In this document: piece by piece, positions 1 through 64,000 of the stretch
Numbering within the stretch: position 1 is the first letter of the stretch
Layout of the letters: each line of letters starts with the position of its first letter
NCBI GenBank assembly: GCA_030650395.1
Contig: JAUSDY010000171.1
Coordinates: 6,554-70,553 of the forward strand
Origin: Acidobacteriota bacterium
Lineage (GTDB): Bacteria; Acidobacteriota; Vicinamibacteria; Vicinamibacterales; UBA2999
DNA length: 64,000 bases
Reading direction: 5' to 3'
Made by a program: the position numbers and the translations under genes
The notes under the pieces: model-generated
What the model was told of the DNA's origin: nothing
Databases searched by the model: none
Seen by the model: the letters and a program-made list of their open reading frames with translations, nothing else

Positions 1-165
1 GTCACCGTTGCGGGCATCGCCGGCAACCGGGCCAGCGGCTATCCGCGCGCGGCGATCGGACGCGGCGAAATGGTGTTTGCGTGGACCGAGTCGGCTGATG
101 GCGGAGCGCTGCAGGTCAGGACCGCCACGGCGGCGCTGCCGGTCGCGGGCGCCCCGGCCAGGTAA
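1..165 (+). CDS. 3' end of an unidentified protein-coding gene (5' part outside window)
   Basis: Frame +1 is open from position 1 to TAA 163-165. Third codon positions are almost all G/C, as in neighbouring genes. 54 residues are not enough to name a product. Confidence 0.45.
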   Translation, partial: VTVAGIAGNRASGYPRAAIGRGEMVFAWTESADGGALQVRTATAALPVAGAPAR

Positions 166-174
166 TGACCGGTA

Positions 175-807
175 ATGAAACGATTCCTCCGTACGCTCGT
201 CTATACGGTCGCTGCGCTCGCGCTCGTCGCCGTCGGCGCGCTGTTCTACATCAGAGGTCGCGGGGTGAGTGCCCGCCCGGAACCATCGTGGATTGAGGCA
301 CGCACCGCGCTGTTGCTGCGAAGCTGGCTTACGCCGCCGCGCTACAAGGGACTGAACAACCCTGCTTCGGCCTCCACTGACAACATCACTGCGGGCCGCG
401 AACACTTCGCCGATCATTGCGCGACTTGTCACGCCAATGACGGCAGCGGCAATACCGAGATGGGCCGCAACTTCTACCCCAAGGCGCCGGACATGCGCCT
501 GCCGCGGACGCAGGGCCTGAGCGACGGCGAGCTGTTCTACATCATCGAAAACGGCATCCGCCTCACCGGCATGCCGGGATGGAGCAATGGGACCCCGGAG
601 GGCGAGCGATCGAGCTGGCACCTCGTCCACTTCATCCGGCACCTGCCATCGCTCACGCCGGAGGAGTTGAAGGACATGGAGCGCTTGAATCCGCGCTCCG
701 GCGCCGAGATCGACGAAGCCCGGCGCATTGAAGAGTTTCTCAAGGGCGCCGACGCTCCGGCCTCCCCGCCCCCGGATCCTCACGCTGGTCACAAACCTCC
801 GCAGTAA
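175..807 (+). CDS. membrane-anchored mono-haem c-type cytochrome
   Basis: N-terminal hydrophobic anchor (LVYTVAALALVAVGALFYI), single CxxCH haem motif (HCATCHAND), class I cytochrome c-like segment (GIRLTGMPGW). Confidence 0.8.
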   Translation: MKRFLRTLVYTVAALALVAVGALFYIRGRGVSARPEPSWIEARTALLLRSWLTPPRYKGLNNPASASTDNITAGREHFADHCATCHANDGSGNTEMGRNFYPKAPDMRLPRTQGLSDGELFYIIENGIRLTGMPGWSNGTPEGERSSWHLVHFIRHLPSLTPEELKDMERLNPRSGAEIDEARRIEEFLKGADAPASPPPDPHAGHKPPQ

Positions 808-812
808 TACAC

Positions 813-984
813 AGGTTCAGGGGTTCATTCCGTTCTGAACTGAAACAGTGAGACGCGATGCCAATTCCGAACCTCAGCCTGCTAATCGCCCTTGACGGGA
901 ACGGACCGCACGCGATCCTCGGAGTACCCTCCAATCAGGAACCCCTGAACCTCTGAACCTCTGAACCTCTGAACCTCTGAACCG
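813..984. repeat. long-range inverted repeat with octamer tandem array (tandem-word composite palindrome)
   Basis: aggttcaggggttc (813-826) is the exact reverse complement of gaacccctgaacct (939-952). The right arm continues as 5 tandem CTGAACCT units (945-984). Confidence 0.85.
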
Positions 985-1000
985 ATTCCGCTTTGGTGTA

Positions 1001-1021
1001 ATATACCCCTAGGGGGTATAT
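1001..1021. promoter_or_regulatory. candidate CsoR operator of the cop operon
   Basis: Palindrome ATATACCCC-TAG-GGGGTATAT ends 2 nt before the copZ GTG. The CCCC-N-GGGG core flanked by AT matches the known type of CsoR operator, and csoR is the last gene of the same operon. Confidence 0.6.
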
Positions 1022-1022
1022 C

Positions 1023-1238
1023 GTGAGCGCCATCGAAAAGACCTACACCATCGAGGGCATGTCCTGCGGCGGCTGCGTCAACAGCCTCACGCGCGTGCTG
1101 AAATCGGTTCCGGGGCTCGAACCCGTGAAGGTCGAAGTCGGCCGCGCCGTGCTTCGATTCGATCCGGCCGTGATCACTGCCGACACCATCAAGGCGGCCG
1201 TCGATCGCGCCGGGTTCTCTGTCATCGCCGAGCAGTAA
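1023..1238 (+). CDS. copZ: copper chaperone, heavy-metal-associated (HMA) domain protein
   Basis: 71 aa with GMSCGGC metal-binding motif and ferredoxin-like HMA layout. GTG start, directly upstream of copA. Confidence 0.85.
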
Positions 1239-1239
1239 C

Positions 1240-3636
1240 GTGGCGACCCCCGCCGACTTGTCCGCCGGAGCTTCAGCGAAGGTGGAAGCGGCTTCCGCCC
1301 TCGAAGGCGGACCCGTTCTCAAGATCACTCTGCCCGTCGAGGGCATGACCTGCGCCGCCTGCCAGGCCACCGTGCAGCGCGCGCTGACGAAGGCGCCGGG
1401 CGTCGCGAAGGCCGCGGTCAACCTCATGACGAATGAGGCCACGATCAGCTACGACCCGGCGGTCACCGGACCGGAGGGCCTGGTCGCGGCCATCAACGAC
1501 ACCGGTTACGTGTCACGCGTCCCCGTCGAAGGCGAAGCCGTGCCGGCCGACGATGAGCGTGAGCAGGCGCAGCGGCGAGAGTACCTGGCCCTGCGAAACA
1601 GGGCGCTGGTCAGCCTCGCGTTGGGCGCAGTGGCGATGGTGGCGTCGATGCCGCTGATGGGCGGCGCCTCACCACATGGAGCCCACACCGGCGATCCGCT
1701 GCTGCGATGGGTGATGACGACGATCGATCCGCCCGTGCGGTCCGCGCTGCCGTGGCTCTATGCCATCGATCCGGCATCGTTGACCCTCGGCCTGCTCGCC
1801 GCCACGGTGATCGTGATGTCGTGGGCCGGGCGTCATTTCTATACCCGCGCGTGGGTGGGCATCCGCCATCGCTCCACCGACATGAATACCTTGATCGCGG
1901 TCGGCACCGGCGCGGCCTTCGTGTATTCCGTCGCGGCGACGTTCGCGCCCGGCTGGTTCGCCGCCGAAGGCGCGCGGCCGGACGTGTACTACGAGGCCGT
2001 GATCATCATCATCGCGTTGGTGCTGCTCGGCAACGCGATGGAGGCGCGGGCCAAGACCCAGACGACCCGCGCGCTGCGGCAGCTCGCGAAGCTGCAGCCA
2101 TCCACCGCACGCGTGCGCCGCGACGGCCGCGAGCAGGAGATTCCGATCGCAGAGGTCCGCGTCGGCGACCTCGCCCTGGTTCGCCCCGGCGAGCGCTTCC
2201 CCGTCGACGGCGAGGTGGTGAGCGGCAGCGGCGCGGTCGACGAGTCGATGCTCACCGGTGAATCCATGCCGGTCGACAAGGCCCCCGGCGATCGCGTGAT
2301 TGGCGCGACGGTGAATTCGTCCGGCGCCATGGAAGTGCGCGCCAGCGCCATCGGCGCCGGCACCGTGCTCGCCCGGATCGTGACGTTGATGAAAGAGGCG
2401 CAGGGCTCGCAGGCGCCGATTCAACGGCTGGCCGATCGCATCTCGGCGGTGTTCGTGCCCATCGTCATCTCGCTGTCGATCGCGACGTTTGCCGCGTGGA
2501 TGGTGCTGCCCGACACGCCCTCGTTCGCATCGGCGATCACCGCATCGGTCGCGGTCCTGATCATCGCCTGTCCCTGCGCAATGGGCCTGGCCGTGCCGAC
2601 CGCGGTGATGGTCGCCAGCGGCCGCGGCGCCGCCGCCGGCATCTTGATCAAGGGCGGCGAACCGCTCGAACGGCTCGCGTCGGTCGACACGGTGGTGTTC
2701 GACAAGACCGGCACGCTGACACAGGGGACGCCGAAGGTGGTGGATGTTGCCATCGCGGCCGGCCAGGATCGTGCTGAGACGTTACGGTTGGCCGCAGCGC
2801 TTGAGGCGCGCTCGGAGCATCCACTCGCGAAAGCCGTTGTGACTTTCGCGGGCGAGTCTTCAGCCCCGACTGTTGACGAAGTCAGGGCCATTCCAGGTAA
2901 GGGCGTGCGCGGCTTCGTGGACCGTCGAAACGTGACGATCGGAACAGAAGCACTCATGCGTGAGTCGCGGATCGATACTTCCGCTATGGCCCGCCAGACC
3001 GAGCCGTGGGCCGCAGAAGCCAAGACTGTCGTGTTTGTTGCAATAGACGGCACGGTTGCCGGCGCATTTGCGATCGCCGACACCATGCGTCCGAATGCCG
3101 CCACGATCGTCTCCTCGCTCAAGGCGCGCGGGCTCCATACCGTCATGTTGACCGGCGACCGCCGCACCACCGCCGAGGCCGTGGCGAAGCAGGCCGGCAT
3201 CGACGAGGTCATTGCGGACGTCCTGCCGGACGGCAAGGTCGCCGCGATCAAGGCGTTGCAAGCCAAAGGCCGCGTCGTGGCGATGGTCGGCGACGGCCTC
3301 AACGACGCGCCGGCGCTGGCGCAGGCCGACATCGGGATGGCGATGGCGTCGGGCACCGACATCGCGGCCGACGCGGCGTCGGTCACCTTGATGCGCAGCG
3401 ACCTGGCGAGTGTCGAACACGCGATCGTGCTCGCGCGCAAGACGATGAAGACGATGAAGCAGAACCTGTTCTGGGCGTTTGTCTACAACGTCATCGGCAT
3501 TCCGGTGGCGGCGGGATTGCTCTACCCGGCGGTCGGCATCCTGCTGAGTCCGATCATCGCGAGCGCGGCGATGGCCTTCAGCTCGGTCAGCGTCGTGTCC
3601 AACAGCCTGCGGTTGAGAGGAGTGAGCCTGTCGTGA
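1240..3636 (+). CDS. copA: copper-translocating P1B-type ATPase
   Basis: N-terminal HMA (GMTCAACQ), TGES, CPC (IIACPCAMG), DKTGTLT and [10 protein letters not shown] motifs. 798 aa. Confidence 0.95.
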
Positions 3637-4001
3637 CGCCCGCCTCCGCTCGCCGCAAGACCGGTCGCGAGCTTCGGCGAGGTCTCGCCGTAGCGGCCGT
3701 CGGCCGCGAAGGCGGAAAGGCCGATGCGGTGGATCCCGATATCAAGGACGCCAACCTGAAGCGGCTGCGCCGGATCGAAGGCCAGATTCGCGGCCTCCAC
3801 AAGATGGTCGAAGAGGATCGCTACTGCCCCGACATCATCACGCAGATCGCGTCGGCGCAAGAAGCGCTGCGCGGCGTGGGCCGGCAGCTGCTGCGCAATC
3901 ACCTGAAGCACTGCGCGACGACGGCGATCAAGAAAGGGCCGAAGGAAGCGGATGCCACTTACGACGAGCTGCTCGAGCTCGTGTATCGACACCTGCGGTG
4001 A
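3633..4001 (+). CDS. csoR: CsoR/RcnR-family metal-sensing transcriptional repressor
   Basis: The C-terminal ~90 aa ([53 protein letters not shown]) fits the CsoR/DUF156 fold with Cys/His ligands. GTG 3633 overlaps the copA stop (GTGA). The exact start is uncertain. Confidence 0.75.
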
Positions 4002-4067
4002 ATAACCAAAAACCAATAACAAAAAACCAAAGACTCTTTGGTTATTGGTAATTCGTTATTGGTTATT
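4001..4067. terminator. AT-rich hairpin between convergent csoR and the M49-like peptidase gene (AATAACCAA word family)
   Basis: aataaccaaaaaccaataacaaaaaaccaaag / ctttggttattggtaattcgttattggttatt are imperfectly complementary arms. The element overlaps both stop codons (TGA 3999-4001, TAA 4063-4065). Terminator function is inferred. Confidence 0.5.
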
Positions 4068-5769
4068 TCAACAAGTCGATAGCCGTCACAAACCGGGGCT
4101 CGATGTCGACCGGCACCGAGTTGAGCTTGTCGAGAATCGCCTTGGCCGGCGGACGCAGCACGCCGAGGGTCTCGATCATCTGCTTGGCCTTGGCGTAGCT
4201 GCCCTCGGCCTGCAGCATCATGATCTCGCGCGTCAGCGCGGTCACGCCGTCGCGGATCTTCGCCGTATCCACCGCGAACGTGCCGTCGCCGTTCACCGTG
4301 AAGGCGCCCGTGTCGAGCAGGTAGTTCAACTGGATGGCCTGGCCGCGGCCGTGCGCCTCGGCGATGCCGAAGCGCAGCGATCGGAACGCCGACGCGAGGA
4401 ACGTCGTGTAGATCGTATTCTCCAGCCGCTTGTCGAGCTCGCCGCGGTCGATCAGGAACTGCAGGGCAAACAGGCCCGAGATGTCGGCCTTGGCTTCTTC
4501 GATGGCGCTGTAGGTGTCCTTCAGCTCCTGGCGCACGGTGGTGGTGCGTCCGCCGACGGTGATGTCGTGGGGGCCGAGGCCGTGCATCAGCTCGTGCATC
4601 AGGATGTGCGTGAAAAACGCTTCGAAGGCAATCTTGTCGTGATCGCTCGAGGCGAGCGCAACCTTGGAGATCGGCACCAGCACTTTCTGGAACTTCGCCT
4701 CCTGGTTGTTCTTCAACATCACCCGCTTGCTGCCCTTCTCGCGGATCACCCGCTCGTCGTTGGGCAGGTTGAAGGCGGCGGTCTGCACGCCGCGGTTGCC
4801 GTCGCCGGCCGAGAACACGGTGTTGACGACCGCGATTGGCGCCAGGGCGCCGAGTTTCGGGTTGCGGTACTTCGGATCGATCGGCAGGTTGTCTTCGATC
4901 GCCTGCAGCGAGCCGGCGAACTTGCGCAGCTTGTCGGATTCGGTTTGATCCTTGACGGTGATGAAGGCCTCGAACGCCGCCTTGTAGTTGAACCATTCGT
5001 CTTCGTAGACCTCGTACGGTCCGATGGCCGGCTCGATCGTGGCGTCCAGCTCCATCCATTTCACGTCGCTGTCGAAGTAGTCATTCGACACGAACGCGGC
5101 GGCGCGGCTTTCGAGAAACGCCTTGAGCGTGGGCTGCGCGGTCGCGGCGGCCGCGGCGCGCAGGTGCTGGGCCGCCAGCGCCAGCTCGCCCTGGTATTCG
5201 GTGCTGTACGGCACGGCGACCAAGCCGCCGGACGGAGCGCGCCGGATCGTAGTGAAGAACCCGGTGGCGCTCGTCTTCTCGGCCGCGCCGAGCGATGCGA
5301 TCCACGTCTCCACTTCGGCCTTGGTCGCACCGGCGGGATAGAAATTGGCCGACGCCGGTTTCTCGGGCGCACCGGGCACGAAGGCCTGGTGGTGATCGAG
5401 CCGCGACCACGGGCCCTTGTTGACGAGAAAGGCGTGGAGCCGGGCCTTGCCGGCGGGCGACTCGTCCTTGATCAAGTTGTAGAGCATGGTCTCGTTGCCC
5501 GACCACACTTGCTCGAGGAAGAGCGCGTCCATCACCTGCGCGGCCCGCACCATGTGCGCGAGCGCATCGCGCTCGTTGGGCGGCAGCGCCGTGATGTCGG
5601 CGCTCAAATCGGTGACCGCAAAACGCGCGGTCTGTTGCTGAAGCTGCGACAGGTCCTTGTCGACCGGCGCCGGCGTCGCGGGCGGCGGCGGCGATGGCGC
5701 CTGCGCCCGGCAGCCCGCCAGGGTCGCCACGAGAGACATAGACGTTACCACGACACGCAACCTTCCCAT
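4063..5769 (-). CDS. M49 (dipeptidyl-peptidase III)-like zinc metallopeptidase lipoprotein
   Basis: HELMHG...EEAKAD motif pair resembles the M49 HExxxH/EExxAx signatures. Lipoprotein signal MGRLRVVVTSMSLVATLAGC. ATG 5769 is preceded by GGAGAG; the ORF extends to 5781. Confidence 0.65.
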   Translation of the reverse strand: MGRLRVVVTSMSLVATLAGCRAQAPSPPPPATPAPVDKDLSQLQQQTARFAVTDLSADITALPPNERDALAHMVRAAQVMDALFLEQVWSGNETMLYNLIKDESPAGKARLHAFLVNKGPWSRLDHHQAFVPGAPEKPASANFYPAGATKAEVETWIASLGAAEKTSATGFFTTIRRAPSGGLVAVPYSTEYQGELALAAQHLRAAAAATAQPTLKAFLESRAAAFVSNDYFDSDVKWMELDATIEPAIGPYEVYEDEWFNYKAAFEAFITVKDQTESDKLRKFAGSLQAIEDNLPIDPKYRNPKLGALAPIAVVNTVFSAGDGNRGVQTAAFNLPNDERVIREKGSKRVMLKNNQEAKFQKVLVPISKVALASSDHDKIAFEAFFTHILMHELMHGLGPHDITVGGRTTTVRQELKDTYSAIEEAKADISGLFALQFLIDRGELDKRLENTIYTTFLASAFRSLRFGIAEAHGRGQAIQLNYLLDTGAFTVNGDGTFAVDTAKIRDGVTALTREIMMLQAEGSYAKAKQMIETLGVLRPPAKAILDKLNSVPVDIEPRFVTAIDLLK

Positions 5770-5812
5770 TTGACTCTCCATCTCACGTTCGTCCGATCCT
5801 CTCGTTAATCGC

Positions 5813-5939
5813 GACGGGAGTTGAGCCTAGTCGGGAGGGCTCTTCTTGTCGGGAGGACAAGTCTTGTCGGGAAGTAAATCCCGTCAAGAGTTGCGTTCCC
5901 GTCAAGGGGTGCCCTCCCGTCAAGAAGTGCCCTCCCGTC
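5813..5939. repeat. tandem-word composite palindrome (CTTGTCGGGAGG / CCTCCCGTCAAG words)
   Basis: The left arm has 3-4 units of cttgtcggga(g/a)g and the right arm 4 units of (c)tcccgtcaag, complementary except one T:T per unit. Outermost gacgggag (5813-20) pairs with ctcccgtc (5932-39). Confidence 0.85.
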
Positions 5940-5948
5940 AGGCCGGCT

Positions 5949-6500
5949 CTAGTGAACGCCCGAGGAACCCTGCAACATCGAGGGCTCCGCTCCGAGCCGG
6001 CGAATGACCGCTTCCCACATGCCGTCGACCGGCGTTGAAAAAATCAGGTCCGCTTCGACCGGCGCCAGCAGCCAGGACGATTCGGCGAGCTCGGCGTCGA
6101 GCTGCCCGGCGGTCCAGCCCGCGTACCCCACCACCATCCGCACCGCCGGGTCCGGAGCGGACTCGAGCGTCTTGCGGACCAGGGCCGGCGACGCCGACAG
6201 GTAGACGCCACCCATGACTTCGAGCGCATCGGCATCGAGCTCGGGCTTGGCGGTCAGAATCCAGGCGCGCGTGGGCTCGACCGGGCCGCCGGTGAACAGG
6301 TGCATTCGTGGATGGATCCGCAGCGGCTCATCGGCGGTCACGATCGATTGCGCCGGCTCCGGCATGCGGCGGTTCAGCACGAGGCCGAAGGCGCCATGCG
6401 CGCCGTATTCAGCCAGCAGCACGACCGTCTTCGAGAAGTTGGGATCGTTCATCTGCGGCATCGACACCAGCAGGACCGGGGCGAGGGAGGCATTCGCCAT
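5949..6500 (-). CDS. YqgE/AlgH family protein (UPF0301)
   Basis: LLVSMPQMNDPNFSKTVVLLAEYGAHGAFGLVLNR is the typical N-terminal signature of this family. 183 aa. Confidence 0.85.
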   Translation of the reverse strand: MANASLAPVLLVSMPQMNDPNFSKTVVLLAEYGAHGAFGLVLNRRMPEPAQSIVTADEPLRIHPRMHLFTGGPVEPTRAWILTAKPELDADALEVMGGVYLSASPALVRKTLESAPDPAVRMVVGYAGWTAGQLDAELAESSWLLAPVEADLIFSTPVDGMWEAVIRRLGAEPSMLQGSSGVH

Positions 6501-6521
6501 GTTCTGATCCTAGATCATGCG

Positions 6522-6579
6522 GGGCTTGAGGGCTCGAGGGCTTGGCGTTTTTTGCCTTTTGCCTTCTGCCTTCTGCCTT
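6522..6579. repeat. spacer built from GGGCTTGA octamers followed by a GCCTTNT heptamer array
   Basis: gggcttgagggctcgagggcttgg (6522-45), whose first 23 nt (6522-44) also occur at 38449-71. Then gcctttt gccttct gccttct gcctt (6554-78). This fills the queG-yqgE spacer. Confidence 0.85.
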
Positions 6580-7648
6580 AACCCTCTGTCTTCAGTCGCC
6601 CTCGCGCCCATGCGACCGCGTCTTCGACTGCCGGGGTGTGCGCGCTGTGGGCCGCATTCCTGATGCCGCGGCCGGGCCGATCGAGCACGGCCGCAAGCGA
6701 GCCGTCGCCGCTGTTGCCAATCACCATCGCAAGGTTTCGCCGGAACCCTGACAGCGTCAGGTGGGTCATGGCGCTGCCGGCCACGAATTGATGGAGCTCG
6801 TTGTCGGTCTGCTGCCACAACGCCGCCGCCGACACGCCGTTGCGCGGCACGGCGTGCCAGGCCGGATCCTCGCTCCGCGGCCCCGCGAGGTTCCAGGGGC
6901 AGACGTCCTGGCAAATGTCGCATCCGTACGCATGGTTGGCGATCTGCGGGCGCTCATCGGGCGCAATCGCGCCGGCCGTCTCGATAGTCAGATACGAGAT
7001 GCACCTGGTAGCGTCGAGCACGTGCGCGTCGACCAGCGCCCCGGTCGGGCAGGCGTCGATGCAGAGCGTGCAGGCGCCGCATTGATCGAGCGACGGCGCA
7101 TCGATGTCGAGCGCGAGATCGGTCGCGATGCCGGCGAGGAACAGAAAGGAGCCCAGCTCGGGATTGATCACGCAAGTGTTCTTGCCGATCCACCCGATGC
7201 CCGCGTGCCGCGCGTACGGGCGTTCCTGCACCTGGTGTTTGTCGACGAAGATGGCCGCGTCAAACGGCTCGGACTGTTGCTCGCGCATCCAGGCGACAAG
7301 CACCTCGAGCCGCTCGCCCAGCACGACGTGATAATCCCGCCCGCGCGCATAGCGGGCAATCTGAACGGGGTCGCTAGGCCCCGTTTTGCCTTCTGCCTTT
7401 TGCCTTATGCCTTCGTCCGTGTTGTAAACCGTCCCCGTCACGATCACCGACCGCGCCGAGGGCAGAAACTTCCGGATGTCAGCGCGAACGTGGGCCGACT
7501 TGTGGAGGTAGATCATCTCGCCGGCGCAGCCGCGGGCGAGCCAGTCCGGCAGGTGCGCCAGCTCCGGCAGCGCCGCCGCGGGAGCAATCCCGCAGACGTC
7601 GAAACCTAACGACCGAGCCTGTTCCTTGATTCCGTCAGCGTGCAACAC
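6578..7648 (-). CDS. queG: tRNA epoxyqueuosine(34) reductase
   Basis: Two 4Fe-4S ferredoxin motifs (CGACTLCIDACP, CDICQDVCPWN) in a QueG-type context, with C-terminal HEAT-like tail. GTG start. Confidence 0.9.
   Translation of the reverse strand: MLHADGIKEQARSLGFDVCGIAPAAALPELAHLPDWLARGCAGEMIYLHKSAHVRADIRKFLPSARSVIVTGTVYNTDEGIRQKAEGKTGPSDPVQIARYARGRDYHVVLGERLEVLVAWMREQQSEPFDAAIFVDKHQVQERPYARHAGIGWIGKNTCVINPELGSFLFLAGIATDLALDIDAPSLDQCGACTLCIDACPTGALVDAHVLDATRCISYLTIETAGAIAPDERPQIANHAYGCDICQDVCPWNLAGPRSEDPAWHAVPRNGVSAAALWQQTDNELHQFVAGSAMTHLTLSGFRRNLAMVIGNSGDGSLAAVLDRPGRGIRNAAHSAHTPAVEDAVAWARGRLKTEG
7388..7415. repeat. GCCTTNT heptamer array inside queG coding sequence
   Basis: gccttct gcctttt gccttat gccttcg, translated on the minus strand as part of EGIRQKAEGKTG. 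It is the same word as the array just downstream of queG (6554-78). Confidence 0.8.
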
Positions 7649-7650
7649 AC

Positions 7651-7737
7651 TTGAAACTTAAAACTGAACTTAAAACTGAACTTCAAACTGAACTTCAAAC
7701 TGAAACTTTCAACTTACAACTTTCAACTTTCAACTTG
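7651..7737. repeat. one-armed tandem-word element (AAACTGAACTTN 12-mers then CTTTCAA heptamers)
   Basis: 4 x aaactgaactt(a/c) followed by ctttcaa units. It equals the right arm of the full palindrome at 46166-46318. It covers the acnA-queG spacer and the last acnA codons. Confidence 0.85.
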
Positions 7738-10482
7738 CTTCACCAACTGTCTCAGCACGTACGGCAGGATGCCGCCGTGTGAGAACGCGGTGAGCTCTTC
7801 CGGCGTGTCGATGCGGGCGAGCGCGGTGAAGGTCTTGACCGAGCCGTCCTCCGCCGTCGCCATCACCGCGATCTCGGCGCGCGCCTTGAGCGACGCACCC
7901 GCGCCGGCAAACGCAAACACCTCGCGGCCGGTGAGGCCGAGCGACGCGGCGCCCTGGCCGTCCTTGAACTGCAGCGGCAGCACGCCCATGTTGACGAGGT
8001 TGCTGCGGTGAATGCGCTCGTAGCTTTCCGCCATCACCACCTTCACGCCGAGCAGCATCGTGCCCTTGGCGGCCCAGTCGCGCGACGAGCCGGAGCCGTA
8101 CTCCTTGCCGGCGATCACCACGAGCGGCACTCCGGCCGACTGATAGCTCATGGCCGCGTCATAGATGGGCATCACGTCGCCGCCCGGAAGATATGCCGTC
8201 ACGCCGCCTTCCACGCCGGGGACCATCTGGTTCTTGATCCGCGTGTTGGCAAAGGTGCCGCGCATCATCACTTCGTGGTTGCCGCGCCGGGCGCCGTAGG
8301 AATTGAAGTCCTTCGGCTCCACGCCGTGCTCGATCAGGTACTTGCCGGCGGGGCTGGCGGCCTTGATGCCGCCGGCCGGCGAGATGTGATCGGTCGTGAT
8401 GCTGTCGCCGAGCAGCGCCAGCGCGCGCGCGCCGCGAATATCCGAGGCCGGCGCCGGCGTCATCGACAGGTTCTCGAGGAACGGCGGTTTGCGAATGTAG
8501 GTCGAGGTGTTGTCCCACGCAAAGCGATCGCCGACAGGCACCGGCAGCGTCTGCCACCGCACGTCGCCGTCGAACACGCTCGCATACTGCTGGCGATACG
8601 CCTCGGACGTGACGGCATGGAGCATCGCCGCCTGGATCTCTTTTTCCGTCGGCCACACATCCTTGAGATACACGGGCTTGCCTTCGATGCCGATGCCGAG
8701 CGGCTCGGTGGTGATGTCGATCGTCATCGATCCCGCCAGCGCATAGGCGACGACCAGCGGCGGTGACGCGAGGTAATTGGCGCGCACTTCCTGCTGGATG
8801 CGGCCTTCGAAGTTGCGGTTACCGCTCAGCACCGATGCCACTACCAGGCCCCGCTCCGCGATTTCAGCCGAGACCTCCTCGGGCAGCGGGCCGCTGTTGC
8901 CGATGCAGGTGGTGCACCCGTAGCCCACCAGATTGAAGCCGATCTGATCGAGATACGTGTCGAGGCCGGCCTTCTTCAAGTAATCGGTCACGACCTTCGA
9001 CCCCGGCGCCAGGCTGGTCTTGACCCACGGCTTGCGCGTCAGCCCGAGCTCGACCGCCTTCTTGGCGACAAGACCCGCGCCGATCATCACGCTCGGATTC
9101 GACGTGTTGGTGCAGCTGGTGATCGCGGCGATCACGACCGAACCATGTTCGAGCTGCGTCGCGGTGGCAACGGCTCCCTGCCCTGACCCTTCGACAGGCT
9201 CAGGGTCACCCCGAGCGGAGCCGAGGGGTGAGCGAGCTTCGGGGTTTTCCCCGAAGCGAGTCGAAGGCACGCCCTTCTTCAAGTCCGCCAGCGCGCCGGC
9301 GAACGATGCCTTGGCCTTGGTCAACGGGACGCGGTCCTGCGGGCGACGCGGGCCCGCGAGACTGGGCACCACGGTTCCGAGATCGAGCTCCACCGATTCG
9401 GTATACACCGCGTCGGGCGACTGGGCCGTCCTGAAGAGGCCCTGCGCCTTCGCGTAGCCTTCCACCAGCGCGATCTGCCGCTCGTCGCGCCCGGTCAGGC
9501 GCAGGTATTCGAGCGTCATGTCGTCGATCGGGAACATCGCGACGGTGGCGCCATACTCGGGGCACATGTTGCCGAGCGTCACGCGGTCGGCAATCGTGAG
9601 ATGCGCGAGGCCAGGCCCGTAGAACTCGACGAACTTTCCCACCACGCCGTGCTTGCGAAGCGCTTCGGTGATCGTCAGCACGAGGTCGGTGGCGGTGGCC
9701 CCTTCGGGCAGCTTACCCGTCAGGCGATAGCCCAGCACCAGAGGAATCAGCATCGAGCTCGGCTGGCCCAGCATCGCCGCTTCGGCCTCGATGCCACCCA
9801 CGCCCCATCCAACGACCCCAAGGCCATTGACCATCGTGGTGTGCGAGTCGGTGCCGAACACCGTGTCGGGATAGGCGACCGCCGTGCCGTTGACTTCGTC
9901 GCGACAGACGACGCGCGCCAGGTATTCGATGTTGACCTGGTGCACGATGCCGGTCTCGGGCGGCACGACGCGAAAGTTGCGGAACCCGGTCTGGCCCCAG
10001 CGCAGGAACACGTAGCGCTCCCGATTGCGGTGGTACTCGAGGCTCGCGTTCAGCTCGAGCGCGTTGCTGGTGCCGAAATGATCGACCTGCACCGAGTGAT
10101 CGATCACGAGCTCGACCGGCTGCAGGGGGTTGACCTTGTGCGGATCGCCGCCGAGGGCGACGATGCCGTCACGCATGGCGGCCAGATCGACCACACAAGG
10201 CACGCCGGTGAAATCCTGCAGCAGGACCCGGGCCGGCATGAACGACATTTCCTTTTCGCCGATCGTCTTCGGATCCCACGACGCCAGCGCCGTGATGTCG
10301 GCGGCTTTCACAAAGCCGTTGTCTTCACGCCGCAACAGGTTCTCGAGCAGGATCTTGAGCGAATACGGCAGCCGCGCCACGCGGGGAAACGCCTGTTCGA
10401 GTGCGGGCAGGCTGTAGATGCTGACGGTGTCGGTGCCGATGGATAACGACGTGCGGGTCTTGAAGCTATCGAGGCTGGACAT
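7723..10482 (-). CDS. acnA: aconitate hydratase A
   Basis: [13 protein letters not shown] and [12 protein letters not shown] Fe-S ligand motifs, full-length aconitase/IRP architecture. ATG 10482 is preceded by AGGAG; the upstream ORF extension to 10566 overlaps the neighbouring gene. Confidence 0.95.
9188..9267. repeat. compound palindromic element inside acnA coding sequence
   Basis: ccttcgacaggctcaggg + tcaccccgagc-gga-gccgaggggtga + gcgagc + ttcgggg-tttt-ccccgaa + gcgagtcgaagg. Translated in frame as ...[23 protein letters not shown]... Confidence 0.8.
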
Positions 10483-10489
10483 GATGGCG

Positions 10490-12046
10490 CTAACGCTCCT
10501 GAGGTAACCCTCCAAGTCTATCAAGGAACCCGCGTGCGACCTCGGCGGGGTCCTGCTTGCCTTCATCGACGGCGCGGTTCATCTTTCGCATTTCAGCGGC
10601 CGGGATGCGACCGTCGAGGGCGCGCAGCGCCTCGGCCACCTGCGGATGCTTCAGCAGCAGCGCGGCTCGCGCCACCGGCGCCGCGTCATACACGGGAAAA
10701 TATCGTCGATCGTCGTCCAGCACGACGAGGCCGAGCGCGTCGATCAGGCCGCTGGTCGCGTCGCCCGCCGTGACGTCGATCTCGCCCGCCGCTACGGCGC
10801 GGTAGATCAAATTGAGATCCATGACCCGCGGCGCATCCGCAAACTGCAGCCCGTACGCGGCGCTCAGGCCCTTGAACCCGTCTGGCCGCTCCAGAAACTC
10901 GTAGCCAAAGCCCGCCCTCCAGGGCCGGGCATTTTCGCGGCTGCTCTTTGCCAGATCACTCACGGTCTTCAATCCGTACTTCTGCGCATCGTCTCGCCGC
11001 ACCAGAATCGCAAACGTGTTGTTGAACCCCAACCGCGGCAGCAGCGTCAGCCCAAGTGCCGCGTAGCGGTCGCGCACGCGCGCCAAGACCGCGGTGGAAT
11101 CCGTCGACGGCGGATCGTTGAAGATCGCGGTCAGCGCCGTGCCGGTGTATTCGACGTAGACGTCGATGCCTTCGCTCAGCAGCGCTTCGTGGGCGATCGC
11201 GGTGCCGCCAAGATTCAGGCGGCGCTCGACCGTCAGGCCGGTCTGCCGTTCGATCGCCTGCGCCAGCAACTCGCCGAGCACGACCTGTTCGGTGAAGTTC
11301 TTCGACCCCACGATGACATCCGCACGCCGCGTCGATGCGGTGCCCCACCATGCGCCAGCCAGCACTATCAATACCAGCGCGGCCAGCACGACCACGCCAC
11401 GCCGCGATCGGCGTCGCGGATCAGCCAGCCTGGCGGCCGAGGCCAAGGCGCCATCGGCCAGCAGCGCGAGTAACGCGGCGGGCAATGCACCGGCGAAGAT
11501 CACCGTGCGATCCACCATCGCAAGGCCGCGGAAAATGTAGTCGCCCAGGCCACCGGCGCCGATCGCCGACGCGATGGTGGCGGTGCCGACGCCGATCACC
11601 ACGGCGACACGCAGGCCCGACACGATCGCGGGGAGCGCCAGCGGCCACTCGACTTGACGCAACACCTGCCGCGTCGTCAGGCCCATCGCCACGGCACATT
11701 CCACGACGGCGGCCGGCACGCCCTGAATTCCCGAGATGGTGCCGCGCAGAATCGGCAACACCGCATAGACGGTCAGCGCGACCAGCGCGGTGCGCGTGCC
11801 AATGCCACCGAACAATGGCAGCGGGATGAGAAACCCGAACAGCGCCAGGCTCGGGATGGTTTGAGCGAGGTTGACGAGGGCGACGATCGGCTTCGCAATC
11901 GAGGGCCGTCGCGCGGCCACGATGCCCAGCGGGATGCCGAGGGCCGCCGCGATGGCCGTCGAGACCGCGACGAGCACGACGTGCTCGCCGATCCGCGTGG
12001 CCATCTCTGCGCGGTGTGACGCGATGAACGCCAGCAGCTCGCTCAT
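10490..12046 (-). CDS. osmoprotectant (glycine betaine/choline type) ABC transporter, fused permease + substrate-binding protein
   Basis: N-terminal ~210 aa form a multi-TM BPD permease. The C-terminal part is an OpuC/ProX-like binding domain ([20 protein letters not shown]...[10 protein letters not shown]). Confidence 0.8.
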
Positions 12047-12783
12047 CGCTCGAGTGGAACCTCACCGAACAACGAGAGCACCCGTGGATCCGCCGACGCG
12101 CGCACGCGATCCGGCGTATCAACGGCGATCACGCGGCCCTCATCCAGCACGGCGATCCGATCCGCCAGCGCAGACGCTTCGGCGATGTCGTGCGTGACAA
12201 TCAGCACCGTGCGATGCAACGACCGTTGCACGCGGCGGAACTCGGCGTGCAGCTCGCGCTTGGTGATGACGTCGAGCGCGCCGAACGGCTCGTCCATCAG
12301 CACCACCGCGGGGTCCGCCGCCAGCGCCCGTGCCAGCCCGACGCGCTGCCGCTGTCCGCCCGACAATTGATCGGGCCAGCGCCGGCTGAAGTCCGCGGGG
12401 TCGAGCCCAACCATCGCCAGCAGCTCGCCGACGCGCGCCTGCACGCGCGACTCGGGCCAGTCGAGCAGCCGCGGCACCGTGGCAATGTTGTCGGCGACGG
12501 TGAAATGCGGAAACAGGCCGACATCCTGGATCACGTATCCCGTGCGACGACGGAGCGCGATCGGGTCCCACTCGCGGGTATCGCGGCCGTCGACGTCGAC
12601 TCGCCCGCGATCCGGATCGAGCAGGCGGTTGACGAGCCGGAGCAGCGTGGTCTTGCCGGATCCGCTGCGGCCGACGAGGGCGAGCGTTTCGCCGGCGTCG
12701 ATCGACAGCGACACGTCGTGCAGCACACCGCGGCCGCCTCGACTCGCTGCGACGTCCGCGAATTGGACGGCCGGCATGCTCAT
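12043..12783 (-). CDS. ABC transporter ATP-binding protein (osmoprotectant uptake system)
   Basis: Walker A GRSGSGKTT, signature LSGGQRQRV, Walker B VLMDEPFGALD. ATG 12783 (MSMPAVQF) was chosen; the longer ORF to 13224 overlaps the neighbouring gene. The stop overlaps the permease start. Confidence 0.9.
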   Translation of the reverse strand: MSMPAVQFADVAASRGGRGVLHDVSLSIDAGETLALVGRSGSGKTTLLRLVNRLLDPDRGRVDVDGRDTREWDPIALRRRTGYVIQDVGLFPHFTVADNIATVPRLLDWPESRVQARVGELLAMVGLDPADFSRRWPDQLSGGQRQRVGLARALAADPAVVLMDEPFGALDVITKRELHAEFRRVQRSLHRTVLIVTHDIAEASALADRIAVLDEGRVIAVDTPDRVRASADPRVLSLFGEVPLER

Positions 12784-12793
12784 GGGTGTAACA

Positions 12794-12818
12794 GTAGGGC
12801 ACCCCTTTATGGGGTGCC
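12794..12818 (+). repeat. GTAG-headed stem-loop (REP-like), GGCACCCC stem
   Basis: gtag-ggcacccc-tttat-ggggtgcc. An identical 25-mer occurs at 22802-22826. Confidence 0.9.
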
Positions 12819-12835
12819 ACATAATCATTGGCCCG

Positions 12836-13522
12836 CTAGAACTCGAAAAAAACGAACGCAGAGACGGTTGGAAACGTCCGGGTCCGATTATCGAAGTCGA
12901 TGCCGTCCTTCTTCCAGGTCGCGCGCGCGTCGGCGCGAACGCCGAGCGAGCGCCTGGTGCCGCTGCCGCCCCGGATCCAGTACCGCACGCCACCGCCGGC
13001 GTAATAGATCTGCCCGGTTTCCACCAGCGTGCGCCCTTCATGAAGCTGCCGCAGGTAACCGCCCCCCCCCGACACAAACGGCCGCGCGCGGCGGCCGAAG
13101 CGAAACGGCAGCTGCCAGACTGCGCCGGCATCGAACGCGTACTGCTGGAGCTCTTCACCCTCGAGCACCTGCGCCGCGACTTCAGGATCGGCGCTGATCG
13201 CGGTGCTGACTCTCGGCTTGGCAAACGCGCCGCCGATTTCCACGACGAGGTTCCTGGTCACCGCGAACCCGACGCGCCCTTCCAGACCGGCGATCGACGC
13301 CACGGTTGATGCCGCCGAAAACAGCGTGAACGGCGGCGGCGAGGCGCCGACGACGCTCGACCTCAAGATCGCGTTCCGGGTCCCGACCGGATAACTCCCC
13401 GACCACGTCACTCCCCCGCTCACGGTCGCGCGATGGGCACGCAGCGTTGGGGGCTCGGCACTCTGCGCGCTCGCGGTGGAACTGAGCACCAGCACGATTA
13501 GGCACGCTGTGCGCAGCGTCAC
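12836..13522 (-). CDS. small outer-membrane beta-barrel protein
   Basis: Signal peptide (LIVLVLSSTASAQS), alternating-hydrophobicity strands, C-terminal FVFFEF aromatic terminus. The GTG start overlaps the upstream stop (GTGA). Confidence 0.6.
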   Translation of the reverse strand: MTLRTACLIVLVLSSTASAQSAEPPTLRAHRATVSGGVTWSGSYPVGTRNAILRSSVVGASPPPFTLFSAASTVASIAGLEGRVGFAVTRNLVVEIGGAFAKPRVSTAISADPEVAAQVLEGEELQQYAFDAGAVWQLPFRFGRRARPFVSGGGGYLRQLHEGRTLVETGQIYYAGGGVRYWIRGGSGTRRSLGVRADARATWKKDGIDFDNRTRTFPTVSAFVFFEF

Positions 13523-14505
13523 TTCGGGGGAACCTTGATCTCGATTGAGGCCGATGAACCGCCTTTAGGCGCGACTACCATGCGAGACGCGTACGTGACG
13601 CGGAAGTCGGTGTCGATGGCGGTTGAAAAAAAACTATCGATCTCCGCATCGTCCAGCGGCTCGACCCGCAGTAGGTACGGACCCGGCGCCAGGCGGACCA
13701 TGGCGAATTCGCCGCTCATGTTCAGGGAGAAATTGCCGACCAGCGCTCCGCTCTCGGGATTGAACGCCACGACGTGCGCACCCAACAGGCCCTGCCCGTT
13801 CTTCGTGACGCGGCCGGTGATGCCGCCGGTGGACTCGACCTGGCCCGCGGCCGGATAGAGATCCGATATCCCCGCGATGTCGTCGGGCTGCAGCACGCGA
13901 TCGGCAATTGCGCCGGCGGTCATCGCGATCGGGAACATCACGGCACCCGAGGCCAGCACACGACGGCCTCCGGTGCCGGTGCGCTCGGTTTCGCCGAGCG
14001 CCGAGTGGCCGAGGCCGAGCAGGTGCCCGAGCTCGTGCAGCACCACCGACTCGAGGTCGACACGGCCGGCTTCCCCCTGCGGCGACACCGACCAGGTGAA
14101 GCGGGTGTTAAAAAACACGTCGGCCTCGACGATCGCGCCGTTGGTCGTATCGATCAGGAAGCTGGTGGATCCGAGCACGCGATCGAGATCGGGACGATCG
14201 AGAAAGCCGAGCGTGGTCCGCCCGTCTGCGCCGCCCGGCGCGACCGACGTGGCGCCGAGGAATTCGAAGCGGACGGTCGCGGACGGCACGGCCTGCCACG
14301 TCGCCGTCGCACGACTGATGGCGCCCCGCAGGTCGGCCGCCGTGGCGCCGGTGCCGTCTCGATCGGACACAAAATAGCGGACGGGCTGACGCCACGACAC
14401 GTCGATCACCTGGCCGCCGATGGCGGCCCCAAGCTTCAGATACGCCTGCGCGGGCGACTGTGAAGAAAGAATGATCGCAACGATCGCGAACCAGACCCGC
14501 TTCAA
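13519..14505 (-). CDS. secreted matrixin-like (M10) zinc metalloprotease with C-terminal CarboxypepD_reg-like beta-sandwich
   Basis: HELGHLLGLGH (HExxHxxGxxH) plus a downstream Met-turn (AVMFP). C-terminal GRVTKNGQGLLGAHVVAF...YLLRVEP. TTG 14505 gives signal peptide MKRVWFAIVAIILSSQSPAQA and overlaps the upstream stop (TTGA). Confidence 0.7.
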   Translation of the reverse strand: MKRVWFAIVAIILSSQSPAQAYLKLGAAIGGQVIDVSWRQPVRYFVSDRDGTGATAADLRGAISRATATWQAVPSATVRFEFLGATSVAPGGADGRTTLGFLDRPDLDRVLGSTSFLIDTTNGAIVEADVFFNTRFTWSVSPQGEAGRVDLESVVLHELGHLLGLGHSALGETERTGTGGRRVLASGAVMFPIAMTAGAIADRVLQPDDIAGISDLYPAAGQVESTGGITGRVTKNGQGLLGAHVVAFNPESGALVGNFSLNMSGEFAMVRLAPGPYLLRVEPLDDAEIDSFFSTAIDTDFRVTYASRMVVAPKGGSSASIEIKVPPK

Positions 14506-15041
14506 CGCACCACCTGCTTCACCGCGCGCACTGCCGCCTCGAACGACGCGAGCGGCACCGGCTTTCGCATCACATCGCCGCGAATGATGCGCCGATCCGC
14601 CGCATCGATCGCCGGCGGGAGCACCAGGGCCGAGCCGGTCCGTGCGTCGACGGTCACCCGGTAAATGCCCTGGGTGAACCCGGTTGTGATCGGCAGGCGC
14701 GGGCCGCGCGCCGTCAGGAACAGCACCGCGCGATCGCCGCGCGCGAACGACGGCGCGCCCGGAACGAGATTCAGGTAAGGCCCGACCTGCCCGCCAGGCA
14801 CCGTGAACGTCAGCGTCTCGCCCGGCGATCCCTTGTAGCGCCCCACCACCTCGATGGTGACCAGGCTGTCGATGCGGCGCCGATCGTCGGACCACCGCCC
14901 CTGAACATCCGACACGCGCCCGTAGACGACGGTGGTCGACTCGTTGACGAGCTCATCGAAGCTGAGCGGTGCCACGGTGACGGCGCCGGCCCGCGCGGTG
15001 AGCGCGAGGCAGATCACGACGATCCCGACACTACGCGACAT
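14502..15041 (-). CDS. hypothetical secreted protein
   Basis: High-GC3 ORF with signal peptide MSRSVGIVVICLALTARAGA. No recognisable domain. The start could also be 15071 or 15059. It overlaps the lpxB 3' end by 11 nt. Confidence 0.5.
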   Translation of the reverse strand: MSRSVGIVVICLALTARAGAVTVAPLSFDELVNESTTVVYGRVSDVQGRWSDDRRRIDSLVTIEVVGRYKGSPGETLTFTVPGGQVGPYLNLVPGAPSFARGDRAVLFLTARGPRLPITTGFTQGIYRVTVDARTGSALVLPPAIDAADRRIIRGDVMRKPVPLASFEAAVRAVKQVVR

Positions 15042-16173
15042 GCTGCGAGTGTACGACATGCAGAACGGCATCGGCGGCCCGCGCGCTGGCGCCGGGGCCG
15101 CCCAGCCGGCTTCGCACTTCGGCGAGCTTGCCCGTCATGCGTTGTCGATAGCCGGTGTCGGTCAGCAGCTTCACCGTTTCAGTTGCCACGGCCTCGCCGG
15201 TGCACGCATCCTGGATTAACTCCACGACCACGCGCTCGCCGGCGATCAGGTTCACCATCGCGTAGATGTCGACGCGCGCCAGCGGCTTGCCGAGCCGATA
15301 GGTCATCGGCGACAGCTTGTAGAGCACGACCATCGGTTTACCGTGCAGCGCCGTTTGCACCGTCGCGGTGCCCGACGCGGTGACGACCGCATCGCTCGCG
15401 TTCAGCACATCGTCGGTCTGGCCCTCGACGATCCGTACGGTGAGGCCGGGCACGCCGAAGCCCTCGAACAACCGATCGGAGAGGTGTGGCGCCCGGGCGA
15501 CGATGAATTGCACGTTGGGAACGTGCCGGGCGACGAGGGGCGCGGCTTCGATCATCACCGGCGCCAGCCGGGTCAGCTCATTCGGACGGCTGCCGGGCAG
15601 CACCGCCACGACCGGCGCCGCCGGGTCGAGATGTAGGCCGCGCAGGAATTCGTCCCGCGAGCGGGACGGCTTCGCGAGGTCGACGAGCGGATGCCCGACG
15701 AAGCGGACGTCGATGTGTTCGCGGCTGTAGATCGCTTCCTCGAACGGGAAGATCGGCAGCACGCAGTCGACAAGCTTCTTCATCGTCTTGATGCGGCCGG
15801 CGCGCCAGGCCCACAGCTGCGGGCTGACGTAATAGATCACCGGCACGCCGAGCCGCTTCACCGCCGCCATCAGCCGGAAATTGAAGTCGGGATAGTCGAT
15901 CACAACGAGGGCGTCAGGCTTCTGCGTTCGTGCGGCTTCGACCAGCGTCTTCATGGTCGACCACGAGCGCGGCAGCACGCGCAACGCCTCGGTGAGGCCG
16001 GTCACCGACAACCCGTCGAAGTTGGCGATCAGCCGGCCGCCGGCAGCCTGCAATCGCTCGCCGCCGAGCCCGAACACGTCGATGTCGGGCTCGCGGCTGC
16101 GAAGCGCGGCGACCAGCGCCCCGGCGTAGAGATCGCCGGACGGCTCGCCGCACGAGATCATCAGTCGGGTCAT
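15031..16173 (-). CDS. lpxB: lipid-A-disaccharide synthase
   Basis: N-terminal ISCGEPSGDLYAG signature and GT19-family length. The start is taken at MTRLMISCGE. Confidence 0.9.
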   Translation of the reverse strand: MTRLMISCGEPSGDLYAGALVAALRSREPDIDVFGLGGERLQAAGGRLIANFDGLSVTGLTEALRVLPRSWSTMKTLVEAARTQKPDALVVIDYPDFNFRLMAAVKRLGVPVIYYVSPQLWAWRAGRIKTMKKLVDCVLPIFPFEEAIYSREHIDVRFVGHPLVDLAKPSRSRDEFLRGLHLDPAAPVVAVLPGSRPNELTRLAPVMIEAAPLVARHVPNVQFIVARAPHLSDRLFEGFGVPGLTVRIVEGQTDDVLNASDAVVTASGTATVQTALHGKPMVVLYKLSPMTYRLGKPLARVDIYAMVNLIAGERVVVELIQDACTGEAVATETVKLLTDTGYRQRMTGKLAEVRSRLGGPGASARAADAVLHVVHSQHVA

Positions 16174-16183
16174 TCGCGCTCGC

Positions 16184-16213
16184 GTGGGGACCAACCTGAA
16201 GGTTTGTCCCTAC
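16184..16213 (+). repeat. GTGG-headed stem-loop (REP-like), GACAAACC-type stem
   Basis: gtgg-ggaccaacc-tgaa-ggtttgtcc-ctac. The terminal CTAC is the complement of the TAG stop of the M16 gene (16210-12). Confidence 0.85.
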
Positions 16214-17697
16214 TTTTGTGCGGGAGCCCCCGTGCGCCGCTGGAAATCCGCGGACAGCAGGTCTACCTTCTCGATCGGGATGCGTTCGTAGTCGCCGAAG
16301 CCGATGCCCTTGAGGTCTTTCACGAACGCGTCGGCATTGCCGACCAGCACGACCGACAGTTGCGCCGGCCGGATCAACCACCGCGCGACGCGCTGAATCT
16401 CTTCGGGCGAGACCCGCATCACGCGCTCGCGGTACCGCGGCAGGTCTTCAACTGGCAGCTCGTAGAATAGCTGGTTGAGCACCTGCGTGGCGATCGCGTC
16501 GGGCACCTCGATAGTGAGCGGAAAGTGGCCGACCATGTAGTCCTGGGCGCCGCGCAGCTCTTCGTCGTAGACGCGCTCGCGCTGCAGGCGTGAGAACTCA
16601 TCCACCACCACCCGCAACGCCTCGGCGGTCTTCGAGGTCTGCGTGTCGGTTTCGGCGATCACCGCGCCGGCCATCTTGAAGGTGTCGAGATCCGCTGAGG
16701 CGCCGTAGGTCAGCTGCCGCTGCGAGCGCAGCACCTGCTGGAGCCGGTTCGCGCCCTCGCCGCCGAGAATCTTGACGGCCTGATCGATCGCCTCGTAGTC
16801 GTTGTGCTTACGCGGAATCGCGATATGCCCGACCCGGATCTCGGTCTGCACCGCGTCTTTCTTGTCGATGACGATCACGCGCTTGGTCGCGTCCGGCGGC
16901 TCAGTGACGTTGGCCGTGGGCACCGTGCCGGGCTTCCAGCCGCCGAAATACTTCTCGAGCCCCTTGATCGCCTCGTTGGGGTCGATGTCGCCGACCACCG
17001 CAATGAGGGCGTTGTTCGGCACGAAGTAGCTGCGGTGAAACTCGACGAAGTCGGCGCGGCTCAGCGACGCCAGCGATTCGGCCGTGCCGTTGCCGGGCAA
17101 GCCGTACGGATGGAAGCCGTAAATCAAGCGGTCGATGACCTGGCCCGCAACGGAATCCGGATCCTCGGCGGAGACCTTCAGCGCCGACAGCGCCTGCTGC
17201 CGCTGCCGATCGATTTCCTCCTGGCTAAACGTCGGCCGCTGCACCACGTCCGACATCAGCTCGAGCGCCACCTCGTAGCTGTCTTTCATCACGATGGCGT
17301 TGACGAAGCTGAGGTCGCTGCCGGCGCCCGTGCCGAGCACGCCGCCGATGAAGTCGATGGTGTCGGCAATCTGCTCGGCGGTGCGCTTGCCGGCACCCTG
17401 GTCGAGCAGCGTCGCCGTCAACATCGCCACACCGAACTTGTTCTTCGGGTCCTGCGCGGCGCCCGCCTTGATGATCATCCGCACGCTGATCACCGGCTGT
17501 TCGTTCTGGCTGACCAGCACCACTTGCAGGCCATTGGCGAGCTTGCGGATCTCGTACGACGGGAACGTCACCGGCCGCGCCGCCAACGGCCGCGGCGGGT
17601 TCTCCCGGGGCCAATTGGACGAGGAAACGACTTGCGCCATCATCATCGCCGTCGCGGCCGACAAAAAACCAAACGTGACGAGCGTCTTCAGTCTCAC
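16210..17697 (-). CDS. M16 (pitrilysin) family peptidase, non-catalytic-type subunit
   Basis: Insulinase-like two-domain layout with signal peptide and no HxxEH motif. 4-nt overlap with the upstream M16 gene. Confidence 0.8.
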   Translation of the reverse strand: MRLKTLVTFGFLSAATAMMMAQVVSSSNWPRENPPRPLAARPVTFPSYEIRKLANGLQVVLVSQNEQPVISVRMIIKAGAAQDPKNKFGVAMLTATLLDQGAGKRTAEQIADTIDFIGGVLGTGAGSDLSFVNAIVMKDSYEVALELMSDVVQRPTFSQEEIDRQRQQALSALKVSAEDPDSVAGQVIDRLIYGFHPYGLPGNGTAESLASLSRADFVEFHRSYFVPNNALIAVVGDIDPNEAIKGLEKYFGGWKPGTVPTANVTEPPDATKRVIVIDKKDAVQTEIRVGHIAIPRKHNDYEAIDQAVKILGGEGANRLQQVLRSQRQLTYGASADLDTFKMAGAVIAETDTQTSKTAEALRVVVDEFSRLQRERVYDEELRGAQDYMVGHFPLTIEVPDAIATQVLNQLFYELPVEDLPRYRERVMRVSPEEIQRVARWLIRPAQLSVVLVGNADAFVKDLKGIGFGDYERIPIEKVDLLSADFQRRTGAPAQK

Positions 17698-19043
17698 TGT
17701 TTGGCCCCTCTAGAAGGCATGATCGTCATCACCAGCCGCGTTTCCGGCACGAAGTACTGCTTCGCCGTCCGCTTGCAGTCCTCCAGTGAGACCTTGAGGA
17801 AAGTGTCGTACTCACCGTCGGCGGACGAGATGTCTTTCTGGATCACCTCGGCGTGCCCCAGCTGCGACGCCTTCTCCTTGATCGACAGGCGGCTGACGAT
17901 GTAGTCGCGCGAGAACTGGTTCTTGGCGCGCTGCAGCTCGCGGTCGGTGATGCCGTCGACCTTCAGCTTGTCGAACTCCGCGATCAGCGCCTTCTCCACC
18001 GCCTGTGGCGACTGGCCGGGATTGACGATGGCGACCGCGTAAAAAATGCCGGGCTGCTCCTGGAAGCTGCTGCTACCGAACACGGTCAGGGCGAGCCCGG
18101 TCTCGTAGACCAGCTTGCGGTAGATGCGGGAGGTCTGCCCGTCCGAGAGCGTCTTCGACATCACGAACATCGGGTACGAATCGGGATGGCCGTTGTACGG
18201 CACGTGGTACGCGACCACGACCGCGGGCAGCGGCCATGGCTGCTCGAGCGTCACCCGCTTCTCTTTCTTGTGCGGCGGCTCCTGCGGAATGTCCCGCGGC
18301 ACGGGCGTGGCGGCCTTCGCGACGCGCCCGAAGTACTGATTCACCAGGCTCACCACTACGTCGGTATCGAAGTCGCCGGCGATCAGCAGCGTGGCGTTCT
18401 CGGGTACGTAATAGGTCTTGTAAAAGTCGCGCACGTCGTCGATGGTCGCGGCATTGAGGTCGGTCATGCTGCCGATCACCGGGTACTTGTAGGGGTGCAC
18501 GTCGAATGCGTGGAAGGTGATGAGCTCGTTGAGCAAGCCGAACGGCGGGTTCTCGATGCGCATGCGGCGCTCTTCCTTGACCACTTCGCGCTCCGAGACA
18601 AACGTCTTTTCGTCGATGCGGAGGGTGGCCATGCGGTCGGCCTCCATCCACAGCGCCAGCGGCAGGTATTGGGCCGGCAGCGTCTGCCAGAAGACCGTCT
18701 GATCCTCGTTGGTATAGGCGTTGGCCTGTCCGCCGACCGATGCGACGATCGAGGTGTGCTGTTCGGGCTCGACGTTCTTGGAGCCCTTGAACATCAGATG
18801 CTCGAAGAAATGCGCGAAGCCGGTACGTCCGGGCTTCTCGTTCTTGGAGCCGACGTGATACTGCAGCTCGACGTGCACGATCGGCGTCGACTTGTCTTCG
18901 TGCAGGATGACGACGAGGCCGTTGGGCAGCACCAGCCGTTGGTACTGAAGCTTCGGCGGCCGCACCGCCGCCTGCAGGGGCACCAGCCACAGCACGGTGC
19001 CGAGCGCGATCAGTGCGAACAAGGCGGTCGATACTTTGCGCAT
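17694..19043 (-). CDS. M16 (pitrilysin) family zinc peptidase, catalytic-type subunit
   Basis: HFFEHLMFKGS (HxxEH) zinc motif and signal peptide. Confidence 0.9.
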   Translation of the reverse strand: MRKVSTALFALIALGTVLWLVPLQAAVRPPKLQYQRLVLPNGLVVILHEDKSTPIVHVELQYHVGSKNEKPGRTGFAHFFEHLMFKGSKNVEPEQHTSIVASVGGQANAYTNEDQTVFWQTLPAQYLPLALWMEADRMATLRIDEKTFVSEREVVKEERRMRIENPPFGLLNELITFHAFDVHPYKYPVIGSMTDLNAATIDDVRDFYKTYYVPENATLLIAGDFDTDVVVSLVNQYFGRVAKAATPVPRDIPQEPPHKKEKRVTLEQPWPLPAVVVAYHVPYNGHPDSYPMFVMSKTLSDGQTSRIYRKLVYETGLALTVFGSSSFQEQPGIFYAVAIVNPGQSPQAVEKALIAEFDKLKVDGITDRELQRAKNQFSRDYIVSRLSIKEKASQLGHAEVIQKDISSADGEYDTFLKVSLEDCKRTAKQYFVPETRLVMTIMPSRGAKQ

Positions 19044-19075
19044 CTGTTGTTTCGTTCTTCGTTATTCGTTCTTGG

Positions 19076-20101
19076 TTATTTCGTTTTCTCTTCCAGCGCC
19101 GCGAGGCGTTCTTCCAGACTCTTCAACTGCTTGCGCATCTCGGGCAGCTTACGCACCACGACATGGGCGCGCCGCCATTCGGACGTCTCCATCATCGGAT
19201 GGCCGGACATCGAGACGCCGGCGTCGATCGACGCGATGATTCCCGTCTTCGCGGCCACCTTGACACGGTCGCCGATCGTCAAGTGACCACTGGCGCCGGA
19301 CTGGCCGCCGAACATCACATTGTCGCCGATGATGGTGGTGCCGGCGATCCCGACCTGCGCGGCGAGCAGCGAATTGCGGCCCACCACGACGCCGTGCGCG
19401 ATCTGCACGAGGTTATCGATCTTCACGCCGGACTTGATCCGCGTCTCGCCGATCGCCGGCCGATCGATCGTGGTGTTGGCGCCGATCTCGACGTCGTCTT
19501 CGATCACGACCGGCCCCACTTGGGGAATCTTCTCGTACGAGCCGTCGGGGCGCGGCGCAAAGCCGTAGCCGTCGCTGCCGATCACCGCGCCGTTCTGAAC
19601 CACCACGCGGGCGCCGAGCACGCAGCGCTCGCGGATCGAGACGTGTGCATGCAACACACAGTCGGGCCCGATCATCGATTCCGCGCCGATCACGACGTGG
19701 GGATGAACGACGGTACGCGCGCCGACCCGCGCGCCGCGCTCGATCACCGCGAAGGCGCCGACCGTGGCACTCGGATCGACAACCGCATCCGCGGCGATGG
19801 CTGCGAGCTTATGCACGCCAGGCTCGGGTTTCCGCTCGGGCGATAACACCTGGAGCGCTTTCGCAAATGTCAGGTAGGGAGAGGCGCTGCGAATCACGGC
19901 GCATGGCGCGCCGGCGGCGTCCGCGCCGGCAATCACGGCGCTCGCTTTCGTGGCAGCCAGCGCGGCGGCGTACTTGGACGCGGCGAAAAACGTGACGTCG
20001 CCGGGACCGGCGGATTCGATCTTGGCCACGCGGTGGATCTCGATGCCGGAATCCCCCTCGACGGGGCACTCTAGTCGCCGAGCCAGCTCGCCGAGGGTCA
20101 C
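19076..20101 (-). CDS. lpxD: UDP-3-O-acylglucosamine N-acyltransferase
   Basis: N-terminal LpxD domain ([37 protein letters not shown]) followed by left-handed beta-helix hexapeptide repeats. GTG 20101 gives 341 aa. Confidence 0.9.
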
Positions 20102-20114
20102 AAGATCGAGAATA

Positions 20115-20795
20115 TCACGCGGTCGGCGCGCCCATTCGCTCGACCCAGGTCGCCAGACGAGGCAGATGGAGCCGGTTGGCCACCTCGCGGATGGTGCGAT
20201 GGCGGGCCGGCTCCTCCATCGCCAACGCGCTGCGAAGGGCGGCCAGTTCGTCGCTGCATTTGACCTCCCACCGGACGCCGGCCACGCCGTGACGCGCGCC
20301 CCGCCACGACAGAAAATGCCCCACCACCGTGAAGGTAAAGAGGTAGCCGAGGACGTTTGGTCCCGGGATGAGAGCGACCGGGACGGCGAGGATGAGCAGC
20401 AGCGAATGGAGGATGAGCAGCTTGAGATGGCGATCGGCATCGCGCGTCATCGCCACCCGCATCATTGCCTCCGCCGCAACGGTTTCGAGATCGGTCGCGA
20501 TGTAGAGGGTGGCCGCGTCAGCGCTCCGCAAATGCCACAACAGGCGCTGTTCGGCGATGCGCTCGGCGATCCATCGCAGCGATCGTTTGTGAAGCTTTCC
20601 CAGCAGCGTCTTGGGCACTTCCGGTGCGGACTGATGGCGGGCCGCTTCGGCTTCTCGTAGTTGGGCCTGGAAGCGCGCTTTGATGCGTCCGAAGAAGCCC
20701 TGCCCCTCGATCGGCTCCGGCTCCTCTTCATCCGCCGCCTCGTAGTAACACTCGAAGCTGTCGCGGCTGATCGGCACGAGATAAACGTCCATCAC
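20115..20795 (-). CDS. hypothetical membrane protein (two predicted TM helices)
   Basis: Good GC3 bias, acidic N-terminus, hydrophobic pair [20 protein letters not shown] / [15 protein letters not shown]. No recognisable family. 13 nt upstream of lpxD. Confidence 0.5.
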
Positions 20796-20857
20796 TGATT
20801 AGTGGAGCGTATCAACGATTTCGCGAGTACGAGCATCGTCGCTCTGACAACGTTTTG

Positions 20858-20880
20858 GGGCCGTTCCTACGGAACGGCCC
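20858..20880. terminator. 10-bp perfect hairpin downstream of the nuclease gene
   Basis: gggccgttcc-tac-ggaacggccc. No U-tract on the minus strand, so terminator function is uncertain. Confidence 0.3.
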
Positions 20881-20884
20881 GCTT

Positions 20885-21796
20885 TCACTCTCGAACATAC
20901 ACTCCACTAGAACGTCGAATCGGCCGCGGAGTTCGCGGCCCATCCACCGGGAGGGCGGGCTGGCCGGCCTGTTCCCACGCGCCGATGATGATCGACGCGA
21001 CCGCGGTGATGGCCTCGTTCATCCGGCGCTCGAGCACCGGCAACGTGCCATCGGCGAACGCATCAAAGTAGCCGTCGTCGTAGAATTCGCGGCCGGCCGC
21101 TGCCTTCTGGTCCGACTCGAGCACGTTTTTGGACGCGCGGTTGCTCGCGAGCAGCGTGTCAAAGATGAAGGTGCGCGGATCGGTGATGCCCTTCGGCGCC
21201 GCCGGCGCGATCTTGAGACGGGCGCGGGTCCGGTCGAAGAGCTCGGTTTCCCAGCGTGAGTGCAATCCCTCCTGGCCGGTGAGCTCGCCGTTGTGGTTGA
21301 CCACCGAATGCAGCGGCACGTGCGCGTCGCTCACGTAGTGCGCCAGAATCGCGGAATACAACACGATGTTGTCGACCGCGTAGCCCGGCGCCGGCTTGCG
21401 CTTGAGCGACTCGAACTCGCGCTGCAGCATGCCGTAGAACTCCTGCACGCGCCACGGCAGCAGGCCCTGTGAGTGAACGAACGCCTTGCCAAATTTCTGC
21501 ACCGCGGCGGCGTAATCCCGAGGCAACCCTTCGAAGGGATACGGGCCGAACGCTTCGTGATCCATGTCGAGGAAATGGTTGGGGGGTTCTTCGAGCCATC
21601 CCACGTTGCGCCACAGGTCCGGGTCGATCGAGCGCTCGACGATAAACGCGCGACGCTTCTCGAAGAGCGGCCTCAACTGAGCGGGCAGCAGATCGATCAT
21701 GCGATCGGCGATGAACCTGTGCCCCTCGAACCCCCAGCCGGAGACGGCGGTAGGAATGGCGAGCATGACAGCCAGCAGTAGAGCGGCTACGCGCAT
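20885..21796 (-). CDS. S1/P1-type zinc nuclease family protein (secreted)
   Basis: The mature N-terminus begins WGFEGHRFIA (the WGxxGH signature). Also HFLDMD, HYVSDAHVPLH and HSRWETE, which are metal-ligand-like motifs of the S1/P1 nuclease / PLC-Zn fold. Confidence 0.65.
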   Translation of the reverse strand: MRVAALLLAVMLAIPTAVSGWGFEGHRFIADRMIDLLPAQLRPLFEKRRAFIVERSIDPDLWRNVGWLEEPPNHFLDMDHEAFGPYPFEGLPRDYAAAVQKFGKAFVHSQGLLPWRVQEFYGMLQREFESLKRKPAPGYAVDNIVLYSAILAHYVSDAHVPLHSVVNHNGELTGQEGLHSRWETELFDRTRARLKIAPAAPKGITDPRTFIFDTLLASNRASKNVLESDQKAAAGREFYDDGYFDAFADGTLPVLERRMNEAITAVASIIIGAWEQAGQPALPVDGPRTPRPIRRSSGVYVRE

Positions 21797-21800
21797 GCAT

Positions 21801-22790
21801 TCATTGTATCTGGGTCCTCGATAAGACTCTGACCGCCGACCACCCGCCCAGCCCGACGTTCGCGTAGCGATAATCGTTGAGCCAGATGCCCGACGGTTCG
21901 ACGGCGGCAAATGGCAAGCGTGACCAGGCGAGGTAGGCGCGCGCGAGTGGTGTTTGCAACGCGGGTTGAACGGCGGGGTCGTCGAGGTGCGTGTCGATGC
22001 CAAATCCGGATGGTCGAAAGTGCGGCAGCGGTTCGAACCACACGAGGCCTTTTTCGTAGCGGCCGCCGGCGTCGATCACCACTTCCCGTTTGAACGGGTT
22101 CACCAGCACAGGCGTGACCATGAACCGCGTCGACGCGGGACGCCCCGCGCGCACGAGGCCACCTTGCACCTCAGCGCGCGCCAGCAGGTTCGATCCGAGC
22201 ATCACGGCCATGTAGACCGTCGCGATTGCGACGCCGATTCGCGCCGGTTGCGCCGCGTCGGCGTCGCCGCGTTTCTGGCGTCGTGAGGCCAGCCACCATC
22301 CGAAGCCGAGCGCGAGGTACAGCCAGGGATCGACGATGTACAGGGCATCGCCGTAGAACCAGCGGTCCGAAAACGGCATCAACAGCCGCACGCCGTAGCT
22401 GTTGAGGAAGTCCATGAAGACGTGGGCGAGCACGCCGATATACGCCAGCAGCGCAAGCTCGCCAAACTTCGCAGGGGACAGCCCCTGCCCTGAGCGAGCG
22501 ACGTCGCGCGTTTCGCGCGACGTCGAGAGTCGAAGGGTCCGTTGAAGAACAAGGCGGTCGTAGGCAAGCATCACTCCGGTCAACACCAGCGGCAGCACCG
22601 CTTGCGCCAGCACGCCGTGCGTCCAGCCGCGGCGGAACGACATCACCAGTGTGTTGGTCGCGAAGACCGCGACGTCGATGTCGGGCAGGTTGTTGGCGAT
22701 GACGAGCGTGCTCATGCCGAGCGTCGTGCGCCTGGCCAGGCCGGCTTTGCCGAGCGCCGCGCCCATCAGCGAGTGACAGACGTTATCCAC
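21801..22790 (-). CDS. YdjM-like membrane-bound metal-dependent hydrolase (DUF457)
   Basis: MDNVCHSLMGAALGKAGL N-terminus, multiple TM segments, conserved His/Asp (NLPDIDV, WTHG, HVFMDFLN). GTG start. Confidence 0.7.
   Translation of the reverse strand: MDNVCHSLMGAALGKAGLARRTTLGMSTLVIANNLPDIDVAVFATNTLVMSFRRGWTHGVLAQAVLPLVLTGVMLAYDRLVLQRTLRLSTSRETRDVARSGQGLSPAKFGELALLAYIGVLAHVFMDFLNSYGVRLLMPFSDRWFYGDALYIVDPWLYLALGFGWWLASRRQKRGDADAAQPARIGVAIATVYMAVMLGSNLLARAEVQGGLVRAGRPASTRFMVTPVLVNPFKREVVIDAGGRYEKGLVWFEPLPHFRPSGFGIDTHLDDPAVQPALQTPLARAYLAWSRLPFAAVEPSGIWLNDYRYANVGLGGWSAVRVLSRTQIQ
22474..22537. repeat. flank-conserved/variable-stem element inside the YdjM-like CDS
   Basis: ccctgagcgagc + perfect 11-bp hairpin gacgtcgcgcg-ttt-cgcgcgacgtc + gagagtcgaaggg. 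Translated in frame as ...LRLSTSRETRDVARSGQGLSP... Confidence 0.85.
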
Positions 22791-22801
22791 GAGTCGTAGT
22801 C

Positions 22802-22826
22802 GTAGGGCACCCCTTTATGGGGTGCC
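22802..22826 (+). repeat. GTAG-headed stem-loop (REP-like), GGCACCCC stem
   Basis: Identical to 12794-12818 and preceded by an extra gtcgta duplication. The loop complement supplies the fadD TAA stop (22815-17). Confidence 0.9.
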
Positions 22827-24551
22827 TTTCTTTCTCGCGAGATAGGCCTGCACGGCATCGTCACGCAGGTCTTTGCGCAGCACCTTGCCGACGTTCGACT
22901 TGGGCAGGTCGTCGCGGAACACGACGATGCGCGGGACCTTGTAGCCGGTGAGCGATAGCCTGGCGTGCTGGCGCACCGCGTCTTCGGTCAGCGCCGCATC
23001 CTTCTTCGTGACAAACGCCACGACGATCTCGCCGCACTCGTCGTCCGGCACGCCGACCACGGCGACGTCGCCGACGCCCGGATGCTCGGCGATCACGGCC
23101 TCGACTTCATTGGGATACACGTTGAAGCCGCTCACCAGGATCATGTCTTTTTTGCGATCGACGATCTGGATGTAGCCGTCGGCATCCATCTTCGCGATGT
23201 CGCCGGTGGCGAGCCAGCCGTCGCGAAGCGCGCGCGCCGATTCATCCGGACGCTGCCAGTAGCCCTGCATGACCTGCGGGCCCTTGATCCACAGCTCCCC
23301 GACCTCGCCGAAGGCCACCTCCTTGTTGTCGGCGTCGACGAAGCGGACGTCGGTGCCGGGCACGGGCACGCCGATGGCCTCGCGCTTCGGACGCTGGAAC
23401 GGATTGAGCGTCGCGACCGGCGAGGTTTCGGTCAGGCCGTAGCCTTGATAGATCGGCGTGCCGGTGGCTTTCTCCCAGCGCTCGCCGATCACCGGCACGA
23501 GCGCCATGCCGCCGGCCACCGTGCCGCGCAGCGACCAGTTCTTCTTCGCCATGAACCACGGCTCGTGCATCAAGCCGGCGAAGAGCGTGTTGACGCCGGT
23601 GAACCAGGTGATCGGTTCGGTCGTCATCACCACCTTGAGGTTCGAGAGCGGGCGCGGGCTCGGCACGAGGATGTTGCGCCCGCCGGCGGCGAAGAAAATC
23701 ATCAGGTTCGCCGTGAACGCGAAGATGTGGTACAGCGGCAGCGCCGTGAGCATCACTTCGTTGCCGAGCCGCAGAAACGGCCGCCACATCTCGAGCCCCT
23801 GCATCATGTTGGCGATCAAGTTGCCGTGCGTGAGCACGGCGCCCTTGGCGACGCCGGTCGTGCCGCCGGTGTACTGCAGCGCGGCGATGCTGTTGCGCGT
23901 CAGCGATTCGGCATAGAGCCGCGGGTCCGCACCGGCCGCGATGCGATCGGCGCCCTGCGACAGCGCGCGCTCGAACTTCGTATGCGCGAACGTGATCGGC
24001 GGGACCATTTTCTTGACGTACTTTTGCACCAGCCTGATCAGCGTGCGCTTGATCGGCGGCAGCAGATCGGCGATCGTCAAGACGAGGACAGTCTTGATTT
24101 GCGTCTTCGAGAGGACCTCGGCGACCTTCGGCGCGAACAGGTCGATCACCACGAGGCCGGCGGCGCCACTGTCGGAGAATTGGTGAACCATTTCCGCCGT
24201 GGTGTAGAGCGGGTTGGTGTTCACCATGATCAAGCCCGCTTTGAGCGTGCCGAACACGGCGACCGGGTAGGCCAGGCAATTGGGCATCTGCAGCGCGACG
24301 CGATCCCCGGCCTTGAAGCCGGCGACCTCGCGCAGGTAGACGGCAAACTGATCCGACAGCCGGTCGATCTCGCCGAATGTCAGGCCGCCTTGCGAGCCGT
24401 TGGGCAGCGCAAGGGTAAACGCGGGCTGAGACTGGTAGGTCGCCGCGGCCTCTCGAATCGCCGCCGGCATGTGCGGCCACTTGAGCGGCGGCAGGTCCGC
24501 GGGCGTCGACGGGTGATAGAAGCGGGTCCACGGACGCAAGGGGGTGGTCAT
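22815..24551 (-). CDS. fadD: long-chain fatty-acid--CoA ligase
   Basis: AMP-binding motif LQYTGGTTGVAKGAVLTHGN with FadD-like length and C-terminal domain. ATG 24551 (MTTPLRPW). Confidence 0.85.
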   Translation of the reverse strand: MTTPLRPWTRFYHPSTPADLPPLKWPHMPAAIREAAATYQSQPAFTLALPNGSQGGLTFGEIDRLSDQFAVYLREVAGFKAGDRVALQMPNCLAYPVAVFGTLKAGLIMVNTNPLYTTAEMVHQFSDSGAAGLVVIDLFAPKVAEVLSKTQIKTVLVLTIADLLPPIKRTLIRLVQKYVKKMVPPITFAHTKFERALSQGADRIAAGADPRLYAESLTRNSIAALQYTGGTTGVAKGAVLTHGNLIANMMQGLEMWRPFLRLGNEVMLTALPLYHIFAFTANLMIFFAAGGRNILVPSPRPLSNLKVVMTTEPITWFTGVNTLFAGLMHEPWFMAKKNWSLRGTVAGGMALVPVIGERWEKATGTPIYQGYGLTETSPVATLNPFQRPKREAIGVPVPGTDVRFVDADNKEVAFGEVGELWIKGPQVMQGYWQRPDESARALRDGWLATGDIAKMDADGYIQIVDRKKDMILVSGFNVYPNEVEAVIAEHPGVGDVAVVGVPDDECGEIVVAFVTKKDAALTEDAVRQHARLSLTGYKVPRIVVFRDDLPKSNVGKVLRKDLRDDAVQAYLARKKGTP

Positions 24552-24587
24552 GGTCAGGGGCGCAATTCTTGCACAGGCGATCGGGTT

Positions 24588-25523
24588 ATGACACGAATCC
24601 TTCGACTCGCCCATCGGGCGCGCTTCGCGACGACCCGATGGGCTCGCTCAGGACAGGTCGTTCTCGTGGTCGCGCTGCTGGCCTCAATTACGGCCTGCAG
24701 CAAGGGCGGAACCCCGACCTCACCCACGCCCCCGACACCGGATACACGCACGCAGGCCATTTTTTACACGGCGATCGGCGCCAGCGATGGCCTTGGGGTT
24801 GGCAGTTCCTCGGCTTGCTTTCTGTTCTCAGAATGCCCGGACGGAAAAGGTTACGTTCAGATTCTGCTGGCCCGGCTTCGCGACGGAGGCAGGACCGTCG
24901 GTCACAGCAACCTAAGCATTCCGGGCTCGGTTCTGAGCAAAGCGGTCTTTGACCTGGCCGCGTCGGTGGGGCGGCCTATTGATCAACTGGCCGGTAACTT
25001 CATCGAGCGCGAGGCGCCTTTTGTGCGTCCCGAAACCACGCATGTGACCATTTTCGCGGGCGGTAATGATGCCAACACCATCGCGTTTGCCGCGCGCTCG
25101 CGCGGTGGGTCGGATCCAACGGCGTATGTGAATGATCAAGTTCGTCAGTGGGGCACCGACCTCGAGGATCTGGTCGCCCGTATCCGCAGCCGTGCTCCCA
25201 ACGCGCGCATCGTCGCGCTCAACCTGCCGAACCTGGCGGCGTCGCCGTATCTTGCGGGGAACCCGCCCTCGGAAAAGAGCCTGATGCAGCGCGTCGCGGT
25301 CGGGCTCTCGGATCGCGTGAATGCCCTCACCTCGCGCAATGTGCTCGTCGTCGATCTGATGTGCGACGCGCGCCTCTATCTGTCGTCGAACTACGCCGCC
25401 GACGGCTTCCACCCCAACGACGGCGGCTACGCCGTCTTCGCCGAGCTGGCCTTGCCGGCGTTGCGGGACGGTACGAGCCGAGCGCCGTCAACCACCTGCG
25501 CTCAGCGAACCGTTTTCCCCTAA
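24588..25523 (+). CDS. SGNH/GDSL-family hydrolase lipoprotein
   Basis: Lipobox LLASITAC, block I AIGASDGLG, block III FAGGNDAN, block V DGFHPND. Confidence 0.75.
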   Translation: MTRILRLAHRARFATTRWARSGQVVLVVALLASITACSKGGTPTSPTPPTPDTRTQAIFYTAIGASDGLGVGSSSACFLFSECPDGKGYVQILLARLRDGGRTVGHSNLSIPGSVLSKAVFDLAASVGRPIDQLAGNFIEREAPFVRPETTHVTIFAGGNDANTIAFAARSRGGSDPTAYVNDQVRQWGTDLEDLVARIRSRAPNARIVALNLPNLAASPYLAGNPPSEKSLMQRVAVGLSDRVNALTSRNVLVVDLMCDARLYLSSNYAADGFHPNDGGYAVFAELALPALRDGTSRAPSTTCAQRTVFP

Positions 25524-25530
25524 ACACGCA

Positions 25531-25592
25531 CAGGAGATCAGGAGACCAGGAGTTGTTTTTCAAAAAACCACTCCTGAGCTCCTAGTCTCCTG
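25531..25592 (+). terminator. tandem-word hairpin after the SGNH hydrolase gene (CAGGAGNN octamers)
   Basis: caggagat caggagac caggagtt - gtttttcaaaaaacc - actcctga gctcctag tctcctg, followed by tttgg. Confidence 0.5.
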
Positions 25593-25689
25593 TTTGGTCG
25601 TTTGCCTTAGTGGGTGTACTTGAAATCTTGCACAAAATGCATGATTTCAATTTCACTTTGCAACTTTCGACCTAAATCGACAAGTGTCA

Positions 25690-25705
25690 TGGGTCAGATG
25701 TTGCA
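25690..25705 (+). promoter_or_regulatory. candidate sigma-54 (-24/-12) promoter upstream of glnN
   Basis: TGGgtcagatgTTGCA keeps the invariant GG-N10-GC spacing of TGGCAC-N5-TTGCA and lies about 76 nt upstream of the ATG. The surrounding 25600-25740 is unusually AT-rich, with TGCAC-AAAA-TGCAT at 25629-43. Confidence 0.3.
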
Positions 25706-25780
25706 AAGTGATGCGAGATCCGTGCATACTCGTGCATTCGGCCGCACCTTCCGCGGCCGGCATACAGGAGGGGCCGGTTT

Positions 25781-27958
25781 ATGGGATCCGCAGCACTGGG
25801 CGAGGCAATCAAGGGCATCCGCAGTTGGGCGATGAACGACGGGCGCGTGGCGCACGCGCCGGCGCAGGTCAAAGACATCTTTGGCGCGCGTGTGTTCAGC
25901 GACAAGGTCCAGCAGGCGAGGCTCCCCAAGCCCGCGTACCGAGCGCTGCGCGACACCATCATGCGCGGCGAAGCGCTCGACTCGTCCACCGCTGACGCGG
26001 TGGCATCCGCGCTCAAAGACTGGGCGGTGGAGAACGGCGCCTCGCACTTCACGCATTGGTTCCAGCCGCTGACCGGCATCACCGCCGAGAAGCATGACTC
26101 GTTCTACGGGCCGACCGCCGATGGCCGCGCGCTCGCGGAGTTCAGCGGCAAGGAACTGGTCCGCGGCGAGCCCGATGCCTCGAGCTTCCCGTCGGGCGGC
26201 ATCCGCAGCACCTTCGAGGCCCGCGGCTATACCGCGTGGGACCCGACGAGTCCGCCGTGGCTGCTGGTGCACAACAACAGTGCGACGCTCGTCATCCCGA
26301 CGGCGTTTGTCAGCTGGACGGGCGCCGCGCTCGACAAGAAGACGCCGCTGCTGCGCTCGATGGAAGCGCTCTCGGCGCAGGCCGTGCGCGTGCTGAAGCT
26401 GTTCGGCTCGTCGGCGACCCGCGTCACGGCCACCTTCGGGCCCGAGCAGGAGTATTTCCTGATCGATTCGAACTTCTACTTCGCGCGGCCCGACTTGTTG
26501 AACGCCGGGCGCACGCTGTTTGGCGCACGCCCGCCGAAGGGACAGGAGCTCGAGGATCAGTACTTCGGCTCGATACCGGAGCGCGTGCTCGCCTGCATGG
26601 CGGAGTCCGAAGCCGAGCTCTACAAGTGCGGCGTGCCGATCAAGACGCGCCACAACGAGGTCGCGCCGTCGCAGTACGAGGTCGCCCCGATCTTCGAGAG
26701 CGCCAACGTCGCCACCGATCATCAGATGATGACCATGGAGACGCTGAAGCGGGTGGCGCCGAAGTACGGGCTGGCGTGCCTGCTGCACGAGAAGCCGTTT
26801 GCCGGCGTCAACGGCTCCGGCAAGCACTTGAACTGGAGCATCGGCGACGATCTCGGCAACAACCTGTTGAACCCGGGCGACACGCCGCACTCGAACATGC
26901 AGTTCCTGTTCTTCTGCACCGCGGTGATCCGCGCGGTCGACGTGTGGCAGGGGCTGCTGCGCACCAGCATTGCCCATGCCGGCAACGACCATCGCCTCGG
27001 CGCCAACGAAGCGCCGCCAGCCATTCTGTCGGTCTTCCTCGGCGACATGCTCACCGAGATCTTCGAGCAGGTCGAGAGCGGCGGCGCGAAGAGCACCAAG
27101 CTGGGCGGCATGCTCGACATCGGCGTCGCCGCGCTGCCGAAGCTGCCGCGCGATGCCGGCGATCGCAACCGCACCTCGCCGTTTGCCTTCACCGGCAACA
27201 AGTTCGAGTTCCGCGCCGTCGGGTCGACGCAGAACGTCGCGCTGCCGGGCACATGCCTGAACGTGGCCGTGGCCGAGTCGCTCGACATGCTGGCCACCGA
27301 GCTCGAAGCCAAGCTGGCCAAGGGCGAGGCGCTCGAATCGGCGGTGGCGGCGCTGCTGCGTAAGACGATCAAAGCCCACAAGCGGATCATCTTCAACGGC
27401 AACGGCTACTCCGACGAATGGCAGAAGGAAGCGGGCAAGCGCGGCCTGCTCAACCTGAAGAACACGGTCGATGCGCTGCCCGAGCTGGTCAAGCCGGCCG
27501 TCATCAAGGCCTTCGAGAAATTCAAGGTCCTAACCGGGGCGGAGCTGCACGCCCGCCACGAGATCAACCTCGAAACCTACTGCAAGACCGTCAACATCGA
27601 AGCGCAGCTGATGGTGCTGATCGCCAACCGCTACATCCTGCCGGCCGCGTTCGAGTTCCAGAAGCAGGTCGGGCAGAGCGTCGCGGCCGCCAAAGCCGGC
27701 GGCGTGCCGAGCAAAGAAGGCAAGAAGCACCTGGCGCAGATCGTCAAGCTGACCGATGGCTTCCGCGTGCAGACCGGGCGCCTGGCCGCCGCGCTCGATC
27801 ACAACAGCACCTCGTCCGAGAAACACGCGAAGTACATGCGCGACACGATCGTGCCGGCGATGGCGAAGCTGCGCGACCTCGGCGACCAGATCGAAGTGCT
27901 GATCCCGCATGAGATCTGGCCGTTGCCGACTTACCGTGAAATGCTATTTGTAAAGTAA
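25781..27958 (+). CDS. glnN: glutamine synthetase type III
   Basis: ~725 aa with the GSIII-specific N-terminal region ([20 protein letters not shown]) and catalytic domain ([26 protein letters not shown]). Confidence 0.9.
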
Positions 27959-27974
27959 GGTCACAGGGGTCCTG

Positions 27975-28070
27975 GAAGGGCTTGGGGGCCTGGGGGCTCG
28001 AGGGCTTGGACGGTCAAGTCCTCAAGCCCTCAAGCCCTCAAGCCCTCTGCGGCCTCAAGCCCTCAAGCCC
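27975..28070. repeat. tandem-word composite palindrome (GGGCTTGR / CCTCAAGC octamers)
   Basis: gaagggcttgggggcctgggggctcgagggcttggac opposes gtcctcaagccctcaagccctcaagccct...cctcaagccctcaagccc. It fills the glnN-GT39 spacer up to 3 nt before ATG 28074. Confidence 0.85.
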
Positions 28071-28073
28071 GCC

Positions 28074-30293
28074 ATGCGCGCCCTGCCCGCCCTTGTCTTC
28101 GTCATCGCGTTTGTGGTCCGGCTTGTCCACATCTGGCAGATCAAGCCGTCGCCGTTTTTTGACGTCCTGCTCGGCGACGCGGGCGGCTACGACGAGTGGG
28201 CGCGGCGGCTGGCGGGCGGCGACTGGATCGGCAGCGACGTGTTCTACCAGGCCCCGCTCTATCCATACTTTCTCGGCGTTCTCTATAAGCTGTTCGGCCA
28301 CGATCTGCTGATCGTCCGCATCTGCCAGGCGGCGATCGGGTCGGCGTCGTGCGCGCTGCTCGCGCTCGCGGGCGGGCGGCTCTTCTCGCCGCGGGTCGGG
28401 CTCATTGCCGGCCTCGCGCTTGCGCTCTACGCGCCGGCGGTGTTCTTCGACGCGCTGCTCCAGAAGTCGGTGCTCGACATGTTCTTCGTCTGCCTCAGCA
28501 TCTGGCTGGTCTCGCGAATTCTTGCTGGCTCGTCGACGCGGGCGTCGTGGATCGCGCTCGGGCTCGCAATGGGTGCCCTCGCGCTCACACGGGAAAACGC
28601 ACTCAGCTTCATTGCGGTGATTGTTGTCTTCGCCGTCGTTCAGAAGGGTTCAGAAGGGTTCAGAGGGGTTCTGAAAGGTTCTGACGGGTTCGGAAAGGTT
28701 CGGAAAGGTTCGAACCCTTCAGAACCCTTCAGAACCCTTCAGAACCATTCAGAACCATTCAGAACCTTTCAGAACCTCGGATGGTTTGTGGTCGGCTTGG
28801 CCGTGGTGTTGCTACCGGTAGCGATCAGGAACTATTCGGTAGGTGGCGGGCTGTATCTAACGACGTCGCAGTTCGGATCGAACTTCTACATCGGCAACCA
28901 TGCCGGAGCCGATGGCACATACGCGTCGATCCGGTTTGGCCGCGGCGCGCCGGAGTTCGAGCGGCAGGATGCGACGGAGGTGGCCGAGCAGGCCGTCGGC
29001 CGCAGCCTCACGCCGTCGGAGGTCTCGGCCTACTGGACCGATCGCGCTCTCCTTTTCATCACGTCACAGCCTGCCGAGTGGATCGCGCTGACCGGACGCA
29101 AGATCAGGCTGCTCGTCAATCGCTCGGAGATGCTCGACACCGAAAGCCAGGAGAGTTACGCCGAGTGGTCGTGGCCGCTGCGGATCGGCGGTTGGATCGG
29201 GCATTTCGGCGTGCTGGTGCCGCTGGCGCTGCTTGGAGTGATGGTGACGTGGCCGGAACGGCGCCGCCTCTGGATCCTCTACGCGATGGCGATCGCCTAC
29301 GCGGCCAGCGTGGTGATGTTCTATGTGTTCGCGCGCTATCGCTATCCGCTGGTGCCATTCCTGCTGTTGTTTGCGGCAGCCGGTGTGGCGTTGCCCTTCG
29401 ACTCAACATTTCGCGAGTACCTCGCGAAATGTTTCGCTCAGGGTTCGCGTCGATGGCAACTGGCGGCAATTTCGATCGCTGTTACCATTTTTGCGAATTG
29501 GCCTGTGTTGTCATCGACGCTCATGATGGCCATCACCGAGAACAATCTCGGCACGGCGTTGCAGGACGCCAAACGCTACGACGAGGCCGTCGTCCATCAC
29601 GAGCGCGCGGTCGCCTTGCAGCCGGATTACGCGCCGGCGTACAACAACCTCGGGGCCGCGCTACGCGCCGCCGGCCGTCTCGACGAAGCGGTCGCGCAGT
29701 ATCAGAAGGCGCTCGCGCTCAAGCCCGACTTCGGCAACGCGAGTTACAACCTCGCCAACGCCCTGCTCGAGCGCGGCCAGGCCGGCGCGTCGGTCGACGA
29801 GTTTCGGAAGGCGATTCAATTGACGCCCGATTCCGTGCAGGCGCACAACAACCTCGGAATCGCGCTGGCGGCCAAAGGCGATGCGGCGGGCGCGATGGCC
29901 GAGTTCCGCGCCGCGATCGCCCTCGACGGCACCTCGGTGCAGGCCCATCGCAATCTCGGCAACATGCTGGTCGACCGCGGCGAGCGGGCCGAGGGCATGG
30001 CTCACCTCGAGCGCGCGGTGCAGGTCGCGCCGGGCGAAGCCGACGCGCTCTTCGACATCGGCAGCATCCTGCTGCAGGAGCAGGATTTCAAGGGCGCCGC
30101 CGGGCGATTTCAGGCGGCGCTGCAAATCAAGCCCGACTCGCCCGAGACGTTGAACAACCTCGGGATCGCGTTCGCCAATCAGGGCAAGATCGCCGACGCC
30201 CTCACCTACTTCGAGCGCGCACTCAGCTTGCGGCCCAACTTCAACGACGCTCGCGTGAATCGTGATCAGGCTCGCGCCGTCCTCAAGAAATAA
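28074..30293 (+). CDS. membrane glycosyltransferase (GT39/PMT-ArnT-like) fused to C-terminal TPR repeats
   Basis: Multi-TM N-terminal half with a typical start (VVRLVHIWQIKPSPFFDVLLGDAGGYDEWA). The C-terminal ~280 aa are consecutive TPR units (YNNLGAALRAAGRLDEAVAQYQKALALKPDF...). Confidence 0.8.
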   Translation: MRALPALVFVIAFVVRLVHIWQIKPSPFFDVLLGDAGGYDEWARRLAGGDWIGSDVFYQAPLYPYFLGVLYKLFGHDLLIVRICQAAIGSASCALLALAGGRLFSPRVGLIAGLALALYAPAVFFDALLQKSVLDMFFVCLSIWLVSRILAGSSTRASWIALGLAMGALALTRENALSFIAVIVVFAVVQKGSEGFRGVLKGSDGFGKVRKGSNPSEPFRTLQNHSEPFRTFQNLGWFVVGLAVVLLPVAIRNYSVGGGLYLTTSQFGSNFYIGNHAGADGTYASIRFGRGAPEFERQDATEVAEQAVGRSLTPSEVSAYWTDRALLFITSQPAEWIALTGRKIRLLVNRSEMLDTESQESYAEWSWPLRIGGWIGHFGVLVPLALLGVMVTWPERRRLWILYAMAIAYAASVVMFYVFARYRYPLVPFLLLFAAAGVALPFDSTFREYLAKCFAQGSRRWQLAAISIAVTIFANWPVLSSTLMMAITENNLGTALQDAKRYDEAVVHHERAVALQPDYAPAYNNLGAALRAAGRLDEAVAQYQKALALKPDFGNASYNLANALLERGQAGASVDEFRKAIQLTPDSVQAHNNLGIALAAKGDAAGAMAEFRAAIALDGTSVQAHRNLGNMLVDRGERAEGMAHLERAVQVAPGEADALFDIGSILLQEQDFKGAAGRFQAALQIKPDSPETLNNLGIAFANQGKIADALTYFERALSLRPNFNDARVNRDQARAVLKK
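28638..28777. repeat. 140-nt composite palindrome of 10-nt words inside the GT39/TPR coding sequence
   Basis: 7 x gttc(a/t/g)ga(a/g/c)(a/g)g, centre ggttcgaacc (28708-17), then 7 x c(c/a/t)ttcagaac. Translated as KGSEGFRGVLKGSDGFGKVRKGSNPSEPFRTLQNHSEPFRTFQN between two TM segments. Confidence 0.9.
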
Positions 30294-30423
30294 GGTGCGT
30301 ACAGTGCGTACAGTTCCAAGAGTGCGTACAGTGCACCGAGTGCCTAGGAGTGCCAAACACTTGGCACCCCTGGCACACGAGCACTCTTCGCACTTCAGGC
30401 ACGGTACGCACCGTACGCACCTT
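30292..30423. repeat. tandem-word composite palindrome (GTGCGTACA 9-mers) between convergent genes; possible bidirectional terminator
   Basis: aaggtgcgtacagtgcgtac...gtacgcaccgtacgcacctt. The arms consist of about 7 gtgcNNNNN / NNNNNgcac units each and start inside the TAA of the GT39 gene. Confidence 0.8.
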
Positions 30424-30429
30424 GTGCTA

Positions 30430-33378
30430 TCACCAGCGGGTTACTAACCCCAGTCCGTACATCCGTCCCTGCATGATGCTGTTGGGCGAGAGATACGAGG
30501 TCGAGAGCGAGTTGGTCGTGATGTAGCTGATGATCGCGTCCGAGTTGTTGATGTTGAACACCTCGAACGTCGGCAGCACCGAGAAGCGGCCGAACCGGAA
30601 GGTCCTCGACACTTTGAAGTCGAGCTGAACGATCCGCTCCACCGATGTGGCGCGGACGGGCTCGAGGTTATAGGTGAGCGAGGTCTGTCCGAACGTCGTC
30701 GGCATGATGACCTGGCCGGCCGGGCAGGGCGCGGGACAGTTGGCCGGGTAGCGCGTGCTGCCGCGGGTCGCCGCCATCGTCCGCGAGCTGTTGGGACCGG
30801 CGTTGCTCTGGAACGCCATGCTGACGTTGACGCCGAAGCCGATTTCCCTGGTCCCAAACAGCTTCCAGCTCGGACGGTACGGGATGTCGAGCGCGTACTC
30901 GTCGCACAGGGCTTTGCCGTTGCCGCCGTAGTTGGGATCGTCGGGCGACGTGCAGTTCTTGACCCGCTCGCGCTCGATCGAAACGCCACCGCGCACCTGG
31001 CCGCCGCCTGGAATGCGCCAGCTGCTGTCGAAGTTGAACGCCTCGTAGGAATTCTGGCGCTCCGGATCGTAGGTATCCAGGTTGCTGGTGGGCCGGGCGG
31101 CAGCCGCGGTGCTCAACGCGTAGACCTCGAACGGCTGGCCTGTGAGCGGGTTGTAGAAGGTAAAGGGCGTGTAGTCGGACAGCGACAAGCTGCGGTTAAT
31201 GGTGGTCGTCAGGTTTCTGAAGTCGCCCTTCCACCACGATCCGCTCACGGACAGACCAGCGAGGAGCTCATGCTGGAGCTCGAGACCCGACTCGAGGTTC
31301 CAGGTGCGGGGATAGTCGCCGTACTCGTTGAGGGCGGCGATGCCGTAGTTGGCGGGCAGTCCCGCGAACGAGATCTCGCACGCCGCGCTCGGGTAGCCAG
31401 TGCAACGGAAGGTGCCGTCGGCGATGTCATTGCCGTTGACGTCGCGCCATGGCAATGACCGCGTCTCCCTGCGCAGAGGGTTGTAATTGGACGCGATGCC
31501 AGTCGTCCGCGACAGGTTGTAGCGATTGAGCGAATACTTGATCGCCGTGCGGCCGTTGCCGAACAGGTCGTAGACCAGCGCCATGCGGGGCGCAAAGTCA
31601 TTCCACGCGGGGACATCCTTGATCTCGTCGAACGAGCGCTCGGGCGCAAAACGCCCGGCCCCGGACTTGCCGGCCATCACCTTGGCGTTGAGCGTTTCCC
31701 ATCGCAACCCGACGTTGGCCGTGAGCCGGTTCAGGCGCCAGGAATCTTGGACAAAGATGCCGAGATCCCGATTGAGGCGCTCGCCGTAGATCAGCGGCGT
31801 ATTGTTGATGAGAACGCTGTCTGGCACGGACCAGCGCACGCCCGTACTGCTGCTGCGATACTGCTGCGTGAGGTCCGCATTGGCCTCGCGCGTGTGGATG
31901 AACTCGCCCTGTCGATTGGTGGCGCCGGCCTTGATGGTGTGGTCGCCCTTCACGTACGTGGCGGCGAAGTTCCAGTAGAAGGCGATCGGGCTCTCCGTGG
32001 TGTTAGTCGGGCCGGCCTTGGTGTAGCCGCCCAGATCGAGCTCGTTGTGGGCGGCAGTGGCGAACCACTCGGCGCTGCCGCGCGGCTTCTCGATGCCCTC
32101 CTGGTATTCGTTCGTGTAGTACTCGGTGTTGTTGGAGTAGCCGCCCTCCAGGAAGAGGGAGCTGGACACCGGCGACGACCACTTGATGGCCGTCGTATGG
32201 TACGCCGGCGAGTTCCAGACCGTGGACGCCGTCTCAGGATCGTAATTGGCCTGCATATCGTGCCCGCGGTACTTATCGACTTCGTCGAAGTAGCCGGAGA
32301 TCTTGTTCCTCGGCGTGACCTGCCAGGTGAGGCGCGCCGTGCCGCTCTTGATGAACTGGTCGTCGATGCCCTGCGACCCATCGTCGAAGTAGGTGTTGGC
32401 GATGAAGTTATTCACCGAGTAGTAGCGCGCCGACCCGAAGATCCACAGCTTGTCTTTCTGGATCGGACCACCGAGCGCAAGCGTGTAGTCGATGATGCGG
32501 TCGATCGCATTGCCGCTGGTCAGGCCCCTGGCCTTGTGTCGATCGGTCAGGTTGCTGGACTGCCAGGTTCCCGGCCGGGACGAGGCCTTGAAATCGCCAC
32601 TGAACCGGTTGCCGCCCTCGCGCGGGATCATGTTCATGCGCACGCCGCCCGACGAGTTCTCGGCGCCGATGCCGCTGGTCTGGACGCTGACTTCCGCATT
32701 CATCGCGTCGTTGAAGTAGCTCTGGATCGCGCCGTCGCCCTGCAGGCCGTTGACCATCATGCCGTCCACCAGGATGGTGGTGTTTGACGTGGACATGCCG
32801 TGCGTGGACATGTAGGTCTGCTGCATCGCGCGGGCACCACCCGTGTCGGGCAGGCTCAGGTTGACGCCCACCACGAGCTGGGCCATCCCCTGGATGGTCC
32901 GGCCAGTCGGGACGAGATCGATCGCTTCACGGTCCAGCACCGCCACCTTGGCCGCCGTCGTCACGTCCACCACCGGCGAGGCGCCGGTCACGGTGATGGT
33001 TTCCTCGAGAGCACCGACCGCAAGCTCGGCGTTGACGGTGGCCGTAAATTCGGCAGGCAGCAACAGGCCGTCGCGCCGGTAGGTCTTGAACCCGGGCAGG
33101 GTGAACGCCACATTGTAGGTGCCCGGCCTGAGGTCGGCGATGCGGTAGTTGCCGCTTTCGTCGCTGATCGCCGACTTGACCTTCTCGATCAGGACGTCGC
33201 TCGAGGCTTCAACCGTGACGCCGGGCATCGCGGCGCCCGTCGTATCTTTCACCACGCCGGTGATTGCACTCTGGGCGTATGCCGACGACGTCAGGAGCAT
33301 CGCTCCCGCGAACGCCAACAACGCTCTGACACCGACAAACCTTAAGGTTTGTCGCCACCCGACTATTCGTCGCGCCAT
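30430..33378 (-). CDS. TonB-dependent outer-membrane receptor with N-terminal CarboxypepD_reg domain
   Basis: Signal peptide, then ITGVVKDTTGAAMPGVTVEA (carboxypeptidase-regulatory-like), a plug region, a ~900-aa barrel and terminal aromatic W. ATG 33378. Confidence 0.85.
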   Translation of the reverse strand: MARRIVGWRQTLRFVGVRALLAFAGAMLLTSSAYAQSAITGVVKDTTGAAMPGVTVEASSDVLIEKVKSAISDESGNYRIADLRPGTYNVAFTLPGFKTYRRDGLLLPAEFTATVNAELAVGALEETITVTGASPVVDVTTAAKVAVLDREAIDLVPTGRTIQGMAQLVVGVNLSLPDTGGARAMQQTYMSTHGMSTSNTTILVDGMMVNGLQGDGAIQSYFNDAMNAEVSVQTSGIGAENSSGGVRMNMIPREGGNRFSGDFKASSRPGTWQSSNLTDRHKARGLTSGNAIDRIIDYTLALGGPIQKDKLWIFGSARYYSVNNFIANTYFDDGSQGIDDQFIKSGTARLTWQVTPRNKISGYFDEVDKYRGHDMQANYDPETASTVWNSPAYHTTAIKWSSPVSSSLFLEGGYSNNTEYYTNEYQEGIEKPRGSAEWFATAAHNELDLGGYTKAGPTNTTESPIAFYWNFAATYVKGDHTIKAGATNRQGEFIHTREANADLTQQYRSSSTGVRWSVPDSVLINNTPLIYGERLNRDLGIFVQDSWRLNRLTANVGLRWETLNAKVMAGKSGAGRFAPERSFDEIKDVPAWNDFAPRMALVYDLFGNGRTAIKYSLNRYNLSRTTGIASNYNPLRRETRSLPWRDVNGNDIADGTFRCTGYPSAACEISFAGLPANYGIAALNEYGDYPRTWNLESGLELQHELLAGLSVSGSWWKGDFRNLTTTINRSLSLSDYTPFTFYNPLTGQPFEVYALSTAAAARPTSNLDTYDPERQNSYEAFNFDSSWRIPGGGQVRGGVSIERERVKNCTSPDDPNYGGNGKALCDEYALDIPYRPSWKLFGTREIGFGVNVSMAFQSNAGPNSSRTMAATRGSTRYPANCPAPCPAGQVIMPTTFGQTSLTYNLEPVRATSVERIVQLDFKVSRTFRFGRFSVLPTFEVFNINNSDAIISYITTNSLSTSYLSPNSIMQGRMYGLGLVTRW
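33333..33358 (-). repeat. GTGG-headed stem-loop (REP-like) inside the receptor signal-peptide coding region
   Basis: Minus strand reads gtgg-cgacaaacc-ttaa-ggtttgtcg, translated as VGWRQTLRFVG. The paralogue at 33473-36457 lacks these ~10 residues. Confidence 0.85.
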
Positions 33379-33396
33379 GCTGTTCCCCTCCGTGAC

Positions 33397-33434
33397 CACA
33401 AAAGTCGGGCGCGCGGCGGAATGCCCCGCGCCCG
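33397..33434 (-). terminator. intrinsic terminator after the second TonB-dependent receptor gene
   Basis: Minus strand reads cgggcgcg - 13-nt loop - cgcgcccg followed by acTTTTgtgg, a GC stem plus T-tract. Confidence 0.55.
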
Positions 33435-33472
33435 GCTCAAATAAATGCCGACTCAGATCGTTCCGGTTCGCC

Positions 33473-36457
33473 TTACCACTTCAACTGCATACCGAGCCGT
33501 ATCATCCGGCCCTGGAGGACGCTCGAGGGCTGCAAGTACGCGGTGGTCGCGTAATTCACCCCGCGGTAGGCGATCGCGTAGTTCTTGTTGAACACGTTGA
33601 ACAGATCAGCCTGTCCCTGCACTCGATACGAGCCGATCTGGAACCACTTCGCAAAGCTGAGATCGAGCTGGTTGATGCGCGGCAGGAACTCGGTGCCCGG
33701 CGCGACCAGCGGCACTGTGACCGAGGCCGACGTCAGCGTCGGTGCAACCAGTTGGCCGGCCGGGCAGGGCGCCGGGCAGTTGGCTGGATAGCGAGTCGTC
33801 CTCGTGATCAGGAAGTTGGTGCCGACCGGGCTGCCGGTGTCGCCGTAGCCCGGGCCGCTGATCTTGTTGCCGGCCGTGGTGGTCAGGCCCAGCGGGCGGC
33901 CCGCAGAGCTCTGGAAGGCCGCGCTCACCGAGATGCCCCACGCGATCGGATACGTGCCGGCCAGCTTCAGCGTCGGCCGGTACGGAATGTCGTTCGTCGC
34001 GTCGTCGCAGTACAGCAGCATGGTCGGGTCGTCGGGCTCGTCGCAGATGTTGCGGAGGTTGCGCTCGGTGACCACACCGCCAAAGAGCGATCCGCCCCTC
34101 GGCAACCGCGCCTGCACGTTGAGGTCGTAACCCATATACACGTGCTTGCGCTCGGAACCGGCGTTGGTATCGAGCTGGTCGACGCGGCTGACCGCGGCCG
34201 GCGACACGTCGTAGATGGTGAAGGGCTTGCCGTCGATCGGATTGAAGATGTTGAACGGGATGTAGTCGGCCTTGGTGCGGAGCACGTTATCCGTCACTCG
34301 CAGTCGGTGGAAGGTGCGCCGGTACCAGTTGGCGCTCACCGACACTCGCGGCAACAGTTCGTGCTGGACGCCGGCCGTGGTCTCGATGTTGTAGACGCGC
34401 TTGAAGTTGGGATCGACACGATTCAGCTGGGCGCGGCCGAACGTGGCCGGCAACTGCGCCATGTTGATCTCGCAGCCGGGCGTCTGGTAGACGCATCCCA
34501 GTTCGCCCTGCGCGATGTCGTCGCGATTGGCGTCGATCCAGCTGAGCGACGCCGACGAGAGCGCGAGCGGGTTGTAGCGATTGGCGAAGAAGGTCGTGCG
34601 CGACTCGTTATAGCGGTTCAGCCCGATCTTGACTGCGGTCTTGGCATTGCCGAACAGGTCGTAGACCAACCCGAACCGCGGCGCAATGTCCTTCCACACC
34701 GGCATCGGAATCGGCTCGAAGTTGCGCTCGCCGATGAAGCGGCCCGCGCCCGACGATTGCTTCGAGACCTCGGACTTCAGGTACTCCCAGCGCAGACCGG
34801 CGTTCACGGTCAGGCGGTTGATCGCCCACGTGTCCTGTGCGTAGAGCCCCAGATCGCCGAGCAGCGCGTCCTGGTAGCGCAGCGGCGTGTTGAAGACCGT
34901 GACCGAGCTCGGCACGCCGTTGAGATACACCTGCTGCAGGTCGGCATTGGTCTCGCGCGTGTTGATGTAGACGCCCCAGTTGTACTGGAACCCGACCTTG
35001 ACGTTGTGCGCGCCGGTCACATACGACATCGACGCTTGCGTGTTGAACCGATCGGGATAGCGGCCGCCCCAGTTGGCCAGCCCGCTGCGCAGCGTCACGA
35101 GGGTCGCGTCGCGCCGGCTGGCGCCGGAGTACCAGTCCGCCGCGCCCCGATCCTTGTTGATGCCGTCCTGGTTGGTGATGACGTACTCTTCGTAATTGAA
35201 CGAGTAGCCCGCGTCGAACAACAGCCTGCTGCTGATCGGGCTCGTGTACTTCAGCACGGCGTCGTTGTAGCGCGGCGAGGTCCAGACCTGCGACGCCGTC
35301 AGGGGATCGTCGCCCGCGTTCATGCCGTGGCCGCGGAACTTGTCGACCTCTTCGTAATACAGCGACAGTTTGTTGCGCGGGCTCAACTGCCAGGTCAGGC
35401 GCAGCGTCGCGCTGTTGATGTTCTGGTCGTCGATGCCCTGTTCGCACGCGACGCGCCCGGCCTGGCAATCGGCCTGGGTGGCGCCGGACGGGACGTAGAA
35501 CGTGTCGGCAATCGGCGCGTCGACGCCGCTCAAGCGGCCGGCGGCGAAGAACCACAGCTTGTCGCGCTTGATCGGGCCGCCGAAGCCGCCGCTGAATTCG
35601 TAGATCTTCTTGATCTTGTCCACCGCGCGCAGCCCCTTTGCCCGCAGCGCGTCGGTCATGTTGTTGGCCTGCCACTTGCCGTCGTTCCAGGCGCCGAAGA
35701 ACGTGCCGTTGTACTGGTTGCCGCCGTCCTTCATGACGATGTTGACGCGCACGCCGCCCGGCGAGACGTCGGCGCCGGCGCCGGCCGTGGTGTAGCTCAT
35801 CTCCTGGATCATCTGGTTGTTGACGTACTGCTGCACGGCGCCGTCGCCGTCCAGGCCGTTGATCATCAACCCGTCAATCTGGACGATGTTGTTGGCCGAG
35901 GTCAGGCCGCGCGTCGACATGTAGGTCTGCTGCATCGCGCGCGAGCCGCCCACGTCGGGCCCGGCCAGCGCCACGCCCGTCACCAGCTGCGACATGCCGT
36001 AAATCGTCCGCCCGCTCGGGATCGCGTCGAGCACGTCGCGCGACAGCACCTGCACGCGCGACGTGCTCGAGACGTCAACGATCGGCGACTCGCCCGTGAC
36101 CGTGATCGTTTCCTCGAGCGCGCCGACCTTGAGCTCGGCGTTGAGCGTGGCCGTAAAGTCGGACGGCAGTTCAAGGGCGTCGCGTTTATAAGTGTTGAAG
36201 CCCGGCAACGTGAAGGTCACCGAGTAAAGACCGGGCCGCAGGTCGGTGATGCGGTAGGAGCCGTTACCGTCGCTGACGACGGACTTCACCCGTTCGATCA
36301 GGACCGGGCTCGCGGCTTCGACGGTCACGCCCGGCATTGCCGCGCCCGAGGCATCCCGGACCGTGCCGGTAATCACGCTCTGTGCATAAGCCGCGGTCGA
36401 GAGCAGCATCACTCCCGCACACGCCCACACCGCTCTCGCCAACATTCTTCGCGCCAT
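33473..36457 (-). CDS. TonB-dependent outer-membrane receptor with N-terminal CarboxypepD_reg domain (tandem paralogue)
   Basis: Same architecture as 30430-33378. Many blocks are shared (TITVTG.SP.VDV, MQQTYMST.G, RLTWQ..PRNK.S.Y). Confidence 0.85.
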   Translation of the reverse strand: MARRMLARAVWACAGVMLLSTAAYAQSVITGTVRDASGAAMPGVTVEAASPVLIERVKSVVSDGNGSYRITDLRPGLYSVTFTLPGFNTYKRDALELPSDFTATLNAELKVGALEETITVTGESPIVDVSSTSRVQVLSRDVLDAIPSGRTIYGMSQLVTGVALAGPDVGGSRAMQQTYMSTRGLTSANNIVQIDGLMINGLDGDGAVQQYVNNQMIQEMSYTTAGAGADVSPGGVRVNIVMKDGGNQYNGTFFGAWNDGKWQANNMTDALRAKGLRAVDKIKKIYEFSGGFGGPIKRDKLWFFAAGRLSGVDAPIADTFYVPSGATQADCQAGRVACEQGIDDQNINSATLRLTWQLSPRNKLSLYYEEVDKFRGHGMNAGDDPLTASQVWTSPRYNDAVLKYTSPISSRLLFDAGYSFNYEEYVITNQDGINKDRGAADWYSGASRRDATLVTLRSGLANWGGRYPDRFNTQASMSYVTGAHNVKVGFQYNWGVYINTRETNADLQQVYLNGVPSSVTVFNTPLRYQDALLGDLGLYAQDTWAINRLTVNAGLRWEYLKSEVSKQSSGAGRFIGERNFEPIPMPVWKDIAPRFGLVYDLFGNAKTAVKIGLNRYNESRTTFFANRYNPLALSSASLSWIDANRDDIAQGELGCVYQTPGCEINMAQLPATFGRAQLNRVDPNFKRVYNIETTAGVQHELLPRVSVSANWYRRTFHRLRVTDNVLRTKADYIPFNIFNPIDGKPFTIYDVSPAAVSRVDQLDTNAGSERKHVYMGYDLNVQARLPRGGSLFGGVVTERNLRNICDEPDDPTMLLYCDDATNDIPYRPTLKLAGTYPIAWGISVSAAFQSSAGRPLGLTTTAGNKISGPGYGDTGSPVGTNFLITRTTRYPANCPAPCPAGQLVAPTLTSASVTVPLVAPGTEFLPRINQLDLSFAKWFQIGSYRVQGQADLFNVFNKNYAIAYRGVNYATTAYLQPSSVLQGRMIRLGMQLKW

Positions 36458-36738
36458 GTAATCCCTCCAAGCCTGCCGGCGACTCCGATTGCGGGCGCTG
36501 CCTGGCGCCGCGGCAGGGAAACCAACGGACCGACGAATCGAACAACACAGAAAACGCCCGACGGATAAGTGCGCGGAATGACTGCGACGACGGTCGCGAA
36601 TGGGAGGCTAAACCCATGGCCAGTCGGAGTCAATGACAAACTGTGACAACGACGGCCAACTTATTGGATCTAAAGGCGTTCGATTTAATTATGGGTCTCA
36701 AAACCGGAACAGATAGATCGGGGCGGTAAGATAGCGGG

Positions 36739-37149
36739 ATGAAACTGTCATTTTTCGGCGCCCTGGCGCTGGCTCTGGCGGTGGGTGGCTGCGGCAAAGA
36801 CAACCCCACCTCGCCGACTGCGAACGTCCCGTTCTCGACGGTCGACGTTCGCGTGGGCACCGGCGCGGAAGCGACCGCCGGCAAGCTGGTCCAGCTCAAT
36901 TACTCGGGCTACCTGTACAGCGCCACAGCAGCCGAGAACAAAGGGACGCCGTTCGATGCCGGGCCCTTGACGTTTACGGTGGGGGCGGGCGTGATTCCCG
37001 GCTTCAGCCAAGGCGTGACGGGCATGCGCGTGGGCGGGATCCGCCGCGTGATCATCCCGCCAAATCTCGGCTACGGAAACCAGGCGAACGGCGCAATCCC
37101 AGCGAACTCGACGCTGGTCTTCCAGATCGAGCTGCTCGCGGTTCAGTAG
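36739..37149 (+). CDS. FKBP-type peptidyl-prolyl cis-trans isomerase lipoprotein
   Basis: Lipobox LAVGGC and FKBP domain (FDAGPLTFTVGAGVIPGFSQGVTGMRVGGIRRVIIPPNLGYG...LVFQIELL). Confidence 0.9.
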   Translation: MKLSFFGALALALAVGGCGKDNPTSPTANVPFSTVDVRVGTGAEATAGKLVQLNYSGYLYSATAAENKGTPFDAGPLTFTVGAGVIPGFSQGVTGMRVGGIRRVIIPPNLGYGNQANGAIPANSTLVFQIELLAVQ

Positions 37150-37234
37150 CGCGGTGCCGTAGCGCGGAACTTTAGTTCCGCGATCGCCCACACGGATTTC
37201 GCCGGTCCATAGCGGACCTAAAGGTCCGCTCTAC
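37146..37234. repeat. cluster of GTAG-headed stem-loops (REP-like)
   Basis: Partial head gtagcgcggtgcc (37146-58, including the FKBP TAG stop). Then gtag-cgcggaac-ttta-gttccgcg (37159-82) and the inverted agcggacc-taaa-ggtccgct-ctac (37211-34). Confidence 0.9.
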
Positions 37235-37243
37235 CTGTCACGT

Positions 37244-38581
37244 TTAGCGCGGAAAGCGTCCGAGCGCGACGAGCAATTCCAGGCGCGCTTGCCGCACCGC
37301 ATCCTCGCCCTGCGCGACGATGGTCTCGAGATCGCGCACCGAGCGTTGCGCATCGATCACCTCGATGTTGGTCGTGGACCCGGCATCGAAGGCGATGATC
37401 GTGATCTTCAAGACTTCGTTGGCGTGCTGTGCCGCCTGCCGCGCGCGCACCAGCGCGCGCTCCTGGGCCTCGACCGCCGCGCGCGCGACGCGCACTTCCG
37501 ACCGCGCCCGGATCTGCACCTGCTCCAGTGAGAACGACGACGCCTGCAAGCTCGCCTCGCGCTGGCGCCGCACCGCGCGGCGCGAGCCGGCGTCGTAGAG
37601 CGGCTGCGACACCTGGAACGACAGGCTCCAGCTGCGCGACGGCTGAAAGAGGCCCGACGGCGCGAGCAGCTGCGGGCCGAAGGTGACGGCCGCCGCCGGC
37701 CACCAGTCTTTCGAGCTGTCGTGAACGACCCGATCGCTCGCCTCGCGTTCGGCGGTGAACAGCTGCACGTCGGTTCGACCCGGCATCCATTCAGCCTCGG
37801 CAGTTTCAACCGGCACCTCGAAGGCCGGCTCGCCATTCACATCGACCGGCGCATTCGCGGCCAGCAGAACACCGAGCGCCTCTTGCGCGCGCCTGACGTT
37901 GAGGCGAAAGATTTCGACCAGCGCTTCGTTGCTCGCGAGGATCTGCGCCGACCGCAGCTCGTTCAACCGGCTGCCGACGCCGCCTTCACGCCGCCTGGTG
38001 TTGTAGTCGAGTTGTCCGCGCGCGGTCTGGATCGCGTTCACGCTCACCTCGACCTGCCGCTTCTGCGCGATCACGGCAAGATAGGCTGACGCGGTCGCGA
38101 CCGCGATTTGGCGGCGCGTCTCTGTGGTCGACAGGCGCGCAATCTCGACCTGGTCGAGCGCCTGCGCGCGTGCGGCCCACTGTGCGGCCGCGAGGATGGG
38201 CGCGGTGGCCGAGAGTCCGAACAGGGTCTGGTTCTGCGGCTGCACCGTTTCGCCGCCGAACGAGCGGCCGCTGTCGAGCGTGGTGTTGGTGATGTTGGCG
38301 CCGAGGCGCGGCATCACCGCCGCGCGGACCTGCTGCAGGATGGCTTCGGAGCGCAGGATGTTGGTCGAGGCAATCGCGATCGTCGGGTTCTTCTCCAACG
38401 CGCGCGCGATGGCCTCGTCGAACGTCACGGTTTCCACGGGTACCCCGAGGGCTTGAGGGCTCGAGGGCTTGAGCCTGCCCTGAGCGAAGGTGACTCCGCT
38501 TGCGGAGTCGGCTGAGTCGAAGGGGGCTTGAGAGCCCTGCGCCAACGCAGGCGTGGCGAACGACACCGCCAGCAACAACAT
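37244..38581 (-). CDS. alternative model: separately initiated TolC/OprM-like outer-membrane efflux protein
   Basis: In-frame ATG 38581 (GTG 38584) opens MLLLAVSFATPALAQG..., followed by two OMF repeat halves. This model is nested in the long ORF. Confidence 0.4.
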   Translation of the reverse strand: MLLLAVSFATPALAQGSQAPFDSADSASGVTFAQGRLKPSSPQALGVPVETVTFDEAIARALEKNPTIAIASTNILRSEAILQQVRAAVMPRLGANITNTTLDSGRSFGGETVQPQNQTLFGLSATAPILAAAQWAARAQALDQVEIARLSTTETRRQIAVATASAYLAVIAQKRQVEVSVNAIQTARGQLDYNTRRREGGVGSRLNELRSAQILASNEALVEIFRLNVRRAQEALGVLLAANAPVDVNGEPAFEVPVETAEAEWMPGRTDVQLFTAEREASDRVVHDSSKDWWPAAAVTFGPQLLAPSGLFQPSRSWSLSFQVSQPLYDAGSRRAVRRQREASLQASSFSLEQVQIRARSEVRVARAAVEAQERALVRARQAAQHANEVLKITIIAFDAGSTTNIEVIDAQRSVRDLETIVAQGEDAVRQARLELLVALGRFPR

Positions 38582-41500
38582 CACGGCACCAGCTGCCGCC
38601 GGTGCAGGCGAACCTGACGAACCCGAACGCCGTCCGCGTCCTGGCGCGATCGATCGAATCACGACGTAGAGCACCGGGATGAAGACGATCGACAGGAATG
38701 TCGAGGCCAACATGCCGCCGGCCACCGCGGTGCCGACCGAGTTGCGCGCCGCCGCGCCCGCACCGGTCGCCAGCGCCAGCGGTAGCACGCCGAGGACGAA
38801 GGCCAGCGACGTCATCAGGATCGGCCGCAACCGAATCCGCGCCGACTCGATCGCGGCGTCGACGATCGACAGCCCGCGCCCGCGCAGCTGCTCGGCAAAC
38901 TCGACGATCAGGATCGAGTTCTTCGCCGCCAGCCCGACGAGCAGCACCAGGCCGACCTGGCAGAACACGTCGTTGTTGAAGCCGCGCACCAGCTGCGCAG
39001 ACAGCGCCCCAAATACCGCCAGCGGCACGCCGAGCAGGATGATCAGCGGCAGGACGAACGACTCGTATTGCGCCGACAGCACCAGGTAGACGAGCAGCAG
39101 GCTCAGGCCGAAAATCAACCCGGCCTGGCCGCCGGCCCGGCGCTCCTCAAGCGATTGCCCGGCCCACGCGAAGTCAAACCCCGGCGGCAGATTCGCGCGC
39201 GCCAGGTCCTCCATCGCCTGCAGCGTCTGTCCCGAGCTCTGGCCGGGAGGCGGGTTGCCCGAGATCTCCGCCGACCGGAACAAATTGAAGTGGCTGATCA
39301 CCTGCGGCGCGGTCGTCTCGCGCAGGCGGACGACGCTGTCGAGCGGGATCATGTCGCCGCTCGACGCCCGCGCATACAGCTGCTTCAGGTCGGTCGGGCT
39401 GGCCCGGAACCGTTGATCCGCCTGCACGTAGACGCGGTAGGCGCGGTTGTTGAAATCGAAGTCGTTCACGTACTGCGAGCCCAGGAACACTTGCAGCGCA
39501 TCGGTCACCTCGCGCAGCGGCAGGCCCAGGCTGCGCGCCTTGTCGCGATCGATGTCCACGATCAATTGCGGATCGTCGGCACGGAAGCTGCTGAAGGCGC
39601 CCTGGACTTTTCCACTCTGATTGGCCGCCCCCATCAAGCCGAAGGTGGCGCCCGCCAGCGTGTTGATGTCGTTGGAGCCGGTTTGATCCAGCACTTCGAA
39701 CTGGAAGCCACCGAAGGCACCCACCCCCTGGATCGACGGCGGCGGGAACGCGACCACGATGGCGCCGGGAATCATGAAGAGCGGACCGCTCAAGCGCTGC
39801 AGGACCGCCGACAGCGATTGATCTGCATTGGGCCGCTCGGCATAGTCCTTCAGCCGGACGAAGATCATGCCGTTGTTCGGCGCCGCGCCGGAAAAGCTGA
39901 AGCCCATCACGGAAAACGCCGCGGCCACGTCCTTGTCGGCGTAGAGGATCTGCTCGGCCTTCTTGGCAATCTCCGTGGAGTATTCGAGCGACGCCCCGGC
40001 GGGCGCCTGCACGATCGCCATGAAAAACCCTTCGTCTTCCTGCGGCACGAACGACGAGGGCACCATCTGGAACACCGTCCACGTCGCCCACAGCCCGCCG
40101 GCAAACAGCAGCAGCATCGCGTATCGCAGCCGCAACGCCCCGCGCACGAGGCGGACGTAGCCGTTGGTCCCGGCATCGACGACGCGATTGAATCCGGTGA
40201 AGAAGCGGCCGTGCGTGTGCGACTCCTTGTCGAGCAGCAGCGCCGCCAGCGCGGGCGTCAGCGTCACGGCGTTGAACACCGACAACACCACCGAAAACGC
40301 GATGGTCAGCGAGAACTGCTGATACAAGCGCCCGGTCACGCCGGGGAAGAACGCCACGGGCACGAACACCGCCACCAGCACGATGCCAATCACGACCACC
40401 GCGCCAAACACTTCGCGCATCGCGTCAACAGCGGCCTGCCGCGCCGACTTGTGAAACTCGCGCATGTGCCGCTCGATGTTCTCGATCACCACAATCGCAT
40501 CGTCGACCACGATGCCGGTGGCCAGCACGATGCCGAACAGCGTCAGCGTGTTGATCGAGAAGTCGAACAGCTTGATGAAGGCGAACGTCCCGATCAGTGA
40601 CACCGGGATCGTGATGGCCGGAATGATCGTGCTCCGCCAGTTCTGCAGGAACAGGAACATCACCAGGATCACAAGGCCGATCGCTTCCGCGAGCGTCCAC
40701 AGCACTTCGACGATCGATTCGCGCACGACGACGACGTTGTCGAAGGCGACCTGCCACTCGAGGCCCGGCGGGAAGCTCAGCTTGAGCCGATCCATCTCGG
40801 CGACCACGCCTCTGAACACTTCGATCGCATTGGCCGAGGGCAGCAGCGAAATGCCGATGCCCTGGGCTTCGAGGCCGAGGAACCGCAGGTTGGACGAATA
40901 GGTTTCGGCGCCGAGCTCGACACGGCCGACGTTTTTCACGCGCACCAGCGCGCCGTCCTTGCCGGCCTTGACGACGACGTCCTCGAACTCGGGCGCCTCG
41001 GACAGACGGCCCATGGCGCGCACGCTGATGGTGTATTGCTGACCGACAGTAGCCGGCGCATCACCCAGCGCGCCCGCGGCCACCTGCACGTTCTGTTCGC
41101 GCAGCGCGCCCAGCACATCGGCCGCCGTGATGTTGTGGCCCGCCAGCTTCGACGGATCGAGCCAGAGCCGCATCGCGAACTTGCGCTCGCCGAACACGAT
41201 CACGTCGCCGACGCCGGGGACACGCTTGATCGCGTCGCGGATGTACAAGTCGATGTAGTTGCTGATGAACAGGCTCGAATAGCGGTTGTCCTTCGAAAAG
41301 AACCCGAGCCCGCCGATGAAGCCGCTAGCGACCTTGACGACCGAAATGCCGTTCTGGCGCACCTCCGCCGGCATGCGGCCGAGCGCCTGGTTGACGCGGT
41401 TCTGCACGTCGACGGCCGCGAGATCCTGATCGCGATCGACGTCGAACGTGACGGTGATCGTCGCAAAGCCGCTGTTGGTGCTGGACGAGGTCATGTAGCT

Positions 41501-41728
41501 CATGCCCTCGACGCCGTTGATGGCCTGCTCGAGCGGGGTGGTCACCGCGCTCTCGACGGCTTGCGCGTTGGCACCGGTATAGAACGCGGACACCGTGACC
41601 GCCGGCGGCGCCAGGTCCGGATAGCGGGCAATCGGCAGCGTCGGAATCGACACCGCGCCGGCGAGGATGATCAGCAGCGAGCAGACCGTTGAGAGGACGG
41701 GCCTGCGAATGAACACGTCGGCCATCAT
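37244..41728 (-). CDS. RND (AcrB/MexB-type) efflux permease continuing without a stop codon into a TolC/OprM-like outer-membrane factor (single 1494-codon ORF)
   Basis: The first ~1048 codons are typical HAE1 RND (MMADVFIRRPVLS...). Then come a G/S/P/A linker, a signal-like segment VMLLLAVSFATPALA-QG and ~430 codons of OMF repeats. No in-frame stop separates them. Confidence 0.8.
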   Translation of the reverse strand: MMADVFIRRPVLSTVCSLLIILAGAVSIPTLPIARYPDLAPPAVTVSAFYTGANAQAVESAVTTPLEQAINGVEGMSYMTSSSTNSGFATITVTFDVDRDQDLAAVDVQNRVNQALGRMPAEVRQNGISVVKVASGFIGGLGFFSKDNRYSSLFISNYIDLYIRDAIKRVPGVGDVIVFGERKFAMRLWLDPSKLAGHNITAADVLGALREQNVQVAAGALGDAPATVGQQYTISVRAMGRLSEAPEFEDVVVKAGKDGALVRVKNVGRVELGAETYSSNLRFLGLEAQGIGISLLPSANAIEVFRGVVAEMDRLKLSFPPGLEWQVAFDNVVVVRESIVEVLWTLAEAIGLVILVMFLFLQNWRSTIIPAITIPVSLIGTFAFIKLFDFSINTLTLFGIVLATGIVVDDAIVVIENIERHMREFHKSARQAAVDAMREVFGAVVVIGIVLVAVFVPVAFFPGVTGRLYQQFSLTIAFSVVLSVFNAVTLTPALAALLLDKESHTHGRFFTGFNRVVDAGTNGYVRLVRGALRLRYAMLLLFAGGLWATWTVFQMVPSSFVPQEDEGFFMAIVQAPAGASLEYSTEIAKKAEQILYADKDVAAAFSVMGFSFSGAAPNNGMIFVRLKDYAERPNADQSLSAVLQRLSGPLFMIPGAIVVAFPPPSIQGVGAFGGFQFEVLDQTGSNDINTLAGATFGLMGAANQSGKVQGAFSSFRADDPQLIVDIDRDKARSLGLPLREVTDALQVFLGSQYVNDFDFNNRAYRVYVQADQRFRASPTDLKQLYARASSGDMIPLDSVVRLRETTAPQVISHFNLFRSAEISGNPPPGQSSGQTLQAMEDLARANLPPGFDFAWAGQSLEERRAGGQAGLIFGLSLLLVYLVLSAQYESFVLPLIILLGVPLAVFGALSAQLVRGFNNDVFCQVGLVLLVGLAAKNSILIVEFAEQLRGRGLSIVDAAIESARIRLRPILMTSLAFVLGVLPLALATGAGAAARNSVGTAVAGGMLASTFLSIVFIPVLYVVIRSIAPGRGRRSGSSGSPAPAAAGAVMLLLAVSFATPALAQGSQAPFDSADSASGVTFAQGRLKPSSPQALGVPVETVTFDEAIARALEKNPTIAIASTNILRSEAILQQVRAAVMPRLGANITNTTLDSGRSFGGETVQPQNQTLFGLSATAPILAAAQWAARAQALDQVEIARLSTTETRRQIAVATASAYLAVIAQKRQVEVSVNAIQTARGQLDYNTRRREGGVGSRLNELRSAQILASNEALVEIFRLNVRRAQEALGVLLAANAPVDVNGEPAFEVPVETAEAEWMPGRTDVQLFTAEREASDRVVHDSSKDWWPAAAVTFGPQLLAPSGLFQPSRSWSLSFQVSQPLYDAGSRRAVRRQREASLQASSFSLEQVQIRARSEVRVARAAVEAQERALVRARQAAQHANEVLKITIIAFDAGSTTNIEVIDAQRSVRDLETIVAQGEDAVRQARLELLVALGRFPR
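38445..38537. repeat. compound element (GGGCTTGA words + flank-conserved/variable-stem unit) inside the OMF coding region
   Basis: gagggcttgagggctcgagggcttgag + ccctgagcgaagg-t-gactccg-cttg-cggagtc-ggct-gagtcgaaggg + ggcttgagagccc. Translated as SQAPFDSADSASGVTFAQGRLKPSSPQALG. Confidence 0.85.
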
Positions 41729-41731
41729 AAT

Positions 41732-41794
41732 TAGGTGCCTCGGGTGCCTAGGGTGCCTAAGGTGCCTAGGGTGCTTTGGGTGCCTGAGGTGCGG
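41732..41794. repeat. tandem 9-mer array (NNGGTGCCT x7) spanning the MFP stop and the MFP-RND spacer
   Basis: taggtgcct cgggtgcct agggtgcct aaggtgcct agggtgctt tgggtgcct gaggtgcgg. On the minus strand it encodes the MFP tail PQAPKAP, then TAG-containing repeats. Confidence 0.9.
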
Positions 41795-42914
41795 CGCCGG
41801 CAGGCGCCGGCATCACGGGCGCGCCGTCGCGAATTTTTTGCAGCCCCGACACGATCAGCTGCTCGCCGGCCACGAGGCCCTTGCGCACGACGTAGTCGTT
41901 GCCGACGATCTCACCGAGGTCGACCGGCTTCTGCTTGGCGACCATGCCCTGACCGTCCTTCTCCGCCACGAACGCGAAGTACTGGGCGTTGATGCGAAGC
42001 ACCGCGGTGACGGGCACGGTGAGGCCGGGCGCATCCGACCACACCACGCGCGCGCGCACGAACTGATCGGCGCGGAACTGGCCGCGGCCTTCGACGAGCG
42101 GCGCTTTCGCGAGCACGGTCTGCGTTTCATCCACGTTGGGCGAGATGAACGAGATCTGGTTGGTGGCGATCACTTGCCCGCGATCGTCCATGAGCCGGAC
42201 CGGCAGGCCGACCCTGAGCCCGGGCGCCTGCTGCACGGGCACGTTGATGTAGAGCTCGAGCACGTCGTTCTCGTCGACGGTGGTGAGCACGGTGCTCTTG
42301 GTGACGCGGTCGCCGACCACCACCTGGATGTCGCCGACCACCCCCGGGCTTGGCGCGGTGACGCGGTAATAGGCCAGCATGCTGCGCTGCTGCTTGATCT
42401 GATCGTCGAGCGCCTTCAATTGCGCTTCGGTGGTGCGAACCGAGGTTTCGTATTGCTCGACCTCGCGCTGGCTGACGGCGCCGGCCTCGTGCAGGGTCTT
42501 GTTGCGTTGCACCTGTTGCCGCGCGAATTCGAGCTCGGCTTCGCGCATCGGGCGCATCGATTGCAGCGACGCGAGGGCGGATTGTTCGGGCGCCGAGTCG
42601 ATCTCGAACAGCACGGCGCCTTGGGAGACACGCTCACCCGATCGCACCGCGATGCGGGTGAGGTGTCCTTCGGCCTGCGGTTGGATCGTTGTCGATCGCC
42701 GAGATTTGAGCGAGGCGACGAACTCGCTCGTTTGTTCCACCGGCTTATTAGCCAGCGTGATCAGTTCCACCGGCATCGGCGGCATACCGCCACCGGGCGG
42801 GACCGCCGGCTGTCCGCCTTCCGGCGCGCCACCGCATGCGACTATGGACGAACATAAAGCGAATGCGACGGCCGCGCGTCGGAGGTCAGGAGCGGTATGT
42901 AGGTGGAAAGTCAT
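41766..42914 (-). CDS. efflux RND periplasmic adaptor (membrane fusion protein) lipoprotein
   Basis: Lipobox SSIVACGG with HlyD/MFP barrel-sandwich and hairpin regions. Immediately upstream of the RND gene. Confidence 0.9.
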   Translation of the reverse strand: MTFHLHTAPDLRRAAVAFALCSSIVACGGAPEGGQPAVPPGGGMPPMPVELITLANKPVEQTSEFVASLKSRRSTTIQPQAEGHLTRIAVRSGERVSQGAVLFEIDSAPEQSALASLQSMRPMREAELEFARQQVQRNKTLHEAGAVSQREVEQYETSVRTTEAQLKALDDQIKQQRSMLAYYRVTAPSPGVVGDIQVVVGDRVTKSTVLTTVDENDVLELYINVPVQQAPGLRVGLPVRLMDDRGQVIATNQISFISPNVDETQTVLAKAPLVEGRGQFRADQFVRARVVWSDAPGLTVPVTAVLRINAQYFAFVAEKDGQGMVAKQKPVDLGEIVGNDYVVRKGLVAGEQLIVSGLQKIRDGAPVMPAPAGAAPQAPKAP

Positions 42915-43006
42915 GGTGTTAGGCGGATCTCGATGAGACGTAGAAAAAGCGAACCTCTACTATACGATGAAGTCACAAAAGATGGCAAATACGCGGGCGG
43001 TCCACA

Positions 43007-43870
43007 ATGGGTGAGATGCAGGACGTACTGAAGGGTTTCAGCCGCGGGATGTACAGCAACTGGATGTGGCACAAGCCGCTGCAGCTGCTCGTCGATGCCG
43101 GCGAAGGCCTGCAGCTCGCTCTCGGCTCCAATGTGTTCTCCCCATCAGTGCTCGCCGTCACCCACGGCCACTCCGATCACGTCATGGGGATCCCGGGCCT
43201 GATCGCATCCAGGCGCTTCGGCAAGGGCGCGGTCGACAAGCCGCTGACCGTCTACTATCCGGAACAATCGCGCGGCGTGCAGGGCGTTCGCGAGCTGCTC
43301 GGCATTTCCTACGCGGGCGTGGTGTTCCCCGTGACCTGGACGGCGCTCACGGCCGGCGCGATCGTGCCGCTGGGAAAGACGCGAAGCCTGCATGCCTTTG
43401 CGGTGCGGCACACGGCCGCTGAACCAGCGCTTGGCTATAAAGTGGTCGAGACCAGACGGCGGCTCAAGCCGGAGTTTGCCGCCTTGACGCAGGCAGAGGT
43501 CGAGGCCAGTGCGCGCCAAGGCCGGCGCGACGAGCTGCTCGAGGAGATGGCGCACGTCACGTTCGCGCATTCCGGGGATGCCATGCCGATCGACCCCGCG
43601 CTCGTGGCCGGCGCCGATCTGCTGGTGCATGACGCGACCTTTCTGAGCGAGCCCGATCGGCGCGAGCCGATTCACGCCACCACCGAAGAAGCCCTCGAGG
43701 TCGCGCGCGCGGCGGCCGTCAAGACGTTGGTGCTGTACCACCTCTCGATTCGCTACGATCGGGCCACGGCCCTTCCCATCCTTCGCGCGCAAGTCGCTGC
43801 CAGCGGTTTCACAGGCGAGTGCCTGCTGCTCGATGAGGGCGAATTCATCGAAATAACCAAGAACCAATAA
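43007..43870 (+). CDS. MBL-fold metallo-hydrolase (RNase Z/ElaC-like)
   Basis: THGHSDH (HxHxDH) motif and later His/Asp ligands (HDATF, YHLS). 287 aa. Confidence 0.7.
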   Translation: MGEMQDVLKGFSRGMYSNWMWHKPLQLLVDAGEGLQLALGSNVFSPSVLAVTHGHSDHVMGIPGLIASRRFGKGAVDKPLTVYYPEQSRGVQGVRELLGISYAGVVFPVTWTALTAGAIVPLGKTRSLHAFAVRHTAAEPALGYKVVETRRRLKPEFAALTQAEVEASARQGRRDELLEEMAHVTFAHSGDAMPIDPALVAGADLLVHDATFLSEPDRREPIHATTEEALEVARAAAVKTLVLYHLSIRYDRATALPILRAQVAASGFTGECLLLDEGEFIEITKNQ

Positions 43871-43935
43871 CCAATAACCAAAACGGAGAGCCGCCTTTCG
43901 TTATTTCTTTATTCGTTATTTGTTATTCTTCTTAG
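43850..43935. repeat. AATAACCAA-word element (A-rich arm then T-rich arm)
   Basis: gaaataaccaagaaccaataaccaataaccaaaacg ... cgttatttctttattcgttatttgttattcttctt. The left arm encodes the MBL tail ITKNQ and its stop. Arm complementarity is only partial. Confidence 0.75.
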
Positions 43936-43938
43936 ATC

Positions 43939-44232
43939 GTGTCGACCCTTAGCCCCCAGGATGTCAAGCGGATCGCGGAGCTGGCGCGCCTCGAGCTGAG
44001 CGCCGCCGAGCTCGATCTGTTCACGCGGCAGCTCGGCGACATCCTCGCCTACGTCGAGCAGATCCGCACGCTCGACACCACCGGCGTGCCGCCGACATCG
44101 TCCGTGCTCAATCGTCCGGTGGATCGCGCCGACGAGCCGCGGCCGTCGCTGTCGCGCGCCGACCTGCTGCGCAACGCCCCCGATGCCGCGCCGGAAGCGG
44201 GCCTCTTCAAAGTGCCCCGAGTGATCGGATGA
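43939..44232 (+). CDS. gatC: Asp/Glu-tRNA(Asn/Gln) amidotransferase subunit C
   Basis: [35 protein letters not shown], a typical GatC. GTG start. Confidence 0.9.
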
Positions 44233-44292
44233 TCCACCTTCGCCAAGGCTTCCACCTCCGCCAAGGCTACGGCGGACAAGACGGCGGACGAG
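44233..44292. repeat. tandem-word spacer element between gatC and gatA
   Basis: 2 x 18-mer tccacct(t/c)cgccaaggct followed by 2 x 12-mer acggcggac(a/g)ag. tccgcc / ggcgga are complementary. Confidence 0.8.
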
Positions 44293-44296
44293 CCCT

Positions 44297-45742
44297 ATGA
44301 CCCTACGGGAGCTAACGATACAGCTGGCGGACGGCGCGAGCGCCGTGACGATCGTCGAAGCGTGTCTCGAGCGCATCAAGACCGCTGAGCCGTCGATCGG
44401 CGCCTTCATCACCGTGACCGCGGAGCGCGCGCTCGATCGCGCGCGGGCGCTGGATGCGGCGCGTGCGAAAGGCGGCCCGCTGCACGGCGTGCCGGTCGCG
44501 CTCAAAGACAACATCTGCACGGCCGGCGTGCCCACGACCGCGGCCTCGAAGATCCTGCGCGGGTTCATTCCGCCGTACGACGCCGCCGTCGTGCAGCGGC
44601 TCGAAGCCGCCGGCGCGGTGATCGTCGGCAAGACCAACCTCGACGAGTTTGCGATGGGCTCCTCCACCGAGAACTCATCGCTCGGCCCGTCGAAGAACCC
44701 GTGGGACGTGACACGCACGCCGGGCGGATCGAGCGGCGGCTCGGCGGCCGCGGTGGCCGCGGGCATGGTCCCGGTCGCGCTCGGGTCCGACACGGGCGGG
44801 TCGATTCGGCAGCCTGCCGCGCTGTGCGGCGTGGTCGGCCTCAAGCCCACCTACGGCCGCGTCTCGCGCTACGGCCTGATCGCCTTTGCGTCTTCGCTCG
44901 ATCAGATCGGTCCCTTCGCGCACACCGCCGCAGACGCCGCGGTGATGTTCAACGTGATTGCCGGCCACGATCCGCGCGACGCTACTTCCTCGACCGAAGC
45001 GATCCCCGACGTGTCAGCGGCACTCACCGGCGACGTCAAGGGTGTGCGCGTGGGCGTGCCACGCGCGTTCCTCGGCGAGGGCGTCGATGACGCGATCTCG
45101 TCGGCCTTCGCCGCATCGCTGGACGTGCTCAAGGCCCGCGGCGCCGTGCTGGTCGACATCGAGCTGCCGCATGCCGGTTACGGCATCCCGGTCTACTACC
45201 TGATCGCCACGGCGGAAGCCTCGTCGAACCTCGCGCGATACGACGGCGTGCGCTACGGCCATCGCGCCGCGCTCGCGGCCGGCGATGGGCTGCGGGAGAT
45301 GTACGAGCGGACACGAGACGAGGGCTTCGGCGCGGAAGTGAAGCGACGCATCATGCTCGGCACTTACGTGCTCAGCGCGGGCTATTACGATGCGTATTAC
45401 TTGAAGGCGCAGCAAGTGCGCACGCTGTTGCGCCGCGACTACGAGCAGGCGTTCGAGCGCGCCGACCTCATCGCCACGCCGACCACGCCGACGCCGGCGT
45501 TCAAGCTGGGGGAGAAAACCAGCGATCCGCTCCAGATGTATTTGAATGACATCTTTACGGTGAGCGCTAACCTCACGGGCCTGCCCGCGATCAGCGTGCC
45601 GTGCGGATTCTCCCGGGACGACCTGCCGATCGGATTGCAGCTGACGGGCCGGATGTTCGACGAGGCGTCGCTGCTGCGCGCGGCCGACGCCTACCAGCGC
45701 GACACTACGTTTCATACCCGGGCGCCCGCGCTTGCCGATTGA
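44297..45742 (+). CDS. gatA: Asp/Glu-tRNA(Asn/Gln) amidotransferase subunit A
   Basis: Amidase signature [12 protein letters not shown] with full-length GatA similarity blocks. Confidence 0.95.
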
Positions 45743-46186
45743 TGGCGATTGTCCTTCCGCTCTGCGCCGCATACGCGCTGTGGTGCCTGTTCACGATGCC
45801 GGCAGGACCGATCACCACGCCAGACTCGGTGCACTATCTCAATGCCTCGCCGATCGTTCCGCTCGGCTACCCGCTCTTCCTGAACCTCGTCGGCGCGCGC
45901 GGCGCGATGTTCGCGCAGCCGATGCTGTTTGCGGCGGCGCTCGCCGTGCTCGGGCGCGAAACCATTCGCCTTGTGGACGGTCGATCGCCTGCGGCACCCC
46001 GACACCGCTGCCCCGCTCACGCAGTTCATCGCGAGCAATCGGCCGCTGCCGTTCGAAAAGGAGGCGTTCCGCGTCGATCCCGACGTCACGATCGCCTTCA
46101 CCGCCGACGGCTTATGGCCGGCGATCACCACGGCAGCGCTGTATGGTGTCTGGGCGGTTTGGGTTAAGTTGAAAGTTGAAAGTTGA
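45742..46186 (+). pseudogene. frameshifted small membrane-protein gene (possible remnant)
   Basis: ATG 45742 (TGATG overlap with gatA) opens a high-GC3 hydrophobic frame up to about 45955. High GC3 then continues in the +1 frame (KPFALWTVDRL...WAVWVKLKVES, stop 46184-86). The original frame becomes Arg-rich and low-GC3. Confidence 0.4.
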
Positions 46187-46318
46187 AAGTTGAGAGTTTC
46201 AGTTGCCAGTTCAGTTGGAAGTGTGAAGTCTTACGTTCGCGTGGGCGAGTCGAACTTTGAACTCAAAACTGAACTTGAAACTGAAACTTCCAACTTTCAA
46301 CTTTCAACTTTCAACTTG
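46166..46318. repeat. 153-nt tandem-word composite palindrome (GTTGAAA heptamers + AGTTCAGTT words)
   Basis: gttgaaa x3-4 + gagtttcagttgccagttcagttggaagt opposes aactgaacttgaaactgaaacttcc + aactttc x3-4, with a ~40-nt central loop. Confidence 0.9.
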
Positions 46319-46323
46319 ACCGG

Positions 46324-47535
46324 TCACTGAGCGGTCATGTTGGGACGACCCTGTCGGAGAACGTACTTCTGTATTTTCCCGGTGGCGGTCTTCGGTAACT
46401 CCGCGATCGGGGTAAAGCCGTGCGGCACCTTGAAGTGGGCCATGTTCGCCCGGCAAAACTCGCGCAATGCCTCGGCGGTAGCCGACTGGCCGCTCTTGAA
46501 CACCACGAACGCGTGCGGCGCCTCGCCCCATTTGTCGTGGGGCAGCCCGACGACGGCGGCTTCCTGGATGGCGTCGTGGCGAAGCAGCATGGCCTCGACT
46601 TCGACCGATGAAATGTTCTCGCCGCCGCTGATAATCACGTCCTTCAGCCGATCGGTGATCTGGACGTAGCCGTCGGGGTGCACGACCGCGGCATCGCCGG
46701 TGTGAAACCAGCCGTCGCCCATGCATTTCGCGGTGGCCTCGGGGTCGTTGTAGTACCCCGCCATGATGACGTTGCCGCGGGCGATGATTTCTCCCGCGGA
46801 CGTGCCGTCCGCGGGCACCTCTCGGCCGTTTTCGTCCACCACCCGCAGCTCGCCGGAGGTGATGAGCTCGACGCCCTGGCGAGATTTGATGCGGGCGCGG
46901 TCCGACGCGCCGAGCGCGTCGTGTTCGGGCAGCGGCTCGCAGATGCTGATGGCCGGGGCGGTTTCGGTGAGGCCGTAGATCTGCGTCACGGTCCACCCCA
47001 TCTCGCCCTCGATGCGCTCGATCGTCACGGCCGCGGGCGGCGCGCCGGCCGTCATCACGCCCACGCCGCGCGGCAGCCCGGCCTTCACCTCCGCGGGCGC
47101 GCTGGCCAGCATGATCAGCACGGTGGGCGCCGCGCACATCCGTGTGATGCGCTCGTCCTTCACCAGCCGGAACACGGTCGCGGCCTCGAGCTTGGATCCG
47201 GGGCCCCCACCACGCGTACTTTGCGTGGTGGGGTGGAGGCACACGTGCGTCGCGCCGGCGGCCGTCACCGTCCACGTGAACGTCCAGCCGTTGGCGTGGA
47301 ACATCGGCAGCGTCCACAGGTAGCGATCGCGCGGCGTCATCGGCGTGTGCACCAGCATGCCGACGCAGTTCATCCACGCGTTGCGATGCGTGATCATCAC
47401 GCCCTTGGGACGCGACGTGGTGCCGCTGGTGTAGTTGATCGTCAGCAGATCGCGCTCGCCGATCGCGGGCGGCGTGAAGCGCGCCGTCGCCGCGGCGACG
47501 AGCGTTTCGTAATCGAGCCATCCTTCTCTCGACAA
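46324..47535 (-). CDS. acyl-CoA synthetase (AMP-binding enzyme), C-terminal 403-codon fragment
   Basis: Contains INYTSGTTSRPKGVMITH and the remaining AMP-binding/C-terminal domain motifs. Separated from its N-terminal part by an in-frame TGA. The only start available is TTG 47535. Confidence 0.65.
   Translation of the reverse strand: MSREGWLDYETLVAAATARFTPPAIGERDLLTINYTSGTTSRPKGVMITHRNAWMNCVGMLVHTPMTPRDRYLWTLPMFHANGWTFTWTVTAAGATHVCLHPTTQSTRGGGPGSKLEAATVFRLVKDERITRMCAAPTVLIMLASAPAEVKAGLPRGVGVMTAGAPPAAVTIERIEGEMGWTVTQIYGLTETAPAISICEPLPEHDALGASDRARIKSRQGVELITSGELRVVDENGREVPADGTSAGEIIARGNVIMAGYYNDPEATAKCMGDGWFHTGDAAVVHPDGYVQITDRLKDVIISGGENISSVEVEAMLLRHDAIQEAAVVGLPHDKWGEAPHAFVVFKSGQSATAEALREFCRANMAHFKVPHGFTPIAELPKTATGKIQKYVLRQGRPNMTAQ
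47198..47238. repeat. 41-nt CCACCACGCG hairpin element inside the acyl-CoA synthetase fragment
   Basis: ccggggc-ccccaccacgc-gtacttt-gcgtggtgggg-tggag, 39/41 identical to the intergenic copy at 54794-54834. Translated as HPTTQSTRGGGPGS. Confidence 0.9.
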
Positions 47536-47555
47536 ACCTCAAGGTTTGTCGCCAC
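47530..47555 (-). repeat. GTGG-headed stem-loop (REP-like) that interrupts the acyl-CoA synthetase reading frame
   Basis: Minus strand reads gtgg-cgacaaacc-ttga-ggtttgtcg. The loop TGA (47539-41) is the in-frame stop. A 21-nt tandem duplication (47551-71 / 47572-92) is adjacent. Confidence 0.9.
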
Positions 47556-47979
47556 CTCGGTCGAGCGCGACGCCACCTCCGTCGAGCGCGACGAAGTGCG
47601 TGACATCAGGCAGGCTGGCGCGGATGGAATCCACCGCGTCGAGGTAGTCGGCCGACGCGCACACCACCTTCGCGCCGCTGTGTTGGATCAGGTATTTGAA
47701 GTCGTCCGCAATCAACCGGAAGTTGAGCGGCACCAGCACGGCGCCCATCTGGGGCACCGCATAGAACGCCTCGAGCTGCGCGTGCGAGTTCGGCGCGATG
47801 TAAGCGACCCGGTCGCCGGGGCCGACGCCCATTTCGTGCAGGACGCTCGACCACCGATCGCAGCGATCGCCGAACGCCTCGTAGGTCCAGCGCTCCGCGC
47901 CATCAACGACCGCTTCGCGATTGCCGTGAAGCCGCCGCGCACGGCGCATGAATTCCAGTGGGGTCAGCGCCACTTCCAT
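47539..47979 (-). CDS. acyl-CoA synthetase (AMP-binding enzyme), N-terminal 146-codon fragment
   Basis: MEVALTPLEFMRRARRLHGNREAVVDG...VAYIAPNSHAQLEAFYAVPQMGAVLVPLNFRL is a typical N-terminus of medium-chain acyl-CoA ligases. It ends at the TGA in the hairpin loop. Confidence 0.65.
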   Translation of the reverse strand: MEVALTPLEFMRRARRLHGNREAVVDGAERWTYEAFGDRCDRWSSVLHEMGVGPGDRVAYIAPNSHAQLEAFYAVPQMGAVLVPLNFRLIADDFKYLIQHSGAKVVCASADYLDAVDSIRASLPDVTHFVALDGGGVALDRGGDKP

Positions 47980-47997
47980 AGTGCGCGGGATTGTAGT

Positions 47998-48116
47998 TGA
48001 GTTCAGAGTGCAGCGTTAAGAGTTAAGAGTTAAGAGTTAAGAGTTAAGAGTTAAGAGTTAAGAAAAATGCCTCGAGTTCGGAGTTCTTAACTCTAAACTC
48101 TTAACGCTGAACTCAG
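47998..48116. repeat. tandem-word composite palindrome (7 x GTTAAGA heptamers)
   Basis: tgagttcag(agtgcag)cgttaagag pairs with ctcttaacgctgaactca. The left arm carries 7 GTTAAGA units (48015-63) against about 2 in the right arm. Confidence 0.9.
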
Positions 48117-48457
48117 ACAGCCGCAGGTCGGTGCCGCATCAGCGCCCAGATCATCAGGCCGAGAAGAAGGAACGGGATGGCCGGAACGAGCAGCGCCAGT
48201 AATGCGGCGATCGCGCCGACGACGACCACGGCGGCTACGACGACCAGGAGGATTGGGATGGCGGCAGCGCCCGCAGCGAGGCCGATGGCTCCAAATGTGA
48301 GAGCCACCGGAATCATCAGCACCTTGAACAGGAGGCGGAACGGCAGCAAGACCGTCCAGAACGCCATTCGGATGATGAAGAAGACGAGGCCGATCAGCGA
48401 GAAGAAGGCCAGCCCGGCAGCGGCGAGCAGGCCCGCGAACGCGAGGAATCCGATCAT
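48113..48457 (-). CDS. small integral membrane protein (3-4 TM helices)
   Basis: The ORF is almost entirely hydrophobic (MIGFLAFAGLLAAAGLAFFSLIGLVFFII...). ATG 48457 was chosen because the longer ORF overlaps the upstream gene. Confidence 0.5.
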   Translation of the reverse strand: MIGFLAFAGLLAAAGLAFFSLIGLVFFIIRMAFWTVLLPFRLLFKVLMIPVALTFGAIGLAAGAAAIPILLVVVAAVVVVGAIAALLALLVPAIPFLLLGLMIWALMRHRPAAV

Positions 48458-48492
48458 CTCAAATGAAGAGACGAGGCCGGGGCCTCGTCGGT

Positions 48493-48786
48493 TCACCTGA
48501 GGTCGATAACCACCTTGAAATCGGGGAGGCTCCACTGCACGAGGTTCTGCTTAACCTCTTCCATGGCAACCCTTTCCGGCTTCAACAACTTCACGGCCGG
48601 CAGGAGCTCTTCGGGGGAGCGGTCGAGCCGGATGCGGGCGCCGCGGCGCAGCTGCTTCGCCCTCAGGGCCGACACGTCCACGAACAGGAATCGGCTCTCG
48701 ATGGGGGGCGCCTTGGGGTGAACAATGGGCGCGTCATCGGGTGATGGGGCGGCGTCCTGCCCCTGCGGGATCTCGTTCTCTGACAT
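48493..48786 (-). CDS. RNA polymerase omega subunit-like protein
   Basis: The core ESRFLFVDVSALRAKQLRRGA resembles the RpoZ signature (NRFxLVxxAAxRARQLxxG). The N-terminal extension and genomic context are atypical. Confidence 0.45.
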   Translation of the reverse strand: MSENEIPQGQDAAPSPDDAPIVHPKAPPIESRFLFVDVSALRAKQLRRGARIRLDRSPEELLPAVKLLKPERVAMEEVKQNLVQWSLPDFKVVIDLR

Positions 48787-48815
48787 AGCCTTTCAGCTTA
48801 CCACAGGCTCCTTAT

Positions 48816-48896
48816 GGACTTGAGGGCTTGAGGACTTGAAGGGCTTGAGGACTTGAAGGCGACCAAGCCCCCAAGCCCTTAAGCCCCCAAGCCCTG
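48816..48896. repeat. tandem-word composite palindrome (GGRCTTGA / CCAAGCCC words)
   Basis: ggacttgagggcttgaggacttgaagggcttgaggacttgaaggc opposes gaccaagcccccaagcccttaagcccccaagccc. It lies between the dnaK stop and the rpoZ-like start. Confidence 0.85.
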
Positions 48897-48900
48897 GGTG

Positions 48901-50622
<1,722 letters not shown>

Positions 50623-50665
50623 ATTTTCTGGTCCTCCTGAGGACGGATCGATAGTGCCTATTTTA

Positions 50666-50706
50666 TGAGTGTTTGTAAAGCAATTTATATTAGTTATTAA
50701 CACTCA
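50666..50706. promoter_or_regulatory. inverted repeat in the AT-rich dnaK / hsp20 divergent control region
   Basis: TGAGTGTT-N25-AACACTCA, embedded in the most AT-rich ~60 bp of the window, between divergent heat-shock genes. Confidence 0.35.
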
Positions 50707-50824
50707 CATACATAAGACGCTGGAAACTCCACGAAGTTCCACGTGGTCCCTGGCTAGCTCGACCATTTTCGGAGCCCGGAGGCCCGGCGCCCGGAGCCCG
50801 GACAAAGCGCTAGAATCGAAGGGA

Positions 50825-51292
50825 ATGGCCGCGTTTTCCACGAGCCCGCACGACCTCGATCCCGCTCACCTGGCCCAGGACGTCCACCGGCTGTTTGACG
50901 ATCTCGCCCGCGGGCGTCCAGAGCGGCGGCACGTGGTCGCCGGTGAGTGCATGCCGGTCGTGGACGTGTTCGTTACCGAGCACAGCGTGGAGATCGTGTT
51001 CGATCTCCCCGGGGTGTCGGCCGACGCGCTTCGCATCTTGATCAAGAACGGCGTGGTGCTGGTGGTGGGCGAGAAGGAACGCCCCGAGCCGTCGAAGCGC
51101 GCGCCCGCGAGTTTTCATCTCGTCGAGCGGGACTTCGGGCGCTTCGCCCGAGCCGTGCGCGTGCAGTCGGCGTTCGATGCGTCGGCGGTGCGCGCGCGCC
51201 TGGCCAACGGCGAGCTCCACGTCGTGCTGCCCCGCCTGCAGGAACGACGCGGGCAAGGGATTTTGATTCCTGTTGAAACGCCCGGCGAATGA
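50825..51292 (+). CDS. Hsp20/alpha-crystallin family small heat-shock protein
   Basis: Alpha-crystallin domain (PVVDVFVTEHSVEIVFDLPGV...FGRFARAVRV...ANGELHVVLP). Confidence 0.85.
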   Translation: MAAFSTSPHDLDPAHLAQDVHRLFDDLARGRPERRHVVAGECMPVVDVFVTEHSVEIVFDLPGVSADALRILIKNGVVLVVGEKERPEPSKRAPASFHLVERDFGRFARAVRVQSAFDASAVRARLANGELHVVLPRLQERRGQGILIPVETPGE

Positions 51293-52119
51293 AGCTGCTC
51301 TTCATCGGCGACATCGTCGGTCGCCCGGGCCGTGACCTCGTACGGCGGCATCTCAAGGCACTGGCGTCTTCCCTGGGTGTGGACCTGGTAATTGCCAACG
51401 GCGAGAACGCGGCCGGCGGTGCCGGCATTACGCGCGACAACACCAACGAGATCCTCGCGGCCGGTGTCGACGTGATCACGTCGGGCAATCACGTCTGGGA
51501 CAAGCGGGAAACGCTGGAGTTCATCGGCACGGAGCCTCGCCTGGTCCGGCCGGCCAACTACCCCGCCGGAACCCCGGGCCTCGGCTGTTACGTCGTGACC
51601 ACCCGCACTGGCGTACGGGTCGGCGTGATCAACGTCATGGGCCGCGTGTTTCTACATGCCCTTGACGATCCGTTTCGTGTCGCCGAGCGGGAAATCGAGC
51701 GCGTCCGAAACGAGGGCGCGCAAATCATCTTTGTCGACATCCACGCCGAAACGACGTCCGAGAAAATGGCGCTTGGTTGGTACCTCGATGGCAAGGTCTC
51801 GGCGGTGGTCGGCACGCACACGCACGTGCAGACTGCCGACGAACGGATTCTGCCGGGTGGCACGGCGTATCTGACCGATGTGGGCATGACCGGCCCGCAC
51901 GACGGCGTCATCGGCATGGACCGCACCGCGGTAATCGCCCGTTTCATGTCGGGCCTGCCGGTGCGATTCGAGCCGGCGAGTGGCGATGCGCGTCTCCACG
52001 GCGTCACCATCACGGCGGATCCGGTCACGGGAAGGGCGACTGCGATTGAGCGCGTTGCCCTGACGGAAGAACAACTCAAAGAACTGACAGATCGGGCGTC
52101 CGCGGTTTCAACCGCATGA
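51289..52119 (+). CDS. ymdB: YmdB-family metallophosphoesterase (2',3'-cyclic-nucleotide 2'-phosphodiesterase)
   Basis: MKLLFIGDIVGRPGR, ANGENAAGG and GNHVWDK motifs typical of the TIGR00282/YmdB family. Confidence 0.85.
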   Translation: MKLLFIGDIVGRPGRDLVRRHLKALASSLGVDLVIANGENAAGGAGITRDNTNEILAAGVDVITSGNHVWDKRETLEFIGTEPRLVRPANYPAGTPGLGCYVVTTRTGVRVGVINVMGRVFLHALDDPFRVAEREIERVRNEGAQIIFVDIHAETTSEKMALGWYLDGKVSAVVGTHTHVQTADERILPGGTAYLTDVGMTGPHDGVIGMDRTAVIARFMSGLPVRFEPASGDARLHGVTITADPVTGRATAIERVALTEEQLKELTDRASAVSTA

Positions 52120-53606
52120 GCAAACTCCCCTTCGACGAGGAACCGCCACCAACCAAGGTGCCGAAGGCACCAGCACAGGTGCGTACGGTGCCAGCGGTGC
52201 CTAAGGGGTTGGTGCCTAATGTGCCTATCGTGCCTAAGGTACAGGCGCCGACGGTGCAGGTGCCGGTGCGACAAGTCCTCACAGTCAGCGAGTTGTCAGC
52301 CACGATTCGCGATGCGCTCGAGACGAAGTTTCAGAAGGTCTGGGTCGAGGGCGAGATTTCTAACGCTCGGCTGTGGAATACCGGCCACCTGTATTTCACG
52401 CTGAAAGACAGCGCGTCGCAGATCAAGGGCGTGATGTTCCGCTCGGCGCTGCGCTACCTGAAGTTCAAGCCTGAAGACGGGCTGCACGTCGTGGCGCGCG
52501 GGAAGATCAGCGTCTACGACCCGAAAGGCGAATACCAGATCATCTGCGAGCACCTCGAGCCCAAGGGCTTCGGGCCGCTGCAGCTCGCCTTCGAGCAGCT
52601 CAAGAAAAAGCTTCTGGCCGAGGGGCTGTTCGACGCGGCGCGCAAGCGTGCGCTGCCTGCCCTGCCCAGGCGGATCGGCCTGGTGACCTCGATCGACGGC
52701 GCGGCGCTGCGCGACATGGTGCGCGTGCTGCGCCGCCGTTATCCCAATGCGCATTTGATTATCTCGCCGTCACGCGTCCAGGGTGAAGGCGCGGCCGCCG
52801 AAGTGGTGCGCGCGCTCAAGCTCGTGACGCGCGTGCAGCACGTGGATGTGGTGATCGTCGCCCGCGGCGGCGGCTCGCTCGAAGACCTGTGGGCGTTCAA
52901 CGACGAGGCCCTGGCCCGTGCCATCGCGGCGTCGCCGGTGCCGGTGATCTCGGGCGTCGGCCACGAGACCGACGTCACGATCTGCGATTTCGTTTCCGAC
53001 CTTCGCGCCGCGACACCGTCGGCGGCCGCCGAGCTCGTGGTGCGCAGGAAAGACGAGTTTGTTGCGCAGATCACCCGCACCTGCGGCCAGCTCGATGCCG
53101 CGCTTCGTAATCGCCTCCGCCGGATGGAATCGCGGCTGCATTCGCTCGAAGCGCGGTCGGGGTATGCGGGGTTTGCCGGCCGGCTGGCGTTTCGCGGCCG
53201 CCATACCTCCGAGTTGACCGCGGCGCTGCGTCACGCCGCCGGCCACGAGATCGCCAGGCGATCGCGCCGGCACGAACAGCTGCGCCGCTCGCTCGATCAG
53301 TTCGACCCGCGCCATCGGCTCGGCGCGGTCCGGACGCGGCTGGTGTCGCGCGAAGCGCAGTTGACCGCCGCTGCGCGGCGGCGAATCGGCGTGCTGCAAT
53401 CGCGATTCGGGGGACTGGCCGCGCGAATCGAAGGCCTCAGTCCTCTGGCTGTGCTCGGCCGCGGCTACGCCGTGACCTGGGACGCCGCCCGAACGCGTAT
53501 TATTCGTGACGCAGCCACGGTCAAGCCCGGCGACGATATTCGCGTGACGCTTGAAAAAGGCGTCATCGACGCAACAGTAACGAGAACTCATGGACCCGAC
53601 CATTAA
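52116..53606 (+). CDS. xseA: exodeoxyribonuclease VII large subunit
   Basis: OB-fold N-terminus (LTVSELSATIRDALE...VWVEGEISN) plus the catalytic and coiled C-terminal regions. ATG 52116 overlaps the ymdB stop. An alternative GTG 52266 would exclude the repeat-encoded first 50 codons. Confidence 0.85.
   Translation: MSKLPFDEEPPPTKVPKAPAQVRTVPAVPKGLVPNVPIVPKVQAPTVQVPVRQVLTVSELSATIRDALETKFQKVWVEGEISNARLWNTGHLYFTLKDSASQIKGVMFRSALRYLKFKPEDGLHVVARGKISVYDPKGEYQIICEHLEPKGFGPLQLAFEQLKKKLLAEGLFDAARKRALPALPRRIGLVTSIDGAALRDMVRVLRRRYPNAHLIISPSRVQGEGAAAEVVRALKLVTRVQHVDVVIVARGGGSLEDLWAFNDEALARAIAASPVPVISGVGHETDVTICDFVSDLRAATPSAAAELVVRRKDEFVAQITRTCGQLDAALRNRLRRMESRLHSLEARSGYAGFAGRLAFRGRHTSELTAALRHAAGHEIARRSRRHEQLRRSLDQFDPRHRLGAVRTRLVSREAQLTAAARRRIGVLQSRFGGLAARIEGLSPLAVLGRGYAVTWDAARTRIIRDAATVKPGDDIRVTLEKGVIDATVTRTHGPDH
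52156..52268 (+). repeat. degenerate 9-mer array (GTGCCTNNN) at the 5' end of xseA
   Basis: aaggtgccg aaggcacca ... gcggtgcct aaggggttg gtgcctaat gtgcctatc gtgcctaag ..., the same GGTGCCT word as 41732-94. Would encode KVPKAPAQVRTVPAVPKGLVPNVPIVPKVQAPTVQVPV. Confidence 0.8.
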
Positions 53607-53841
53607 GGATTTTGAAGCGGCGATCGCGGAGCTCGAAGGCATCGTCAAGAAGCTCGAAGACGGCGACCTCGCGCTCGAGAAATCCCTCGAGCTCTACGAG
53701 CGGGGCGTGCAGCTGTCGCGCTTCTGCCATTCGCGCCTCGAGGAGGCAGAGCGCCGCATCGAGATCGTGAACGAACGCGGCGAGCTCAAGGCCGCGCCCT
53801 CGTCTCTGCGCCTGCCCGACGACGACGATGGAGAGTCGTGA
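53590..53841 (+). CDS. xseB: exodeoxyribonuclease VII small subunit
   Basis: FEAAIAELEGIVKKLEDGDLALEKSLELYERGVQLSRFC, a typical XseB. Confidence 0.9.
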   Translation: MDPTIKDFEAAIAELEGIVKKLEDGDLALEKSLELYERGVQLSRFCHSRLEEAERRIEIVNERGELKAAPSSLRLPDDDDGES

Positions 53842-54770
53842 CGTTCGCTGAGTACCTGGACGCGCGGCGAAAAGAGGTCGAGGCCGCGCTCGAAGTTTAC
53901 CTTCCCAAATCGCCTCGCATTCCTGCCGTCGTGGCCGACGCCATGCGCTATAGCCTGATGGCCGGCGGCAAGCGCCTCCGCCCCTTGCTGGTGCTGGCCA
54001 GCGCCGAAGGCGCGGCGCAATCGATCGGCACATCCGAAGTGGCCGCCCGCGACGCGGCGATGGCCGCAGCCTGCGCGATCGAGATGATCCATACCTACTC
54101 GCTCATTCACGACGATCTGCCGTCGATGGATGACGACGACCTGCGGCGTGGACGTCCGACGTCGCACATCGTGCATGGCGAGGGCATGGCGATTCTCGCC
54201 GGGGACGGCCTGCAGGCCGAAGCCTTCAGCCTGCTGGCGCGCGAGCCGCAAGGACTGCACCTGACGCTGACGGCGCGCAAGCTGCGCGTGCTCGGGCTCG
54301 TCGCTGAGGCGGCGGGACCCGCGGGCATGGTCGGCGGTCAGGCGATCGATCTCCACGCGGTCAGTGCCACGCCCGCCGCGGCGCCGCTCGATGCAGACGG
54401 ATTGAGAGAGATGCACGCGCGAAAGACCGGCGCGCTGATTCGCGCGTCGGTCGCATCCGGCGCGGTGATGGGCGGCGCCGACGATCGCCTCGTCGCAACG
54501 CTGGACATCTACGGGACCGAGATCGGGCTCGCGTTCCAGATCGTCGACGACATTCTCGACGTCGAAGGCGCGGCCGCCACCCTCGGCAAGACGGCGGGTA
54601 AAGATCACGCGGCCGGCAAGCCGACCTATCCGGCATTCTTCGGTCTGGAGAAATCGCGCGCGCTGGCGGCAGACTGCCATGGCCGCGCCAGGCAGGCGCT
54701 CGACAAGGCGGGCCTGCTCGACTCGCGCCTCGATGACATCGCCACGTGGATCATCAAACGTGACAAGTAG
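53838..54770 (+). CDS. ispA: (2E,6E)-farnesyl/geranylgeranyl diphosphate synthase
   Basis: First and second Asp-rich motifs (HDDLPSMDDDDLRRG, FQIVDDILD). GTG start overlaps the xseB stop. Confidence 0.9.
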   Translation: MTFAEYLDARRKEVEAALEVYLPKSPRIPAVVADAMRYSLMAGGKRLRPLLVLASAEGAAQSIGTSEVAARDAAMAAACAIEMIHTYSLIHDDLPSMDDDDLRRGRPTSHIVHGEGMAILAGDGLQAEAFSLLAREPQGLHLTLTARKLRVLGLVAEAAGPAGMVGGQAIDLHAVSATPAAAPLDADGLREMHARKTGALIRASVASGAVMGGADDRLVATLDIYGTEIGLAFQIVDDILDVEGAAATLGKTAGKDHAAGKPTYPAFFGLEKSRALAADCHGRARQALDKAGLLDSRLDDIATWIIKRDK

Positions 54771-54783
54771 GACGACGCTACGA

Positions 54784-54868
54784 AGGGGTCAGACCGGGGC
54801 CCCCGCCACGCGGACTTTGCGTGGTGGGGTGGAGACCCCTCGGCACTTCTTGCTCGGGGTCAGACCCC
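54784..54868. repeat. spacer with the 41-nt CCACCACGCG hairpin element flanked by GGGGTCAGACC(CC) palindromes
   Basis: aggggtc...gacccct outer pairing. The core 54794-54834 is 39/41 identical to 47198-47238. A perfect palindrome ggggtcagacccc (54856-68) lies 1 nt before the tlyA GTG. Confidence 0.85.
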
Positions 54869-54869
54869 T

Positions 54870-55619
54870 GTGAAGAAGCGCCAGCGGCTCGATGCGCTGC
54901 TCGTCGAGCGAGGCCTGGTTGAGTCGCGTGTCAAGGCGCGCGCGCTCATTCTCGCGGGACAAGTCGACGTTGGCGGGCACGGCGCCGAGAAGGCCGGCAC
55001 GATGGTGCCGAACGACGCCGAGGTGAAGGTGCTCGGCCCCGATCACCCCTGGGTCAGCCGCGGCGGCATCAAGCTCGCCTTTGCGCTCGACGCGTTTCAG
55101 ATCAGCGCGGCGGGGGCGTTCGTGCTGGACGTGGGCGCGTCGACGGGCGGGTTCACCGATGTGTGGCTGCACCGCGGGGCGCGCCAGGTCATCGCCCTCG
55201 ACGTCGGGCACGGCCAGCTGCATTGGCAGATCCGCAGCGACCCGCGCGTGACGGTGATCGAACACTTCAACGCGCGTTACTTGAAGTCCGGCGATCTACC
55301 CGAGACCGACGCCCCGATCACGCGCGTCAGCATCGACGTGTCGTTCATTTCGCTCCGCCACATTTTCCCGGTGTTGCCCGCGATCGTCGCGTCGGGCAGC
55401 GAGATCGTCGCGCTCGTCAAGCCCCAGTTCGAGGCCGGCCGCGCCGAGGTCGGCAAGGGCGGGCTGGTGAAGGATCCCAAAGTGCATGACCGTGTGGTCC
55501 GCGACGTCGAGGCCGCCGCCGCTGAAGTAGGATTGAGCCGCGTTGGCCTGGTGGAGTCGCCCATCACCGGCGCACACGGGAACCAGGAATTCCTGATGCA
55601 CCTCAGAGTGCAGAGTTAA
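54870..55619 (+). CDS. tlyA: TlyA-family rRNA (cytidine-2'-O)-methyltransferase
   Basis: N-terminal S4 domain (RLDALLVERGLVESRVKARALI) and FtsJ-like SAM motif (LDVGASTGGFTDV). Confidence 0.85.
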   Translation: MKKRQRLDALLVERGLVESRVKARALILAGQVDVGGHGAEKAGTMVPNDAEVKVLGPDHPWVSRGGIKLAFALDAFQISAAGAFVLDVGASTGGFTDVWLHRGARQVIALDVGHGQLHWQIRSDPRVTVIEHFNARYLKSGDLPETDAPITRVSIDVSFISLRHIFPVLPAIVASGSEIVALVKPQFEAGRAEVGKGGLVKDPKVHDRVVRDVEAAAAEVGLSRVGLVESPITGAHGNQEFLMHLRVQS

Positions 55620-55635
55620 GAGTGCAGAGTTAAGA
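55604..55635. repeat. heptamer-word array (CAGAGTG CAGAGTT AAGAGTG CAGAGTT AAGA) bridging tlyA and nadK
   Basis: Same word family as 47998-48116 and 63719-63790. It encodes the tlyA tail RVQS plus TAA and ends at the nadK ATG. Confidence 0.85.
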
Positions 55636-56502
55636 ATGCGGATAGGGATCGCGGTCAAGCCGGGACTCGCCGACGCCGCCGAAACGCTGGCGGGCATCGA
55701 GCTATGGCTGGCAAGCCACTCGGTTGGCTCGTCGTGGGAGCCGGCCGCCGCCGCACTGCTGCCGCCGGGCGAGCGGCGTGTCGTCGAGCGTGCCGACCTG
55801 CCGCGCGACGCCGACCTCGTGCTGGTGCTGGGCGGCGACGGCACGCTGCTGGCCCTCGCCAAGGCGATCGCCGAAACCAATCGCGACATCCCGATCCTGG
55901 CGGTCAATTTCGGATCGCTCGGGTTTCTCACCGAGATCACACGGCCGGAGATTTACTCGTCGCTCGATGCGGTGCTCGCCGGCACAGCCGAACATGACCA
56001 GCGCATGATGCTGCGGGCGGTCGCCAATCGCGCCGGCGCAGCGCCGTCGACGCATTGGGCGCTGAACGATATCGTGTTCACCCGCACGGCGCTCTCGCGC
56101 ATGATCGATCTCGCGATCTGGGTCGGCGATCAGTTCGTGGCGTCGGTCAAAGCCGATGGCTTGATCGTCGCCAGCCCGACCGGATCAACCGCCTACAATC
56201 TCGCCGCCGGCGGACCGATCGTGCACCCCGCGATGGATGCGCTGGTGTTGACCCCGATTGCGCCACACATGCTCACCAACCGTCCGATCGTGATTCCCGC
56301 GGAGCGTGACGTGCGCGTGCGATCGAATAGCGCCAACGCCGGCAACATCTACGTCACCTTCGACGGCCAATCCGGGTTCGAGATGCAGGAAGGCGACGAG
56401 ATTGCGATCGCGCGCGCACCCAAGCCGCTGCGGCTGGTGCGAAGCTCGTCGCGAAGCTATTTCGATGTGCTCCGCCAGAAGTTGAAGTGGAACGAGCGCT
56501 AG
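55636..56502 (+). CDS. nadK: NAD(+) kinase
   Basis: GGDGTLL motif and NadK C-terminal beta-sandwich blocks (DGLIVASPTGSTAYNLAAGGPIV). Confidence 0.9.
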   Translation: MRIGIAVKPGLADAAETLAGIELWLASHSVGSSWEPAAAALLPPGERRVVERADLPRDADLVLVLGGDGTLLALAKAIAETNRDIPILAVNFGSLGFLTEITRPEIYSSLDAVLAGTAEHDQRMMLRAVANRAGAAPSTHWALNDIVFTRTALSRMIDLAIWVGDQFVASVKADGLIVASPTGSTAYNLAAGGPIVHPAMDALVLTPIAPHMLTNRPIVIPAERDVRVRSNSANAGNIYVTFDGQSGFEMQEGDEIAIARAPKPLRLVRSSSRSYFDVLRQKLKWNER

Positions 56503-57557
56503 CGCTGGCGCTGCTTCCTGAAGTACTCGACCTGCCAGGTGAAGACGTTCTGATTGTGCTCCTCGAGCGTCGTCGCAAACGCGTGCGTGCCGTCGTTCTT
56601 GCTGACGAAATACACGTAATCAACCGGCGCCGGGCGCACCGCGGCCTGTAACGACGCCCGACCGGGTGAGGCGATCGGTCCGGGCGGCAAGCCCGGATAA
56701 CGATAGGTGTTGTAGGGCGAATCGAGCTGCAGGTCCTCGCGCCTCAGGTTGCCGTTGTATCTCCCGGCCTTCTGCAACGCGTAGATCACCGTCGGGTCCG
56801 CCTGCATCGCCATACCCATCGTCATGCGGTTGCGATACACCGCCGCGACGATGGGACGCTCGTCGGGCGTGCCCGTTTCTTTCTCGACCAGCGCCGCGAG
56901 CGTGACCACTTGACGCACCGTCAGGCCGTCGGCGGCTGCGGCAGCGCGCAGTTCGTCGTCGAACGCCTTCTTGAACCCCGTCACCATCGATCCCACGACG
57001 TCACGGGCCGACGTGCCGCGCGGCAAGGCGTAGGTCTCGGGAAATAAATAGCCTTCGAGATCGCGCGCGGCCGGGTCGAGATCGCGGATCGCAGCCGGAT
57101 CGGACGCCGCCTGGACGAATTCGGCTGCCGAGCCAAATCCTTTTTGCTCGAAGACGGCGGCCATCTCGGCAATCGTGAGGCCTTCACGAAACGTCAGCAA
57201 GCGCCGGTAGATGTCGCCACGCCTGATCTTGTCAATGACCTCGAGCGCGTCGATGGGCTTGTCATAACGATACTCACCAGCCTTGAGCTCGCGGGCCCGC
57301 CCGCTGATCAAGACCGCGGCGCGAAACGTCCACGGATCGCGGACGATGCCGGCGTCGACCAGGCGCTGGCCGATGCCGACCGGGCCGGTGCCGTTTGGAA
57401 TGTCGACGAACTGCTCGGCGCCCGTGTATCCCCGATACGGCTCGTTCACCCGAGAGTAGATCCACCAGCCCGCCGCCCCGAACACCACGAGCGCCAACAC
57501 CAGCAGCAGCGCCAGTCGCTTCAACCATCGCACCCTTCGACTCGGATGGCTCGTCAT
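56499..57557 (-). CDS. mltG: endolytic murein transglycosylase MltG (YceG-like)
   Basis: N-terminal TM anchor and YceG domain (LDSPYNTYRYPGLPPGPIASPG). ATG 57557 overlaps the ruvX stop. Confidence 0.85.
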   Translation of the reverse strand: MTSHPSRRVRWLKRLALLLVLALVVFGAAGWWIYSRVNEPYRGYTGAEQFVDIPNGTGPVGIGQRLVDAGIVRDPWTFRAAVLISGRARELKAGEYRYDKPIDALEVIDKIRRGDIYRRLLTFREGLTIAEMAAVFEQKGFGSAAEFVQAASDPAAIRDLDPAARDLEGYLFPETYALPRGTSARDVVGSMVTGFKKAFDDELRAAAAADGLTVRQVVTLAALVEKETGTPDERPIVAAVYRNRMTMGMAMQADPTVIYALQKAGRYNGNLRREDLQLDSPYNTYRYPGLPPGPIASPGRASLQAAVRPAPVDYVYFVSKNDGTHAFATTLEEHNQNVFTWQVEYFRKQRQR

Positions 57558-58009
57558 GCCGAGCCATCCTCGCTCAGGGCGGGCTTTCGCCCGTCCAGAT
57601 AGTCCTGCAGGATGACGGCCGCGGCGGCGGCGTCGAGCTTCTTCTTCCGCTTGCGCCAGTCGGGCTCGCGCCTCGCGAGGCGTGCCTCGGCCTCGTGGCT
57701 CGACAATCGTTCGTCCTGCAGAATCACGGGCACCGGCACCTGCGCTTCCAGCGCGCGCGCGAAAGTTTCCACAATGGGGGTTTGATCGTTCGGCGTGCCG
57801 TCGAGGCGTCGCGGCCAGCCCACCACCACCGCCTCGAGCCCCTCGTCTGCCTTGGCGAGCGCCGCAATCTCCGCCACTACGAGGCGCATCGTTTCCGCGT
57901 CGGAGGGCGGCTTCTGCAGCAGCCGCCACGGCGAGGCCAGCGTGGCGGTGGCGTCGCTCAGCGCCAGGCCGATGCGCCGCGCGCCGTAATCGATCCCAAG
58001 CACTCGCAC
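57554..58009 (-). CDS. ruvX: Holliday-junction resolvase-like / pre-16S rRNA nuclease YqgF
   Basis: VLGIDYGARRIGLALSD signature. GTG 58009 gives 151 aa; the ORF extends to 58111. Confidence 0.8.
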   Translation of the reverse strand: MRVLGIDYGARRIGLALSDATATLASPWRLLQKPPSDAETMRLVVAEIAALAKADEGLEAVVVGWPRRLDGTPNDQTPIVETFARALEAQVPVPVILQDERLSSHEAEARLARREPDWRKRKKKLDAAAAAVILQDYLDGRKPALSEDGSA

Positions 58010-58033
58010 AGCGGCCAGTATAATTCGTGAATC

Positions 58034-59173
58034 GTGCGCAAGCGGTTCGGCGCGATCGTGTTCGCGATCATCCTGCTCGGTGTCAGTCCGGCCGGGCAGG
58101 CCCCTGATCAAAATGCCAAGGCGCTGGCCGCGAGAGCCGCGGCGCGCATTCGCTCGCTGCAGGCCGAGGCCGATCGCCTCGCCGCCGAGGCCCGAACGGT
58201 GTTCGGCGATCTGCGCAGACTCGAAATCGATCGCGCGATCAAACGGGAAGCGCTGGCCCGGATTGAAGCGGCGCTGCAGCAGAACACCCTGGCGGGCGAC
58301 GCCGCCGCGGCGAGTGTGAAGGCGCTCGAGGCGACGCGCGTCGCGCAGATCCCCGGCGTGGCCAGCCGGCTGGTCGAGATTTCCAAGCGCGGCCGCGGTG
58401 GCTATCTGCAGTTGTTGCTCGCGTCAGACGATGTGAGGGCGTTCGGCAGGCTGAGCCGCGGTGTCGCGGCGGTGGCGGAGCTCGACCGCGTGCGGCTCGA
58501 AACGCATCGCCGCACGCTTGCGGCCAAGCGCACGGCGGTAGCCGGCCTCACCAAGAGACGCGCGGCGATCGCGGCAGCGCAAAAAGAAGCCGCAGCGGCG
58601 CGGATGGCGCTCGAGGCGGCCATGGCCGCGCGCAACCGGGCGATTGACGATCTCGATCGGCGGCGCGACCTGACGGCCGAATACGTGAGCGAGCTGCAAA
58701 ACGCCCAGTTGGCGCTCGCGCGCACGATTTCCACCGCGGGAACGTCTTCGACAGCGGCGGCTCTTCCGATCCGCCCGTTCCGCGGCGACCTCGAATGGCC
58801 GGTGACGGGCACAGTGGTGACCGGCTTCGGCCGCGCGCTCGCAGGCCGTTTTGGCACGTCGATCGTCCGAAATGGTATCGAGATTGCGGCGCCGGAAGGC
58901 ACATCGGTGCGGGCGGTGCACGGCGGCACCGTCGCATATGCGGCGCCGTTCACCGGATTCGGCGTGCTCGCGATCGTCGATCATGGCGGCTCGGCCTTCA
59001 CGCTCTACGGACACCTGTCGGAGGTATCGGTCGCGCAAGGGGCGGCGCTGCAGCGCGGTGCCGAGGTCGGAAAAGTCGGGCTGGTGCCCGCCGGCGACGC
59101 GGGGCTGTACTTCGAGCTGCGCATCGACGGGCGCCCGGTCGATCCCGTACAATGGCTGAGGAGATCACGATGA
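58034..59173 (+). CDS. EnvC-like murein hydrolase activator (coiled coil + M23/LytM domain)
   Basis: Long Ala/Arg/Glu-rich coiled-coil N-half and C-terminal LytM domain (GIEIAAPEGTSVRAVHGGTVAYA...DHGGSAFTLYGHL). Confidence 0.8.
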   Translation: MRKRFGAIVFAIILLGVSPAGQAPDQNAKALAARAAARIRSLQAEADRLAAEARTVFGDLRRLEIDRAIKREALARIEAALQQNTLAGDAAAASVKALEATRVAQIPGVASRLVEISKRGRGGYLQLLLASDDVRAFGRLSRGVAAVAELDRVRLETHRRTLAAKRTAVAGLTKRRAAIAAAQKEAAAARMALEAAMAARNRAIDDLDRRRDLTAEYVSELQNAQLALARTISTAGTSSTAAALPIRPFRGDLEWPVTGTVVTGFGRALAGRFGTSIVRNGIEIAAPEGTSVRAVHGGTVAYAAPFTGFGVLAIVDHGGSAFTLYGHLSEVSVAQGAALQRGAEVGKVGLVPAGDAGLYFELRIDGRPVDPVQWLRRSR

Positions 59174-60336
59174 AAGTTCGCGGCCGGGTCCTCGTTCTCG
59201 CGGTGTCGATTCCCGTCATTGCCTTCGCCGTCATCGGCGGATTCATGGGCAAGGCCATGGCGCGCGAAGACAGCTATCAATACCTCCGCATCTTCGAGGA
59301 CGTTGTCAGCCTCATCGTGCAAAATTATGTCGAAGAGGTGAACGTCGACAAAGTGATGCATGGCGCCATGCACGGCCTGGCCGACGGGCTCGACCCCGAC
59401 AGCGCCTACCTGGATGCGGCGCAGGTAAGAACCCTCGACAAGGGCGAGGCCGTTGGCACGGCCCAGACCGGACTCGAGATTACGCGGCAGTACTACCTGC
59501 GCGTGATCGCGGCGCGCGACGGATCGCCGGCGGCCCGCGCCGGCCTGCTGCCCGGCGATTACATCCGCGCGATCGACGGGCAGTCGACGCGCGACGCCAC
59601 GGTCTACGAAGGACAGCGATTGCTGCGCGGCAAGGCGGGGTCGAAGGTCCGGCTGACGGTGCTGCGCGGCAACGCCGCCGAGCCGCACGACCTCGAGCTC
59701 ACGCGCGAAGAGCTGCCCGCGGCTCCGGTCAAAGGCCGTATTGCGGCGCCGGGCATCGGCTATCTGCGCGTCGCCGAGTTTGGCAAGACCACGACGGATC
59801 AGATGAAGAGCGAGATTGCGTCGCTCTCGAAGGCTGGGGCCAAACAGCTCGTAATCGATCTGCGGGGCACCGCGTTTGGCGACGCTGAGCTGGGCCTCGG
59901 CGCGGCGAAACTGTTCGTGAAGAGCGGCGTGCTGGTTTACCGGCAGGATCGCGGCAGGGAAAAAGAAGCGGTGTCGGCGTCGGCCGGCGACGGCGGCGTG
60001 ACGCTTCCGGTGGCGCTGTTGACCGACAACGGCACGTCGAGCGCCGCGGAAGTGTTCGCGGCAGCGCTGTCGGGCAACAAGCGCGCGTCGCTCGTCGGCG
60101 AGCGCACGCTGGGCCGCGCCGCCAGGCAGAAGCTGGTGCGCCTGCCCGACGGCAGTGCCCTCATGCTCACGCACCTGATCTACCTCACGCCGGCCAGCGT
60201 GGCGATTCACGAGAAGGGCTTGATTCCGGACATCGGCGTCGAGCAGCCTGACGTCGAGTTCGGACAGGCGCCGGCCGCGAAAGACCCGACGCTCGAAAAG
60301 GCCATCGAGTCGTTCGCGCAGAAGGCCGCCGCCTGA
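59170..60336 (+). CDS. S41 family C-terminal processing peptidase
   Basis: PDZ domain (GSPAARAGLLPGDYIRAIDG) and S41 catalytic region (NGTSSAAEVFAAAL...GERTLGRA). ATG 59170 overlaps the upstream stop. Confidence 0.85.
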   Translation: MKVRGRVLVLAVSIPVIAFAVIGGFMGKAMAREDSYQYLRIFEDVVSLIVQNYVEEVNVDKVMHGAMHGLADGLDPDSAYLDAAQVRTLDKGEAVGTAQTGLEITRQYYLRVIAARDGSPAARAGLLPGDYIRAIDGQSTRDATVYEGQRLLRGKAGSKVRLTVLRGNAAEPHDLELTREELPAAPVKGRIAAPGIGYLRVAEFGKTTTDQMKSEIASLSKAGAKQLVIDLRGTAFGDAELGLGAAKLFVKSGVLVYRQDRGREKEAVSASAGDGGVTLPVALLTDNGTSSAAEVFAAALSGNKRASLVGERTLGRAARQKLVRLPDGSALMLTHLIYLTPASVAIHEKGLIPDIGVEQPDVEFGQAPAAKDPTLEKAIESFAQKAAA

Positions 60337-60608
60337 TGAACAAGCAGGACCTGATCGCGAAGATCGTGAAAGAGACCGGCGCCAGCAAGGCGCACGCTTC
60401 GCGAATCGTCACCGTCCTGCTCGCCGCGGTGACCAAGGCCCTCAAGAAGGGCGAGCCGGTGACCTTCGTCGGCTTCGGCACCTTCAAGACCGCCATCCGG
60501 AAGGCGCGCCAGGGGCGCAACCCGCTGACGGGCGGCGCCATCAGGATCCCCAAGCGCAAGACCGTCCGCTTCTCTGCGGGCAAGGCCCTCAAGAAAGCGG
60601 TCAACTGA
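60336..60608 (+). CDS. hup: HU family DNA-binding protein
   Basis: MNKQDLIAKIVKETG...FVGFGTFKTAIRKARQGRNPLTG is the canonical HU/IHF fold. 90 aa. Confidence 0.9.
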   Translation: MNKQDLIAKIVKETGASKAHASRIVTVLLAAVTKALKKGEPVTFVGFGTFKTAIRKARQGRNPLTGGAIRIPKRKTVRFSAGKALKKAVN

Positions 60609-60609
60609 C

Positions 60610-60635
60610 AGGCGGGTCTAAAGACCCGCCTCTAC
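60610..60635 (-). repeat. GTAG-headed stem-loop (REP-like) immediately after hup; possible terminator
   Basis: aggcgggtc-taaa-gacccgcct-ctac (inverted orientation), followed 7 nt later by ttttt. Confidence 0.85.
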
Positions 60636-60678
60636 TGCTATACTTTTTGTTCGGCTTTGAGCCGAAATCGCACGAGAT

Positions 60679-60755
60679 AGGCGCGTAGCTCAGCTGGTTA
60701 GAGCGCCTCCCTGACACGGAGGAGGTCGATAGTTCGAATCTATTCGCGCCTACCA
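60679..60755 (+). tRNA. tRNA-Val (anticodon GAC)
   Basis: Cloverleaf read by hand. Acceptor aggcgcg/cgcgcct, D-arm gctc-agctggtta-gagc, anticodon arm cctcc-ctGACac-ggagg, T-arm gatag-ttcgaat-ctatt, encoded CCA. Confidence 0.9.
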
Positions 60756-60803
60756 TTCGACTCACCTGCGTTCCGCCTTCGGCGAACCGCAGGTTCGCTC
60801 ATG
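60756..60803 (-). repeat. flank-conserved/variable-stem element (inverted orientation) abutting the tRNA 3' end
   Basis: Reverse complement reads ccatgagcgaac + ctgcggttcgcc-gaag-gcggaacgcag + gtgagtcgaa. Confidence 0.8.
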
Positions 60804-60825
60804 GCGGGCCCTGTAGGTCGAATGT

Positions 60826-60873
60826 CCTGAGCGAGCGGTTTGGTCACGGAGTGACCAAAATGCGAGTCGAAGG
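60826..60873 (+). repeat. flank-conserved/variable-stem element in the thrS leader
   Basis: cctgagcgagcg + g-tttggtcac-gga-gtgaccaaa-at + gcgagtcgaagg. Confidence 0.85.
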
Positions 60874-60888
60874 ACCGCGCCATCACTC

Positions 60889-62823
60889 ATGAGTCAAGTC
60901 ACAGTTACGCTTCCCGACGGATCGACGAAACAAGTCGAGTTCGGCGCGCCCGTCAGGGCTGTCGCCGAGGCGATCTCGCCACGCCTGGCCGATGCGGCCC
61001 TCGCCGCCTTCGTCGACGACAAGATGGTGGACCTGTCGCATCCGCTCACCAAGGACGCATCGGTGCGGATCGTCACCAACAAGTCACCGGAAGCCCTCGA
61101 GCTCTATCGCCACTCGACGGCGCACTTACTGGCCGCGGCGGTCACGACGCTGTTCCCGGGTACGCAGTGCGGCGTCGGCCCGCCGATCGATGACGGCTTC
61201 TTCTACGACTTCGTCGTCGAGCGCCCGTTCGTGCCCGAGGATCTCGAAGCCATCGAAAAGAAGATGCGGGAGCTCGCATCGCAGGACCTGGTGTTCGAGC
61301 GCCAGCTGTGGCCGCGGCAGGAAGCGATCGACTTCTTCAAGAAGCGCGGCGAGCCGCTCAAGGTCCAGTTGATCGAAGAGAAGACCGCCGGCCAGCCGGA
61401 AGTGTCGGTCTACACGATCAAAGACAAAGACACCTTCCTGGATTTTTGCGTCGGTCCGCATGTGCCGGCGACGTCGAAGCTGAAGGCGTTCAAGCTGACA
61501 ACGACGTCGAATGCGTACTGGAAAGGCGATGCGAAGAACCAGCCGATGCAGCGCGTCTACGGCACGGCGTTCTTCACGCAGAAGGAGCTCGACGAGCACG
61601 TGACGCGGCTCGAGGAAGCGAAGAAACGCGATCACCGCAAGGTCGGCAAGGAGCTCGGTCTCTTTACCTTCCATCCCTGGGCGCCCGGCGCGGGCTTCTG
61701 GCTGGGCAAGGGCACGACCCTGTACAACACGCTCGCCGACTACATGCGCGGCCGCCTCTTCCCCGCCGGCTACGACGAGGTCAAGACGCCGATCATCTAC
61801 AACAAGGCGCTGTGGGAGCTCTCGGGCCACTGGTCGCATTACCGCGAGAACATGTTTCTGGTGAAGTCGGCCGACGGCGAGGAGATGGGCCTCAAGGCGA
61901 TGAACTGCCCCGGGCACTACCTGCTGTTCTCGAGCGACAAGCACAGCTACAAGGAGATGCCGATCCGGTATCACGAGCAGACGCCGCTGCACCGCAACGA
62001 AGCGTCGGGCGTGCTCGGCGGGCTGACGCGCGTCCGCCAGTTTTCGCAGGACGATGCGCATTGCTTCGTGATGGAGGAGCAGATCGCCAGCGAGGTCGAG
62101 GCGTTGCTGCGGTTGATTCAGGGCATCTACGGCGACTTCGGCCTGAGCTACACGGCAAAGCTGTCGACGCGGCCGGAGAAATTCATCGGCGAGATCCCGC
62201 TGTGGGATCGGGCCGAGGGCGCACTCAAAGAGGCGCTCGAAAAGGCCGGGCAGGCGTATTCGATCAACGCCGGCGATGGCGCGTTCTACGGGCCGAAGAT
62301 CGATTTCGACATCACCGATGCGATCGGCCGCAAGTGGCAGTGCGGCACGATCCAGTTGGACTACGTGGCGCCCGAGCGGTTCGACCTCACATATGTCGGG
62401 GCGGACAACGCCGAGCATCGCCCGGTCGTGATCCATCGGGCCATCTTCGGCAGCTTCGAGCGGTTCATCGCGATCCTGATCGAACACTTTGCCGGCGCCT
62501 TCCCCCTTTGGCTCGCGCCCCTGCAGGCCATCGTCCTGCCCATCGCCGACCGGCACCAGGACTACGCCCGCGAGGTAGTCGAGACGCTGAAGGCCGCTGG
62601 GCTCAAGGCCCAGGTCGACGATCGCCAGGAAAAGGTGAATTACAAGATTCGCGAGGCCCAACTGCAGAAAATCCCCTACATGCTGGTGGTGGGCGACCGG
62701 GAAGCCGCCGACCGGGCGGTGGCCGTCCGCAGCCGCGCCAAGGGGGATTTGGGCGCCCGGCCGCTCGACCAGTTCGTCGCCGACGCGCTTGCCGAGATCC
62801 GGTCTAAAGCGTTATCCTTGTAA
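60889..62823 (+). CDS. thrS: threonine--tRNA ligase
   Basis: TGS domain, editing-domain HxxxH (HSTAHLLA), class II catalytic motifs and anticodon-binding domain. 644 aa. Confidence 0.95.
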   Translation: MSQVTVTLPDGSTKQVEFGAPVRAVAEAISPRLADAALAAFVDDKMVDLSHPLTKDASVRIVTNKSPEALELYRHSTAHLLAAAVTTLFPGTQCGVGPPIDDGFFYDFVVERPFVPEDLEAIEKKMRELASQDLVFERQLWPRQEAIDFFKKRGEPLKVQLIEEKTAGQPEVSVYTIKDKDTFLDFCVGPHVPATSKLKAFKLTTTSNAYWKGDAKNQPMQRVYGTAFFTQKELDEHVTRLEEAKKRDHRKVGKELGLFTFHPWAPGAGFWLGKGTTLYNTLADYMRGRLFPAGYDEVKTPIIYNKALWELSGHWSHYRENMFLVKSADGEEMGLKAMNCPGHYLLFSSDKHSYKEMPIRYHEQTPLHRNEASGVLGGLTRVRQFSQDDAHCFVMEEQIASEVEALLRLIQGIYGDFGLSYTAKLSTRPEKFIGEIPLWDRAEGALKEALEKAGQAYSINAGDGAFYGPKIDFDITDAIGRKWQCGTIQLDYVAPERFDLTYVGADNAEHRPVVIHRAIFGSFERFIAILIEHFAGAFPLWLAPLQAIVLPIADRHQDYAREVVETLKAAGLKAQVDDRQEKVNYKIREAQLQKIPYMLVVGDREAADRAVAVRSRAKGDLGARPLDQFVADALAEIRSKALSL

Positions 62824-62845
62824 TCTTTGTCGCTGGAGGAACCTT

Positions 62846-63445
62846 ATCGCCTTCGATAGATCTCGCCCGACCCGTCGTGACGACCGTCTCCGCATCAACG
62901 AGCGGATTCGAGTCCGTGAAATCCGCGTAATTGACGACGCGGGGCAGCAGCTGGGCATCATGCCGCCGCCCCAGGCTCTGATTCTTGCCCGACAGAAAGG
63001 CCTCGACCTGGTCGAAATCTCGCCGACCGCCGTGCCGCCCGTCTGCCGGATCATGGATTACGGCAAGTATCAGTACCAGGAGCAGAAGCGCGCCCGCGAG
63101 GCGAAGCGGCACCAGAAGGTGATCGAGGTCAAGGAAATCAAGTTCCGTCCCAAGGTGGACGAGCACGATTACCAGTTCAAGAAGCATCACATCGAGCGCT
63201 TCATTGAAGAAGGCGACAAGGTCAAGGCGACGATTTTCTTCCGCGGGCGCGAAATGGCGCATCCGGAGATTGGCCACCGGATTTTGATGCGGCTGATCAA
63301 GGACCTCGAGGACGTGGCGATGGCCGAGACCATGCCGCGTCAGGAGGGCAACCAGATGCACACCATCCTGACAGGCAAGAAGGGCCAGCCGAAAGCGGCG
63401 GCCAAGCCGAAGGCAGAAATGCCTGAAACGGTTAATAAAGAATAA
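62846..63445 (+). CDS. infC: translation initiation factor IF-3
   Basis: RINERIRVREIRVID...LVEISPTAVPPVCRIMDYGKYQY...KEIKFRP...FFRGREMAH. The proposed non-AUG start ATC 62846 lies 5 nt after GGAGGA. In-frame ATG 62789 lies inside thrS and would add an atypical 19-aa extension. Confidence 0.8.
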   Translation: MAFDRSRPTRRDDRLRINERIRVREIRVIDDAGQQLGIMPPPQALILARQKGLDLVEISPTAVPPVCRIMDYGKYQYQEQKRAREAKRHQKVIEVKEIKFRPKVDEHDYQFKKHHIERFIEEGDKVKATIFFRGREMAHPEIGHRILMRLIKDLEDVAMAETMPRQEGNQMHTILTGKKGQPKAAAKPKAEMPETVNKE

Positions 63446-63469
63446 CGAATTACCAATAACGAAAAGACA

Positions 63470-63493
63470 GGTAGCGCGGAACTTTAGTTCCGC
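63470..63493 (+). repeat. GTAG-headed stem-loop (REP-like), CGCGGAAC stem
   Basis: gtag-cgcggaac-ttta-gttccgcg. The 27-mer including the atc tail is identical to 37159-37185. It is preceded by AATAAC words (63433-65). Confidence 0.9.
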
Positions 63494-63511
63494 GATCAGA
63501 GTTTGGGAATC

Positions 63512-63718
63512 ATGGCCAAGAAGCAGAAGTTGAAGACCCATCGCGGCGCGAAAAAGCGGTTCAAGATCACCGGCACCGGCAAAGTCATGCGCGGCGCGGC
63601 GTTCAAGCGTCACATCCTCACGAGCAAGACGACCAAGAGCAAGCGCCACGCCCGCGGCCCGAAGGTGGTGACTCCCGGTGACGCTCGCAAGATCAAGTTG
63701 ATGCTTCCGTATGACTAA
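63512..63718 (+). CDS. rpmI: 50S ribosomal protein L35
   Basis: MAKKQKLKTHRGAKKRFKITGTGKV..., a typical L35. 68 aa. Confidence 0.9.
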   Translation: MAKKQKLKTHRGAKKRFKITGTGKVMRGAAFKRHILTSKTTKSKRHARGPKVVTPGDARKIKLMLPYD

Positions 63719-63790
63719 GACGAGTTAAGAGTTAAGAGTTCGGAGTTAAGAGCATTAGTTCTTAACTCGTAACTCTGCACTCTGAACTCC
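63719..63790. repeat. tandem-word composite palindrome (GAGTTAA / GAGTTCG heptamers)
   Basis: gagttaagagttaagagttcggagttaagagc - att - agttcttaactcgtaactctgcactctgaactc. Confidence 0.85.
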
Positions 63791-63856
63791 CGTTTAGGCG
63801 CGTCGCGGCCCGCGGGTTGGGGCATTTTCGCTGCGACACAATTAGCACCCCGTCCC

Positions 63857-63897
63857 GGCACCCCTAAAGGGGTGCCCTACTAAGCGGGGTGCCCTAC
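63857..63897 (-). repeat. GTAG-headed stem-loop (REP-like, GGCACCCC stem) plus a second partial copy
   Basis: ggcacccc-taaa-ggggtgcc-ctac (63857-80) and ggggtgcc-ctac (63886-97). Confidence 0.9.
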
Positions 63898-63971
63898 AGC
63901 GCCTGCCAGTGCATGTAGCGCTGGCTCAAGTCCGGTAACCACCGGCCCCCAATATCGCAGCAGGAACAGTC

Positions 63972-64000
63972 ATGCCTCGCGTCAAACGTGGTGTCGTCCG
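63972..64000 (+). CDS. rplT: 50S ribosomal protein L20 (5' end; continues beyond window)
   Basis: ATG 63972 after AGGA. MPRVKRGVV matches the conserved L20 N-terminus and the expected infC-rpmI-rplT order. Confidence 0.8.

Follow-up and report, generated by a model that had tools for sequence, protein, structure and literature searches.

Group 3 REPtrons, whose transposases are TnpAREP of subclass 2.5 (the two designations are equivalent, with motifs as given by Quentin et al., PMC6006769), include REPtron Mb of Marinomonas sp. MWYL1 and REPtron Sm of Stenotrophomonas maltophilia K279a (PMC8266576). Their REPs are short, perfect palindromes, in which one mismatch within the stem is enough to abolish cleavage or reduce it strongly (Corneloup et al., PMC8266576). 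The 5' GTAG acts in cleavage and in the choice of the CT/CA site, and a GTGG variant redirects cleavage to CC (PMC8266576). The loop of REPtron Mb reads T12 T13 T14 A15, of which SELEX keeps T12, T13 and A15 and leaves position 14 free (PMC8266576).

A GTAG-tagged REP superfamily that includes SMAG was surveyed by Di Nocera et al. (2013), who described 24 GTAG families with complementary stem changes and GTGG variants (PMC3733652). The elements reported here share with this superfamily the GTAG (sometimes GTGG) foot, stems of 6-13 bp with complementary changes, coexisting families, hetero-dimers, the use of TAG as a stop codon, intragenic copies and an association with tyrosine transposases, whereas the main loop types of the superfamily, TY and CMA, do not include the TTNA loop found here (PMC3733652). 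The REP/BIME system of E. coli and its TnpAREP (YafM; PDB entry 4ER8) also have the enzyme family, the GTAG foot and the REP-flanked RAYT gene in common with the present elements, but the palindromes of these group 2 REPs are long and imperfect, have a conserved bulge, show no loop specificity and are assembled into BIMEs, in contrast to the short perfect stems and sequence-specific loop seen here (PMC3479197).

The GTAG repeats of the Di Nocera survey came from Proteobacteria, Cyanobacteria, Chloroflexi and the PVC group, Acidobacteria being represented only by TIR-associated Y1 transposases (PMC3733652), and Quentin et al. recorded only class 3 enzymes with atypical structures in Acidobacteria (PMC6006769). 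No literature linking RAYTs or REPINs to Acidobacteriota was found. The hairpins analysed here are very probably GTAG-type REPs, non-autonomous DNA elements of 24-27 nt that belong to Acidobacteriota REPtron systems, and the host lineage of these systems is probably Vicinamibacterales. They are elements of a well-known kind, seen here in soil Acidobacteriota, for which no published description was found. The range of typical GTAG-foot REPtrons would be extended to Acidobacteriota (Vicinamibacterales-like soil bacteria), and no new question about REP biology is opened.

The stretch of DNA under analysis (the window; 64 kb, 65% G+C) contains ten full copies by a rule that specifies GT[AG]G, a stem of 8-10 with at most two mismatches and a loop beginning with TTNA, compared with 0.11 copies (maximum 2) in 100 first-order Markov controls. 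An unbiased scan of the window for perfect hairpins (stem of at least 8, loop of 3-7) returned 28, compared with 12.3 +/- 3.0 in dinucleotide shuffles, and GT[AG]G abuts the stem in nine of the 28, compared with 0.125 in the shuffles. The repeat family noticed by an earlier interpretation (the sequence-only reading) is real. A single layout fits all ten copies, consisting of GT[AG]G, a stem of 8-9 bp, a loop that starts with TTNA and the complementary stem, and the GT[AG]G lies directly 5' of the short palindrome in every one (10/10). Partial copies are also present. The ten full and two partial copies listed by the sequence-only reading were all recovered, in place or displaced by at most 1 nt, and several details were revised. 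The identical 27-mers exist, but they had been placed one base off and truly occupy 37159-37185 and 63471-63497. The copy formerly assigned to 16184-16213 is present, but it contains one stem mismatch and had been read in the wrong orientation; homology with copies in other MAGs and the TTNA rule place it on the minus strand at 16188-16213. The loop set, given as TTTA/TTAA/TGAA, is corrected to a TTNA consensus (TTTA, TTCA, TTAA, TTGA) within an almost invariant closing C:G pair. The stems had been called unrelated, which does not hold for all of them, because classes b and c, and likewise e and f, are close relatives that differ by compensated pairs. The features of the window, by stem class (a to f), are as follows.

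12794-12818, plus strand: REP of class a, GTAG-GGCACCCC-TTTAT-GGGGTGCC.
16188-16213, minus strand: REP of class f, GTAG-GGACAAACC-TTCA-GGTTGGTCC, with one stem mismatch; the TAG of the head is the stop codon of an M16 peptidase gene.
22802-22826, plus strand: REP of class a; the loop TTA at 22815-17 is the TAA stop codon of an AMP-binding gene at 22815-24647 on the minus strand.
33333-33358, minus strand: REP of class e, GTGG-CGACAAACC-TTAA-GGTTTGTCG, in frame at the 5' end of a TonB-dependent-receptor-like gene.
37146-37158, plus strand: partial head-side copy, GTAGCGCGG followed by TGCC; it is a repeat unit of a tandem duplication (13 nt) spanning the native FKBP stop codon TAG at 37147-49.
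37159-37185, plus strand: REP of class b, GTAG-CGCGGAAC-TTTA-GTTCCGCG with a 3' ATC tail.
37211-37234, minus strand: REP of class c, GTAG-AGCGGACC-TTTA-GGTCCGCT.
47530-47555, minus strand: REP of class e, GTGG-CGACAAACC-TTGA-GGTTTGTCG; the loop TGA interrupts an AMP-binding gene.
47556-47593, minus strand: 21-nt tandem duplication that repeats host flank and REP head (CGCCAC); TRF period 21 x 2.1.
60610-60635, minus strand: REP of class d, GTAG-AGGCGGGTC-TTTA-GACCCGCCT, in the spacer that separates an HU-family gene from a tRNA gene.
63471-63497, plus strand: second REP of class b, in the infC-rpmI spacer, a 27-mer identical to 37159-37185.
63857-63880, minus strand: REP of class a, GTAG-GGCACCCC-TTTA-GGGGTGCC.
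63881-63897, minus strand: partial head-side copy of class a, GTAGGGCACCCC with a 5-nt spacer; architecture as at 37146-37158.

In the genome collection, exact matches to the class-b 24-mer are found in 45 contigs, every one (45/45) from an Acidobacteriota MAG, one of which is titled Vicinamibacterales. The 55 class-b copies have unrelated flanks and are therefore independent insertions. The class-b unit consists of 24 nt with a weak 3' A(T) tail, and its flanks show preferences only, for a pyrimidine at -1 and A(T) at +1/+2; there was no signal of a conserved cleavage dinucleotide at a fixed flank offset, either CT for GTAG copies or CC for GTGG copies, the latter numbering only eight under strict definition. 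The stem classes GGCACCCC, CGCGGAAC, AGGCGGGTC and GGACAAACC recur in Acidobacteriota MAGs that carry class b.

Two contigs of MAG RIFCSPLOWO2_12_FULL_67_14b (L005 and L020) share synteny with the window, and their identity to it is about 74-90%, in most parts 83-86%, the closest MAG being ~84% identical. Comparison of orthologous spacers for gain and loss, which the sequence-only reading had proposed, revealed differences from L005: the class-e copy at 33333-33358 is missing from the L005 orthologue, and a class-b copy in a spacer of L005 is absent from the matching spacer of the window. Because REP presence and position differ between orthologous spacers of this ~84%-identical relative, the elements move. 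A number of the matches are no more than a few hundred bases from the end of a contig, and for this reason the REPs appear to break short-read assemblies of such MAGs.

The only paired copies of the window lie in the spacer between the stop codon of the FKBP gene (36739-37149; Pfam FKBP_C) and that of the convergent AcrB-OEP gene (37244-41728). This spacer reads GTAGCGCGG-TGCC-GTAG-CGCGGAAC-TTTA-GTTCCGCG-ATC ... AGCGGACC-TAAA-GGTCCGCT-CTAC, and the class-b and class-c elements form a tail-to-tail pair, 28 nt apart. The class-c copy has an orthologue in L020, which reads AGCGGATC/GATCCGCT and differs by one compensated pair, whereas class b is found on the 5' side of class c in the window but on its 3' side in L020. 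The FKBP stop codon TAG at 37147-49 had been attributed to the REP, but it is native, the L020 orthologue having TAG at the same codon with no REP. TRF detected a repeat of period 13 x 2.4 at 37137-37167. Head-side partial tandem duplications adjoin copies of classes a, b and e in the window, and a partial head-side copy is also found upstream of 7 of the 55 class-b copies in other MAGs.

The pair is relevant to the REPINs of Pseudomonas fluorescens (Bertels and Rainey), which resemble the present elements in being non-autonomous and in their mode of spread, here a proposed one, by a single-copy RAYT that is inherited vertically. A REPIN consists of two inverted REPs, whereas 8 of the 10 copies in the window are singletons and the sole pair (b + c) is tail-to-tail with different stems. 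In the centroid fold of b + c the two hairpins form separately, and the minimum-free-energy fold adds only short extra pairing, including the class-b hairpin. Identity with REPINs was rejected on account of the singletons and the separate folding of the pair in the centroid structure.

The suggestion that these REPs are recognised by RAYT (IS200/IS605-like Y1) transposases is supported by RAYT genes in related genomes and metagenomes that are flanked by exactly these elements. At locus L040, in one MAG, a 169-aa ORF with an HUH motif (PDHLH) and the motif LWQEGYFDR is located between inverted class-b copies at 6898-6921 (plus strand) and 7502-7525 (minus strand), with more copies outside them. 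Its product scores 26.8 against Pfam Y1_Tnp (gathering cut-off 23) and, together with two homologues, 83.9-109.1 against NCBIfam NF047646 (REP_Tyr_transpos; cut-off 80), a curated equivalog model named "REP-associated tyrosine transposase". It has 116 homologues in the protein collection, several of which are labelled RayT by JGI. Residues H66, H68, W104 and Q105 are invariant in 34 of 34 aligned RAYTs (consensus MPDHLH...LWQEGY), and the best match of the 34-sequence profile in the PDB is E. coli TnpAREP (4ER8; E = 4.9e-15).

Class b flanks RAYT genes at L040, L135, L139, L140 and L143. Class d flanks them at L093, which has the same stem, and at L047, which has an identical element: the L047 RAYT is 51% identical to that of L040 and is flanked by GTAG-AGGCGGGTC-TT(C/T)A-GACCCGCCT. 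The expectation that the stem classes flank HUH/Y1 RAYT genes elsewhere is thus borne out for classes b and d, but for classes a and e/f no cognate was found: none of the RAYT loci examined has a cognate RAYT for class a, c or e/f, nor do the viral contigs for class a or e/f. The window itself, as had been stated, contains no RAYT gene, neither tblastn nor a search of its six-frame translation with the 34-RAYT profile yielding one (best E = 5.9). A link between the window and a RAYT through a common sequencing run was not obtained, as SRR13727527 is the source of the Logan contig that is identical to the window, and the closest Logan RAYT (P0003) is from another run.

L040 and 80 further loci from a metagenome scan constitute a set of 81 RAYT loci, at which headed, perfect hairpins within 350 bp were counted. 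Such hairpins are present at 61 of the 81 loci and total 184 (148 with GTAG, 36 with GTGG), a calculated density of about 3 per kb compared with 0.16 per kb in the already REP-rich window. Heads point outward in 126 of them (upstream on the plus strand or downstream on the minus strand) and the opposite way in 58. The loop is TTNA in 144 of the 184, at loci whose RAYTs have only 35-50% identity with the query RAYT. RAYT loci that have other loops tend to be mutual nearest relatives, such as L055 and L058 with TGTY, or L051, L065 and L105.

These observations bring the system close to the group 3 REPtrons in several respects: short perfect palindromes, the 5' GTAG, and several REPtrons in one genome (PMC8266576). 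The prevalent TTNA loop is an exact match to the SELEX rule for REPtron Mb, whose 4-nt TTTA loop requires positions 1, 2 and 4 and leaves position 3 free, and it provides natural-variation support for a rule that was derived from a single Marinomonas enzyme. The group 3 RAYT motifs DH[LF]H / WQ / YI..NP (the last in the form YI[VI]ANP) and length of about 150-170 aa (PMC6006769, Table 1) match the alignment of the 34 RAYTs (PDHLH / LWQ / YIxxNPV; 158-177 aa). By motifs, length and loop, the RAYTs described here are provisionally assigned to subclass 2.5 (group 3). There are also differences. The hosts are Acidobacteriota rather than Xanthomonads, Pseudomonads or Marinomonas; the stems are 8-9 bp long and abut GTAG, whereas those of Mb measure 5 bp and are set off by a 2-nt spacer, and the loop of Sm comprises 3 nt and contains a key G; and the loop-closing C:G pair is nearly invariant, unlike in group 3 REPtrons.

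Constant heads and loops with complementary stems had been taken as a covariation signature of selection on structure, and this proved correct. Among 111 distinct 24-mers near RAYT genes, picked by head and loop spacing alone, 85.7% of cells pair, compared with 56.8% in shuffles (0 of 500 reach the observed value) and 32-40% for slid partners. Covariation scores 0.738, compared with 0.221, and double-sided changes occur at all eight pairs (8/8). The loop-closing pair is C:G in 100 of the 111 candidates, and the first stem position is often unpaired. The likely cause of this covariation is that only perfect hairpins serve as substrates for copying. The best interpretation of the different stems is that they represent separate REP families or sub-families, each amplified from a master copy of its own, and not one family that drifts under a structural constraint. 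In at least some cases these families are tied to their own RAYT. At L133, a Vicinamibacterales contig, two RAYT genes 1.2 kb apart and 71% identical each have their own stem, one lying between copies of AGGCGGACC and the other between copies of GGGCCGACC, and each stem is combined with GTAG and TTCA.

An alternative is that a single RAYT, or a set of RAYTs smaller in number than the classes, acts on every stem class by reading foot, C-TTNA-G tip and perfect pairing only, and that the stems drift by compensated change and do not co-evolve with separate enzymes. The L133 paralogues argue against such sharing, as do the single dominant stem that flanks most RAYT loci and the published view that each RAYT has its own REP family (PMC6006769). 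Evidence in its favour comes from several directions: class b is common to RAYTs that are only 59-60% identical (L135, L139 and L140), classes a and e/f were found without a cognate RAYT, the orthologous class-c copies of the window and L020 differ by one compensated pair, compensated variants of family b (seven) are as common as uncompensated ones (six), and stem swaps affect a group 3 TnpAREP only moderately in vitro (PMC8266576). Across 24 loci, RAYT protein distance is not significantly correlated with stem edit distance (Mantel r = 0.10; 263 of 2000 permutations reach this value), in a test of low power because nearly all RAYT pairs are 50-80% divergent. Such sharing is considered unlikely. 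The enzyme-stem link is real but not strict, since RAYTs of 59-60% identity keep class b and the Mantel test is not significant, and a rule of one RAYT for one stem is not demonstrated.

By analogy with characterised REPtrons (PMC8266576, PMC3479197), separate REP families would be mobilised by a RAYT that is encoded elsewhere in the genome and binds the REP as a folded hairpin of single-stranded DNA. The enzyme would read the loop, the perfect stem and the 5' GTAG, which would also help to pick a nearby CT or CA dinucleotide for cleavage (CC in the case of GTGG). By cutting and rejoining the strand it would spread copies to new sites, and only copies with a perfect hairpin would be propagated, which would account for families having different stems that are complementary in every case. 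The consequences for adjacent genes (3'-terminal hairpins, stop codons contributed by a REP, an interrupted gene and an in-frame insertion) would be by-products. A bolder reading is doubtful, namely that recognition by the RAYTs of this clade is limited to the GT[AG]G foot, the C-TTNA-G tip and perfect pairing, so that one enzyme mobilises several stem classes including a and e/f, that the stems diversify by compensated change decoupled from the enzyme, and that the head-side partial duplications are footprints of insertion or strand transfer.

REPs affect several genes of the window. Relative to L005, the TonB-dependent-receptor-like gene has gained 30 nt in frame in its signal-peptide region, an insertion that includes the class-e copy at 33333-33358 and adds 10 residues to that region. 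The class-e copy at 47530-47555 splits an AMP-binding gene into two parts that match Pfam positions 4-133 (N-terminal) and 138-384 (C-terminal); they share a reading frame, and nothing but the TGA of the REP loop lies between them. The claim that head or loop repeatedly supplies a neighbour's stop codon holds for the M16 gene (TAG 16210-12, from the head) and the AMP-binding gene there named fadD (TAA 22815-17, from the loop) but fails for the native FKBP stop. REPs make false gene ends, and one acyl-CoA synthetase gene is interrupted in the window.

Positions of this kind could also suggest that the hairpins are primarily RNA-level elements, either intrinsic terminators or 3'-end stabilisers of mRNA, conserved for that role and not spread as DNA. 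Most copies are just past or overlapping a stop codon, their GC-rich stems form stable folds on their own, and REPs elsewhere are reported to influence the stability of mRNA and termination (PMC3733652). Against this, there are no terminator-like sites in 36000-38500, and a T-run follows only 3 of 20 hairpin sides, the two that were checked against the neighbouring gene both being on the non-transcribed side; intrinsic terminators were excluded because T tracts are lacking. Orientation to the upstream gene is mixed (six sense, three antisense), and some copies are within coding sequence. In a search of the window against Rfam only a tRNA passed the gathering score, and nothing matched the REPs even at E <= 10, which excluded known RNA families. 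Identical copies with unrelated flanks at more than 50 sites, and the physical association of the elements with RAYT genes, also speak for DNA elements, and a primary role at the RNA level is very improbable.

Least probable of all is an identity other than REPs, in which autonomous IS200/IS605 elements, or MITE derivatives of these, would have the hairpins as their ends or have left them as remnants: the associated protein does belong to the same Y1 HUH superfamily (Pfam Y1_Tnp), and ISDra2 and IS608-type transposases are its next matches in the PDB after 4ER8, but this identity was excluded by scores of only 20-36 bits for the L040 RAYT and two homologues on the NCBIfam IS200 model (cut-off 55), when all three exceed the RAYT cut-off, and by the recurrence of the gene beside the same host gene, DinB_2, in several genomes, as would be expected of a domesticated single-copy gene, and furthermore the elements are single hairpins of 24-27 nt with a GTAG foot and no left and right ends enclosing cargo, and no tnpB was called beside the RAYT genes.

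A second hairpin family is present in the window in eight copies, each of the form CCTGAGCGA-[variable perfect hairpin]-GAGTCGAAGG and each with a different stem. Four copies are in frame inside genes, in aconitase, YdjM, a PMT_2/TPR protein and the AcrB-OEP linker. The RAYT-profile search found no RAYT beside copies of this family, and literature searches returned no match to its sequence. A hammerhead-like identity was considered and dropped, as the core is at odds with CUGANGA...GAAA and Rfam yielded no match. About 16 matches would be expected by chance in the viral scan, in which only the ~13 that share an extended GTCAT...GGA(C/T)C consensus are credible. Many spacers of the window also contain a 7-10-nt tandem repeat followed by a tandem repeat of its reverse complement. 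The second hairpin family and these paired tandem repeats seem more unusual than the REPs.

Separate from the REPs (the short GT[AG]G-foot hairpin repeats, classed by stem), the window carries a second hairpin family in which invariant flanks, CCTGAGCGA and GAGTCGAAGG, enclose a hairpin that is different in each copy. The fold is predicted to combine an outer helix, NCCU/AGGN, whose pairs covary, with the internal loop GAGCGA/GAGUCGA and a stem that varies between copies. Copies are located in the window and in two loci from related genomes or metagenomes (L030 and L042):

9229-9265, + strand, second hairpin family
22491-22534, + strand, second hairpin family
24601-24650, - strand, second hairpin family
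29397-29440, - strand, second hairpin family
38481-38521, + strand, second hairpin family
57536-57576, - strand, second hairpin family
60756-60801, - strand, second hairpin family
60828-60871, + strand, second hairpin family
L030 7150-7330, second hairpin family
L042 981-1022, second hairpin family

An extended form, GTCAT-CCTGAGCGA-hairpin-GAGTCGAAGGA(C/T)C, is present in approximately 13 viral contigs. Four copies lie in frame within real genes, all of them antisense to the host gene: an aconitase domain, YdjM, a PMT_2/TPR protein, and the linker of an AcrB-OEP fusion. The last is a single open reading frame joining an AcrB-type RND pump to an outer-membrane efflux protein:

37244-41728, - strand, AcrB-OEP open reading frame

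Its 1494 codons are uninterrupted and encode Pfam domains ACR_tran (residues 2-1025) and OEP (residues 1103-1285), with a signal-peptide-like stretch between the two parts. The arrangement is identical in the orthologue on L020, a syntenic contig of a related genome. Because the copy at 38481 is missing from orthologue L020, the second hairpin family is a mobile element. An Rfam search gave no match to the family, a RAYT-profile search beside the copies found no such transposase close to them, and a literature search found no published account of the sequence. REP-like structures with a 'CnGA foot' accompany class 3 TnpA_Y1 in Acidobacteria (PMC6006769), and kinship with these structures is a candidate lead.

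REPs of class e are also found inside genes:

46324-48015, - strand, AMP-binding (acyl-CoA synthetase) gene split by a class-e REP
33333-33358, - strand, class-e REP in frame inside gene 30430-33378

The two halves of the AMP-binding gene share one frame and are separated solely by the TGA of the REP loop (47539-41); a 21-nt tandem duplication adjoins this REP. The locus represents a pseudogene or else a split gene. The REP at 33333-33358 falls near the N terminus, in the signal-peptide region, of a CarboxypepD_reg/Plug receptor-like protein and makes this protein 10 residues longer than its L005 orthologue. Partial tandem duplications on the head side, with periods of 13, 17 and 21 nt, adjoin REPs of three classes:

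37137-37167, head-side partial tandem duplication
63881-63897, head-side partial tandem duplication
47550-47593, head-side partial tandem duplication

What is duplicated is the REP foot together with the start of the stem and part of the flank, and duplications of this same layout adjoin 7 of the 55 class-b copies in other genomes (L010, L017, L019, L034, L035 and L042). They may be the footprint of REP insertion or of slippage.

Downstream of the RAYT gene lies a convergent gene, which Pfam assigns to the DinB_2 family in three or more separate assemblies:

L040 7669-7911, DinB-like neighbour, identified from reading the sequence only
L131 6589-7101, DinB_2 neighbour
L140 1020-1493, DinB_2 neighbour
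L143 757-1230, DinB_2 neighbour

This common neighbour suggests that the RAYT gene is vertically inherited at a fixed chromosomal location. Some RAYT genes have REP arrays around them, with alternating partner types or with direct copies, for example:

L127 5667-6858, alternating CGCGGGGC / AGCGGGAC array near the RAYT gene
L129 5305-6806, at least five direct REP copies upstream of the RAYT gene

The arrays of L127 and L129 resemble both BIME-like clusters and the pairing of class b and c REPs in the window.

Ten spacers of the window contain a short tandem repeat followed by a tandem repeat of its reverse complement. Rfam returned only miRNA-like noise for these arrays, and the L005 spacer orthologous to 30295-30421 has no array.

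4004-4067, paired tandem-repeat array
25531-25595, paired tandem-repeat array
27978-28070, paired tandem-repeat array
28638-28776, paired tandem-repeat array
30295-30421, paired tandem-repeat array
43852-43927, paired tandem-repeat array
46166-46318, paired tandem-repeat array
47999-48114, paired tandem-repeat array
48819-48894, paired tandem-repeat array
63722-63789, paired tandem-repeat array

The units, of 7-10 nt in 3-9 copies, are specific in sequence to each locus, as in (GTTCAGAAGG)x7.4 / (GAACCCTTCA)x6.5 and (GAGTTAA)x9.3 / (TCTTAAC)x4.3, and give long hairpins made up of repeat units.

Follow-up and report, generated by a model that had tools for sequence, protein, structure and literature searches.

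An RND permease and an outer-membrane factor (OMF) are encoded by a single conserved fused gene in the window, the whole 64,000-nucleotide stretch of DNA analysed here. The 1494-residue product is most likely a precursor that is cut at an internal signal and thereby gives rise to an ordinary tripartite pump. The fused ORF (37244..41728, minus strand) consists of 1494 codons plus a stop codon and has no internal stop, confirming the single uninterrupted RND and OMF frame described in the initial annotation; neither domain is truncated. Upstream of the fused ORF, at a distance of 37 nt, is a gene for a periplasmic adaptor (MFP) of 382 aa (41766..42914, minus strand). Its product matches Pfam HlyD_D23/HlyD_3 and scores 213 bits against the NCBIfam model TIGR01730 (RND_mfp, cut-off 94.9), which identifies it as an RND periplasmic adaptor.

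The HAE1 permease part comprises residues 1-1026 (38651..41728, minus strand). Pfam ACR_tran matches residues 2-1025 over model positions 1-1021 of 1021 (1138 bits), and the scores against NCBIfam NF000282 (RND_permease_1; 1267 bits, cut-off 1250) and TIGR00915 (1249 bits, cut-off 940) are above their cut-offs. By these family models it is a full HAE1-type RND permease (AcrB/MexB). The proton-relay residues of AcrB in TM4, TM10 and TM11 are D407, D408, K940 and R971; the translation contains the proton-relay motifs VVDDAIVV, GLAAKNSIL and RIRLRPILMTS, assigned by motif position and not by structural alignment. The initial annotation had let this part run for about 1048 codons and end in FIPVLYVVIRS. 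The ending is correct, but homology stops at S1026 (38651) and residue 1048 is the end of a linker.

Residues 1100-1494 (37247..38431, minus strand) form a complete TolC/OprM-type outer-membrane factor fold. Pfam OEP matches in two stretches from residue 1103 (123.5 bits against 22), and phmmer aligns the OMF part to residues 50-423 of OprM. An AF2 model of the OMF part has pLDDT values mostly of 84-96 and shows four long strands and long helices. When the monomer model was searched with Foldseek, the top 40 matches were all OMFs with a probability of 1.00, and only this ranking and probability were used, since modelling a single chain of an obligate trimer makes the TM-scores low (0.3-0.39). 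With two OEP repeats and the alpha-barrel/beta-barrel protomer fold, the C-terminal part is a complete OMF. It does not belong to the NodT/OprM lipoprotein subfamily, as judged from the lack of a Cys after the signal, the site PALA/Q and a TIGR01845 score of 76.8 bits against 210.

The junction between the two parts reads ...FIPVLYVVIRS-IAPGRGRRSGSSGSPAPAAAGA-VMLLLAVSFATPALA-QGSQAPF..., the same sequence as first noted. The permease is followed by a cytoplasmic linker of 22 residues (1027-1048; 38585..38650, minus strand; IAPGRGRRSGSSGSPAPAAAGA), which is basic and rich in Gly, Ser, Pro and Ala. Next are the h- and c-regions of an internal signal peptide (residues 1049-1063; 38540..38584, minus strand), a hydrophobic stretch of 15 residues, VMLLLAVSFATPALA, ending in PALA/Q. 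Sequence comparison places a predicted signal peptidase I site (38537..38542, minus strand) between A1063 (38542-38540) and Q1064 (38539-38537). The periplasmic linker behind it (residues 1064-1099; 38432..38539, minus strand) would form a flexible N-terminal extension of 36 residues on the mature channel. Both linkers have pLDDT values below 50, and in the model these two disordered stretches enclose a 13-residue helix, the h-region.

Signal-peptide features at the junction are conserved. Our own residue counts over 120 homologs gave Pro at -4 in 105, Ala at -3 in 100, Ala at -1 in 112 and Gln at +1 in 108. The linkers of the same homologs are hypervariable, with 35-76 residues before the site and 7-45 after it, and the basic start of the cytoplasmic linker, the remainder of which varies in this way, acts as n-region for the internal signal. 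The segment has the features of a Sec-type signal, namely a basic n-region (PGRGRR...), an h-region (VMLLLAVSFA) and a c-region (TPALA/Q). It is not N-terminal, being located at residues 1049-1063 of 1494 and after 12 TM helices. It could work like a signal peptide, though it is not a canonical N-terminal one. About eight stand-alone OMFs of the same genome have N-terminal signal peptides of a like style ending in AxA/Q, and the internal segment is homologous both to these and to the signal peptides with which the split OMFs begin. It is thus the OMF signal peptide of the split orthologs, retained within the fused chain, and signal peptidase I would most likely cut the precursor after A1063, ahead of Q1064.

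The periplasmic linker contains a 93-nt element (38445..38537, no strand assigned), located right after the putative cleavage site as the initial annotation had stated. It turned out to be a dispersed palindromic repeat inserted in frame, where it encodes SQAPFDSADSASGVTFAQGRLKPSSPQALG. The element has 52 matches within its own genome, with near-full copies of 93-99% identity on at least eight other contigs, and the aligned copies occur in both orientations. It is built around a hairpin core, GACTCCGC-TT-GCGGAGTC, within a palindrome of about 55 nt, flanked by 8-mers (GAGGGCTT)n; further copies of this 8-nt tandem array are found in the window. The predicted fold of the element has an energy of -46 kcal/mol. 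With multiple dispersed copies and hairpin-forming symmetry it is a REP/RPE-like element. It resembles Rickettsia palindromic elements (RPE) and REP-type repeats in being a dispersed palindrome in frame within a structurally tolerant part of a protein, but is of a different sequence family and combines a hairpin core with tandem 8-nt words.

The host is a soil acidobacterium of the Vicinamibacterales, and its close relatives are all uncultured MAGs. The fusion is real, conserved and recurrent. Both Pfam domains occur together in more than 100 database clusters of 1465-1508 aa, with 54-82% identity across the junction, which is far beyond chance. A stop codon between the domains, which had been suggested as something to look for in relatives, is absent from all intact orthologs of the same genus, each of which is fused in an open frame of 1484-1533 aa, but is present in most other Vicinamibacterales. 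The orthologous OMF was found in 71 of 151 genomes of the order, mostly as part of a split pair, in which the RND protein ends in ...GGAHA* and the ATG of the OMF overlaps the RND stop. The split OMFs begin with M(R/K)..., followed by a hydrophobic stretch and AxA/Q.

In a tree of 69 loci, g1 and g22 fall in one fused clade (support 99) that spans two genera, and at least four changes of the fused or split state are required, at least three of these changes being forced by well-supported branches. Three apparent same-genus split orthologs were rejected and not counted as true splits. The locus of G166 is cut by a contig end, and in G010 and G003 the RND gene itself is broken into several frames. 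The contig of G010 is labelled with the MFD isolate prefix; MFD MAGs are long-read assemblies, so that indel errors or pseudogenes are likely. For G113, which has differing frames and an OMF match with a degenerate N-terminus, the score was split or uncertain. The same genus also contains a second family of fused paralogs, with the site ...TTAFA/Q. More distant fused proteins (Bryobacteraceae, Muribaculaceae, Kiritimatiellota, Sphingobacterium) instead have an internal lipobox, L-x-G-C. Cultured carriers of fused genes include Sphingobacterium sp. SYP-B4668 (WP_270090608.1) and Kiritimatiellota bacterium B12222 (WFB35000.1). Fused forms are found in several phyla, with SPase I or lipoprotein signals.

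A first alternative is that the functional OMF is made separately by internal initiation, an option listed in the initial annotation, and that the read-through fusion is a by-product. GTG 38584 (codon 1049) and ATG 38581 (codon 1050) are in frame and coincide exactly with the beginning of the h-region, a signal peptide begun at the GTG of V1023 would have a basic n-region, and the ancestral split genes were translationally coupled. However, Met and Val at 1049/1050 are not conserved among homologs, and in-frame starts before the h-region are absent or poorly placed in the orthologs L002, L004, L005 and L012. Moreover, a product begun at M1050 would be without an n-region. Shine-Dalgarno matches, scanned as supporting evidence and no more, are weak in the fused orthologs (-5 to +1 kcal/mol) and stronger in three of five split relatives (-9.5 to -13.8), an argument weakened by the weak matches that real starts of the same genome also have. 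In the absence of a stop codon each ribosome that completes the RND part makes the fused chain regardless, and the conserved AxA site is needed either way. With neither a conserved in-frame start nor a conserved Shine-Dalgarno sequence in the orthologs, separate initiation from any of these codons is improbable, and the start at ATG 38581 or GTG 38584 is not upheld.

The hydrophobic segment could alternatively be a 13th transmembrane helix that leaves the OMF covalently tethered to the RND subunit, as one polypeptide across both membranes. Fully extended, the 36 residues behind the site in the window could reach roughly 120 Å. The modelled h-region helix of 13 residues is nevertheless short for a stable TM helix, as is the whole hydrophobic stretch including the c-region, which has a median of 18 residues over the 120 homologs. 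Pro at -4 and AxA/Q are conserved and would not be needed by an anchor. The distance from the site to the OMF fold is eight residues or less in 21 of the 120 homologs (minimum seven), which is too short a linker to hold the fold at the inner membrane, because in TolC and OprM structures the N-terminus of the fold sits at the equatorial domain, a long way from that membrane. Lipoproteins are matured by Lgt, LspA and Lnt, and the presence of a lipobox means that the chain is cleaved directly in front of the Cys, hence cleavage must occur in those fused relatives that have an internal lipobox. We therefore consider an uncleaved tether very improbable. Of the genuine fusion with an internal signal that the initial annotation had listed among its options, the variant with an extra TM is not supported and the variant with a cleaved signal is supported by the conserved AxA/Q, the homology to the N-terminal signal of split orthologs and the short hydrophobic region.

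The probability that the fusion reflects faulty assembly or sequencing, or a pseudogene that recently lost its stop, is negligible even though the source assembly consists of 180 contigs and a TGA overlapping ATG 38581 would close frame +1 downstream of VIRS, because the fusion is conserved across more than 100 database proteins from many independent assemblies with both domains obviously constrained, the fused clade spans two genera, and the frame is maintained despite hypervariable linkers and repeat insertions. The conservation of the fused frame in more than 100 homologs likewise led us to reject a hidden frameshift after VIRS. The earlier proposal of a lost stop codon or assembly error is thereby refuted as an artefact and holds in an evolutionary sense alone, as the loss of an ancestral stop.

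For the precursor cut at its internal signal, we infer the following membrane topology and order of cleavage. The fusion would have originated by loss of the RND stop codon where RND stop and OMF start overlapped, the Sec signal peptide of the OMF being kept and becoming internal. RND and OMF would be translated as one precursor downstream of the separate adaptor gene. Insertion of TM12 would leave the C-terminus in the cytoplasm, where the basic tail (PGRGRR) would stay, and the hydrophobic segment 1049-1063 would enter SecYEG in an N-in/C-out orientation, so that the 430-residue OMF part would then be threaded into the periplasm. Signal peptidase I would cut after PALA (A1063/Q1064) and release a normal soluble OMF precursor, which would move on to the outer membrane, leaving the RND subunit with a C-terminal extension of about 37 residues. 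The product would be an ordinary tripartite pump with a fixed 1:1 RND:OMF ratio and no separate translation start for the channel; that the fusion enforces this stoichiometry is plausible.

It is possible, but on balance rather unlikely, that the fusion is a selected biogenesis device and not a neutral stop loss. As such a device, the channel would be made solely as the C-terminal part of the pump, exported co-translationally via the translocon that the RND part already occupies, and set free by signal peptidase beside its parent subunit, so that pump and dedicated exit duct arise 1:1 and are nucleated in cis. The signal would be left as a 13th membrane segment of the RND protein, and the device would have evolved repeatedly.

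MexAB-OprM of Pseudomonas aeruginosa and AcrAB-TolC of E. coli have the same three components in the same adaptor-RND-OMF order, and the split orthologs of sister families have exactly the canonical mfp-rnd-omf operon arrangement. The window differs from these canonical pumps in that RND and OMF share one frame, with the OMF signal internal (1049-1063) and without a conserved start codon of its own. In contrast to OprM, the OMF is not a lipoprotein (AxA/Q, no Cys). A further likeness is FbcH, the cytochrome b-c1 precursor of Bradyrhizobium japonicum, which is reportedly cut at an internal signal to give two subunits of one complex. Both consist of a polytopic inner-membrane protein that ends in the cytoplasm, followed by the in-frame signal peptide of an exported partner. 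However, both FbcH products remain with the inner membrane, within it or on its periplasmic side, whereas the OMF must reach the outer membrane; furthermore, cleavage is said to have been demonstrated for FbcH and is predicted here. Parts of RND-superfamily machines are separate in some bacteria and fused in others, as described for SecDF, a single chain in Thermus thermophilus, in PMC8277102. SecDF differs in being one uncleaved inner-membrane protein, which involves neither an internal signal peptide nor a second membrane. No description of a natural RND-OMF fusion was found in the literature searched, and the part of the review PMC8277102 (Chem Rev 2021) that was searched by terms makes no mention of such a fusion. 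Most likely this is an ordinary three-part pump that is made in a way described in no paper we found.

The fused gene naturally specifies an inner-membrane motor and the precursor of an outer-membrane channel, suggesting that one chain can supply proteins for both membranes. Tripartite efflux pumps are textbook three-gene machines with parts in two different membranes. The fused genes offer candidate natural internal substrates of SPase I and SPase II behind a 12-TM protein, and because the fused or split state changed several times, the repeated switching may serve as a natural test, made by evolution, of stoichiometry and translational coupling. Fused genes are annotated only as "RND permease", so that censuses of resistomes and transporters miss the channel, and genomes with the fused gene may be wrongly scored as being without an OMF for that pump.

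The ORF at 37244-41728 (-) remains open throughout its 1494 codons when the window is translated, and encodes an HAE1-type RND permease and a TolC/OprM-type outer membrane factor (OMF) in one frame. A Pfam search of the ORF matched ACR_tran over residues 2-1025, covering the entire model (1138 bits), and OEP in two stretches from residue 1103 on, and NCBIfam identified the N-terminal part as an HAE1 multidrug RND permease with scores exceeding the curated cut-offs. The permease (residues 1-1026; 38651-41728) is followed by a linker, IAPGRGRRSGSSGSPAPAAAGA (residues 1027-1048; 38585-38650), a hydrophobic segment, VMLLLAVSFATPALA (residues 1049-1063; 38540-38584), a second linker (residues 1064-1099; 38432-38539) and the OMF fold (residues 1100-1494; 37247-38431), all on the (-) strand. 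The initial annotation of an RND pump continuing into a channel was correct overall, but RND homology stops at residue 1026 and not at 1048. OprM residues 50-423 align with the C-terminal 395 residues, for which AlphaFold2 modelled four strands and long helices with high confidence, and the top 40 Foldseek matches for this part were outer-membrane factors only. An RND adaptor gene (41766-42914) is located directly upstream. This is the only fused OMF in the genome; about eight others are stand-alone genes (contigs C11, 41435-42718; C120, three loci; C132; C137; C1; C143) whose ordinary N-terminal signal peptides resemble the internal segment in style, e.g. MKTLTSTTLAIALLAAGTTVAA preceding QQ.

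Junction statistics from 120 homologs support the suggestion that the hydrophobic stretch is a cleavable internal signal. The flanks are hypervariable in length and composition, with 35-76 residues from the VIR motif to the predicted signal peptidase I site and 7-45 after it. The c-region, unlike both flanks, is strongly conserved: Pro at position -4 (105/120), Ala at -3 (100/120), Ala at -1 (112/120) and Gln at +1 (108/120). In the predicted structure the segment forms a 13-residue helix between disordered stretches, a length more in keeping with a signal peptide than with a membrane anchor. Furthermore, in 21 of the 120 homologs the start of the channel fold is separated from the site by at most 8 residues. 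Solved TolC/OprM structures place the start of the fold at the equatorial domain, a long way above the inner membrane, so geometry excludes an uncleaved tether in these 21. We infer that the fused chain is probably a precursor that signal peptidase I cuts between A1063 and Q1064; its membrane topology is likewise inferred, as is any advantage of being fused. As a mechanistic precedent, the FbcH cytochrome b-c1 precursor from Bradyrhizobium japonicum is the nearest known.

It was also proposed that the channel is translated separately from an internal start, and a GTG-ATG pair is indeed present in the window as codons 1049-1050. This position is not conserved in homologs, however, and in several orthologs a usable in-frame start is lacking ahead of the hydrophobic segment. 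Shine-Dalgarno pairing there is weak, compared with -9.5 to -13.8 kcal/mol in three of five split (two-gene) relatives, but true starts in this genome show similarly weak pairing, which leaves this argument as supporting evidence only. More telling is that, without a stop codon, each ribosome completing the RND part runs on into the channel, and separate initiation appears quite improbable.

A lost stop or assembly error, as an artefact, is contradicted by a search with residues 960-1260, which returned over 100 clusters (1465-1508 aa) with both Pfam domains (junction identity 54-82%; source names Vicinamibacterales or Acidobacteria), and by uninterrupted frames of 1484-1533 aa in the whole genomes of same-genus orthologs. 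The fusion is almost certainly real and conserved. The close relatives of this genome are MAGs without exception. Three candidate same-genus splits were rejected: in G166 a contig end cuts the gene, and in G010 (L017, contig C6) and G003 (L018, contig C22) the sequence falls into several frames with the RND part broken too. For these two, indels in the assembly are a likelier cause than genuine splits, because the G010 contig bears an MFD isolate name and MFD MAGs are presumably long-read assemblies.

The order was sampled with 151 genomes, 71 of which have the orthologous channel; 60 of these 71 loci were fetched and, together with loci fetched before, about 75 were classified. Two genes are the usual state among them. 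In split loci (L013, L014, L015, L016, L022 and many of L037-L092) the RND tail ends in ...GGAHA (or ...SHE) and the channel ATG overlaps the stop codon by 4-8 nt in a different frame. In those read at the DNA level, the GGAGG encoding the Gly-Gly of the tail lies where the ribosome-binding site of the channel is expected. RND coding sequence and a translational coupling signal are thus superimposed on each other. Split channels begin with M(R/K)..., a hydrophobic stretch and then AxA before Q at the cut, so the fused protein carries, as its internal segment, the ancestral signal peptide of the channel. The fusion is found in genera g1 and g22, which form one clade (support 99), and also in g24, in g78 from another family and in g43 from a third. 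A maximum-likelihood tree of 69 loci requires at least four state changes, at least three of them forced by well-supported branches. Junctions vary by lineage: the g24 linker has about 9 residues, g78 retains the ancestral Met, and g1 linkers are long. A second fused RND-OMF paralog family of about 1490-1515 aa, 31-34% identical, is found in the same genus (L019, G013:C68; L020, G020:C4; L024, G011:C20). An adaptor gene of its own lies upstream, and its internal signal reads ...TTAFA before Q; the window's genome lacks this family.

The 93-nt element at 38445-38537 belongs to a dispersed repeat that has 52 matches across the genome, and at least eight contigs carry near-full copies (93-99% identity). 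At its core a hairpin, GACTCCGC-TT-GCGGAGTC, sits in a palindrome some 55 nt long, with (GAGGGCTT)n 8-nt words on either side; the word array by itself occurs about 99 times. In the window the composite repeat also occurs at 6521-6544, 27985-28046 and 48872-48895. Here the element is in frame and stop-free, forms linker directly after the predicted cleavage site, and adds about 31 residues absent from close orthologs. It is translated as SQAPFDSADSASGVTFAQGRLKPSSPQALG, and its palindromic nature lets this peptide be read at other copies as well. The cytoplasmic linker of orthologs carries other, REP-like hairpin repeats in frame, e.g. RRGGSLDPP from GGGTCTTTAGACCC (L003, L006, L009; P0025, P0074, P0076), a 14-mer with 31 copies in the window's genome. 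In L009 this hairpin is present in three copies, and GVPQSRARLD is repeated threefold downstream of the signal. Both linkers thus tolerate insertions, of which only frame-preserving ones were seen.

No natural RND-OMF fusion was described in the literature covered, which included parts of the main tripartite-pump review (PMC8277102). A full HMMER scan of 1.84 billion representatives revealed more fused proteins (1473-1541 aa, 28-34% identity) from other phyla, with the source names Bryobacteraceae, Muribaculaceae, Kiritimatiellota bacterium B12222 and Sphingobacterium sp. SYP-B4668. The public names read for full-length members were RND permease subunits, to which IMG adds NodT OMF. Nine of the ten read (P0130, P0132, P0143, P0151, P0156, P0183, P0192, P0205 and P0165) have an internal lipobox (e.g. 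LSGC, LTGC or LGSC), which follows a short basic stretch and then a hydrophobic run. In the established lipoprotein pathway the lipobox is cut immediately before its Cys, and the internal lipobox Cys of these distant proteins implies that they would undergo internal signal peptidase II cleavage and lipidation.

Follow-up and report, generated by a model that had tools for sequence, protein, structure and literature searches.

The window, by which we mean the whole 64,000-nt stretch of DNA analysed here, comes from a soil acidobacterium, has a G+C content of 65% and carries ordinary housekeeping genes, including gatCA, dnaK, rpoZ, acnA, queG, lpxBD, xseAB, TonB-dependent receptors and an RND pump. 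The closest named relatives of its GatA and QueG proteins come from Vicinamibacterales MAGs, at 70-79% identity. A scan of the whole window against Rfam at gathering thresholds returned tRNA-Val as the sole match.

The element at 46166-46318 takes up the spacer in which a decayed membrane-protein gene and the gene for an AMP-binding enzyme converge. This element is a palindrome built of short tandem words, namely (AAGTTGA)4 followed by AGTTTCAGTT-type words, a 24-nt centre and the mirrored complement. Inverted-repeat search placed its arms at 46162-46229 and 46254-46321, each 68 nt long and 84% complementary to the other, and TRF identified the AAGTTGA heptamers of which, together with the AGTTTCAGTT-type words, they are composed. 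The stop codon of the decayed gene (46184-46186) lies within the array, and that of the AMP-binding gene is found at 46324-46326. Folded as RNA, the element reaches an MFE of -89.4 kcal/mol (z = -12.1), and folded as DNA it reaches -53.1 kcal/mol (z = -11.4); 0 of 200 dinucleotide shuffles folded as well.

Seventeen loci of the window had originally been predicted to consist of a word array followed by an array of the reverse complements. Elements were called by TRF, an inverted-repeat search and folding of every listed locus, and 12 of the 17 proved to be true array/reverse-complement hairpins (those beginning at 813, 4001, 5813, 25531, 27975, 28638, 30292, 43850, 46166, 47998, 48816 and 63719). 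The other five are built differently. The loci at 7651, 41732 and 55604 are direct arrays without a palindrome; for 7651 and 41732, which had been described as a single arm and an array only, TRF and folding agree with that description. The region 6522-6579, predicted as a palindrome, is an 8-mer GGGCTYGA array (2.6 copies) beside a 7-mer TGCCTTC array (3.9 copies), 3' of the queG stop, and the two pair via G-T only. Finally, 44233-44292 is not a word palindrome: it belongs to another group of hairpins, TCCRCCTYCGCCAAGGCTACGGCGGA, which also has members at 1250-1289, in the related contig L082 and, in the related contig L166, within the 3' end of queG.

The loci had also been described as each different in sequence. 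This was overstated, since self-comparison of the window revealed at least six dispersed word families; the same comparison bore out every claimed reuse of words between distant loci. Family A, composed of AAGTTGA and AACTGAACTT, is found at the focal element and at 7651-7737, where a 12-mer in 4.2 copies and TCAACTT in 4.7 copies make up the whole acnA-queG spacer, give acnA its stop codon and form no hairpin. Positions 7677-7737 of this array match the right arm of the focal element (46258-46318) over 61 nt at 92% identity, so that distant arrays can be more similar (92%) than the two arms within one palindrome (84%).

Family B (GGGCTTGA) forms a palindrome that fills the spacer from GSIII to the PMT/TPR gene (27975-28070) and another 3' of the dnaK stop (48816-48896); 27977-28047 and 48895-48822 share 74 nt at 85% identity. 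The GGGCTYGA array at 6522 belongs to the same family, as does an array at 38447-38473 inside a 1494-aa AcrB-OEP ORF, which lies in a stop-free orientation and forms the linker between two domains. A 23-mer is 100% identical between 6522-6544 and 38449-38471. Family C (AATAACS) includes an AATAACC palindrome at 4001-4067 in the convergent spacer between a csoR-like gene and an M49 peptidase gene, where either arm gives its own gene a TAA stop, and a palindrome at 43850-43935 that fills the LactB-gatC spacer and provides the LactB stop. Its direct arrays fill the 32-nt lpxD-M16 spacer (19046-19085) and stand at a gene end at 63433-63464.

Family D (GTTCAGA/GTGCAGA/GTTAAGA), which was also found in the related contigs L084 and L086, forms a palindrome at 47998-48116 between the u140 stop, which lies inside the right arm, and the start of the AMP-binding gene. 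The arms of this palindrome are indeed unequal, as predicted, although the counts are 7+ versus ~4 units and not 7 versus 2. A family-D direct array at 55604-55635 carries the stop of a ftsJ/tlyA-like gene and makes up the entire 16-nt spacer before nadK, and a further family-D palindrome (63719-63790) lies immediately 3' of a stop codon. Family E (GGTGCCT) is represented by a direct array of GGTGCCTAG in 5.8 copies at 41732-41794, which runs over the 3' end of a hlyD-like gene and the spacer that separates it from the RND pump gene. The region 52156-52265 was considered as an intergenic family-E element and rejected, as it encodes the conserved Val-Pro-rich N-terminal tail of XseA. Family F (TGCCTTC) is found at 6553, beside the family-B array, and at 7384. 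Families A-D are confined to the window and close relatives, and family E extends to more distant acidobacteria.

Singleton elements have units of 8, 9, 10 and 18 nt. They include palindromes of CAGGAGAY (8-nt unit, 25531-25592, ~190 nt upstream of the GSIII gene), of GTGCGTACA (9-nt unit, 30292-30423, filling the convergent spacer between the PMT/TPR and TonB-receptor genes), of GTTCAGAAGG / GAACCCTTCA (10-nt unit, 28638-28777, plus strand) and of TCCCGTCAAGAGGTGCCC (18-nt unit, 5813-5939, 3' of the DUF179 stop). An unequal composite at 813-984 starts 6 nt past the stop of a cytochrome c gene and has 2 GGTTCA-type units on the left and GAACCTCT in 5.6 copies on the right, with ~110 nt between them. 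A direct array of CGGAGCC in 4.6 copies (50770-50802) occupies the divergent dnaK-hsp20 spacer, directly upstream of a conserved TAGAAT box. Arrays are therefore not restricted to 3' ends, and the idea of an exclusive 3'-end location is overturned by this one array.

In a curated gene map of the window, 18 of the 30 spacers of at least 15 nt contain an array or a word palindrome, which is in line with the prediction that most spacers are occupied, and element coverage exceeds 70% of the spacer in 11 of these 18. Elements are 32-170 nt long, and the TRF periods are 7 (11 arrays), 8 (4 arrays), 9 and 10, with 2.5-9.3 copies; a few loci have 12- or 18-nt units. Inspection gave ~12 word palindromes. 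A strict detector, which accepted only arms of 18 nt or more that were at least 78% complementary and had a common 5-20-nt periodicity, found 7-8 of them, compared to 0 in each of 20 block shuffles of the window. The resulting density of 0.11 per kb is roughly tenfold higher than the 0.011-0.013 per kb obtained from 1.9 Mb of other bacterial loci. Similarly, arrays with a period that is not a multiple of 3 number 31 per 100 kb, compared to 5.8-10.6 elsewhere. The 7651 array is identical in an independent Logan raw-read assembly (L164), and orthologues were recovered from JGI and ENA metagenomes, which excludes an assembly artefact.

The make-up of the arms bears on how the palindromes may have formed. 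At 46166 and at 47998, variant words are mirrored in order between the arms, with the rare GCGTTAA word in both. This suggests inverted copying of an already heterogeneous array rather than independent slippage in each arm. At 63719, 28638 and 25531 the mismatches recur at fixed word positions (positions 5-7 in the arms at 63719). The element at 28638-28777 had been placed inside a coding sequence, and it does lie in frame and free of stops in the PMT_2/TPR protein, where it encodes a loop at aa 189-235 and adds ~28 aa relative to the related contig L081. Only the frame in use is free of stops, and a periodic A-A mismatch excludes TGA from the right arm. The equivalent loop in L081 contains a different and shorter array, CACCGG x3.

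Comparison with relatives was based on contigs around GatA, the AMP-binding enzyme and QueG (L081-L088 and L165-L168, 76-94% protein identity). Changes in unit number, which had been anticipated, were seen directly: orthologous spacers contain the same words in different counts, with such arrays in L081-L084, L166 and L168. The focal spacer, 153 nt long in the window, has 121 nt in L083; in L082 a direct ACAGTTA array is all that it contains. In the LactB-gatC spacer an orthologous element is present in L081 and L082 and absent in L085 and L087, and the array differs in all three genomes compared. The left arm of the window copy, at 43850, has C in all 3 units where L081 has G, without a compensating change in the right arm. 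The DUF179-M49 palindrome has 3 versus 4-5 units per arm across genomes; the orthologue of the 5813 element is longer in L166/L167 (237-nt spacer); L168 has a family-A array in its place, and L165 has no element there. Unit numbers thus rise and fall, and word variants become uniform within an arm, which is concerted evolution of the slippage type.

Filled and empty orthologous sites were found at five spacers. The site of the 47998 palindrome contains direct arrays in L084 and L086 and none in L083, L087 or L082. That of the 48816 palindrome contains a GGGCTCC palindrome in L084, an unrelated simple hairpin in L083 and almost nothing in L082. The 6522 element has an orthologue in L168; L165 and L166 have nothing at this site. 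The csoR and M49 genes overlap by 20 nt in L166, without an element, and are parted by the family-C palindrome in the window. Because sites filled in some relatives are empty in others, no single element is essential. Elements start within ~10 nt of a stop codon, or stand in place of the last codons and bring a new stop, and the filled-versus-empty alignments contain no regular target-site duplication. A duplicated overlap segment was observed at the csoR/M49 site, without a parallel at the other sites.

Some empty sites contain what look like seeds for an array. The C-terminal codons of queG in L165 and L166 resemble single words (AAGCAGAAGC and CAAGCCCGCAAGTCC), and the u114 stop of L083 contains the single word GAGTTAAG. 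Part of the sharing of families among loci could thus be due to parallel growth in situ. A purely in-situ origin from local seeds is weakened, however, by one composite family-A array, (AAGTTGA)n followed by (AGTTTCAGTTTNA)n, that occupies acnA-queG in the window and DUF179-M49 in L168. As these spacers are not orthologous, the similarity indicates that arrays have probably also been copied between loci and not generated locally alone. We also considered a fixed orientation of the array relative to the upstream gene. Orientation is constant for family A (5/5) and for the family-C direct arrays, and as a rule it fails for family D (55604 compared to L084 and L086).

Taken together, the elements are lineage-amplified tandem repeats of short units, mostly 7-10 nt, of the 'long simple sequence repeat' or STRR type. 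We think it probable that they are hypervariable repeats that expand by slippage, are mirrored by strand switching and are copied between gene ends, with hairpins that plausibly serve as transcript ends lacking a U-tract. Our confidence in the evolutionary part of this reading, from slippage through strand-switch mirroring to copying between loci at gene ends, is moderate. A replication strand switch across an existing array, of the snap-back or quasi-palindrome copying type, would turn it into a palindrome, and microhomology-guided template switching or recombination could spread arrays between loci without a transposase. The prediction of local generation by slippage and strand switching is thus borne out by unit turnover and mirrored arms, and falls short in that arrays are probably also copied between loci. 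Nor is the hairpin a unit shared by every locus: one-arm arrays are common.

All three convergent spacers without GTAG-type hairpins contain a word palindrome, and palindromic forms also mark where functionally unrelated genes of the same direction adjoin. Arrays without a palindrome lie within likely operons (hlyD-RND pump and tlyA-nadK), with one in the dnaK-hsp20 promoter region. Canonical sites with a hairpin and a T-tract occur at chance frequency (15 versus 12.4 +/- 3.8 and 18 versus 12.4 +/- 3.8 in shuffles). The predicted canonical terminator at 33397-33434 is present, on the minus strand; a T-run follows the stem only there and at a hairpin after rpoZ, and none follows any word palindrome in the window, so that the word palindromes resemble intrinsic terminators in stem and position and lack the T-run. 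In convergent spacers and at operon boundaries, the long imperfect hairpins might act as transcript ends without a U-tract, through termination, protection from 3' decay or both, and one-arm arrays and in-gene copies would then be tolerated by-products. This role as terminator or transcript stabiliser is plausible but unproven. Several observations run against it: the stems lack a U-tract, individual elements are dispensable, the hairpin at 43850 has decayed without compensation, and one-arm arrays in equivalent positions cannot form hairpins.

The main rival is pure neutrality, which we consider unlikely overall and still well ahead of the other alternatives. Here the arrays would be neutral or selfish hypermutable DNA without a function, they would collect at gene 3' boundaries as the sole non-coding DNA of a compact genome that takes insertions without harm, and the hairpin would be a mutational footprint. 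Consistent with this, orthologous sites are filled or empty without obvious cost, one site can contain differing families in different genomes, the arm at 43850 has decayed without compensation, and copies are tolerated in protein loops, a domain linker and a promoter region. Mismatches also lack an RNA-strand bias: wobble-type mismatches comprise 12 G-T and 11 A-C, and sense and antisense folding energies do not differ consistently, so that neither comparison singles out RNA-level selection. Neutrality does not readily account for the concentration of palindromes at convergent spacers and operon boundaries, when the four palindrome-free divergent spacers contain at most one direct array. Furthermore, gene ends that lack the array in relatives often retain another hairpin (the dnaK 3' end of L083 and AMP/gatA of L085), and since canonical terminators are not enriched, some other structure presumably closes transcripts.

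It is improbable, in our judgement, that an active mechanism lays down the arrays by recognising gene ends or hairpin architecture and not sequence. Candidate agents would be a template-switching or end-joining polymerase, or an enzyme of the reverse-transcriptase type adding word repeats to breaks near stop codons. Such a mechanism would account for one architecture across unrelated words, for starts at stop codons and for the same composite at differing gene ends.

Slightly less probable still is that the arrays are protein-binding sites, whether for IHF/HU-type proteins, for cold-shock-type proteins on single-stranded heptamers, or as a G-quadruplex in the case of family B, proposals that are drawn from earlier work (PMC2700814, PMC4679880, PMC4692102). 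Words do have constant cores with variable positions, such as GAGT+NNN in family D, families are common to several loci, one array overlaps the -35 region of a promoter-like TTAACG-18-TACAAT and one lies at the hsp20 promoter. However, many proteins would be needed to recognise six or more unrelated word families whose units measure 7, 8, 9, 10 and 18 nt, words and unit numbers vary freely in close relatives, where the sites are dispensable, and the Pfam scan of the window proteins found no candidate binding-protein gene linked to the arrays.

We give the least credence to non-autonomous MITE- or REP-like families that are moved by an enzyme encoded elsewhere, with the words as secondary internal expansions: a composite array shared by non-orthologous sites of related genomes, identity between loci above that between the arms of one palindrome, sharp insertion at stop codons and the presence of genuine GTAG-tagged REP-like hairpins in the genome would fit, but the elements have no target-site duplication, fixed termini or fixed length, copies with one arm are common, no GTAG/CGTC tag is present on the word palindromes, word-like seeds exist in empty sites, and none of the 40 window proteins scanned against Pfam is a transposase or resembles RAYT.

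With respect to known classes of repeats, the original prediction correctly set the elements apart from CRISPR, in which direct repeats of 21-48 nt alternate with unique spacers of similar length, as the units here are contiguous and there are no unique spacers, and from classical MITEs, given the missing target-site duplication, the range of lengths and the existence of one-arm copies. The REP/BIME elements of enterobacteria and the GTAG-tagged REPs are simple imperfect palindromes of 20-40 nt with a GTAG/CGTC tag, are moved by RAYT and are thought to influence termination and mRNA stability (PMC3733652). Like the window elements, they form hairpins and are high-copy and extragenic, located at 3' ends and between operon genes (PMC3733652). 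The window elements differ in being built of tandem words, up to ~150 nt long, with arms of up to 68 nt and untagged. GTAG-tagged REP-like hairpins coexist separately from the word palindromes, at 12794, 22802, 37159, 63471 and 63857.

Rickettsia palindromic elements insert in frame into protein-coding genes, and the element at 28638-28777 resembles them in this. In pneumococcal BOX elements, the number of tandem boxB units varies within an element that forms a hairpin. Both are defined sequence families with fixed ends, and neither is made wholly of 7-10-nt words, unlike the window elements.

The best match is the class of long simple-sequence repeats arranged in inverted pairs. The window contains 5-11-nt units repeated head to tail at least three times, a reverse-complement array nearby on the same molecule, and a mostly intergenic location in which position is conserved and repeat number variable. 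The architecture is therefore not unprecedented, as it has already been described for Xanthomonas (PMC4692102) and Geobacter metallireducens (PMC2700814). Xanthomonas possesses ~185 GGGAATC arrays, with 70-75 convergent pairs (Rehm et al. 2015, PMC4692102), and 83% of positions are conserved between two species while repeat lengths differ (PMC4692102). The resemblance extends to tandem 7-nt units, mostly intergenic, in a genome of 65% GC, with arrays both single and paired (PMC4692102). However, Xanthomonas has one dominant G-rich word that has been studied as a G-quadruplex former, whereas the window has at least six families, mostly AT-rich, with units of 7-18 nt, a greater local density and arrays that commonly overlap and provide stop codons.

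In Geobacter metallireducens, 3-5 tandem repeats of 7-9 nt are paired with an opposite-strand copy at variable distance (PMC2700814). These paired sites fall into classes 1-3, with 24, 21 and 8 pairs (Aklujkar et al. 2009, PMC2700814), lie between genes such as proB-proA and are absent from the sister species (PMC2700814). They have been read as putative IHF/HU sites, and their arms are shorter and more uniform than those in the window. A comparison of unit turnover is given here for the window elements, which is not the case for the Geobacter metallireducens pairs (PMC2700814). By number, the at least six word families in 64 kb compare to 1 reported for Xanthomonas and 3 for Geobacter.

Heptamer repeats to which no function was assigned are also known from Beggiatoaceae and Nostoc (PMC4679880; bioRxiv 10.1101/2022.06.06.494920). 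The TAACTGA repeats of Beggiatoaceae are almost all direct and located upstream of start codons, unlike the window palindromes (PMC4679880). As in the window, the Beggiatoaceae and cyanobacterial repeats are intergenic tandem heptamers, many with stop codons, and they are patchily distributed across the phylogeny. The cyanobacterial STRR heptamer repeats were reportedly described by Mazel et al. in 1990. Their word sets differ from those of the window.

Given that the architecture has been published for Xanthomonas, Geobacter and cyanobacteria, the window is a new, unusually dense and multi-family case of a known kind. It extends the documented range to Vicinamibacterales, and the comparative evidence on origin and change is informative. 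For decades, heptamer-type repeats and their inverted pairs have been reported from cyanobacteria, Xanthomonas, Geobacter and Beggiatoaceae without agreement on what they do or how they arise; a dense multi-family case combined with many related metagenomic contigs makes gain, growth, mirroring, replacement and loss readable at orthologous gene ends. If the hairpins end or stabilise transcripts, they would indicate how operons are punctuated in a phylum with few canonical terminators, and if they do not, they would offer a clean natural system for slippage and strand-switch mutagenesis. The arrays also illustrate how repeats rewrite stop codons, the C-termini and loops of proteins, and the overlaps between genes. 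In practical terms, they break short-read assemblies and mislead ORF callers.

Finally, the same architecture was found among the control loci, in Terriglobia, Nitrospirota, Geobacteraceae, Chlamydiota, Planctomycetota and cyanobacteria. Word palindromes of the window type are directly visible in the cyanobacterial loci L014, L051 and L059, and another acidobacterium among the control loci contains an example of 256 nt.

The acnA-queG spacer of two Vicinamibacterales relatives, contigs L165 and L168, contains a nested palindrome of 264-277 nt (L165, 5551-5827; L168, 1998-2261). The outer arms of these palindromes are CACAGAGAC-type word arrays that enclose inner hairpins, and each is a larger composite with the same architecture as the word palindromes of the window. 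Both fold with approximately -150 kcal/mol, computed over stretches of 283 and 270 nt that take in the adjoining stop and start codons.

The hairpin element TCCRCCTYCGCCAAGGCTACGGCGGACAAG is dispersed, with copies in the window (44233-44292 and 1250-1289) and in the related contigs L166 (~2890-2925) and L082 (1811-1999). It separates gatC from gatA in the window and L082, while in L081 and L083, two further relatives, these genes overlap by 4 nt. In L166, translation continues through the element and so extends QueG at its C-terminus, and in L082 a scaffold gap lies at the position of the element. Word arrays are also the exact points at which short-read contigs break or are filled with N gaps, as seen at the end of L164 (an independent assembly) and at 1832-1930 of L082. 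Metagenome assemblies probably under-represent word-array elements.

Repeats are also found within proteins. In a single ORF of 1494 aa (37244-41728), aa 1-1025 make up an AcrB-type RND pump that is fused to an outer-membrane efflux (OEP) domain starting at aa 1103, and the linker holds a family-B word array that is read in its stop-free orientation. The entire hlyD-pump block is missing between FKBP and LactB in L081. The OB fold of XseA is preceded by a Val-Pro-rich N-terminal tail of ~40 aa (52150-52270) encoded by GGTGCC-type 9-nt repeats, and this tail is kept in L082 and L083 with differing unit numbers.

The membrane-protein gene located 3' of gatA (45748-46186) is a remnant of a protein that is 454-461 aa long in L082 and L083, with matches restricted to residues 1-74, 315-361 and 429-453, across a frame change. 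Its final codons and stop are encoded by the focal family-A array.

An in-frame stop (47539-47541) divides the gene for the AMP-binding enzyme in two. Comparison with L083 revealed a short insertion in this region (47530-47600), built from a tandemly duplicated 21-nt stretch (47550-47593) and the 20-nt palindrome GACAAACCTCAAGGTTTGTC, which has a second window copy at 33333-33359. The coding sequence also contains a 41-nt hairpin-bearing repeat, GGGGCCCCCRCCACGCGKACTTTGCGTGGTGGGGTGGAG (47198-47238), whose other window copy, at 95% identity, lies in the ispA-ftsJ spacer (54794-54834). Roughly 12 nt upstream of the gene start is a promoter-like site, TTAACG-18-TACAAT (minus strand, 47990-48019), a match at the consensus level only. 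The -35 hexamer of this candidate promoter is a family-D word (the GTTCAGA/GTGCAGA/GTTAAGA family), and the TACAAT/ATTGTAGT box near the gene start is kept in all relatives.

The divergent dnaK-hsp20 spacer (50650-50720) carries a conserved inverted repeat, ATGAGTGTT ... AACACTCAT, that is also found in L082 and L083 and is possibly a heat-shock operator.

Finally, short REP-like hairpins that carry a GTAG tag and have TTTA/TAAA loops form a class of their own in the window, located 3' of gene ends (12794-12818, 22802-22826 and 63857-63881; 37159-37185 and 63471-63497; 60612-60632). Examples are GTAGGGCACCCCTTTATGGGGTGCC, GTAGCGCGGAACTTTAGTTCCGCG and GGCGGGTCTAAAGACCCGCC, and similar GTAG-tagged hairpins occur in L081.

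Follow-up and report, generated by a model that had tools for sequence, protein, structure and literature searches.

The interval between the tRNA-Val(GAC) gene (60679..60755, + strand) and thrS, which encodes threonyl-tRNA synthetase (60889..62823, + strand), carries two back-to-back hairpin elements in the Vicinamibacterales acidobacterium studied here, and similar elements recur along the whole 64-kb stretch of DNA that was analysed (the window). The question raised by this locus is how a repeat can keep its flanks, and keep its stem paired, while showing a different hairpin at every copy. The preliminary description of the locus proposed either structural selection with rapid compensatory turnover, or a hairpin made or replaced from a template at a conserved docking site. 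We consider it probable (about 0.7) that these units form a new family of small REP-type palindromic hairpin repeats, abundant in Acidobacteriota, rather than pointing to a new mechanism.

Copies of the element in the window

The window contains eight long forms with the layout CTGAGCGA-[hairpin]-GAGTCGAAGG and one short form devoid of the hairpin. The five copies described earlier were all recovered with the same coordinates and stems, but three more had been missed (24599-24650(-), 29395-29440(-) and 57534-57576(-)); the eight stems are all distinct within the 64 kb, as the earlier five had suggested. The conserved 5' flank (C)CTGAGCGA was also confirmed, but the "(G/A)(C/G)G" that had been appended to it already belongs to the variable stem, as its opening pairs. 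The joint pattern TGAGCGA-N10-40-GAGTCGAAKG was found 8 times in the window and never in 100 dinucleotide shuffles, so that the proposed flank similarity holds for the two flanks together, whereas neither is significant in the window by itself (16 occurrences against 11.9 expected, and 14 against 6.4). A covariance model with 51 distinct copies from many genomes as input, run on the window with filters off, retrieved 9 matches at E<=1.2e-4, namely the eight long forms and the short form at 9180-9211(-), with the next match at E=0.13. When folded as single-stranded DNA, all eight long forms gave z-scores of -2.8 to -6.2. The pattern is therefore statistically real, and it folds as drawn. Four copies lie on each strand of the window and GC skew gives no signal, and a replication-strand bias was accordingly rejected.

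The doublet between tRNA-Val and thrS is present as described, in a tail-to-tail arrangement. Its left member (60753..60804, - strand; 32.8 bits, E 3.4e-7 in the covariance model search) reads on the - strand as CCAU-GAGCGA-[ACCTGCGGTTCGCC GAAG GCGGAACGCAGGT]-GAGUCGA-AUGG. The hairpin previously placed at 60756-803 exists but contains one bulged G, with arms of 12 nt and 11 nt, and the element does not begin after the tRNA CCA, as had been thought: the closing helix takes the tRNA's own terminal CCA (60753-60755), its 3' arm being complementary to CCA plus the following T, and the element therefore overlaps the tRNA end. The idea that the CCAU/AUGG helix is an adaptation to the tRNA's CCA is weakened, because an identical variant also occurs away from tRNA genes (L120:1512). 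The right member (60825..60874, + strand; 40.1 bits), which has a TGTC tag at 60823-60826 and lies 15 nt upstream of the thrS ATG, reads UCCU-GAGCGA-[GCGG TTTGGTCAC GGA GTGACCAAA ATGC]-GAGUCGA-AGGA. The doublet is probably a tail-to-tail REP dimer that has been inherited vertically across related genera. An exact-protein look-up of the threonyl-tRNA synthetase returned no record.

The aconitase gene, on the - strand, harbors an antisense long form (9228..9267, + strand) with the hairpin GCTTCGGGG TTTT CCCCGAAGC, which encodes 13 residues in a variable surface loop; this copy reads GTGAGCGA and its closing helix is poor. The same loop contains the short form (9187..9205 within the 9180-9211 match, - strand; CCCTGAGC-CTG-TCGAAGGG; 26 bits, E 3e-5) and, between these two elements, a degenerate short-form-like unit CCCCGAGCGGAGCCGAGGGG (9210..9228, + strand), called by eye only. 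A YdjM-family gene carries an in-frame antisense long form (22488..22537, + strand; hairpin CGACGTCGCGCG TTT CGCGCGACGTCG), and another (38478..38524, + strand), encoding PFDSADSASGVTFAQGR, lies in frame and antisense in an outer-membrane efflux protein gene, right behind the signal peptide, in the N-terminal linker. The earlier claim that three copies are in frame inside genes was correct (9229, 22491 and 38481), and it applies also to one of the newly found copies (29394..29443, - strand; 29395 in the above list; hairpin AACATTTCGCGAG GTA CTCGCGAAATGTT), which is antisense to a glycosyltransferase-like gene and keeps its frame, lying between the segments for the PMT_2 and TPR domains. The two remaining new copies are on the same strand as their genes: one (24598..24653, - strand; 42.1 bits), with a TGTC tag, the hairpin GCCCATCGGG...CCCGATGGGC and the inner sequence CGCGAAGCGCG, is at or just upstream of the 5' end of an AMP-binding enzyme gene, and the other (57533..57579, - strand; 42.6 bits) is at the ruvX/mltG junction, where the TGA in its loop (57554-57556) serves as the ruvX stop codon. 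Within genes, units persist only where a loop or linker tolerates them, and most are oriented so as to be free of stop codons.

Fold, covariation and strand

Each element folds from a closing helix of 4 bp, in which N-C-C-U pairs with A-G-G-N', through a conserved, purine-rich core (5' GAGCGA opposite 3' GAGUCGA) that consists of a tandem G·A, a G-C and a C-G pair with one bulged T, and a second tandem G·A; the variable apical hairpin (P2) is stacked on this core. The outermost pair of the closing helix, N-N', lay outside all search patterns, and among the 51 copies it is U-A in 31, C-G in 13, U-G in 5 and unpaired in 2. Within the core, the C6-G3' pair is replaced by U-A in 4 copies. RNAalifold, applied unaided to 10 orthologues of the tRNA-Val copy, returned the same closing helix, the G-C/C-G pairs with the bulged U, and P2, with compensatory changes at 4 pairs. 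The closing helix and the core helix therefore covary.

Long forms span 40-55 nt and short forms 21-24 nt. Minimal units without P2 follow CTGAGC-NNN-GTCGAAGG, and the CTGAGCGAAGCGAAGG version contains a GCGAAGC mini-hairpin; in two loci (L150 and L152) the short forms are the two flanks joined exactly (CTGAGCGA-AGTCGAAGG), and nested forms hold a short-form-like unit between the flanks, as in CTGAGCGA-[CCGGAGCGCAAGCGCAGG]-GAGTCGAAGG. The d(GCGNAGC) mini-hairpin is a physical DNA motif that relies on sheared G·A pairs (reviewed in PMC13037366) and, unlike the units described here, is not a genetic element. The common short form CTGA-GCGAAGC-GAAGG contains it, the whole tip of one orthologue (L136) is GCGGAGC, and sheared G·A pairs are predicted in our elements as well.

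Mismatches in P2 indicate which strand folds. In copies selected blind to wobble pairs, G·T was seen 19 times versus 6 for A·C, and A·G/G·A 40 times versus 4 for C·T; in copies antisense to local transcription the G·T to A·C counts were 12 versus 4. A U·G pair on the strand antisense to the tRNA and thrS is retained in 7/10 orthologues. The folding strand is thus the CTGAGCGA…GAAGG strand, regardless of the direction in which the locus is transcribed. By crude gene calls and in small counts, 13 copies are co-directional with their genes, 14 anti-directional, 14 between convergent and 4 between divergent genes, and intragenic copies are antisense in 11 cases versus sense in 4 (antisense in 4/4 in the window).

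These data bear on whether the element is a functional structured RNA, a cis-acting module for mRNA or tRNA processing, stabilisation or protein binding, in which the tandem-G·A internal loop would do the work, the tip would be irrelevant and the intragenic copies would be by-products. Such a module would fit the retention of the tRNA-Val/thrS doublet, with compensatory changes, in related genera, a divergence below that of neutral sites (see below), the tolerance of G·U-type wobbles, and the depletion of copies between divergent genes together with their enrichment at gene ends. However, orientation relative to transcription is unbiased, intragenic copies are mostly antisense, and the wobble and purine-purine bias stays on the element strand even where that strand is not the transcript; in addition, some orthologues decay and a terminator-like T-run is absent. 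A search with Rfam 15 (including hammerhead, twister and Acido-type motifs) over the window and 18 element-rich loci, judged by the gathering threshold of each family, retrieved only tRNA, plus 6S RNA in one locus (L127), and the element had no match at E<=10 within 60600-60950. We regard an RNA function as unlikely. A ribozyme, suggested by the likeness of the flank string CUGA…GA-stem-GA…GAA to the hammerhead core, was rejected: the element has an extra base, lacks A14/A15.1 and a three-way junction, and no Rfam ribozyme scores. Kink-turn, loop E and sarcin-ricin readings of the core were rejected by eye, there being no 3-nt bulge and no AGUA/GAA, and a tRNA origin of the flanks was rejected on the wrong order of the D-like and T-like strings.

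Change, gain and loss at orthologous sites

Compensatory change, proposed in the preliminary description, was found at three sites: the 10 tRNA-Val orthologues, the ruvX-mltG copy compared with that of a relative (L151), and the aconitase copy compared with that of another (L120), where both partners have changed in two pairs (T-A to C-G and G-C to A-T). The hairpins are therefore under structural constraint. The turnover is not "rapid", however: the aconitase copies differ at 4/39 nt versus a 37% difference at 4-fold sites, and thus this copy evolves more slowly than neutral sequence. Both the tRNA-Val and the aconitase copies change more slowly in situ than neutral sites, which could mean local function and not selfish persistence.

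Close relatives differ in which units they have gained, lost or let decay. In the closest relative, the aconitase loop contains no element; in others, short or long forms occur there at different codons. Of the four indels of at least 12 nt that separate loci with 97% identity, two are gains of a 21-nt element. One long form of a relative (L122) is missing from the window, and at ruvX-mltG some relatives have the copy, some a decayed version and some none. In four filled/empty comparisons, neither a clean insertion nor a target duplication was seen; instead, the adjoining bases are replaced, something not usually found with cut-and-paste or Y1 transposition. This lack of target-site duplication, together with the lack of terminal inverted repeats in single units, distinguishes the elements from MITEs, whose terminal repeats are 15-30 bp.

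It had been argued that the copying of a master element would conserve the stem, and that these could thus hardly be ordinary repeats. In other genomes, however, stems are shared between copies: one locus (L109) has six whose inner sequences are nearly identical, stem-sharing pairs occur in three others (L043, L085 and L112), and one stem type recurs across 10 species. Given such sharing, eight distinct stems per 64 kb are most simply explained by a large, old and diverse family.

Replacement of stems at orthologous loci, also suggested earlier, was seen at one site, and elsewhere the tips change mostly by single compensated pairs. At that site, the second element of the doublet, the hairpins are unalignable across clades, with a bare GCGGAGC in one relative (L136) and nothing in another (L152). 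Together with the hairpins nested within the same flanks, this shows that the tip is on occasion remodelled wholesale. One may therefore ask whether the conserved base is a docking site, a target that takes up or swaps hairpins, or other units, at its apex, or whether the tips are templated, for example by intra-hairpin template switching. The exactly joined flanks of the short forms would agree with this, as would the nested units, the remodelled doublet site, and a Terriglobia stem type in which a 4-bp block takes 7 different values, each perfectly paired. On the other hand, the short forms could equally be deletion derivatives, most changes in orthologous tips are single compensated pairs and accrue below the neutral rate, and a candidate enzyme was not found. 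The templated origin itself was not borne out. No stem arm matches the target site, and the empty aconitase site in particular offers no match from which the arms could have been copied; a comparison of stem arms with other sequence over 1.2 Mb of loci gave, at the 13-mer level, only orthologues and a few GC-rich chance matches, chance matches swamping the comparison at the 10-mer level. We view docking or templating as quite improbable.

That one copy abuts a tRNA 3' end had been taken to indicate an integration hot spot, and the conserved base, bulged base and variable tip resemble a folded integron attC site in outline, including a tip that varies in length and sequence and strand-specific folding. 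Still, the window holds no integrase, no cassette array, no RYYYAAC/GTTRRRY core sites or R/L box consensus and no duplicated tRNA 3' end, and the copies occur dispersed over spacers and housekeeping genes. It is thus extremely improbable that the element is a structure-read site for site-specific recombination, such as attC or the attachment site of a phage or island at a tRNA gene; the likeness concerns how the site could be read, not membership.

Possible kinship to CGTC/TGTC-tagged repeats and possible mobilisation

The layout of the REP-type family proposed here resembles that of a known superfamily. The CGTC/TGTC-tagged REPs, which include Neisseria dRS3 and Rickettsia RPE-4 and RPE-6, carry an unpaired tag (CGTC, TGTC or CCTC) at one end of an 8-9 bp stem whose first two pairs are A-T, a loop of 4-5 nt that is variable in a few families, and a 3-nt unpaired 3' tail with the consensus CCA (Di Nocera et al. 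2013, BMC Genomics 14:522, PMC3733652). They occur mostly as head-to-head dimers, include intragenic in-frame units (RPE-4/-6, dRS3), and are not known to have a transposase. Our core is found in many Acidobacteriota and in other phyla, mostly as TGTC-AT-CCTGAGCGA…GAGTCGAAGG-AT, the Terriglobia consensus being TGTC-AT-CCTGAGCGA…GAGTCGAAGG-AT/AC-C. A (C/T)GTC tag lies 5' of the helix in 38/51 copies and YGCC in 9/51, and the sequence after GAAGG is most commonly ACCC (10) or ACCT (9), a CC-rich tail that is variable in the window. In outline the elements recall the known class: short hairpins, often tagged, with A-T first pairs in Terriglobia copies, present as singletons and inverted dimers, at gene ends and in frame in genes, in several phyla and with no adjacent transposase gene. 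A search of plasmids with the consensus gave 4 weak matches, one of them useful: an alphaproteobacterial (Ancylobacter) plasmid carries CGTC-AT-TCTGAAG…TCGAAGGAT with an inverted CGTCATCCTGAGG partner, the same outer sequence, and thereby has CGTC-AT-YCTGA…TCGAAGGAT in common with our units. On viral contigs, some 11 of 48 pattern matches are true elements, which proves nothing on transfer.

There are also differences. The stem is broken here by the two tandem G·A blocks and the bulged T; basal helix and core make up 9-10 positions, including 4 G·A mismatches. In place of a 4-5 nt loop, long forms have a self-complementary insert of 15-35 nt, a full hairpin of 7-15 bp that differs among copies, and short forms have 2-3 nt. 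For the Terriglobia-type first pairs (TGTC-AT-CC…GG-AT or GG-AC), T-A is kept in 31/51 copies and A-T formed in only 5; window copies lack the AT dinucleotide, mostly lack A-T pairs and never have A-T/A-T, and 6/8 lack TGTC (2/8, at 24599 and 60828, have it, 3/8 have YGCC and 3/8 other bases). Head-to-head dimers were found in Bifidobacterium and on a viral contig (L017, L177), while the window dimer, with its tags inside, is of the rarer tail-to-tail type. Finally, the survey reports no such repeats from Acidobacteria. Membership in the superfamily is plausible, judging from the layout and the one plasmid example.

Other repeats resemble the elements in part. GTAG REPs, BIMEs and REPINs, which RAYT (Y1/HUH) transposases mobilise, are likewise high-copy imperfect palindromes with inverted doublets and G·T pairs in the stem, and are scarce between divergent genes, but the GT(A/G)G 5' end is absent from our flank (CTGAGCGA), our stems are far more diverse and no RAYT gene was seen in the window. 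A separate GTAG-type family coexists at 3641-3714 of the window and in relatives. A variable self-complementary inner region is shared with the GTAG-3 and GTAG-14 families, whose "loops" reach 27 bp (PMC3733652). As with RPE, palindromic units lie in frame in housekeeping genes at permissive surface positions and add a peptide; here, however, the units are smaller, the host phylum differs and most copies are intergenic. A literature search with DNA and peptide strings returned primers only.

How such units might spread can be outlined. The element would act as a folded single DNA strand, its conserved base being recognised by a protein acting in trans, for which, to our knowledge, a HUH/Y1 transposase of the RAYT/TIRYT type is the only precedent. 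P2 would lie outside the recognised part and thus be free to diverge while staying a hairpin, which would lead to an old, large family with a different tip at almost every copy, and the copies would be small, non-autonomous, REP-like DNA hairpin repeats. Since the ~48 ORFs of the window include no gene for a transposase, HUH/Y1 enzyme, reverse transcriptase or integrase, the mobilising enzyme is one that we purely infer. A further idea, which we find distinctly unlikely, is that the tandem-G·A base with its bulged T is the recognition module of the enzyme system that spreads CGTC-type REPs, not by cut-and-paste but by another route, in which nuclease-resistant mini-hairpin oligonucleotides would be inserted or serve in templated repair, or units would enter the apices of hairpins. 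If true, this would explain the 21-nt gains between strains 97% identical, the filled sites that replace neighbouring bases with no target duplication, and the nested units, as well as the swapped tips of one orthologous site.

By itself, the finding reveals no new mechanism. It adds to Acidobacteriota a well-defined and very widespread REP-type family, of a class unreported there in the survey cited (PMC3733652), with a specific and testable fold that combines a bulged T with two tandem G·A blocks. Several housekeeping proteins have been made longer by the element (aconitase, QueG, YdjM, the RuvX C-terminus and an efflux protein), and annotations will gain from it spurious ORFs and odd "PSTGSGQA / PERSE…SKG" peptides. 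The literature has asked whether such repeats still form today, and by what means, a transposase not being known for the class; near-identical strains with and without a unit at a given site bear on this question.

Element copies and their fold

The sequence at 60756-60873 has the layout that the preliminary description gave it, and a pattern search of the window recovered all five copies listed there, together with three that had been overlooked (24599-24650(-), 29395-29440(-) and 57534-57576(-)). When compared with shuffled controls, the joined flanks (TGAGCGA-N10-40-GAGTCGAAKG) stood out, with 8 matches in the window and 0 in 100 shuffles, whereas the separate flanks were unremarkable (16 and 14 occurrences, with 11.9 and 6.4 expected, respectively). 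A covariance model, trained on 51 copies and run without filters, retrieved eight long forms, each composed of a closing helix, a purine-rich core and a variable apical hairpin (P2, the "tip"), and a short form without the hairpin at 9180-9211(-), all with E<=1.2e-4 and the next match at E=0.13. Folding the window copies as single-stranded DNA gave z-scores of -2.8 to -6.2. The original observation holds up and has solid statistical backing.

The variable stem directly adjoins the flanks, which can form a closing helix of C-G, C-G and U-A with one variable pair outside. Inward of this helix follow a G·A/A·G tandem, a G-C and a C-G pair beside which the U (T in DNA) of GAGUC is bulged, a second G·A/A·G tandem, and P2. 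No search pattern included the fourth, outermost closing-helix pair, which in the 51 distinct copies is U-A (31), C-G (13), U-G (5) or unpaired (2). In four loci from other genomes (L127, L141, L144 and L151) the C-G pair of the core has jointly changed to U-A (CTGAGTGA…GAATCGAAGG). RNAalifold analysis of ten orthologues of the tRNA-adjoining copy recovered this closing helix, both core pairs, the bulged U and P2, with compensatory double changes at four pairs. The P2 pairing statistics of the 51 copies were not used as evidence, since these copies were chosen for pairing and the argument would be circular.

For a strand test, copies were chosen on Watson-Crick pairing alone, which put wobbles on the same footing as any other mismatch. 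In this set, the mismatches in P2 were biased toward G·T (19, versus 6 A·C) and A·G/G·A (40, versus 4 C·T). The G·T bias persists in copies antisense to local transcription (12 versus 4), and a U·G pair on the strand antisense to both tRNA and thrS is retained in 7 of the 10 orthologues of the tRNA-adjoining copy. By crude gene calls, the copies show no preferred direction with respect to neighbouring genes (13 co-directional, 14 anti-directional), with 14 copies between convergent and 4 between divergent genes. The mismatch bias on the element's own strand and the even orientation together argue against a directional RNA element, and favour a feature belonging to the element's own DNA strand or to an intermediate of its spread.

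Distribution and relation to published REP classes

Aconitase homologues with up to 94% BLASTP identity to the window protein (96% in the MAFFT alignment) assign the window to the Vicinamibacterales, phylum Acidobacteriota. An exact-pattern scan with one genome per species yielded at least 119 loci; as we estimate about 500 chance matches in 596 Gb, matches without a hairpin or flank extension were discounted. The matches listed were mostly from Terriglobia, Acidobacteriaceae and other Acidobacteriota, and true copies (hairpin plus flank extension) were also among those from Eremiobacterota, Gemmatimonadota, Bacteroidota, Omnitrophota, a Bifidobacterium isolate and Coriobacteriaceae. In its usual extended form the consensus reads cTGTC-AT-CCTGAGCGA-[P2]-GAGTCGAAGG-AT-CTG, with a variant ending GGA-CCCCTA. 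A second type, gCCTGCC-CTGAGCGA…GAAGG-G, is the commonest in Vicinamibacterales and is found in 3/8 window copies, some YGCC being present in 4/8.

In some genomes copies share stems: locus L109 carries six copies with near-identical inner sequences, L043, L085 and L112 each hold a pair of stem-sharing copies, and one stem type recurs in 10 species. Across the window and 289 kb from relatives, no two non-orthologous copies have a tip in common, the longest string shared being 10 nt. A Terriglobia tip type, ACGGGGCCCC-NNNN-loop-N'N'N'N'-GGGGGTGGT, was seen in ten species (L001, L002, L009, L018, L019, L042, L061, L065, L100, L111); seven different sequences fill its 4-bp block, each of them perfectly complementary, and wobble intermediates are absent. 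Head-to-head dimers with TGTCAT outside occur in Bifidobacterium pluvialisilvae (L017) and in a 4.2-kb IMG/VR viral contig (L177). Both loci contain dense element clusters with TGTCATCCTGAGCG at the outer ends of dimers, and in the former the 5' half alone also forms tandem repeats.

Two REP (palindromic repeat) superfamilies, tagged GTAG or CGTC, are distinguished by Di Nocera et al. (2013, PMC3733652). As described there, the CGTC class has a tag that is frequently TGTC or CCTC, stems of 8-9 bp whose first two pairs are A-T, a 3-nt tail near CCA after the stem, common dimers, in-frame intragenic copies and no associated transposase; its members include the Rickettsia palindromic elements RPE-4 and RPE-6 and Neisseria dRS3, and Acidobacteria are not among the five phyla in which the survey found CGTC repeats. 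In tag, A-T and tail layout, the Terriglobia consensus resembles this class. A unit on an Ancylobacter plasmid, CGTC-AT-TCTGAAG-…-TCGAAGGAT with a CGTCATCCTGAGG partner in inverted orientation, bridges that consensus and the CGTC class. Judged by the layout and this example, CGTC-class membership is probable, not proven. Alongside the element, the window (at 3641-3714) and relatives carry a distinct family of GTAG type (P1-GTAGC-hairpin-GAA-P1'). The window example, similar to GTAG-tagged REPs, is an inverted doublet (CGCC-GAAGC-hairpin-GGA-GGCG and CGCC-GTAGC-hairpin-GAA-GGCG) between convergent copper-ATPase and peptidase M49 genes.

Gene context, gain and loss

The preliminary description had placed three copies in frame within genes, and this holds for 9229 (a variable surface loop of aconitase), 22491 (a YdjM-family protein) and 38481 (in an outer-membrane efflux protein, directly behind its signal peptide), and likewise for the overlooked copy 29395, between the PMT_2 and TPR domains of one protein. 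All of these are antisense, an orientation in which all frames are free of stop codons; in sense, one frame contains a TGA. Copy 24599 lies in sense at the 5' end of an AMP-binding enzyme gene. Copy 57534 (element 57533-57579) lies in sense at the ruvX/mltG junction, and the TGA in its loop (57554-57556) is the ruvX stop codon, so that the last RuvX residues are encoded by the element's 5' arm. Copies 60754 and 60828 occupy the tRNA-Val to thrS spacer, one in each orientation. A Pfam scan of the ~48 window ORFs found housekeeping genes throughout and no transposase, HUH/Y1, reverse transcriptase or integrase.

Two other gene structures were observed. At 37244-41728 (-), an AcrB-type pump gene without a stop codon reads into the outer-membrane efflux gene as a single 1494-codon ORF, and the downstream efflux protein still has a start and a signal peptide of its own (MLLLAVSFATPALAQ). 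Within 46324-48015, an AMP-binding (acyl-CoA synthetase-like) gene is broken by an in-frame TGA at 47539-47541 (-) into two ORFs that adjoin. A perfect 8-bp hairpin, GACAAACC-TTGA-GGTTTGTC, has this TGA in its loop; a pseudogene, a recoding site and a further small hairpin insertion are possible readings.

In aconitase, the closest relative (L122, 96% aligned amino-acid identity) has the loop without the element, and two further relatives (L120, L121) carry a long form at the same point, its loop and closing G-C pair being the same as in the window. Two compensated stem pairs differ between the window and L120, yet only 4/39 nt of the element differ as against 37% of 4-fold sites; the compensatory hairpin turnover proposed earlier is therefore real but slow rather than rapid. 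The short form (peptide PSTGSGQ) appears, across 120 homologues, at several different codons of this loop, which points to repeated independent gains filtered by protein tolerance. The window's own loop (9187-9267) holds three adjacent units, a short form (-), a degenerate short form and a long form (+), that replace ~9 ancestral codons with ~31.

Loci L157 and L158 are 97% identical over ~13.6 kb, and 2/4 of their indels of >=12 nt are 21-nt mini-element gains, a short form in aconitase and a GTAG-type unit in QueG. The latter (L157 6520, epoxyqueuosine reductase gene) reads GTCCGCC-GTAGC-CTGG-GC-GAA-GGCGGA in frame, with adjacent codons changed too. A long form at L122 5515-5581 is missing from the window. 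The ruvX-mltG copy, intact in the window, has decayed flanks and 3' arm in L150; in L151 the flanks have decayed, but one compensated pair and two G·T pairs preserve the hairpin; six other relatives lack the copy. Decay is seen in some copies and remodelling in others. Adjacent bases were replaced in all four filled/empty pairs, with no target duplication visible.

The tRNA-Val/thrS doublet and the origin of the tips

The CCA end of tRNA-Val(GAC) is at 60755 and thrS starts at 60889. In a comparison with 34 metagenomic orthologues, ten spacers carry the tRNA-proximal element. The second is present as well in nine of them, one being the window; L152 has the first only. The first hairpin is alignable in all carriers, with compensations, whereas the second is homologous inside clades and unalignable across them, and is reduced to GCGGAGC in L136. 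The L127 spacer has an additional element between the two; this locus also contains a 6S RNA gene (9402-9586, Rfam RF00013, 85.5 bits). Most remaining orthologues carry other hairpin elements at the same two places, and the spacer therefore seems to be taken recurrently by REP-type units of different families; the L139 and L123 spacers are without any element. The spacers with such other elements (L126, L128-L132, L134, L135, L138, L140, L142, L145-L148, L150, L154, L155) read CCA|ACCTTCGC-loop-GCGAAGGT, then TGTC, then CACC-GTAGC-hairpin-GAAGGTGG. The tRNA 3' end had been proposed as an integration hot spot; it is not duplicated in the window, which argues against an integrase site. The CCA-overlapping closing-helix variant CCAU/AUGG also occurs at L120:1512, making it a subfamily trait, possibly helped by microhomology, and no proof of adaptation to the tRNA.

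These data fit a large, old, REP-type family, in which the conserved base would be the recognised part of the element and the tip would be constrained only to be a hairpin. Such a diverse family, at ~9 units per 64 kb, would be expected to give eight different tips. A templated origin of the tips at a conserved docking site had been suggested instead; tip-arm comparisons with the target site and with other sequence gave no supporting sign of a template, and the nested forms, the short forms consisting of flanks only and a swapped tip at one orthologous site leave docking as a minor alternative to the old REP-type family. As the enzyme spreading that family, a Y1/HUH transposase would be only the best precedent. 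For the "private hairpin" feature REP biology offers precedents, GTAG-3 and GTAG-14 REPs having variable self-complementary "loops" of up to 27 bp (PMC3733652), and the feature has an ordinary explanation.

The family appears to be undescribed for Acidobacteriota in the literature searched and absent from Rfam: Rfam 15 gave no family at the gathering threshold for elements of the window or of 18 loci rich in them, and nothing at E<=10 in the tRNA-Val/thrS spacer. Its main value lies in the material that it offers on how transposase-less REPs spread.
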